From contig JBBSVV010000002.1 of assembly GCA_038046625.1 (NCBI GenBank), positions 1,821 through 29,770 on the forward strand: 27,950 nucleotides of DNA. The letters are read 5' to 3'. How positions within the stretch are numbered: the first letter of the stretch is position 1; each line of letters begins with the position of its first letter. The notes below the pieces were generated by a model. It saw nothing but the letters and a program-made list of their open reading frames with translations. It was not told the origin of the DNA and ran no database searches. This DNA comes from an archaeon. Its GTDB lineage: Archaea > Iainarchaeota > Iainarchaeia > Iainarchaeales > Iainarchaeaceae. Below, in pieces: positions 1-27,950 of the stretch. The position numbers were made by a program, and so were the translations under genes.

Positions 1-228
1 TGTGATTTGCACAGCAACAAAACCGCGGGAGACGTTTACCCGAACGCGCTTTGCGCTTCGGACAAGCTTTACTCCTATGCAGGCGAATGCAAGGATGATG
101 TGCCGTGCTACCTCACGAAGTACAATGCGAACAAGGACAACCAGGTAGCCAACGCAATTAATGTTACGGGAACCCAGTTCGCGCAGGTTTACAGTGCCTG
201 GAATTCGTACGCGTGGAAGGCATCGTGA
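1..228 (+). CDS. 3' end of a gene truncated by the window edge; Cys-containing, probably extracellular protein ending ...QVYSAWNSYAWKAS
   Basis: Frame 1 is open from base 1 (TGT GAT TTG CAC...) to TGA at 226-228, so the ORF-track start at 7 is probably not the true start. It is co-oriented with the downstream cluster. Confidence 0.7.
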   Translation, partial: CDLHSNKTAGDVYPNALCASDKLYSYAGECKDDVPCYLTKYNANKDNQVANAINVTGTQFAQVYSAWNSYAWKAS

Positions 229-281
229 TTGCCTCTTTATGCATTGAATGGAAAACAATTTGTTCAATGCGCGGGTTGCCC

Positions 282-301
282 CGAAAAAAAACCTTATTAT
301 A
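282..301 (+). promoter_or_regulatory. Putative archaeal BRE + TATA box for the prepilin-like gene
   Basis: CGAAAAAAAACC followed by TTATTATA (294-301), ending about 25 nt before ATG 326; this spacing fits a leaderless archaeal transcript. Confidence 0.5.
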
Positions 302-325
302 TTCCTTAATTGCTAATTAGTGCTC

Positions 326-1426
326 ATGGAGAAAGGCTTCACCCTTTTCACGGCGCTCGTCGCATTCATTTTGATTGTGCTTTCGATGCTGCTTGTGCAG
401 TCAATGATTTCAAAAGAGAGAAGCACTTCCGACATCATAAGCGACATTTCGGACCAGCAGGAAATGCAGGCGATAGCGGATTTGTCGCGCGCCGACTCCC
501 TGCAGGTGTTCAACTTTGGCATAAGGTACACAATCGAGGACTTTTCAACCAAGGACACGAATCCGCAGGATGACTTGCCCGACAACACTTACTACATGCG
601 CCCCGAAATTTCGGGCAACTGGGATAAGCTGCAGGCGGATTTCGTGAAGGACAGGTTCGGAGTCAGCCCGGACAAGGGCACAAAGGACCAGTTTGCGACC
701 CTTGCGGCGCGCCACCTCATTTCGCTCCTTCAGCGGACGGATGATGTGCGCGGCTTTGAGATTGAGCTTGACAATCCGGACGAGGCCGAGATGGCGCGCA
801 ACCTCGGCGAGAACTTCAACAAACAATCAGAAAAAAAGGATTTCTTCGACCTTGTCGGCTGTGAAGATGGGGATTACGGCAACTGCGTGGGCAGCTTTTA
901 CGTAACGATAGATTTGAGCAATGAAGCAATGAGCGAGAAGGATTACGAGTCGTTTCCGCAGGTCGTGGTAACAAACAATTTCACTGGGAGAACCCTGAAG
1001 GAGCCAATTCTGCCGCGCGGAAAATTCAGGATTTATGTTCCCGTGAGACTGTTCAAGGCGATTGCGGGAGCAAAGGCAGTTGCGTGCAACGACTGCGGCG
1101 GAATATACAGCAATGAGTTTGCAGAGCAGATGAAAGGCGTTTTCGATTCCTCGAAAAGCAAGGCACAGGTGGAGGCGCAGGTTTCGGCCGCTGTCCGGGC
1201 AATCATAAGCGATAAAGGGCTTGCCTATAATGACTCAGGCAAATTCGGGCTTTACAGGGAAAAGCCATTCACCGTGCTTACTTCAACTGCCTCGTGCGGC
1301 AATGACTGCGAAAAGCTCGGGAGTTACGAAGTTATCCTTTACTTCGAGGACACCGACGACAAGTACATGGTGAGCAAGCTCCAGCCGAACGTTTACGGAA
1401 TGCGCCTGGTTTACGTGTACGACTGA
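326..1426 (+). CDS. Type IV pilin-like secreted protein with a class III (prepilin)-like signal peptide, about 366 aa
   Basis: N-terminus MEKG/FTLFTALVAFILIVLSMLLV has a short charged leader, a KG-F cleavage-like motif and a hydrophobic helix, but no Glu at +5. The rest is soluble with several Cys pairs. ATG 326 is preferred over GTG 320. Confidence 0.65.
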   Translation: MEKGFTLFTALVAFILIVLSMLLVQSMISKERSTSDIISDISDQQEMQAIADLSRADSLQVFNFGIRYTIEDFSTKDTNPQDDLPDNTYYMRPEISGNWDKLQADFVKDRFGVSPDKGTKDQFATLAARHLISLLQRTDDVRGFEIELDNPDEAEMARNLGENFNKQSEKKDFFDLVGCEDGDYGNCVGSFYVTIDLSNEAMSEKDYESFPQVVVTNNFTGRTLKEPILPRGKFRIYVPVRLFKAIAGAKAVACNDCGGIYSNEFAEQMKGVFDSSKSKAQVEAQVSAAVRAIISDKGLAYNDSGKFGLYREKPFTVLTSTASCGNDCEKLGSYEVILYFEDTDDKYMVSKLQPNVYGMRLVYVYD

Positions 1427-1444
1427 GAAAAAGTTACGGTTATG

Positions 1445-1496
1445 GCACCTTGTGCCCAGGGGCACGAGGCCTCGTACCCTACTGGTAGAAGGAACC
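1445..1496. repeat. 52-bp twin-hairpin (REP-doublet-like) repeat, copy 1
   Basis: GCACCTTGTGCCCAGGGGCACGAGGCCTCGTACCCTACTGGTAGAAGGAACC is 47/52 identical to 12564-12615. It lies between convergent genes. Confidence 0.9.
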
Positions 1497-1512
1497 ATGA
1501 AAATCCGCCGAA

Positions 1513-2619
1513 TTACTTTATTGGTTTGCCGGACTTCATGCTTTTCGGAAGTTCGTTTTCTTTCAGCGTCACTATCTGCCCTCTTCCGCTTTTCCCACCG
1601 AAGATACGATTGTAGCCGCGGATAAATCCCGAAAAGCCTTTTTCGAGAAGACGCCCTCTTCGGCCCTGTGATTTCATGGCAATGAGTTTTCTGCTCACCT
1701 GCTCCATTACGTTCTTGTAAATTTGTTCAGGGTTTTGCTTGTGCGCCAGCTGAAAACCGAAATCAACCTGAATTATTGCGCCTGTCGCGGTTCCCGGAAT
1801 TTTGCGTTTTTCAACGGCATAAGCCAAAGGGCTTTTCATGAGGTTTTCCCTTGCGATGCCCTGGTACTCGAGCATTATTTCCTGCACTTTTTCCGCAGGC
1901 AAAGGGAAGTGGAAAGTGAATTCGTCGGCGCCGTAGCGGGCCGTGAAGCCCCCGTATTTTTCGCAGATTGATTTTGCGGCTTCCGCATAACAGCCGAGAA
2001 GGACTGCGCCGCCCCTGACATGGCCGAAAAGGGTGTTTGAGTCCTTGAGTTTGTCCATGTCAACCATCGCAACGGTCTGGACAGGCCTTGATTTGCTGGA
2101 GGAAAACATCTCCTTGGCCTTCAGTGAAAAAGCCTCGTGGCCGTAAATGTAATCGAAGAAAGGGTCGTTCAGCGCGCTCATGCTTACCGAATCAAGCCTT
2201 GGGCCGAGCAGGCGCGCACGCTTTTCGGTTATTGATTCGAGGCGCTTGACTTTTGCGTCTATTTTTTCATCAAGCGGTTTGAGTTGCGCCTCCATTTCTT
2301 CATTGGTTAATCTGTGGTCCGCAAACTGCGCCTTAAGAGCCCTTTCATGCTGGCCCCTGAGCCGGATCATATAACCGAGTTCCCTTGTTTCCTTGACAAG
2401 CATTGCCCGCCCTACAATCCTGAGCCTTCTCGCGACGCGCGTCGCAATCAGCACGTTTTTCGGCTCTTTGGCACCCCGCATCTTCACAGGCACGGTTTTG
2501 ATCTCATCAAGCTTGAGTCGTCTTTTTTCCGGCAAAAACAGCAGCTCCAAATAGTATTTGGCGCTGGAATATTTAACCTTTAATGTCAGGCTTGAGGGGG
2601 GTCTCAAAAGCCGAAACAA
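1513..2619 (-). CDS. GGDEF-domain (diguanylate cyclase-like) protein with a variant GADEF motif and an N-terminal basic region/coiled coil
   Basis: GGDEF hallmarks occur in the expected order: ALNDPFF (DxLT-like), VDMDKLKDSNTLFGHVRGG (DxDxFKxxNDxxGHxxGD-like), ARYGADEF, and KLIAMKSQGR (ALYxAKxxGR-like). The TTG start is uncertain. Confidence 0.8.
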   Translation of the reverse strand: MFRLLRPPSSLTLKVKYSSAKYYLELLFLPEKRRLKLDEIKTVPVKMRGAKEPKNVLIATRVARRLRIVGRAMLVKETRELGYMIRLRGQHERALKAQFADHRLTNEEMEAQLKPLDEKIDAKVKRLESITEKRARLLGPRLDSVSMSALNDPFFDYIYGHEAFSLKAKEMFSSSKSRPVQTVAMVDMDKLKDSNTLFGHVRGGAVLLGCYAEAAKSICEKYGGFTARYGADEFTFHFPLPAEKVQEIMLEYQGIARENLMKSPLAYAVEKRKIPGTATGAIIQVDFGFQLAHKQNPEQIYKNVMEQVSRKLIAMKSQGRRGRLLEKGFSGFIRGYNRIFGGKSGRGQIVTLKENELPKSMKSGKPIK

Positions 2620-2654
2620 TACCTAAAGAGAATAAATTAGTATCTCCAGGGGCA

Positions 2655-2945
2655 TCATATTTTTTTCAGGTATTTTTCAAGATCGTTGTAGTCCCTTTTC
2701 CTTTCAAGCAGGCATGCGATTATAATGTTTGGTTCCAAGACAACGTAGATGAGCCTTGTTTCCTTGCCTTGTATGCTCATTCTCACCCTGAACACTTTCC
2801 TGAATCGTTGCGAGTGGATTTTCTTGAAGTGGAACGGGTTTTCTTCGATGAGCTTTATTTTTTCCCAAATGGTTTTCTTGGACTTTTCGTCCAGGGCATT
2901 AAGCTGTTCCACCACCACTGGCGAAAGTTTTATTGCAAAAGTCAT
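2655..2945 (-). CDS. RelE/ParE-superfamily type II toxin
   Basis: 96 aa, basic. Pattern FAIKLS..VVEQLNALD......IWEKIKLIEENP...KKI......VFRVRM.....RLIY matches the RelE layout. The start overlaps the upstream stop (ATGA). Confidence 0.8.
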   Translation of the reverse strand: MTFAIKLSPVVVEQLNALDEKSKKTIWEKIKLIEENPFHFKKIHSQRFRKVFRVRMSIQGKETRLIYVVLEPNIIIACLLERKRDYNDLEKYLKKI

Positions 2946-3196
2946 TCGTATTCCTTGAAGTATTCTTTCGCATCGGTGAGCTTTCCGCTTTTGATGCTCT
3001 TTTCAATTATCCTGTCAATAAGCCCTATTTCCTCGCCGGAAAAGGATTCATCAAAGTCGCTTTTCTCGAAAATCTTCTCGCGCAAAGAGTCGGCTGCGAG
3101 TTCTTGGACGTTTCTGTATCCGTAGCTCTCTGCAAAAGATTCGGCTGCAGTGTAAAGCTTTTTGGAAAGTTTGAGGTTAACTTGTTTGGTTCCCAT
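2942..3196 (-). CDS. Cognate antitoxin with a ribbon-helix-helix-like N-terminus and acidic C-terminus
   Basis: 84 aa. KQVNLKLSKKLY..AESFAE..GY..VQEL..DSLR fits an RHH pattern. It has an acidic tail and a 4-nt overlap with the toxin gene. Confidence 0.75.
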   Translation of the reverse strand: MGTKQVNLKLSKKLYTAAESFAESYGYRNVQELAADSLREKIFEKSDFDESFSGEEIGLIDRIIEKSIKSGKLTDAKEYFKEYE

Positions 3197-3197
3197 A

Positions 3198-3213
3198 GCT
3201 ACCTATAGGTAGC
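3198..3213. promoter_or_regulatory. Perfect 16-bp palindrome GCTACCTATAGGTAGC, likely the TA autorepression operator
   Basis: It sits between the TATA box (3220-3227) and the antitoxin start codon (3196). RHH antitoxins typically bind such palindromes. Confidence 0.7.
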
Positions 3214-3219
3214 CGCCTT

Positions 3220-3227
3220 TATTTAAA
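3220..3227 (-). promoter_or_regulatory. TATA box (TTTAAATA) of the TA operon
   Basis: Minus-strand TTTAAATA lies about 24 nt upstream of ATG 3196, which is leaderless spacing. Confidence 0.6.
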
Positions 3228-3266
3228 CTTAACTGGCAGTTCTGGCAAATTCAAAGAACTTATATG

Positions 3267-3284
3267 CTATAGCAGACCAATAAA
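3267..3284. repeat. Solo copy of the MITE left end (CTATAGCAGACCAATAAA)
   Basis: 18/18 identical to 12514-12531. Confidence 0.8.
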
Positions 3285-3472
3285 GCAATCATATTTTTTG
3301 CCATAAAGTTAGCCCTCAGGCAATAGCCCTTTGAATTCAATGAATTGCCGTTTTCAACTCGATGAATCCGAAAATAAGTTGCCATTGCAGGGTAACTAGG
3401 AATAAATAGATACCTTTAAATGGAACGGTGCAATTAAAATTATTTAATCCCATTTAATTACTAAGTGATTCA

Positions 3473-6400
3473 ATGGCTTCGGATGCCCCTGCAAACGGCC
3501 TTTACGCGCAACTTGAGGAAAAGTACTATTCCCTCATGGATTGGCTCGAGAAAAAAGGGGTTCCTGTTTACAAGGCAATCGACGCGATTGAAGCCAGGAA
3601 TATCCCGTCATTTCCAATCTTCATCCTTTTATGCGCCCTTATCCTCGGGCTCGCGGTTTGGGGGATTTCCGCGGCATTTTTCTCCTCTGCATCGCTGCAG
3701 GTTACTGTCCAGGATTCTTTGAAGCAGCCGATTTCAGGCGCAACCATTGATGTGCTCGTGGACGGAAAATCCCTTGGCGCGCAGGCAACAAACGCAGCGG
3801 GAAACGCGGTTTTTAATGTTCCGCTGAACAAGGCGTTCCAGATAAAAGCGGAAAAGGGCGGTTACGTTGACAAGGCCCAGAATTACCCCGCAACCCAAGC
3901 GCAGAGCAGCGCGGAAATAACAATGCAGCAGGAAATAACCACGCTGAAAAAAACCGTGAACCTTTTGCAGGCGGGAACCTCGAGGCTTTTCGGCAAGCAG
4001 ATTGACGTGGATTTTTCATGCAGCGGAAACACTTCGTTTGCACAGAGGAAAAGCACTTCAACCGGAACAATTGACATTGACGTGCCGGGCGATTGTGACA
4101 CTTTAATTGCGAGGCCTTCTGGAAACTTCTCGATTTCAAATGACTCTGCATTCCTCTCATCCGGCGGCGTTGTGAGCTACTCGGTTGAGGAAACCCAGGC
4201 CGGAAAAGGCAGCGCAATTGTCACGGTTGCAAATTCACAGGGAACCGTTGTTCCGGGAATTGACGTGAGCCTTTACACTGTTTCGGAAAGCAATGCAGCG
4301 GGAACAATATTCCAGACCAAGCAGACCAGTGCAACAGGAAGCGCCTCCTTTACCGATGTGCCTTCGGGAAGATATTACATAGTTGCGTTTGACAGGGGCA
4401 ACAATTACGCGGAATACGACGGCTCTTCAGAGCAGATGGTGCAGGAAATAAAGGCAAATTCGCTCACAACATTTTCGGTAGTGCTTTCACAGGGCGTGGT
4501 GGGCAAAATCAGGCTGCTCGTGAAGGACAAGGCAAACGGAAATGCAGTCCAGGGCGCAACCGTAAAGCTCTCGAAAGGCCAGACTGAAATAACCACTTCG
4601 CAAACCGGCGCGGACGGAAAGGTTGAGTTCTCGGTCGGCGAAGAGGTTGAGTACCGCATTTACGTTGACAAGGCGGCCTACCTTATTAAGACGGCTTCAC
4701 TCAGGCCTTCCGTTGATTTCCAGCAGATTGAGATTGAGCAGGCAACCGCGGAAAACAGCCAGAGCCTCCTTGTCAGCATCGTGGATGAGAACAACAAGCC
4801 CGTTGAGAACGTGAGGCTGAAACTGAAAAAGAATGCGGACGGAACACAGGTTGGAGGGGAACTTGTCACGGGCCTTGACGGCCGCGGAATATTCCAGCGC
4901 GTGGATGACGGCGTTTACTATGTTTATGCCGTGAAGCCGGGGGTCGGGGAAAAATACTGTGACCCCGTGACTTTGAGCAGCAGGCAGGCCAACGCAATCA
5001 CGTGCCAGCTGAACATAGGCACGGGACGGTTGGAGACTGGCATACTTGACGAGGACGGAAAGCCGATTGTGAACGCAACAATAAAGGTCGTGGATTCATT
5101 CTCTAGCTCCGTGATTGCGGAGGAGACAACGGATTCGGACGGCAAAAAAATAATTGCTGCGAGGGCCGACAAGGAAGTGTTTTTAGTTGTGGCTGCAGAC
5201 GGCTACGCCTCGACAACGACAGTGCCTGTGCAGATGCAGAAGGACGTCACTCTCGGGCAAAAAATCGTGCTGAGGAAGGCAATCCAATCGTTTGAAATCG
5301 AACTCGAGGGGGTTTACTCCAACGGCGAAAAAATTTCTTCGGGCAGCGGCCTCAATGCGGGGGAAAAGTACACTGCAAAATTCCTTTTGCTTGTCCCGAA
5401 AAGCTCGGTGTTTGATGAGGCCGGCGTTCACGTGCGCACGGGCAATGATGATGCAAGCACAATGGAACAGGACAACCTTTACATAAGCGATGTGCGCGCC
5501 GCATTCTCGGGCATTGCGGAGGGAACAACATACACGCCCCCTGCAGGGCAGGGGAATGATGCGCAGCATTACACAACCGGAAACGCGAAGTGGGCAAACA
5601 TTGTTTTCAGGAATGTTTCCGGCGGAGTTTACGAGGCCGAAGCTGATTTGCAGGTTCGCGCCGAAACGAGGATTGGTTCGCAGCTCGAGCTGTGGTACAG
5701 GGCTTGGGGAAAAAGCGGGGGCTATCTCAGGGTTCCCACTGACGCGGCACTTGGAACCGCGGAATCAATACCAGAAAAACAGGGGCTTTACGCGAATGCA
5801 CGCAAAAGGCCTTTCAGCGTCGGCCCGTCAACTTTGTGCGGCGAGGATTTCTGTTCCTCTTACTCGATTGAGGACACCAAGGAAAAAATCACTTCAGGCA
5901 TAAGCGATTCCTATTCGGCGCAGGTTGAGGGAACCTACAGGTTGCTCTTTGAAATTTCGGGCACATCAGAAACCCCGTTCAGCGCGGCACAACTGCTCAT
6001 TAAGGACAGGAGCAGCAGCATTGCAATACAATCCTACAGCATCACGCCCGCGCTTGGCCAGCAGAGGCAGGGACAGGGAATAGGCTCGGAACTTTCAATG
6101 CAAGTGGGGGACATTGCGCGCGATTCGGTTGTGAAGGGGGAAATAATTTTCCAGCCGCGCAAGGAAGGCACGGCGCAGCTCGACGTTTCAATTCTTTCGG
6201 GAACCGGAACCGCGAGCGAAGTTTACAAAAAATCCCTGCTCATTAAGGTGCAGCCCGCGCAGCAGCTTAGCCTCGATGTTCTCCCTAAATCCATTGTGCC
6301 GCTCATAAACAACAACGTGCTTGCAAGGGTTTCCGGCGACAACGATGCGGCGGTTGCGAATGCAACGGTAAGCATCAAGAGCAACGGAACCGTAATAGCT

Positions 6401-9400
6401 TCAGGAGAAACGGACATCGAAGGGGTGTTCGCGTACACTTTGCTTTCTCCGGGCGACGGCTCGACAATAGGGATTTTGGCGGAGAAGCCCGGCTTCAAGT
6501 CAATTGAAAAGGAACTCGGGGTTTCGGGAAATATTTTGTCCTCGGACCCGAAAACCGTAAAGCTTTCCATGGCCGTTGGCGGCACTGCATTCAAGAACAT
6601 AGACGCATTGCTGTTGAACTATTCGCAGGTGCCGCTGCAGGTCGAGGAAGTTTCCGCCTCGAGGGACTTCCAGGGATTCGCGCAGTTCGCATTTGACGCA
6701 CCCACCACGGGAGAAATAATTGGTTCGGATTCAAACGCGGAGCTTGCGGGAACATTAAGGCTTGGGCCGCAGGGCGCGACAATAGCTGCCCCAATCAAAA
6801 TACTCGGCTCTTTGAACGTTGTTGTTTCCAGCGCGGCGTTCCAGCAGAAGTGGGTTTCATCAATCCCGTTCGAACTCACAATCGGCTTCGGCGACAATGT
6901 GGATGACACTGACTGCTTCGGCGTCTTCCCCGGCGAGTGGCAGATTTTCGGTGCGCCTTCACAGGCAAAGCAGCTCAATGTCACGATGACAAATTCGTGC
7001 AAGGTTTCCGGCGGCGCAATTCCATTGAGGAACCTCTCAATACGCGTTGTCACGGGCAACGACAACGCATTGGGAAAATTCAGGGCATCAAGCACGCTTG
7101 ACGGCTCGACAAGCGCGGAGCTCACGAACACATTCAGGAACATTGCGGCAATCGTCCCCGTGAATGCGGAGCAGACGCTTACGCTTGATTTCCAGCCCGC
7201 ACAGATAGTGAGCGGAAAAAGCGATATGCAAATTGAAGTAAGGGCGACGAATCTCACGGCGAACGGCCCTGAAGACCTCACAAAGGCAATCAAGGTTTCA
7301 ATCAACATGAACAACCTGAACGAGTGCCTCGAAGTCCTTGCAAGCCGCGATTTGACCGTGAACAGCTGCCCCAACAACATGGGATTCAACAATTACGGCG
7401 GGCAATTTTCTCAGTACCAGAATTCCAGGTACACGCAGTTCGACCCGTACTCCAACAGGAACGGTTACGGCACGGGATTGCCGCCTTACATAGGAAGCGA
7501 TTTGTCCAATGGCTCTTCGCTCGCGCCTTCGTACCAGAATTACGCGAATTATGCGAACAATTATTACCCTAACCAAAATTATTCGCAGCCGTTCTATGGC
7601 AATGATTACTCGAACAACGCGTACTCGGGCTCTTGGAACTGCGGGAGCACCTCCTTCCAAATAAGCAACAGCTGTGAAAGCGCGGTTGATGTTTCCTTTG
7701 ATGCGCAGCCCGGAATAATAGTCAGGGACAAGACCATAACCATACAGCCGAATGAGCAGAGCGACGTAACCGTTGAGCCGACAAATTTCTTCGGGCGCTA
7801 CGAACTGAACCTGAAGGCGAAGCCGAGCACGAGCAACGAAAAGGCGACGGACATCGCAAAGATTTACGTGAATGTCGTGAACGAGGCGACAAAGAATTAC
7901 AGGGACTGCATATCCCTGTCGCCTTCGCAGACGCTTAACTTCAACAATTTCTTCGGAAAGCCGGTTGAGCTCAAGGTAATGAATTCCTGTTACAACGAAG
8001 GCGTTTACCTTGACTCAAGCACTAACGCGGTTTCGTTTGCGGGCCTCGGCATCAACACGCCTACAGATGAGTCGGCTGGAGTGAAGGAACTGATTGAAAG
8101 TTGGGGGCTCATTGACGAGAAATTCGAGACACAGCCGAACGGAAAGGTAACGCAGGTTTTGACTTTCGAGGTCGCAAAGGCGCTGAGCACTTACAGGAAC
8201 AAGGCGCCTCCCGCGCAGTTCTTCGAGGCAAACAAGTATGCGGACATCGGAAATTTGAGGTATTTCCTGTCCACGACATATTACTCGGTCATGTCACGCA
8301 CCAACCTTGTCGTCAGGTTCACGACGCCTTACGGCGGTCAAAGAACGACAAGCTTCAGGCTCGTGCTGCAGGATTTGTGGCCATTGCTCGAGGCCGGGGC
8401 AAGGGTTTCGGAGCAGTTCACTACATACGGCGACCCCAAATTCACGCCGGAGCAGTGCCTGAAGAAAGAATCCTTGAATTTCATCAAAATAACCGGCGGA
8501 GAACTGCCCGTTGGAAGGATTTACTCGACTCTCGAGAACGGCGGATTGTTCAGGTACGCAACCAAGAACCCGACAACTAACAATGAGAGCGGAGGATGCG
8601 GAACAGTTGACTTCATTTCTGATTTGGAGCCTACCTCGTTCAAGGACCCGAAAACCGGGTTGGTAATGAATGTGCAGCTCGATAACGGTGGCCATGAAAT
8701 GTCCATCGGATTTGATGAAACCTCGGGACCGTGGAACGGTCAAAAAACCAATTTCAACGTGAAAATTATAGGCAACGTGAACAGGATTTCGCCGCCGGGA
8801 AAGCAGCTTGTCGGCTTCAACATACAGATTAGCGTTGCTGGAAGGCAAGGCGCAGGAACAGGGCCGGGCACAGGGCCTGGGCAGGGCGGGGAAACATTTT
8901 CGTTCGCGTGCGAGAACGGGAATTCAGGAACGGATGTTTACAGGAAATATGGTTTGCAGCACATCAGCTACGAGTGGCGCGTTTCCGGAGACTCGCCAGC
9001 ACAAAAGATTCCGGAGAATGCATGCAATGTTTACGAAGCAGCCAATCCGGCAGCACAGAGAAAACTGAATGCGGACAGCGCGCCGTTGTTCTGCGACGCG
9101 GTGCAGGCGACGGTTGAATTCTCGAGGAAGATTGACAGGGCCAAGGCAATCACCACAATCGTGAAAGGCGCAAATAGCGGAAATGGCCTCTGTGTTACAA
9201 CTGCGAATGAATTCAATTGTGCAGAACCGGCAAACAGGAATTCGCTTGAATTGTTCAGGTTTGTGCTTGACCAGAACAAAGGTTACTTCACAAGCGCTTC
9301 GGACAAGGCGCACGTGCTCGACCTCACTTTGAAGGCGATTGCAATGGCACCTTTGAATGATTCTAAGATTCTCGCGGACTCGATAAGCCAGATGAATGCA

Positions 9401-10957
9401 AGCCAGGTCGATGCGCAGCAGAACACGGCAATCGCCAATAATACTGAAAACCTGATTGGCAAGATTGCATTCGCGCTCGAGAATCCTGAATTGAAGGGAC
9501 TGACTTATGTGCTTGAACTCAATTCATGGAGCGATGCCGACAACAAGGTGTTGCCCACAGAAAAGATTTCAGACAATCTTTATGCAGTCCAGCTTAGTGC
9601 TTACAGGGAATTCAACTCAAAAGTTCTTTCGAATCCGAATTGCCAGAATAAAGTCACAACCTGCACCATAGACGGAAAAACAGTTACAACGGATTTGCTC
9701 AAGAAGATTGCGGCAGGAACCTGGAAGATCACCGCAAAGAATTCCGGCATGAGCAACTCCGTAAAGGAATTGGTTATGGAGAGCGGCTCGTGGAATTCAA
9801 GCTATAAAGCCATCAACAGCGGCTCGTTCCTGCAGTTCTACAGGCAGAACATAAAGCCCTCGATGTTCCTCATGAAGGATAATTACAATGAATCGTTCGC
9901 AAGCGCAATGAAGACTTCTTCGGATTATGGTTCCATGATGCCTTCAACGCTTTCATTCACCGAGGGAAGTGTGGAGGCGGGCGATTACAATGTAACGATA
10001 AGCTACAAGTGGGCTGACAGCGGAAGCGCGGAAATAACTTTCACCAAGAACAGGGATTTGAAGCAGATTGATTCCGACAACAAGAAAGGCGCGGAAAAAT
10101 TCGACTCGCATTACGCGGACAACGTGCTCTTCTCATTGCCCATTGACGGAACCGTTGATGCGGGAACGAGCTTCACTAATGCAAACGGAAAAGAACTGGT
10201 GTTCAACAATTACGGAAACCAGGAACTCAGTGATGTCTCACCCTTGCCTGTCGCAAAGACGAAAGGAAACCCGGGCGGAAGCGTTTCATTCAGCGTGAAG
10301 AGGAAGCAGAGCGACGTGCTCAGCGGAAAGATAGCATCAATCAGCAGGACCGCATTCGAGTACTCGCCTTCGGACCCGATAAAGCTTGAAGTAAAGTTCT
10401 CGAAGAATTCAAAAGCCGATGAGGCAGCCGGCTTCCTGTATGAGTTCGTTTCCTCGAACAACAGCAGGATAAACGAGCTCAGCGGCATACAGTGGAATGC
10501 AGAGTTTGATGAGGTCGGCAATAACACAGGAAAAATGACTGCGCAGGAGTTCAACGGAGGAGACCTGTGCAGGAACCTGAGCACAATGTACCCGGGATTC
10601 ATAATCAATGAACCTAAGACCAGCGCGAGCGCGACCTATTCGGCACTGGTTTTCGTGCCCGCACTCTACAGCGGCAACACCACTAGCATCAACCTTCCGT
10701 GCCAGCCCAAGGACAGCGGTTCGCTCACGGAAACATATGACCTCGTGCCGCCGAACTCGGTGCGGACACAGGATTTGCAGCAGGGAAAATTGGCTTTGAA
10801 CACCAACCTTTCGGGCAGATACCAGACCACTTACAATCTCCAGAACCTTTTGAACCTTGTCAAGGGCAGCAGCGATTCCGAGGCAAAGGTTTGCTTCAAG
10901 GCAGCCAACAACACGGTTGATTTATTCTGGAATGCAAAGGCATTCGAGGCCTCGTGA
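3473..10957 (+). CDS. Giant membrane-anchored surface protein, paralog 1 (2494 aa), with carboxypeptidase-regulatory-like/Ig-like repeats and a conserved Cys-containing C-terminal half
   Basis: Single N-terminal TM (FPIFILLCALILGLAVWGI) and repeated V.V.D..G.P..GA.V......T...G...F......Y.....K.GY units. It shares motifs with paralogs 2 and 3 (DE.G...R.G, AKW, YR.WG, C...FC, CDA.Q, LM.D.Y, P.DG, VC...WN). GTGA precedes the ATG. Confidence 0.9.
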   Translation: MASDAPANGLYAQLEEKYYSLMDWLEKKGVPVYKAIDAIEARNIPSFPIFILLCALILGLAVWGISAAFFSSASLQVTVQDSLKQPISGATIDVLVDGKSLGAQATNAAGNAVFNVPLNKAFQIKAEKGGYVDKAQNYPATQAQSSAEITMQQEITTLKKTVNLLQAGTSRLFGKQIDVDFSCSGNTSFAQRKSTSTGTIDIDVPGDCDTLIARPSGNFSISNDSAFLSSGGVVSYSVEETQAGKGSAIVTVANSQGTVVPGIDVSLYTVSESNAAGTIFQTKQTSATGSASFTDVPSGRYYIVAFDRGNNYAEYDGSSEQMVQEIKANSLTTFSVVLSQGVVGKIRLLVKDKANGNAVQGATVKLSKGQTEITTSQTGADGKVEFSVGEEVEYRIYVDKAAYLIKTASLRPSVDFQQIEIEQATAENSQSLLVSIVDENNKPVENVRLKLKKNADGTQVGGELVTGLDGRGIFQRVDDGVYYVYAVKPGVGEKYCDPVTLSSRQANAITCQLNIGTGRLETGILDEDGKPIVNATIKVVDSFSSSVIAEETTDSDGKKIIAARADKEVFLVVAADGYASTTTVPVQMQKDVTLGQKIVLRKAIQSFEIELEGVYSNGEKISSGSGLNAGEKYTAKFLLLVPKSSVFDEAGVHVRTGNDDASTMEQDNLYISDVRAAFSGIAEGTTYTPPAGQGNDAQHYTTGNAKWANIVFRNVSGGVYEAEADLQVRAETRIGSQLELWYRAWGKSGGYLRVPTDAALGTAESIPEKQGLYANARKRPFSVGPSTLCGEDFCSSYSIEDTKEKITSGISDSYSAQVEGTYRLLFEISGTSETPFSAAQLLIKDRSSSIAIQSYSITPALGQQRQGQGIGSELSMQVGDIARDSVVKGEIIFQPRKEGTAQLDVSILSGTGTASEVYKKSLLIKVQPAQQLSLDVLPKSIVPLINNNVLARVSGDNDAAVANATVSIKSNGTVIASGETDIEGVFAYTLLSPGDGSTIGILAEKPGFKSIEKELGVSGNILSSDPKTVKLSMAVGGTAFKNIDALLLNYSQVPLQVEEVSASRDFQGFAQFAFDAPTTGEIIGSDSNAELAGTLRLGPQGATIAAPIKILGSLNVVVSSAAFQQKWVSSIPFELTIGFGDNVDDTDCFGVFPGEWQIFGAPSQAKQLNVTMTNSCKVSGGAIPLRNLSIRVVTGNDNALGKFRASSTLDGSTSAELTNTFRNIAAIVPVNAEQTLTLDFQPAQIVSGKSDMQIEVRATNLTANGPEDLTKAIKVSINMNNLNECLEVLASRDLTVNSCPNNMGFNNYGGQFSQYQNSRYTQFDPYSNRNGYGTGLPPYIGSDLSNGSSLAPSYQNYANYANNYYPNQNYSQPFYGNDYSNNAYSGSWNCGSTSFQISNSCESAVDVSFDAQPGIIVRDKTITIQPNEQSDVTVEPTNFFGRYELNLKAKPSTSNEKATDIAKIYVNVVNEATKNYRDCISLSPSQTLNFNNFFGKPVELKVMNSCYNEGVYLDSSTNAVSFAGLGINTPTDESAGVKELIESWGLIDEKFETQPNGKVTQVLTFEVAKALSTYRNKAPPAQFFEANKYADIGNLRYFLSTTYYSVMSRTNLVVRFTTPYGGQRTTSFRLVLQDLWPLLEAGARVSEQFTTYGDPKFTPEQCLKKESLNFIKITGGELPVGRIYSTLENGGLFRYATKNPTTNNESGGCGTVDFISDLEPTSFKDPKTGLVMNVQLDNGGHEMSIGFDETSGPWNGQKTNFNVKIIGNVNRISPPGKQLVGFNIQISVAGRQGAGTGPGTGPGQGGETFSFACENGNSGTDVYRKYGLQHISYEWRVSGDSPAQKIPENACNVYEAANPAAQRKLNADSAPLFCDAVQATVEFSRKIDRAKAITTIVKGANSGNGLCVTTANEFNCAEPANRNSLELFRFVLDQNKGYFTSASDKAHVLDLTLKAIAMAPLNDSKILADSISQMNASQVDAQQNTAIANNTENLIGKIAFALENPELKGLTYVLELNSWSDADNKVLPTEKISDNLYAVQLSAYREFNSKVLSNPNCQNKVTTCTIDGKTVTTDLLKKIAAGTWKITAKNSGMSNSVKELVMESGSWNSSYKAINSGSFLQFYRQNIKPSMFLMKDNYNESFASAMKTSSDYGSMMPSTLSFTEGSVEAGDYNVTISYKWADSGSAEITFTKNRDLKQIDSDNKKGAEKFDSHYADNVLFSLPIDGTVDAGTSFTNANGKELVFNNYGNQELSDVSPLPVAKTKGNPGGSVSFSVKRKQSDVLSGKIASISRTAFEYSPSDPIKLEVKFSKNSKADEAAGFLYEFVSSNNSRINELSGIQWNAEFDEVGNNTGKMTAQEFNGGDLCRNLSTMYPGFIINEPKTSASATYSALVFVPALYSGNTTSINLPCQPKDSGSLTETYDLVPPNSVRTQDLQQGKLALNTNLSGRYQTTYNLQNLLNLVKGSSDSEAKVCFKAANNTVDLFWNAKAFEAS

Positions 10958-10985
10958 GAAAATCATGGATTAGGAAAGTGAACGC

Positions 10986-11447
10986 ATGGGTTTCGGCAAC
11001 ATTGTCACGGTTTTCCTCGGAATGGTTTTCTACACCCTTGGAGTGATACTCGTGAATGTTTTTATTGAGCCCCTGCAGCCCGGCGCAATAAGCCCGATTC
11101 TTGAGCTCCTCACTCTTAGCCTCGCGGTGTTCCTTTTGGGCGCGGCATTCTTCGGAAGGGCGGGTTTTTTCCTGCTTTTTTTCGCGGGAATGATTCTCGG
11201 CGGAAGGATTCTTGACAACCCGATTTATGTTTTCGCCTCATTGATGCCGCTGCTCGTCGCATTGCTCGGCGGAAGGGACATGGGAAAAATGGCACTCCTT
11301 GACCTTGACGGGAAAAGGAATTTTTTCGAGGAAAAGCAGGCTTACCTCGCTTACGCGGGAGTCATAATACTGCTCAGTGTTGCAATAGGGTTTGCCTACG
11401 AGTTCCTGCCTGTTTTTGACGTTGCAAGCATACAGGGCCTGCTTTGA
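10986..11447 (+). CDS. Small polytopic membrane protein (153 aa, about 4-5 TM helices), function unknown
   Basis: Almost entirely hydrophobic segments, 28 nt downstream of paralog 1 on the same strand, so probably co-transcribed. Confidence 0.75.
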   Translation: MGFGNIVTVFLGMVFYTLGVILVNVFIEPLQPGAISPILELLTLSLAVFLLGAAFFGRAGFFLLFFAGMILGGRILDNPIYVFASLMPLLVALLGGRDMGKMALLDLDGKRNFFEEKQAYLAYAGVIILLSVAIGFAYEFLPVFDVASIQGLL

Positions 11448-11492
11448 GCCCGCGGGGGGCTCTTGATGGCTGTCAACGGAATCCCCTATGGG
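11448..11492. repeat. GTCAAC-hairpin repeat family, copy 1 (3'-truncated)
   Basis: GCCCGCGGGG...CTCT...TGTCAACGGAATCCCC aligns to 27624-27662 (GCCCACGGGG...CTCT...CGTCAACGGAATCCCC) with an exact 15-nt core. Confidence 0.7.
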
Positions 11493-11518
11493 CTCATCAC
11501 GCTACAGATGAAAATTAT

Positions 11519-12382
11519 TTAGCCCGCCAGTTTTTTTCTTTTCTTTACTTCCGGTTCATCCAAATAATTTTCCGGGGCACTGATTTTTTCACCTGATTCC
11601 AATTCAAGTTTTTTTCTGGCACCGCCGGCAATTTGCCCGCCTAATCGCGCCGCTTTTTTGTTTTGGACAAACCCGTAAGCGTCTTTGCTTCTCGCTATTT
11701 TGGTTGTGGATGCTTCGCCCAGCATGGTGAAAATGAGTTCCAAATCAGTCATGTGGTCGCGCAGGTTTTCTTTTGACAGTTTCTTGAATTTTTTGTATTC
11801 TTCAACGGTTTTGCCAAAAGTTGCTCGGCTTATTTCGTTGGTTAAAATAGCATATTCTTTCTCTTGGCGGATGTTTCGTTTTTTCCATTCATCCGTCAAT
11901 TCCTGCCGAACCGCTATTCCGCGGACTCTTTTTTCAATCCACTCGCCCGAATACCCTTTTGCCTTGTAGAGCTCTTTCATGCGTGCCTGCGACAGTTCGG
12001 GATTTTCGATTTCCTGAACACGCTCGTAACCTACTTGGGCGAGCCAGCGCTTGAATGGTTCTGCCTTTGGAGATGGAATGGACTGAATTATTCTGAACAT
12101 ATTTTTGGTATTGGCGCAGCCTGTCAGGTATTTTTTGCCGTCTGAGGATTCCAATTTCAGTTGTCGACAAATTGTCGATAACTCAACCCTGCTTGATTCC
12201 ATTTCTCTTTGCTTGAGCCGATACCAATAGTCCTTAGCATCCGAACTGTCTGTAAGAGCGGAAACAACATCCACTACTGAAAAATACCATTCATTCTCAT
12301 GCCACGCCCGCCTAATCTTCTTATTTTGAAAAACAACCAATGCACCCTGATTTTCCATCACAATCGCCCTGCTTTTTGCCAT
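11519..12382 (-). CDS. Bro-N domain / phage antirepressor-like DNA-binding protein (287 aa)
   Basis: Family-typical motifs IRRAWHENEWYFSVVDVV, YW..LK, QLKLES.DGK.Y, RIIQSIPSPKAEPFKRWLA, ELTDEW, EYAILT and NLRDHM. It is more AT-rich than the giant genes and opposite in orientation. Confidence 0.88.
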   Translation of the reverse strand: MAKSRAIVMENQGALVVFQNKKIRRAWHENEWYFSVVDVVSALTDSSDAKDYWYRLKQREMESSRVELSTICRQLKLESSDGKKYLTGCANTKNMFRIIQSIPSPKAEPFKRWLAQVGYERVQEIENPELSQARMKELYKAKGYSGEWIEKRVRGIAVRQELTDEWKKRNIRQEKEYAILTNEISRATFGKTVEEYKKFKKLSKENLRDHMTDLELIFTMLGEASTTKIARSKDAYGFVQNKKAARLGGQIAGGARKKLELESGEKISAPENYLDEPEVKKRKKLAG

Positions 12383-12514
12383 AACAAAACTTTCGGGTTT
12401 GCCCGATAATGTTGTCCGTGTTCGTGTTTAAAAGCAATTTGAGGCCTCGCTGCCGGTGCGGGCAGATTTTATTAAACACATTTCAGGGCAATTTTAATCG
12501 TATCCCTTGTTTTC

Positions 12515-12651
12515 TATAGCAGACCAATAAACTATTTCGGCGACATTTTTGGTCTGCTATCTAGCACCTTATGCCCAAGGGCATTAGGCCTCGTACCCTA
12601 CGGGTAGAAGGAACCGCGTCATATGCCGAAAAACTTTCGTGGTTTGCTATA
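12515..12651. mobile_element. 137-bp MITE-like element with 27-bp imperfect terminal inverted repeats starting TATAGCA
   Basis: Left end 12515-12541 (TATAGCAGACCAATAAACTATTTCGGC) matches the reverse complement of 12625-12651 (TATAGCAAACCACGAAAGTTTTTCGGC) at 22/27. Both extremities are TA. An internal extra end, TTGGTCTGCTAT, lies at 12549-12560. Confidence 0.7.
12564..12615. repeat. 52-bp twin-hairpin repeat, copy 2 (inside the MITE)
   Basis: 47/52 identical to 1445-1496, with a compensatory G-C to A-T pair in hairpin 1. Confidence 0.9.
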
Positions 12652-12703
12652 ACTGCAATATGAGTGCCCCACAGAGGATTGGGGCTGCCGCGAAGCAAAC
12701 ATG

Positions 12704-12740
12704 CCGTCAACGGAAACCCCCCCGTTAGGGGATTGGGTTG
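12704..12740. repeat. GTCAAC-hairpin repeat family, copy 2
   Basis: CCGTCAACGGAAACCCCCCCGTTAGGGGATTGGGTTG closely matches CCGTCAACGGAATCCCCCCTTCGGGGATTGGGTTG at 27646-27680. Confidence 0.8.
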
Positions 12741-12826
12741 TTTGGCCAAAAGCCTAAAGCAGGTTTATTAATCAAAAGAAACTAATATAAGCAAATAAAG
12801 CTTAATTATTATTATTCGGTTAATGG

Positions 12827-15800
12827 GTGAGTTCCTTGGGCCTTTTGGAAAGCGTTAAGCAGGGGTATTACAGCCTCGAGGAAAAATACTATGATTTTCT
12901 TGACAAGGTCAACGACAAAATCCCGGTTTATGAAATTGTCGACCCGATTGACAAGGTTTTCCCGAGCTTCATAATATTCAGCGCGATATTCCTGGTTATT
13001 CTCCTTCTGCTCGCAGGCACAGTAATATCGATTGTGTTTCCTTCAGTAAATGATTCGCTTGTGGTTTCCGTGAAGGACCCGGGCGGAAAAGCAATCGAGG
13101 GCGCGACCGTAACTTTCCTCAAGGGAGGAACCCCTCTTTCAAGAATTGACACCGACGCTTCCGGAATCGCGAGGCAAACAGGAGTAAAGGCGGGTGATGA
13201 GATTGAGGTGCGCGCCGAGAAACAGGATTACCTTTCAACAAGGAAAACCGCCATTATTGCGGAATTGCCGCAGGCACTCAACATCGAGCTCCAGAAGGAG
13301 AGCGATGCATTCGCCGCAAAAACAATCAGGCTCTTTGACAGGGCCGGGGGAAACGCTTCGGGAAACTTCACATTGAAATTCCGCTGCTCCGACCCTTACG
13401 CGCCCTCAATACAGGACATTACTTTGACTCCCGCGGACAACGGGGTTGCAAATGTAATGGTGCCGAATACATGCGGGCGCCTCTCGGTTGACGTGTCGGA
13501 TTCGGCAGCATTCCGGGAAGTTTATGGTTTCGCGGTTACAGGCAGCGACCAGATTATTTACCTTGACGGAATCGCGGCGCAAAGCGGAACAATAAACGTG
13601 AACGTTGCGGATACAACGGGAAAAAGCATTGACGGAATCAGTGCCGAGCTTTACAGGTACTCCGAGATTCTCGCCAATCCCAATGTGGGGCCGATTGATG
13701 TTGATTACACTTCCGGCGGGCAGGCATCATTCTCAAAGGCGCCGGGCGATTACATGGTGAAAACCTATGACGCTTCGGGAAGCTACGGCGAGGCAGCTTC
13801 GCAGAGAATTTCCCTCGGCGCGGACGAAACAAAAAGCGTTAACCTGGTTGTCCAGGAGAACGTGAGGGGCCAGATAAAAATACGCGTGGTTGACAGGAAG
13901 AGCCAGGCGAGGGTAAAGGGCGCTTCGGTCAAGCTGCTTTTTTCCTCGAGCAGCGAGGAACTCACAACGCTGAAGGCGGATGACGGCGGCGAGATTTCAT
14001 TCAACATCAGCCGCGTTGCCGAGTACAAGGCGTTCGTGAACGCTGACGGTTATCAGCTCGGGACCGTGAGCGGGCTCACGATAAGCGATTCGTTTGTTAC
14101 TGTGCAGCTGGACAAGTGCACTCCGACAACCTGCGGCAGCCTTGTTGTCAAGGTTGTTGACCAGGACAACGAACCCATAAGGAATGCGTTTGTTTCGCTT
14201 TACAATAACTCTACAAATTTTGTCGCGGGCTATAACCAGAGGAGCACGGACATCAATGGAACCGCGAAATTCTTCGGGGTTAGTTCCGGAAACTATTATG
14301 CGTTCGCATTCAAGGAAGGGTTTTCGGGAAGGAGCGACGCGGCATACTTCAGCACTGCAGTAAGCGCGGGCTCCGGGCCGAACCTCACGGTAACCATGGA
14401 AGTGGGCGAGGGAATTGTCCGAGTGAACTTAAAGGATTCGGAAGGAAACCCTGTGAGCTTCCCGCGCATAGGGATATTTGACGCGCGCACCAATGAGTTG
14501 GTTGGCTCGGACTTTGCGGGCGCGGACGGGAATTATGAAGTGAGCCTCAAGGCGAACAGGCAGGTTTATGTTGTCGCGACCAAGAAGGATGAGCAGGTTT
14601 ACGCGGATTATACGACCGTGAAAAAGCCAATCATTCCGGAAGGGGTGCAGGAATTCAATCTGAAGCTTGAGAAGCCCATACTCAAGGACAACGTTGAGCT
14701 TGAGTTCATTGGCCTCTATGATGCCGCCAACAGGGGCGTGCAGAACGTGAAGGCCGGCGAAAAATACATTGCAAAATTCAGGCTCCGCATTCCGGAGGAA
14801 AAGGATTATGATGAGGTGGGCGTGCACATCAGAACCGGCATGGATGTTTTGATGGAGAAGGACAAGCTCGACATCAAGGCGGTTAATGCGGCAAAAACCT
14901 CGCAGGCCAGGGCAACGCGCTTTGAGGGCGATGGAAGCGGCCTGAGCGAGGACGATTATGAAATCACGGATGGCGAAGCGAAGTGGGTTAACGTGAGATG
15001 GAACAACCCGCTTGCCGGAGTTTATGAGGTTGAGGCCGAGATACAGGTCAAGGATTCTGCAGCATTGGGAGAAAACCTGTTCATGTTCTACCGCGCGTGG
15101 GGGAACTCCTCGGGAGAAACGGACAGGTTCCCGGAGGATGATACAGTAAGCGAGGAATTGTATTCGAATGCAAAGCAGGAAATATTCCAGGTCGGCATAG
15201 TTACCTTGTGCGACGAGAATTTCTGCTTCAAATCAACAATTACAGATGAAGAGAATGATTTCATTGATTCGGTTACGGACACCTACAATGCGCGCGTGTT
15301 CAACCCGTACAAAATACAGTTTGTCATTACTAACAATTCCGAAACAAGGATACACAACAATGCCAACCTGCGCATCAAAAATCCGGATGAGAGCATAAAG
15401 TTCTTTGACTACACAATAACGGACGCGCAGACACGGCAGACACAAGGAGTAGTGAACGGCTTCGAGTTCCCAAGGCTAAACGTTGGAAATCTCCTGCCGA
15501 AAAACTCCATAATGCTTGAGGCGGAATTCACTCCGCAGAAGGCAATCAACGGTGTTGTCAACATACAGCTTGTTTCCGACCAGGTTATTGTTTTCGAAAA
15601 AAACCTGACACTGATTGTTTCCTCGCCGAAAGAGCTTGATGCCGAGGTAGAGCCGATGGTTTACCTATCGGGAATTCAGAATGACGTGACGGTTTCGGTG
15701 AAGGATTCTGCAAGCGGATTGGAGATTGAGAACGCCATAGTCAGGCTGAAGGACCGCGCCGGAAACGTGCTTGATTACTCTACAACGGCCAAGGACGGAA

Positions 15801-18800
15801 CCGCAGTGCTCACTTTGCCGGGGCAGGAGCCGGGGGAAAAGCTCAAAATCGAAATTGAAAAAATAGATTACAACGTGAAAATAATAGAATTGAATGTTAC
15901 GGATAGGCTGCTCGAAATAACTCCTGCACAAATCGGGGTCGCGCTGAACACAAAGAACAAGACGCAGAGCTCGGAAACCATTTCGCTGCGCAATGTTGCG
16001 CCGTACGACCTTTACATAAAGGAAATAAAGCTCGGGGGCACATTCAGGAATCTGCTTGACACCGCCTCTATAAGGAACTGGCTCGAAAGCTCTTACAGGG
16101 GAATGCCGATAAAGGCGGGGGAGAAGCAGGACATAGCCCTCAAGACTTCCCTGTCACAGGATGCGCTCGCACTTTCAGACCACACTGACCTCGATGGCAA
16201 GCTCACAATCGTTGCGGGGAATTTCGGGCAGGAATGGGTGTTCAATGTCCCGGTAAAAATCGCGATAGGCCTTGGAAGCGAGGTTGATAATCCTGCCTGC
16301 CTGATTATTACAAAAAGTGAGTGGCAGACCTCAACGAATGGGACTCCCGCAAAAACCGAGTTCCAGATACAGAACAATTGCACCGTGGGCGGAAAGCCCA
16401 TTGCATTGCAGGATTTGCAGGCAAAGGTCAACTGGAAAACCAACCAGCTCGGCGAATACACGCTTGCATTCGGCGACGACCAGGTAATTTTGAGGGGCGG
16501 CTACAACAGGCTTTTGCTCGGAACAATGCAGAAGGAACAGGCCTTGACCGCAATACTCACGTTCACTCCGTTCGGCGGAGTCAACGGGGTTGCGGAATCG
16601 GACATAGTAATCAGCGCCGTGAATCCGCTTGATGGCGAGGACCAGGTTCTCGAGAACACAATGCACACGAAAATCACTTCAATCAACCTGAAACAATGCC
16701 TGCAGTACGACAAGGAATCTTTGGACATTAACCAGAAGGAATCCGGAACCTTCACAATCACGGCAACGGAGAGTTGCGGCGAACCCGTTGAATTTGAAAT
16801 CCAGAGCGACTTGATTACTGATCCCGCTAAGCAGTTCACTTTGCAGCCGGGCCAGAGCCAGAAGGTGCAGGTGTTTGCGCAGGACAATTACCCCGGGCAA
16901 TACCCGGTTTATGTTTTGCCGAATTTCTTTTCGGACAAGCGCGAGCAGCTCGCAAAGAACCTGAAGGTAAGGATTAATGCGCCGGGCTGCTGGCAGCTCT
17001 CGAAGTACGAGTTCGATGTTTATGATTCGCCAAAGGACCAGTTTGATGGCTTTGATGTAGCTAATTTGACGAACACCTGCCCGCAGAAGGCCGTCGGAGT
17101 GAAGGTTAACCTCAAGAGCTGGGGGGACGCGGCGAAGAACGGGCTCGCTTATGGCTTGGCCGCAATGGCCTTGACTTGGCTCGGGAATTACACTGACCCG
17201 AACATTGAAAACAAGTTCCTCGGAACCGCTGCGCAGCCTGGGGGACAGAGCCAGAACCTTTCCCCTTTGGAGAAAGAGGTGCAGGACCTGCAGACAAAAG
17301 TGGATGCGGCAAAGAAGACCAAGACTCTTGAAGCACAAAGAGACACATTGCTGAGAGAGCTTGAGTCATTGCAGACTAACGCTAATTCACAAGTGGCACA
17401 GAACAATTTGGCAATAAGCAATACAAGTGATCAGGCAAAAATAACTGCACTCCAACTCAAAAATGAAAACCTGATGAAAAGAATACAAGAACTCGAATTA
17501 ATGCAAAATCAGGTGGTTCCACCAGTAGTAGAACCTACACCTGCCCCAACAAGCGCGAATCTTCCAGCAACAGGAAATGCCGTGCTTCCTCCGGTGCAGG
17601 GCCTTGTTGCGGGAATCACGGGGTCTGCAACTGGCACTAACTACCCGAGACAGCTATCAACCACAACACCTTATCAGTCTTCAGGAACCCGGGCACAGCA
17701 AACAGCCGGCCAACCTCCCTCAGGACAAAACTTCCTCCAGGGAATCGGCGGCGGAGCCGGAAGCTCATTGGGAGGAGGCCTTGCTGGCGGGATTACTTCA
17801 GGCGGCCTCGGGCTACTGAAAGGGATTCTCGGAAATAATCCGGTACAGTCCGGACTGTTCTATGGCATAGTGGGAACCGTTGCATCGTATTATTTCCAGG
17901 ACTCGGAAACGACCTTCACTACGCTGCAGAAGGACGTGGAAATAAAGAGCATTTCACTCGTGCAGGGCTCGGGAAGCCTCGAGCAACCCGATAGTGACAT
18001 TGGAGTCGAGGTTGAAGGCCTCGGCGGAAAGAAATCAGCCCCTACAGTTCCCCAGCCGCTCGTGAACAATGCGGATTTGATTTCACAGGGCATCGAAAAT
18101 ATGCGCACAATATTCACGAACATCAGCAGCCTTACAACGACGGAAGAAAAGCCGAAGTACTCGCAGCTCAAGGTCTCGGGAACGAGGCATGAGTACGCGG
18201 ACAAGACCTACACAAAGGAGGATTTCACGGACCCCGAAGGCGGGTTCCTCGGGTTCTTCACGCAGGACACAATAAACCAGGAAAAAACTCCATTGGAGGA
18301 AAAGGGCGGGCAGAGCCTCGAGCAAAGGTTTAATTTGGAGTTCAACAGCGTTCCCCCGATGGTTGAAACCGTTCAGCCGGCCTCATTATTGAACTGCCAG
18401 GCCGGCACAAAGGTCGGGTCAACCGGAGAAGACGCGCTACCCAAAGTCAAGTTCGACTGGACATGGAGCGGCATAGATGAAAAGCAGTGCAACGAGGATA
18501 ACGGGAACGGGATTTACTGCGACGCGACACAATTCACAATAGCGCTCATGAAAAAAATAAATGCAATAAGCGGGTTCGTCGCGCAGAATGCCTCGAACCT
18601 GAAGTGCCCCTCGCCTTTGGAGGACCAGCCCGCGGAAAGCGAAATCGGCAGCTTTGACATAGGGGTTTCAAAGGTTTCGGTTGCGAAAGACGGGACAAAG
18701 GCCCTTGTTTCTGCGGACATCACGAACACGAACCCGGGAATAATCAGCGCATTGGTTTCAATCAAGGCAGTGAAGGCCGGCAACGCGGGCACGGTAAATT

Positions 18801-20290
18801 GTGCTTCGGGGGCCCAGAGCATCAGCGTTGCCGCGGGCGGAAAGCAAAGTGTTTCATGCGAGTTCAATGGCCTTGCGGAGGGCTTCTATGTTGCGCAGGT
18901 TTCAATAACGCCAAGCATTTCCTGCGAGAACTGCCAAGACATTTCCGCAAGCAACTCGCTTACAAGAAACTTCTTTGCGGGAGAAACAGGGCTGCAGCAG
19001 TGCGTTCCATACAGCACTTCGCGCCTGGATGAGTTCCTGCAGGCATCCGGAATAAAGAACGATGCCATTGTAAAGATGGCGAAGTTCAATGCAACCCTCA
19101 TGGTTGACGGTTATAGTTCTGACTTCCAGCACGACTTTGATGTGGCGCAGAACGAAACTTTCTTCAGGGCACCTGATTTCTACACGGACAGGGATTCGGG
19201 GCTCGGAGTTTATTTCAGGGATGCCAAATTGTTCAATTTCGATGCGTACAGCCAGCCGGATTATGCGCTCCCGGGGCCGGGAACTTACAATGTTGTCATT
19301 GACATTAATTATGCGGACAATTCGTGGCAATTGTTCGATGCGCAGGGAAACCCGAAGGCAAAGATAAGCGTGAGGCTCGAGAAGCTGCGCGGCGCGGAAC
19401 CTGACAGCCCGTTCTATTATTTGCCGTTCGACGGCCCACTCGGGAACAACGGGAGAACCGGATACGGCCTGAACTATGCCGGGGACTCGGTAATCATTGA
19501 CAATTCCGCGACGCCCGTGAGGACGGTTGACATTGCGGGCTCCTCGCCGATACAAAACGGCACTCTTGGCGTTTCAATCAGCGGCAACTTCAGGAGCATG
19601 CAGGCCGACAACCGCGGAGTGATTGCAAAGGTCTCGCGCGCGAACGACAATCCTTCGCTTTTGTTCCAGCCTTCAAATGCAACTCCTGTGATTCTGCAGA
19701 TTGACAAGAAGTCAAAGGGCGACGCGTACGCGATTTACCAGGTCGGCGTTGACGGGGACGCGACCGATGTTGGCAACACAATGTCATTGTGGAACGGCAT
19801 AGGGGTCAGCTGCCGCGGATTTGATGACTCGGTCATGGCGCAGCAGCAGTTCGTTCCGGACACGCATGGAATAAGCGCGCAATGTGCCCTGGTGGGAGCG
19901 AATGAAAGGAGCAAGTATGCGCTTGAATTCTGCGAGAGGAACGCGCCAATGATTGACTTTGGCAGCGTGTTCTATGAAACTGTTTTCTATACTCCGCAGG
20001 CCTCGAACAGTTACGTGCAGCTGACTGACGGAGCCTCTGACAAGGCAACCCTCATCGGCGCGGCCACTTCCGGCACGAAGGTTACTTTGAACGGCAATGG
20101 AGTGACGTCCAAAATCGGCAGCCTGCAGGACGTCTTTGATTTGGTGAAGGACGAGTACGTGTGCGTTTCGGGAACGAATATTAATGCGGAGTTCTTCTGG
20201 AACCCGAAAAAGATTTTTTCAACGATACAGAACAAGGAAGACCAGGCACTCAATGCGTGCATCAGTTCGGCCTCAACGCAGATACGCTGA
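12827..20290 (+). CDS. Giant membrane-anchored surface protein, paralog 2 (2487 aa)
   Basis: The N-terminus LEEKYY...PVY..D.I...PSF.IF is shared with paralog 1, followed by a TM, Ig-like/CarboxypepD_reg-like repeats and the conserved C-terminal motifs (YCDATQFTI, PDSPFYYLPFDG, FQPSNATPV, VC...FFWNP). The true start may be TTG 12836, with GGTGA as the ribosome-binding motif. Confidence 0.9.
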   Translation: MSSLGLLESVKQGYYSLEEKYYDFLDKVNDKIPVYEIVDPIDKVFPSFIIFSAIFLVILLLLAGTVISIVFPSVNDSLVVSVKDPGGKAIEGATVTFLKGGTPLSRIDTDASGIARQTGVKAGDEIEVRAEKQDYLSTRKTAIIAELPQALNIELQKESDAFAAKTIRLFDRAGGNASGNFTLKFRCSDPYAPSIQDITLTPADNGVANVMVPNTCGRLSVDVSDSAAFREVYGFAVTGSDQIIYLDGIAAQSGTINVNVADTTGKSIDGISAELYRYSEILANPNVGPIDVDYTSGGQASFSKAPGDYMVKTYDASGSYGEAASQRISLGADETKSVNLVVQENVRGQIKIRVVDRKSQARVKGASVKLLFSSSSEELTTLKADDGGEISFNISRVAEYKAFVNADGYQLGTVSGLTISDSFVTVQLDKCTPTTCGSLVVKVVDQDNEPIRNAFVSLYNNSTNFVAGYNQRSTDINGTAKFFGVSSGNYYAFAFKEGFSGRSDAAYFSTAVSAGSGPNLTVTMEVGEGIVRVNLKDSEGNPVSFPRIGIFDARTNELVGSDFAGADGNYEVSLKANRQVYVVATKKDEQVYADYTTVKKPIIPEGVQEFNLKLEKPILKDNVELEFIGLYDAANRGVQNVKAGEKYIAKFRLRIPEEKDYDEVGVHIRTGMDVLMEKDKLDIKAVNAAKTSQARATRFEGDGSGLSEDDYEITDGEAKWVNVRWNNPLAGVYEVEAEIQVKDSAALGENLFMFYRAWGNSSGETDRFPEDDTVSEELYSNAKQEIFQVGIVTLCDENFCFKSTITDEENDFIDSVTDTYNARVFNPYKIQFVITNNSETRIHNNANLRIKNPDESIKFFDYTITDAQTRQTQGVVNGFEFPRLNVGNLLPKNSIMLEAEFTPQKAINGVVNIQLVSDQVIVFEKNLTLIVSSPKELDAEVEPMVYLSGIQNDVTVSVKDSASGLEIENAIVRLKDRAGNVLDYSTTAKDGTAVLTLPGQEPGEKLKIEIEKIDYNVKIIELNVTDRLLEITPAQIGVALNTKNKTQSSETISLRNVAPYDLYIKEIKLGGTFRNLLDTASIRNWLESSYRGMPIKAGEKQDIALKTSLSQDALALSDHTDLDGKLTIVAGNFGQEWVFNVPVKIAIGLGSEVDNPACLIITKSEWQTSTNGTPAKTEFQIQNNCTVGGKPIALQDLQAKVNWKTNQLGEYTLAFGDDQVILRGGYNRLLLGTMQKEQALTAILTFTPFGGVNGVAESDIVISAVNPLDGEDQVLENTMHTKITSINLKQCLQYDKESLDINQKESGTFTITATESCGEPVEFEIQSDLITDPAKQFTLQPGQSQKVQVFAQDNYPGQYPVYVLPNFFSDKREQLAKNLKVRINAPGCWQLSKYEFDVYDSPKDQFDGFDVANLTNTCPQKAVGVKVNLKSWGDAAKNGLAYGLAAMALTWLGNYTDPNIENKFLGTAAQPGGQSQNLSPLEKEVQDLQTKVDAAKKTKTLEAQRDTLLRELESLQTNANSQVAQNNLAISNTSDQAKITALQLKNENLMKRIQELELMQNQVVPPVVEPTPAPTSANLPATGNAVLPPVQGLVAGITGSATGTNYPRQLSTTTPYQSSGTRAQQTAGQPPSGQNFLQGIGGGAGSSLGGGLAGGITSGGLGLLKGILGNNPVQSGLFYGIVGTVASYYFQDSETTFTTLQKDVEIKSISLVQGSGSLEQPDSDIGVEVEGLGGKKSAPTVPQPLVNNADLISQGIENMRTIFTNISSLTTTEEKPKYSQLKVSGTRHEYADKTYTKEDFTDPEGGFLGFFTQDTINQEKTPLEEKGGQSLEQRFNLEFNSVPPMVETVQPASLLNCQAGTKVGSTGEDALPKVKFDWTWSGIDEKQCNEDNGNGIYCDATQFTIALMKKINAISGFVAQNASNLKCPSPLEDQPAESEIGSFDIGVSKVSVAKDGTKALVSADITNTNPGIISALVSIKAVKAGNAGTVNCASGAQSISVAAGGKQSVSCEFNGLAEGFYVAQVSITPSISCENCQDISASNSLTRNFFAGETGLQQCVPYSTSRLDEFLQASGIKNDAIVKMAKFNATLMVDGYSSDFQHDFDVAQNETFFRAPDFYTDRDSGLGVYFRDAKLFNFDAYSQPDYALPGPGTYNVVIDINYADNSWQLFDAQGNPKAKISVRLEKLRGAEPDSPFYYLPFDGPLGNNGRTGYGLNYAGDSVIIDNSATPVRTVDIAGSSPIQNGTLGVSISGNFRSMQADNRGVIAKVSRANDNPSLLFQPSNATPVILQIDKKSKGDAYAIYQVGVDGDATDVGNTMSLWNGIGVSCRGFDDSVMAQQQFVPDTHGISAQCALVGANERSKYALEFCERNAPMIDFGSVFYETVFYTPQASNSYVQLTDGASDKATLIGAATSGTKVTLNGNGVTSKIGSLQDVFDLVKDEYVCVSGTNINAEFFWNPKKIFSTIQNKEDQALNACISSASTQIR

Positions 20291-20364
20291 ATCCTTGGAA
20301 AGCGGTTTTTTGCTTAGGCAACCTTTTAATAACAAAAACGCATTTTTATTAACGGCTGGTGCCG

Positions 20365-23300
20365 ATGCCTGATTCCGAAAACCCTTTTGAAGGGCCCGCC
20401 ATTTACAGGGACAACCCCGAACCTGAACAAGAGGCCGGAGAAAAAAAAGGCGGGGGCATCGCGGATAAACTGCGCGGCGCAATTGATTCCCTGCAGGAAA
20501 AAATTCCTGTTCCATTGCCCATTGTTGCGGGCGCACTTGTCCTGCTGATTATTGTTATTGCAGGAATTTTTTTGCTTGCCTCCGGAGGGGCAACAACAAC
20601 GGTGCAAATCCTTGTGCAGAACGAGGCAAAGGTGCCTGTAAAGGCCGCAACCGTTTCCATTTCAGGCCTTGAAAAGCCGCTTGAGCTGCAGACCGACAAG
20701 GAAGGCCTTGTCTCTTTCGAGGCAAAAATCGGGGGCACTATCAATGCGAGAATTTCGAAGCAGGGTTACGGCACGGAAACGCAAACCCTGGCTGTGGAGA
20801 AGGATTCCAAGCTTATTAGTGTTGTGCTCAAAGCGCCCCAGCTTGTAACGGGGGGCGTCACAATAACGTTTGCCGGCCCCGACAAAAAGAAGCTCATTGG
20901 AAAGGAAGTGCGTGCAAAACTAAGCTGTTCCCGCGAAGGGACCTTTCCACAGGAAGAATATGTCACTGAAACAGGCGAGCTTAAGGTTACTCCCCCTGAG
21001 AACTGCGGAAGCATAAACATAACCGCTTCTGCGGGCGGCCTCAAAACAGCCACTGGCCTAGCTTTGCTTGGCAGGGCACAGGTCATCACATTTGAGGGCA
21101 TAGAAAACCCCAAAGGAAGCCTGCAAATCAATGTAAAGGATGCTTCTACAGGGTTTTTTTTGGACGGAATAAGCGTAATAATGGCTTCGGATTCGGGTGC
21201 GCCAACGGGAATAATTGGCTCCACTTCATTTGGATTAGCCTCATTTTCCATTGAGGCCGGTTCCTACACCGCACTTGTAAGTGACCCTGCTGCGCAGTAC
21301 GCATCACAAACCGTTCAGGCCGAGGTTTTGGCGAACGGCTCAATAAGGAAGGATGTCCGGCTTTCAAAGGACGTGAAACTCAGGGCAAAAGTGAGCGTCA
21401 AGGACAAGGCAAGCGGGGCAAAAATCCAGGGCGCTAAAGTAACGATTTTTGACTCGGCAAAAAAAGTGGTTCAGGAAATTTCCGTGAATGCGAATGGGGA
21501 AGCAATTTTTGCGCTGAGCGAGAACGGCTCTTACTCTTTCATTGCCTCGGCGGAAAATTATTTGCCTTCAAGTGAAACGGGGTTCTCCACTTTTGATTAC
21601 GAAAGGGGCGCCGAAGCATCCTTTGAAGTGAAGCTGCAGAAGTGCACTCCGGACACGTGCGGCATCCTTAAGGCGCGCGTGCTTGATGAGGATGGTTTGC
21701 CAGTGGAGAACGCGCGCGTAATGCTTCTGGATGAAAAGGGGTTCATACAAACGGCTTACTCTTACAAAGTCACGGATTTCAACGGCCTGATTGCCGCGTT
21801 CACGAACATTGCGGAAGGAAAGTATTCGCTGCTTGCGCAGAAGTTTCCCGCATCCGGAATATCGGAACAGTTTTCCGTGAGCGCAAAGGAAACGAATTAT
21901 GCGGAAGTGAAAATGGTTATTGGAAAGGGAACAGTCCAGGTTTCCGCAACGAACCTGAATGGCGAGGCACTTGAATTCGGGCGCGCGGAAATAATCACGG
22001 ATTACGGGAGAAGCCTCGGGACAATTGCGTTGGATGCGCAGGGCAAAGGATTTTTGGCGGACGTGAAAGCCGACAAAAAGGTTTTCGTGGTTGTGCGCAA
22101 GGAAGGCTACGCGCCTTACACCACGGCACCGAAGCAGGTTCTTCCCGACAAGAGCGTGCAGTTCAATGTTTCGCTTGAAGAATCAATTCTTGGGGACAGG
22201 CCCGCAATAGAATTTTTGGGGATTTTTTCCGAACAAGGAACAGAAGTGAAAAGCTTTTCCGGCGGAAAAAAATATTCTGCAAGATTTTTGCTAAGCGTTC
22301 CAGAGGGCCGCGAGTTTGACGAAGCCGGATTGTTTTTGAGGGCAGGAGAAAAAGAAAGCCTTGAAAAGGATTCGATTTCAATCGGCTCGGTTTCCGCGCC
22401 CTTTGCTTCGGTTGAACGCGGCCTGACCTACAATCCGCCGCTTGGAACCAACGGCGAAGAGGAACTGACTAACGGCAAAGCGAAATGGGCTTCGGTTGTG
22501 ATGCGGGAACCGGAAACTGGGAGTTATGAATTCGAGGCGGAGCTTTCGGTGAACAGCGGAATCACCAAAGGAACCTTCATGCCTCTCTTTTACAGGAGCT
22601 GGGGAATTGAAAATGCGGATTACCTGCGCGACCCTCTTGACTTGGAACTCGGAAGCGCCGCCGAAACCTCGGCAAAAAAAGGATTGTACGCGCAGGCCTA
22701 TGAAAAGGATTATTTCGAGGGGCTTTCAGAAAACTGCAGCAACGAGTTCTGCTTCGGCGAAAGGCTGCTGGATGAAACATCCGGAATTTATGTTGCGGCT
22801 CCCTACAACCTCAGGACATTCTCGCCATACAGGCTAGAATTCAGCATCACAAACAATTCGCAGCAAATTCACGACAATGCGTCGCTGAAAATAAGGAACA
22901 CAAGCGACGGCGCAAAAACGGGAAAGGAAATAAGCGTCAATTCATACTCTTTCACGAACGCGGATTCACAGAAATTTTCTTCCTCGCAGCCGAAATTCGA
23001 AACCGATGCAATCTCGCTCGGGGATTTCAGGCAGAACAAAACCGTTGCGGGAGAACTCTCGATTGAGGCGAAAAGCCAGAATTATTCCTCACTGGAATTC
23101 ACAATTGTTTCGGACAGACAAGAGGTTCTGGACAGCTTCGTTTACTTCACGCCTTTCTCCGAGGAGGACATCGACCTAAGTGTGGAGCCGGAAGAAATAA
23201 TCGCGTTTGTGCCAACGGACATCAACGTTACGGCGCTTTACGCTTCCGGCGACGACAAGGGATTCGGGATACAGGATGCGCTTGTAACGGTCACAAAAAC

Positions 23301-26300
23301 CGCGCCCGACAGGAGCCGGACAACCTTCACTGGCACAACCAATTTCCAGGGAAAGGCAACCGTAAGCGTTCCCGCTTCTTCCCCCGGAACGAGGTTCCGC
23401 ATCACACTTGAAAAACCCGGTTTGGGAGCAAAAACAATTGAAAAGGTCGTGAGCCTCGATGTTGTGAAATTCGACCCCGAAGAAATAAACATTTCAGTGA
23501 ACCGCGGCTCGGGGAACGAGGCCTCCGCAACCCTTACAATGGAGAGCGTGTCGCAAAAAGAAATCCTGGTGAAAAAGTTCAGGGTTTCAGGCGCCTTCAA
23601 AGGAATGCTTGATGAGGACCGCATGAACAATTTCCTCGCGCAATATGAAGGCAAAAAAATTTCTCCTGGCGAATTGTTCGGCACGGAAATTTTAAGCGCT
23701 TTGGGAAGCGAATCGCAATACCTCGATGCGCCCATTAAAGTCAAGGGAAAAGTGATTATTGAATTCGGGCTGCAGAATGATGATTCGGTTGCGTGGGTTG
23801 CCGAGCTTCCTTTCCAGACAACAATCAACCTTGCCGAGCTTCCGGAAAACGCGCCGTGCATAATTATCAGCGCGAAAGACTGGAGCGACTCGACAATTGC
23901 GAGCCAGGCCTCAACGGAATTCGAGATACAGAACAACTGCGTGGATTCGCAGAGCGAACCAATGGAACTTGAGAACCTGCAGGCACAGGTGCACTGGACC
24001 GGAAAAGACGGAATAATCGGGCAGGTTGAATTGGCGGTTACTGACACCGAAACAGGAAGCATTTCCTCTGAAATTCTGCAGGAAGGAATCTGGAGCAGGC
24101 TAGTTGAAAAGCTCGAGCCGCGCAGGATTTACCCCGCGAGGCTGACTTTTGTGCCGAAGCCCGGCACAATAGGGAAGAGGGCGCAGTTCAATGTGAAGAT
24201 TGACGCGGGCATACAAACCAATTCAGGTTCGCAATTGGTCGGCGCGGGCAATGACGTGAAGGCGGATATTTTCGTAATCAATTTGGACCAGTGCATGCAA
24301 TTCACTCCGGAAGCGGAACAGGGAATTGTGATTGACAGGCGCAATGAGAGCGCGGAATTCAGCATTGACACTTCGGACTGCGGGCCGATAAATCTGGATT
24401 TGCGGTTTTGCGAAGGGGGAAACGACCAGTGCAGAGGAGGAACTGAAGAAGGCGGAATTAATTTGAGGCCGTGGAGCTACAGCAACGTGAACGCGGAATC
24501 AAAAACCATTACGGTTGAGCGCGGATCGATCCCCGGATTTTATGGAATCACAATTGAAGCGCGCCCATCCGGAGGAACATGGAGAAAGGTTGCGGAGCTC
24601 GACACGATTGTGAAGCCGCCGCAGGAAGATTACTTCGAGATGGACAAGTACAAGTTCACTGTAATCGGAACGGGCTCAAAGGATTCGGCAACGCTCACAA
24701 ACTCAATGGTTCTCGAGGATGTAGAGGTTACGGCTGGTGTTTGCGATTATGCGGCGGCAGCGCAGGACAGCAGCTTTGGGGGAGCGGGCGCAGGGTTACA
24801 GTCACTTGCAATGGGAGCCATTGCCGGAACTGCCGCGGGCTGGGGGGCGGCAGGAATAGGGGTTCTGGTTTCGGGTGCGGCAAGCACTTTTTCAGCGGGA
24901 CCTTTACTTGGGCTAATGTGGTGCGTTCCATGCGTAGTAATCGGAGTGATAGTAATGATAATAGTGATGATTATGATGACGTTGGGCGGCGGAAGCCAGG
25001 ACCCATGCGCGCCGACAACAACGCAGAGCCTGCAGGCTTACGTCATTAATCTCGCGGGAACCGCGGATCAAAGCTATGAAAGGTATTTGCCGCCGGACGC
25101 ATTGGATGTCATCCTGAGTGACCGCCGCATTTCCGGAGAATGGAACCTTGACGTTACGGATGGCTCTGGAAGCGCAGGAAAGAACGGCACACAAAAAGCA
25201 GGGGTTGTTTTCACTAACAGAGGCGCCGACAGGAATGAGGCAATTTATGCGATTGCGGAGACGCGTGCAACGGAGCACATACATGGCGATGCCGCACACC
25301 AGAGCGCATCCGTTGAATGCAAGGGCTCGGATTTCGGGATGTTCTGGATAAATCCTGCGAGCTGCAGCAACACTTATGACAAAACTTACTCGCAGAAATT
25401 CCATTTGAAGTTCAAGGTTGCCGAGGAAAAGGCTCCGCTGACAAAAGTGGCGTTCGACACTTACGCGTGCCAGAGCGGAACAGCCATCGGAAGGACCGGC
25501 CCGGGCGCATTGCCGCGCATCAAAATGAACTGGAGCTGGAAGGAATCCCAGAACGGCATTTCATACAACCAGTGCGATGCCACGAACCCTGGCGCGGTTT
25601 ACTGTGACGCGACCCAGTTCACGATTGAACTGAACAAGAAGCTTTACAGGCTCCATGATTTCCTTGCCACAAACAACTTTGACCTGGGCTGCCCCGCGGC
25701 CACTGACATAGCCTCACAGGCCGAAAGCGAGTTCAATTCAATGAGCACAAACACTGATGTCGGCTCCGGCCTCATCGGGGTTTCAAAGGTCGAGGCAATC
25801 AAGGGCACAAACAGCGTGACGATAAAGGCAACCGTGAAAAACAACACGGCATTGATAGAGAATGCTGTTGTTGACGTGAACATGGGGAACCTGCAGGACG
25901 CGTTCTCGCAGGACTTCGAGAACTGCAAAATAAATGTGAACGGCATTGAAGGAAACGGCGGAACGAAACAGGGGGAATGTGTTCTTCCGGTAAATGAGGA
26001 CGGCGCGCACGGCATAATAGCCAAGGTTGCACAGGCATCAAATCCAGGCATTGTTTCCCGGGCCCCTGCAACCGCAGGATTCTATTCAGGAATTTTCAGC
26101 ACAGGGCATCCGTTGGACAGCCAGGATTCAGCGGCGGAAAACGGCGGCGGGGGAGCGCCTTCAAGCTGCGAATTCAAATCCACCGAAACTTATTACGAGG
26201 TGCCGCAGATAATGAGGTTCATTGACTCGAACCCGAACATTAAATGGACGGCCTCGGTTCCGGACCGCGCAGAACTCCAGAAGCTCCTCATGTTTGACGC

Positions 26301-27561
26301 GTACCTCATGAAGGACAATTATTCAAAGGAATTCTTTGCGGACTTCGCGGATTACTACACGAAACAGGCGTTCGAGGACACGGATTCGTACTTCAATAGG
26401 CTCAACACGGATTCAAACGGAACGCCTTACGGGTTCGCGAGGCTCATGGATAAGGGTTTGTTCGTGCTCACGAGAAAATACGTGCAGAGCCCGGAACTTC
26501 CGGGCGCGGGTCTGTATCACGTGGAGTTCGGGATTTACTTTGGAAAGGATGACTGGCGGTTCTTTGATTCAACAGGAAAGCCGAAAGCGGGGGTTTCTGT
26601 GGTTGTTTACAAGGCAAGTGATGCGTTCCCGAACAGCCCGTTCTACTCCATGCCGATTGACGGCCTTGTGGGATTGAGGGGAAACAACTTCACTAGGCAG
26701 GGCTACGGGACGGCATTCAGGAACAACTCCTCAAGAATCATTGCAATAAGCAACGAATTGCCGCAGGCAAAAACTTATGAGGATGCGGGCAGCAATGCGG
26801 TTGCGGGCGCAAGCGTGGAAACCAAAAAAGACTTTTACAGCCTGAATACTTCCCCTTCAACGCGCGGAATGGTCCTGGAGGTTTCAAAGGGAAAAACGGG
26901 AAAGGCAGCAACAATATTGTTCCAGCCCTCACAGGCAACGCCCGTGCTCATGAAGGCCACGCAGAACTCGCTGAGCGAGGAAAAATTCGGCGCATTCTAT
27001 TCAATGCTCGAGAACAACAATGCGGTTGGCGCGGGCAATACGCTCTCTTACTGGGACGGCGCGGGGAGCTGCTTTGACTTCACCGGAGTTCCGGTTACCG
27101 AAGCGTTCTACCAGAAGCCAGACCGCGCCGCAACCACTGAAGACATGCTCCTTGACTGGAAAAACATTTACGGCATTGACTGGCAGAGGGCAACAAAAAA
27201 AGGCGACGTTTATTTGCGCACGATTTTCTACACGAACCCAAATGATGATGTTGTCATCAAGGCGGTCAAGGGCCCCTCGGCACTGGACTTTTTCACCCCG
27301 GATTCGAAGGGCGGGCTCGTTGCATTGAACGGGGTTTCCGGAATGCCCTACAATAATTTTGCCGGCGGTTCCGTGGGAACTATAGACAGCATTGATGACG
27401 TGTTCGCGCTTGTGGAGGCGGGGCAGGTTTGCGTAACCAATTCAGGGGATTCCACAAAATTCTGGTGGAACCCGCAGGCCATTTACACGCAAACAGGCCT
27501 ACAGAGGAACATCTCCGATGAAACCAACAGGCTGGTCGCGGGCTCGACCTGCATCGGGTGA
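20365..27561 (+). CDS. Giant membrane-anchored surface protein, paralog 3 (about 2398 aa)
   Basis: N-terminal TM (IVAGALVLLIIVIAGIFLL) and the same domain order. KCTPDTCG matches KCTPTTCG in paralog 2; YCDATQFTI, PNSPFYSMPIDG, FQPSQATPV and FWWNP are present. ATG 20365 is preceded by GGTG, so the GTG at 20359 is probably part of the ribosome-binding motif. Confidence 0.9.
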   Translation: MPDSENPFEGPAIYRDNPEPEQEAGEKKGGGIADKLRGAIDSLQEKIPVPLPIVAGALVLLIIVIAGIFLLASGGATTTVQILVQNEAKVPVKAATVSISGLEKPLELQTDKEGLVSFEAKIGGTINARISKQGYGTETQTLAVEKDSKLISVVLKAPQLVTGGVTITFAGPDKKKLIGKEVRAKLSCSREGTFPQEEYVTETGELKVTPPENCGSINITASAGGLKTATGLALLGRAQVITFEGIENPKGSLQINVKDASTGFFLDGISVIMASDSGAPTGIIGSTSFGLASFSIEAGSYTALVSDPAAQYASQTVQAEVLANGSIRKDVRLSKDVKLRAKVSVKDKASGAKIQGAKVTIFDSAKKVVQEISVNANGEAIFALSENGSYSFIASAENYLPSSETGFSTFDYERGAEASFEVKLQKCTPDTCGILKARVLDEDGLPVENARVMLLDEKGFIQTAYSYKVTDFNGLIAAFTNIAEGKYSLLAQKFPASGISEQFSVSAKETNYAEVKMVIGKGTVQVSATNLNGEALEFGRAEIITDYGRSLGTIALDAQGKGFLADVKADKKVFVVVRKEGYAPYTTAPKQVLPDKSVQFNVSLEESILGDRPAIEFLGIFSEQGTEVKSFSGGKKYSARFLLSVPEGREFDEAGLFLRAGEKESLEKDSISIGSVSAPFASVERGLTYNPPLGTNGEEELTNGKAKWASVVMREPETGSYEFEAELSVNSGITKGTFMPLFYRSWGIENADYLRDPLDLELGSAAETSAKKGLYAQAYEKDYFEGLSENCSNEFCFGERLLDETSGIYVAAPYNLRTFSPYRLEFSITNNSQQIHDNASLKIRNTSDGAKTGKEISVNSYSFTNADSQKFSSSQPKFETDAISLGDFRQNKTVAGELSIEAKSQNYSSLEFTIVSDRQEVLDSFVYFTPFSEEDIDLSVEPEEIIAFVPTDINVTALYASGDDKGFGIQDALVTVTKTAPDRSRTTFTGTTNFQGKATVSVPASSPGTRFRITLEKPGLGAKTIEKVVSLDVVKFDPEEINISVNRGSGNEASATLTMESVSQKEILVKKFRVSGAFKGMLDEDRMNNFLAQYEGKKISPGELFGTEILSALGSESQYLDAPIKVKGKVIIEFGLQNDDSVAWVAELPFQTTINLAELPENAPCIIISAKDWSDSTIASQASTEFEIQNNCVDSQSEPMELENLQAQVHWTGKDGIIGQVELAVTDTETGSISSEILQEGIWSRLVEKLEPRRIYPARLTFVPKPGTIGKRAQFNVKIDAGIQTNSGSQLVGAGNDVKADIFVINLDQCMQFTPEAEQGIVIDRRNESAEFSIDTSDCGPINLDLRFCEGGNDQCRGGTEEGGINLRPWSYSNVNAESKTITVERGSIPGFYGITIEARPSGGTWRKVAELDTIVKPPQEDYFEMDKYKFTVIGTGSKDSATLTNSMVLEDVEVTAGVCDYAAAAQDSSFGGAGAGLQSLAMGAIAGTAAGWGAAGIGVLVSGAASTFSAGPLLGLMWCVPCVVIGVIVMIIVMIMMTLGGGSQDPCAPTTTQSLQAYVINLAGTADQSYERYLPPDALDVILSDRRISGEWNLDVTDGSGSAGKNGTQKAGVVFTNRGADRNEAIYAIAETRATEHIHGDAAHQSASVECKGSDFGMFWINPASCSNTYDKTYSQKFHLKFKVAEEKAPLTKVAFDTYACQSGTAIGRTGPGALPRIKMNWSWKESQNGISYNQCDATNPGAVYCDATQFTIELNKKLYRLHDFLATNNFDLGCPAATDIASQAESEFNSMSTNTDVGSGLIGVSKVEAIKGTNSVTIKATVKNNTALIENAVVDVNMGNLQDAFSQDFENCKINVNGIEGNGGTKQGECVLPVNEDGAHGIIAKVAQASNPGIVSRAPATAGFYSGIFSTGHPLDSQDSAAENGGGGAPSSCEFKSTETYYEVPQIMRFIDSNPNIKWTASVPDRAELQKLLMFDAYLMKDNYSKEFFADFADYYTKQAFEDTDSYFNRLNTDSNGTPYGFARLMDKGLFVLTRKYVQSPELPGAGLYHVEFGIYFGKDDWRFFDSTGKPKAGVSVVVYKASDAFPNSPFYSMPIDGLVGLRGNNFTRQGYGTAFRNNSSRIIAISNELPQAKTYEDAGSNAVAGASVETKKDFYSLNTSPSTRGMVLEVSKGKTGKAATILFQPSQATPVLMKATQNSLSEEKFGAFYSMLENNNAVGAGNTLSYWDGAGSCFDFTGVPVTEAFYQKPDRAATTEDMLLDWKNIYGIDWQRATKKGDVYLRTIFYTNPNDDVVIKAVKGPSALDFFTPDSKGGLVALNGVSGMPYNNFAGGSVGTIDSIDDVFALVEAGQVCVTNSGDSTKFWWNPQAIYTQTGLQRNISDETNRLVAGSTCIG

Positions 27562-27623
27562 AAACATCTAATTTGCACAGCAAAAACACATTTCATGAAA
27601 CACCCTGAACACCGCGGGCCAAC

Positions 27624-27680
27624 GCCCACGGGGTCTCTGTTGTAACCGTCAACGGAATCCCCCCTTCGGGGATTGGGTTG
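27624..27680. repeat. GTCAAC-hairpin repeat family, copy 3 (most complete)
   Basis: Its 5' part matches 11448-11486 and its 3' part matches 12704-12740. The stem AATCCCC/GGGGATT is closed by outer CAAC/GTTG. Confidence 0.8.
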
Positions 27681-27702
27681 CTGAAAAGCACCGCAAAAAC
27701 TT

Positions 27703-27950: not shown

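Follow-up and report, generated by a model that had tools for sequence, protein, structure and literature searches.

A 27,950-nucleotide stretch of DNA (the window) from an archaeon close to Candidatus Iainarchaeum andersonii (DPANN) encodes an array of giant surface proteins, the third of which carries a real, conserved helical hairpin between two cysteines, in which a Gly/Ala-zipper segment (h1) leads into a very hydrophobic helix (h2). We estimate at about 0.5 the probability that a disulfide clamps this hairpin and that it spans the membrane of the cell itself, where it would act as the second anchor of the protein. We infer both the embedding in a membrane and the identity of that membrane.

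A tandem array of giant surface proteins

The gene of the hairpin-bearing protein, paralog 3 (p3), stands third in a tandem of four giant paralogs and corresponds to a 2400-aa ORF at positions 20359..27561 of the (+) strand; its database copy (P0004) has 2398 aa. On the same strand it is preceded by the ORFs of paralog 1 (p1, 2494 aa, 3473..10957) and paralog 2 (p2, 2487 aa, 12827..20290) and followed by the start of a fourth paralog (p4), whose N-terminal 88 aa were found by tblastn at 27685..27948 (+), where the gene is cut by the contig end. The tandem order is kept in the lineage. The p2 protein is 92.4% identical to the product of the second giant gene at the Ca. I. andersonii locus (L001), and the p4 start is 86% identical to aa 16–103 encoded by the fourth giant gene of that locus; contig C7 ends with the sequence for the C-terminal 397 aa of p4 (95% identity). 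Arrays of 2–4 same-strand ORFs of at least 1000 aa are present in most of 68 loci.

According to Pfam, the N-terminal half of p3 comprises CarboxypepD_reg and Ig-like repeats, and in the three window giants only CarboxypepD_reg, Ig-like and macroglobulin-type repeats were recognised. A K/R-rich sequence at the start of p3 precedes an N-terminal hydrophobic anchor (aa 46–87 in a sliding window; 20494..20619, +; 19-aa Kyte–Doolittle peak of 3.24). A search with aa 1130–2400 of p3 returned 43 homologs at E ≤ 0.001, the closest non-self sequence being 58% identical at 100% coverage, and all those with an organism name were archaeal, mainly Candidatus Diapherotrites. Relatives are encoded in 220 of 237 candidate stretches from species-representative genomes. 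The giant family, to which p3 belongs because its homology extends over the full length and takes in the conserved ~1100 aa at the C-terminus, comprises 543 cluster representatives at E ≤ 0.001 and is restricted to Iainarchaeota-type genomes and a few records labelled Micrarchaeota. Its members are annotated as "carboxypeptidase-like regulatory domain-containing" or hypothetical proteins. A PDB sequence profile search with the whole family matched an Ig-like piece alone (E 6.6e-4), and the literature search found no description of this Iainarchaeota giant family or of the insert site.

Between p1 and p2, a small polytopic membrane protein of 153 aa is encoded (10986..11447, +; 19-aa Kyte–Doolittle maximum 2.39). 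In 10 loci a homolog occupies this position, and no Pfam family matched the protein. Conserved small polytopic membrane proteins flank the array in 48 of 69 loci and interleave with it in 10 of 69, while the other conserved neighbours are housekeeping genes (DNA polymerase B, M24 peptidase).

Sequence and conservation of the p3 insert

A preliminary description of this DNA had reported a Cys-bracketed insert at 24742..25008, and the translation of 20359–27561 agrees with it letter for letter: the codons of Cys1462 (C1) and Cys1550 (C2), in the numbering of the 2400-aa ORF, are at 24742..24744 and 25006..25008 (+), respectively. The uncharged stretch of about 70 aa and the strongly hydrophobic helix described there were also recovered. 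The longest run in p3 without D, E, K or R covers 77 residues (aa 1471–1547), a length reached in none of 5000 shuffles of p3 (mean longest run 27.6, maximum 66). Between the two cysteines Gly accounts for 20% and Ala for 18% of residues, and all four GxxxG motifs are in the first half. They belong to the uncharged, Gly/Ala-rich h1 (aa 1472–1510; 24772..24888, +), which has a best 19-aa Kyte–Doolittle value of 1.47 and for which AF2 predicted no stable structure (pLDDT < 50). Small-xxx-small patterns occupy 20 of 83 positions. At the h1/h2 junction lies the internal CxxC noted previously (CVPC, aa 1522–1525; 24922..24933, +), directly preceded by Trp (WCVPC, aa 1521–1525); an aromatic residue followed by CxxC occupies this junction in 9 of 33 short-type inserts. 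The Ile/Val/Met-rich h2 (aa 1523–1542; 24925..24984, +) was modelled by AF2 as a helix (model residues 249–268, pLDDT ~65), and its 19-aa Kyte–Doolittle maximum of 3.07 compares with 3.24 for the N-terminal anchor of p3.

The same architecture is repeated in 36 short-type relatives, in which the Kyte–Doolittle maximum of h2 ranges from 0.9 to 3.5 and is at least 1.9 in 31. The summed insertion free energy of h2 is estimated to lie roughly between -6 and +3 kcal/mol in 34 of these relatives and at +8 and +11 in the two weakest, while that of h1 is marginal (+0.6 to +6.6 in 34 of 36). Judged by hydropathy and insertion energies, the insert looks like a membrane-embedded helical hairpin, in agreement with the membrane helices suggested earlier.

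The p3 insert is 92% identical to that of the Ca. I. andersonii ortholog, as is the rest of p3 (92%), and no accelerated evolution was seen in this comparison. Both the low AF2 confidence in h1 and the absence of any Pfam family for the window insert at E ≤ 0.1 might be taken to mean that the insert is functionless chance low-complexity sequence or an annotation artefact. Such an origin is extremely improbable and is in practice refuted by the conservation of the insert in the closest relative and of its architecture in the 36 short-type relatives; the insert also lies in frame within a 7.2-kb ORF with homologs, and shuffling did not reproduce the uncharged run.

The insert-bearing domain and the cysteine pair

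The insert falls between two consecutive predicted strands, with 2 aa from the end of the first strand to C1 and 3 aa from C2 to the next one. The upstream strands (aa 1424–1461, YKFTV...VEVTAGV; 24628..24741, +), delimited by AF2 and HMM, were modelled as E152–154, E158–160, E167–174 and E178–186 with pLDDT of 92–96, and the downstream part (aa 1551–1686; 25009..25416, +), delimited in the same way, contains strands E279–287 through E398–412 with pLDDT mostly of 85–98. In the model, the two flanks are one confidently predicted beta-rich domain, and the hairpin would occupy the turn between two strands of this presumably extracellular domain. Since the flanks form one domain with pLDDT of 85–98 on either side, both ends of the hairpin should be on the same side of the membrane.

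C1, at the base of the insert, is nearly invariant in a 29-sequence alignment, and C2, recognised from the sequence and its co-occurrence with C1, lies in a conserved (E/D/Q)DPC motif closing the insert. Among 67 ORFs with complete anchors, 62 have both cysteines, five have neither and none has only one. Because they occur together or are both absent, this pattern fits a disulfide and hence an extracellular base; most likely, a C1–C2 disulfide clamps the base of the hairpin.

Fold searches (Foldseek against PDB and BFVD; VIA-wide) yielded only generic Ig-like, PapD and ASH folds among the matches listed, and these matches mainly cover the preceding PapD/MSP-like domain, with the insert-bearing domain (model residues 150–412) barely covered.

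Modules at the same site in other paralogs

The equivalence of insert sites was assessed with HMMs of the 84 aa upstream and the 94 aa downstream of the p3 insert. In p2 the upstream HMM matched aa 1345–1430 (63.7 bits) and the downstream one aa 1697–1793 (33.1 bits), which delimits a p2 insert of 266 aa (aa 1431–1696; 17117..17914, +) lacking the bracketing cysteines. By these matches the p2 and p3 inserts share a homologous position with the same flanking sequences, as had been supposed. Across relatives, modules of 2 to 670 aa occupy this site.

The further proposal that the p2 insert has the same hydrophobic property proved wrong, since its Kyte–Doolittle maximum is 1.12 and it contains 35 charged residues. 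Its start resembles h1, being Gly/Ala-rich and conserved, its middle is coiled-coil and rich in Pro, and its Gly-rich end is again conserved; a heptad pattern was detected in 28-aa windows starting at aa 1492–1494 and 1536–1537, the matches to coiled-coil families were all sub-threshold, and a Protein Atlas search with the insert gave no usable match. A cassette within it (aa 1479–1600; 17261..17626, +) has a DNA identity to L001 of only 0.50, compared with 0.87 and 0.94 for the adjoining h1 and h2 parts and 0.826 for fourfold sites of p2 outside the insert (967 sites); amino-acid identity falls to 0.18 in the 50-aa bin starting at aa 1501. The cassette of ~120 aa thus diverges faster than neutral sites. 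Going by its sequence, the p2 insert is a hypervariable coiled-coil/low-complexity cassette between conserved Gly-rich segments and is not membrane-like. In one relative at the p2 position, a PKD domain was identified 83–156 aa downstream of h1 (E 2.5e-6; score 27.8 bits, cut-off 27), and this borderline domain was the only one above cut-offs in searches of Pfam (37 long inserts, 41 short inserts and 29 p2-position regions) and NCBIfam (13).

No hydrophobic insert was found by hydropathy in p1, whose TM-like segments are limited to the N-terminal anchor and a marginal peak of 1.53 (aa 1104–1123). The earlier statement that p1 lacks a hydrophobic insert at this site is borne out insofar as charged, non-hydrophobic sequence follows the C1 position, but the match of p1 to a p3-type profile (hhalign, 99% probability) covers only the upstream half of the domain and ends just before C1.

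In p4-type relatives a four-helix bundle was modelled at the insert site, with h1 and h2 forming a low-confidence two-helix neck of ~20–25 residues from the beta domain to the bundle. The middle parts of p4-type inserts have an even number of cysteines in 16 of 20 cases, clustered at the distal tip; such parity is as compatible with a metal site as with disulfides and does not settle the side of the membrane. Similarly, the observed/expected ratios of N-glycosylation sequons (0.82 for p4-type bundles, 1.5 for the N-terminal ectodomain and 0.93 for the C-terminal part, against 1.0 for the genome's non-membrane ORFs) do not discriminate between sides. The p3 hairpin is probably the simplest version of an insert module that varies across the family; at this site, p2 has a hypervariable coiled coil between its Gly-zipper segments and p4-type relatives, putatively, a four-helix bundle.

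Gly-zipper segments stand at both ends in every insert class and in p2 are strictly conserved despite the hypervariable middle. This would also be consistent with a hairpin buried in protein, either as the hydrophobic core of an oligomer of identical or different chains, such as one in which the Gly-zipper "necks" of p2, p3 and p4 are packed together, or as a cell-surface lipid-binding pocket. Small-xxx-small motifs, such as those in the hairpin, are helix-packing motifs (cf. Kim et al. 2005, as cited in 10.64898/2025.12.22.696046), the paralogs are encoded in tandem, and the p4-type neck resembles an element that needs a partner. However, the hairpin contains 20 consecutive I/V/M/L/G residues, which at its level of hydropathy is typical of lipid-exposed helices, Sec export should put h2 in the membrane before an oligomer forms, and no oligomer interface was seen in the analyses run. 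Burial in protein, with the packing of necks as its example, is a rather unlikely arrangement.

Proposed membrane topology of the hairpin

Placed in the producer's cytoplasmic membrane, the hairpin would provide transmembrane helices 2 and 3. The N-terminus of p3 would then be inside, followed by the first anchor, ~1400 aa of Ig-like repeats outside, the hairpin running out-in-out, and ~850 aa outside, and this second anchor would hold the conserved C-terminal third close to the surface of the membrane. Such a constitutive anchor in the own membrane is made likelier by the hydrophobicity of h2, as Sec translocons are expected to release a helix this hydrophobic into the producer's membrane during export. 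Also counted in favour of the own membrane are the net acidic flanks at the hairpin base (32 K/R versus 69 D/E before h1 and 22 versus 105 after h2 in the 36 short-type inserts), the conservation of the p3 insert at the level of the rest of the protein, and the conserved small polytopic membrane proteins by the array.

On the other hand, a cytoplasm-facing loop is expected to show a positive-inside bias, and the hairpin tip has almost no positive charge (8 K/R versus 11 D/E, and 2 versus 11, in the 36 inserts), which counts against an own-membrane anchor. So does the AF2 confidence below 50 in h1. Moreover, the paralogs seem to display exposed modules at the insert site (the p2 cassette and the PKD domain of one relative), which means that the domain does not have to turn this face towards the membrane.

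The preliminary description had envisaged a two-component pore or fusion device, for which no support was found in the present data. In a broader form of this idea, the hairpin would be kept from the producer's membrane and inserted into that of another cell, as part of a multi-paralog device for attachment, pore formation or fusion. A tip without positive charge would let the hairpin cross a bilayer from outside, and by analogy the uncharged tip, Gly/Ala-rich h1 and two-cysteine clamp may be likened to internal fusion loops. The divergence of the p2 cassette is what would be expected of an arms-race surface. In two reports, many DPANN archaea are described as host-attached and their giant proteins are proposed as host-interaction devices (PMC10266531, PMC6642349). 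Nevertheless, we regard insertion into a partner's membrane as improbable. Ca. I. andersonii, the closest named relative, is reported in PMC6642349 and PMC6349945 to have been inferred as possibly free-living, which makes a host-directed device less necessary. The matches listed in the fold searches (PDB, viral library) were all generic, of the Ig-like/PapD-like or helical-bundle type, and the sole fusogen among them, HAP2 (Z 7.8), matched the preceding Ig-like domain; the p3 insert itself shows no accelerated evolution. Finally, h2 equals a signal anchor in hydrophobicity, whereas known exported elements that insert into membranes are generally no more than marginally hydrophobic or depend on secretion routes of their own. 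One could further hypothesise that the four tandem giants make up one contact machine, in which the p3 hairpin enters the partner membrane and the p2 coiled coil and p4 bundle serve in recognition or triggering, although we hold this scheme to be improbable as well.

Implications

It is above all giant surface proteins that are suspected of mediating the dealings of ultrasmall DPANN archaea with their surroundings and partners. The present analysis defines a conserved four-gene array and a single hot spot in a beta-rich domain, where modules appear to be swapped between a Gly-zipper pair and a probable disulfide, with three contrasting occupants: a putative membrane hairpin, a hypervariable coiled coil and a modelled four-helix bundle. 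Even as no more than a second anchor, the hairpin would determine the topology of a 2400-aa protein, whose conserved C-terminal third would then be predicted to work at the membrane surface. Entry into other membranes would make it a cell–cell device of a new kind. A true contact machine would be a device for membrane insertion or fusion that is archaeal and non-viral, and could explain how contacts between DPANN archaea and their partners are opened. The p2 cassette marks a surface under strong selection or recombination.

Comparison with known systems

The SPEARE giants of Nanohaloarchaeota are likewise DPANN proteins of thousands of residues, consisting mostly of extracellular Ig-like adhesion repeats, with transmembrane-segment anchors and several copies per genome (PMC6642349, PMC10266531). 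According to the same papers, they carry a conserved cytoplasmic ATPase/helicase-like domain after the anchor (PMC10266531, PMC6642349); Pfam found no such domain in the three window giants, and no sequence relation between the two families was seen.

A cysteine-bracketed internal hydrophobic loop in an extracellular protein is also a feature of class I viral fusion proteins and fusexins (HAP2/Fsx1), and the coiled coil after the first hydrophobic segment of p2 adds to this likeness. However, among the fold matches listed, which barely cover the insert-bearing domain, the likeness is limited to a generic Ig-like match, h2 of p3 is far more hydrophobic than fusion peptides, and no evidence of a trimeric core or a trigger was found for p3.

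As modelled, the p4-type insert shares with the ClyA-family tripartite alpha-pore-forming toxins (AhlB/C, Hbl, Nhe, Mak, Smh) an elongated helical bundle with hydrophobic helices and the encoding of several related components side by side. The p4-type model matched the pore form of AhlB with Z 14.8 (rmsd 2.8, 194 residues aligned), a value within the range of generic bundles, for which the search tool warns that Z below ~13 is common; ClyA-family chains made up 8 of the 50 matches listed, and the top match was an artificial four-helix maquette (Z 18.5). Foldseek gave no match to this model at E ≤ 0.001, and neither Pfam nor the PDB profile search matched p4-type inserts to the ClyA family by sequence. 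In contrast to these toxins, the p4-type insert has its hydrophobic helices at the base rather than the tip, and p3 has no bundle.

Finally, SlyB and YfgH, designated transmembrane glycine-zipper lipoproteins in 10.64898/2025.12.22.696046, belong to the glycine-zipper 2TM lipoproteins of Gram-negative outer membranes (PF05433, PF13488), in which a hairpin of two helices rich in small residues (GxxxG) embeds in the membrane, as the p3 hairpin may do. None of the glycine-zipper Pfam models (PF05433 Rick_17kDa_Anti "2TM", PF13488, PF13441) reached its cut-off, the best relative scoring 21.7 bits against 25, and sub-threshold matches to PF05433 or PF13488 on h1 or h2 occurred in eight of the 37 long inserts and three of the 41 short ones. 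Compared with SlyB and YfgH, the p3 hairpin is an internal insert with a two-cysteine clamp in an archaeal protein of 2400 aa, and its h2 is an Ile/Val/Met helix rather than a glycine zipper.

Giant surface proteins and their genomic setting

Three giant tandem paralogs are encoded on the forward strand of the window: p1 (positions 3473–10957, 2494 aa), p2 (12827–20290, 2487 aa), and p3 (20359–27561, 2400 aa), with pairwise identities of 23–25%. A fourth paralog, p4, is split by a contig break: its first 88 aa are encoded by the last 264 bases (27685–27948), and its C-terminal 397 aa at the end of another contig (C7:43658–44848). The insert of p4 would fall in its missing middle, and one could speculate that the assembly broke there owing to differences among strains; the genome comprises 57 contigs (986 kb) with a completeness of 84.6%. 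The N-termini of p1, p2, and p3 carry a K/R-rich segment followed by a hydrophobic anchor (Kyte–Doolittle (KD) peaks of 2.6–3.2 in a 19-aa window). Pfam recognised CarboxypepD_reg/Ig-like repeats in the first ~1000 aa of each protein and gave no match in the C-terminal ~1300 aa.

The named homologs are all archaeal, mainly Candidatus Diapherotrites (Iainarchaeota). The closest named relative, Ca. Iainarchaeum andersonii, retains the order p1-p2-p3-p4 with about 92% protein identity. In databases the giant proteins are named only "hypothetical" or "carboxypeptidase-like regulatory domain-containing", and full-text literature searches, one of them aimed at SlyB, returned no description of the family or its insert site.

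A 287-aa ORF on the reverse strand between p1 and p2 (11519–12382) contains a BRO-N domain (E 1.8e-11). Since the p1–p2 gap is 1870 nt in the window versus about 570 nt in Ca. I. andersonii, the gene, compared with that species, appears to be an insertion from a virus or mobile element. A GGDEF (diguanylate cyclase) match (E 2.4e-8) was found in a 368-aa ORF on the reverse strand (1513–2619); to our knowledge, this domain is not expected in an archaeal genome.

The p3 insert and its site in the paralogs

The codons of Cys1462 (C1) and Cys1550 (C2) of p3 form the exact ends of positions 24742–25008, and translation of p3 bore out both the coordinates and the peptide quoted in the preliminary description. 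The uncharged stretch noted there spans aa 1471–1547, and its length of 77 residues was reached in none of 5000 shuffles of p3. The first half of the insert, h1, is Gly/Ala-rich with four GxxxG motifs, while the second, h2 (aa ~1523–1542), is an Ile/Val/Met helix with a KD value of 3.07, equal to that of the N-terminal anchor. The h1/h2 junction carries WCVPC (CxxC at 24922–24933), and an aromatic-CxxC motif (WCVPC, WCPPC, FCPPC, and similar) occurs exactly there in 9 of 33 short-type relatives. Its possible roles, which depend on the side to which it is turned, are redox activity, metal binding, or a third disulfide.

In an AF2 model of p3 aa 1275–1800 (39-sequence alignment, mean pLDDT 75), the insert separates two successive strands of a single beta-rich domain, with pLDDT of 85–98 on either side; one strand stops 2 aa before C1 and the next starts 3 aa after C2. 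Given this placement, no membrane can have the two ends of the insert on opposite sides. Within the insert, h2 is helical (pLDDT ~65) and h1 has no resolved structure (pLDDT <50).

HMMs built from the 84 aa upstream and 94 aa downstream of the p3 insert matched p2 at aa 1345–1430 and 1697–1793, placing a 266-aa insert between homologous flanks. The proposal that the two paralogs carry inserts at one site therefore holds, while the description of the p2 insert as having the same property was wrong in detail. Profile–profile comparison with p1 (99% probability) covered the Ig-like domain that precedes the insert-bearing domain, together with the initial strands of the latter, and stopped just before the C1 position; the sequence beyond is charged, in agreement with the earlier observation that p1 has no hydrophobic insert there. 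Within the preceding Ig-like domain, p1 has an insert of its own (window ~7340–7673, aa ~1290–1400), about 100 aa of Tyr/Asn/Ser/Gly/Pro-rich low-complexity sequence whose Tyr pattern is kept across the p1-type alignment.

A family-wide variable insert site

Across 68 loci from species-representative genomes, the strand bearing the match encodes 140 ORFs that are 1000 aa or longer, mostly in arrays of 2–4. Together with the three window proteins (143 ORFs), the upstream HMM matched 115, the downstream HMM 82, and both 79. The sequence between these anchors ranged from 2 to 670 aa and fell into five classes: short p3-type inserts (~60–160 aa) with a Gly/Ala-rich h1 and hydrophobic h2 (KD 0.9–3.5, at least 1.9 in 31 of 36); p4-type inserts of 300–420 aa; p2-type inserts without cysteines; a few short amphipathic inserts of 32–61 aa; and two inserts of 630–670 aa with 54–60 cysteines. 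The latter occupy the same site in two relatives (L060:7970–10015 and L062:1302–3221) and matched nothing in Pfam or NCBIfam.

In nearly all inserts, C-(D/A/E)-W-x-x-A together with acidic residues forms the beginning and (E/D)DPC the end. Where the anchors were complete (67 ORFs), 62 ORFs had C1 and C2 together, 5 had neither, and none had just one; this count leaves out twelve ORFs with incomplete anchors, and C2 is visible in those inspected by eye. Such covariation argues that a C1–C2 disulfide closes the insert at its base. The p3 feature is one case of a family-wide, cysteine-bracketed variable insert site.

For the p4-type region of Ca. I. andersonii, AF2 (20-sequence alignment, mean pLDDT 79) predicted four long helices (residues 65–139, 144–187, 195–240, and 250–318; pLDDT 88–96), with h1 as the low-confidence start of the first and h2 as a separate low-confidence helix (327–348). 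The best fold match was an artificial four-helix maquette (Z 18.5), followed by the AhlB pore form (Z 14.8) and the TorS sensor (Z 12.7), and Foldseek returned nothing at E<=0.001; the modelled bundle is a generic fold. Its cysteines are grouped at the distal tip. Among the 26 long-class inserts, h1 and h2 are acidic where they adjoin C1/C2 (K/R versus D/E counts of 17 versus 65 and 22 versus 54) and basic where they face the bundle (40 versus 25 and 20 versus 12), but h1 is too polar to resemble a transmembrane helix.

In other genomes, the h1-like segment of p2-position genes lacks cysteines and gives way to variable sequence that is low-complexity or Cys-rich; in one of these genes, a borderline PKD domain directly follows h1. 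Outside its insert, p2 is 95.8% identical to its Ca. I. andersonii counterpart, and the Gly-rich h1 and h2 ends are conserved. The cassette between them (17261–17626, aa 1479–1600) is hypervariable, with a DNA identity of only 0.50 versus 82.6% at 967 fourfold-degenerate sites elsewhere in the gene. Divergence this far above the neutral level suggests that recombination or diversifying selection has acted on a putative exposed coiled coil, and an exposed surface would account for it better than a cytoplasmic one. In p3, insert and remainder evolve alike (92% identity to Ca. I. andersonii).

Possible membrane topology of the p3 insert

A helix as hydrophobic as h2 should leave the translocon sideways during Sec export. 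The simplest mechanism, to which we assign a probability of roughly 0.5, is that the p3 insert forms a transmembrane hairpin in the producer's own membrane: h2 would exit sideways during export, h1 would insert alongside this strong partner, giving an even number of crossings, and the acidic, probably disulfide-locked base would remain outside the cell. We favour this because h2 matches the signal anchor in hydrophobicity, the surrounding domain allows only an even number of membrane crossings, and h1 belongs to those marginal helices that can enter a membrane alongside a strong partner. The acidity of the base and its probable disulfide lock on the outside fit as well, as do the conserved small polytopic membrane proteins encoded in or beside the array. 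One, of ~160 aa, lies between p1 and p2 (10986–11447; 10 of 69 loci); a second, of ~125 aa, directly follows the last giant gene (L001:26694–27080 in Ca. I. andersonii, and equivalents; 48 of 69 loci). Pfam assigned no family to either, and both are possible membrane partners of the giants.

However, the tip is almost devoid of positive charge, and the paralogs seem to display exposed modules from the same site. The hairpin might instead be a hydrophobic core buried within protein, in which the paralogs would pack their Gly-zipper necks against one another; we consider this unlikely. The pore or fusion device acting on a partner membrane, as originally proposed, would suit a tip that is uncharged and clamped by cysteines, and likewise the DPANN setting (PMC10266531, PMC6642349). 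Against it, the hydrophobicity of h2 is too high for an inserting element that has to be exported; fold searches, whose matches fell mainly on the domain preceding the insert-bearing one, gave no fusogen or toxin fold; and Ca. I. andersonii has been inferred to be possibly free-living (PMC6642349, PMC6349945). It is an interesting possibility of low probability, in our view quite improbable.

For a hairpin in the producer's membrane, the nearest in working are the glycine-zipper two-helix membrane hairpins of the SlyB/YfgH kind, although the p3 hairpin falls outside the Pfam glycine-zipper families. In size, Ig-like ectodomains, and membrane anchoring, the window giants resemble the giant surface proteins of nanohaloarchaea, which, however, have a cytoplasmic ATPase-like domain that Pfam did not detect here. 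The p3 feature would bring together two known kinds, giant DPANN surface proteins and membrane helical hairpins.
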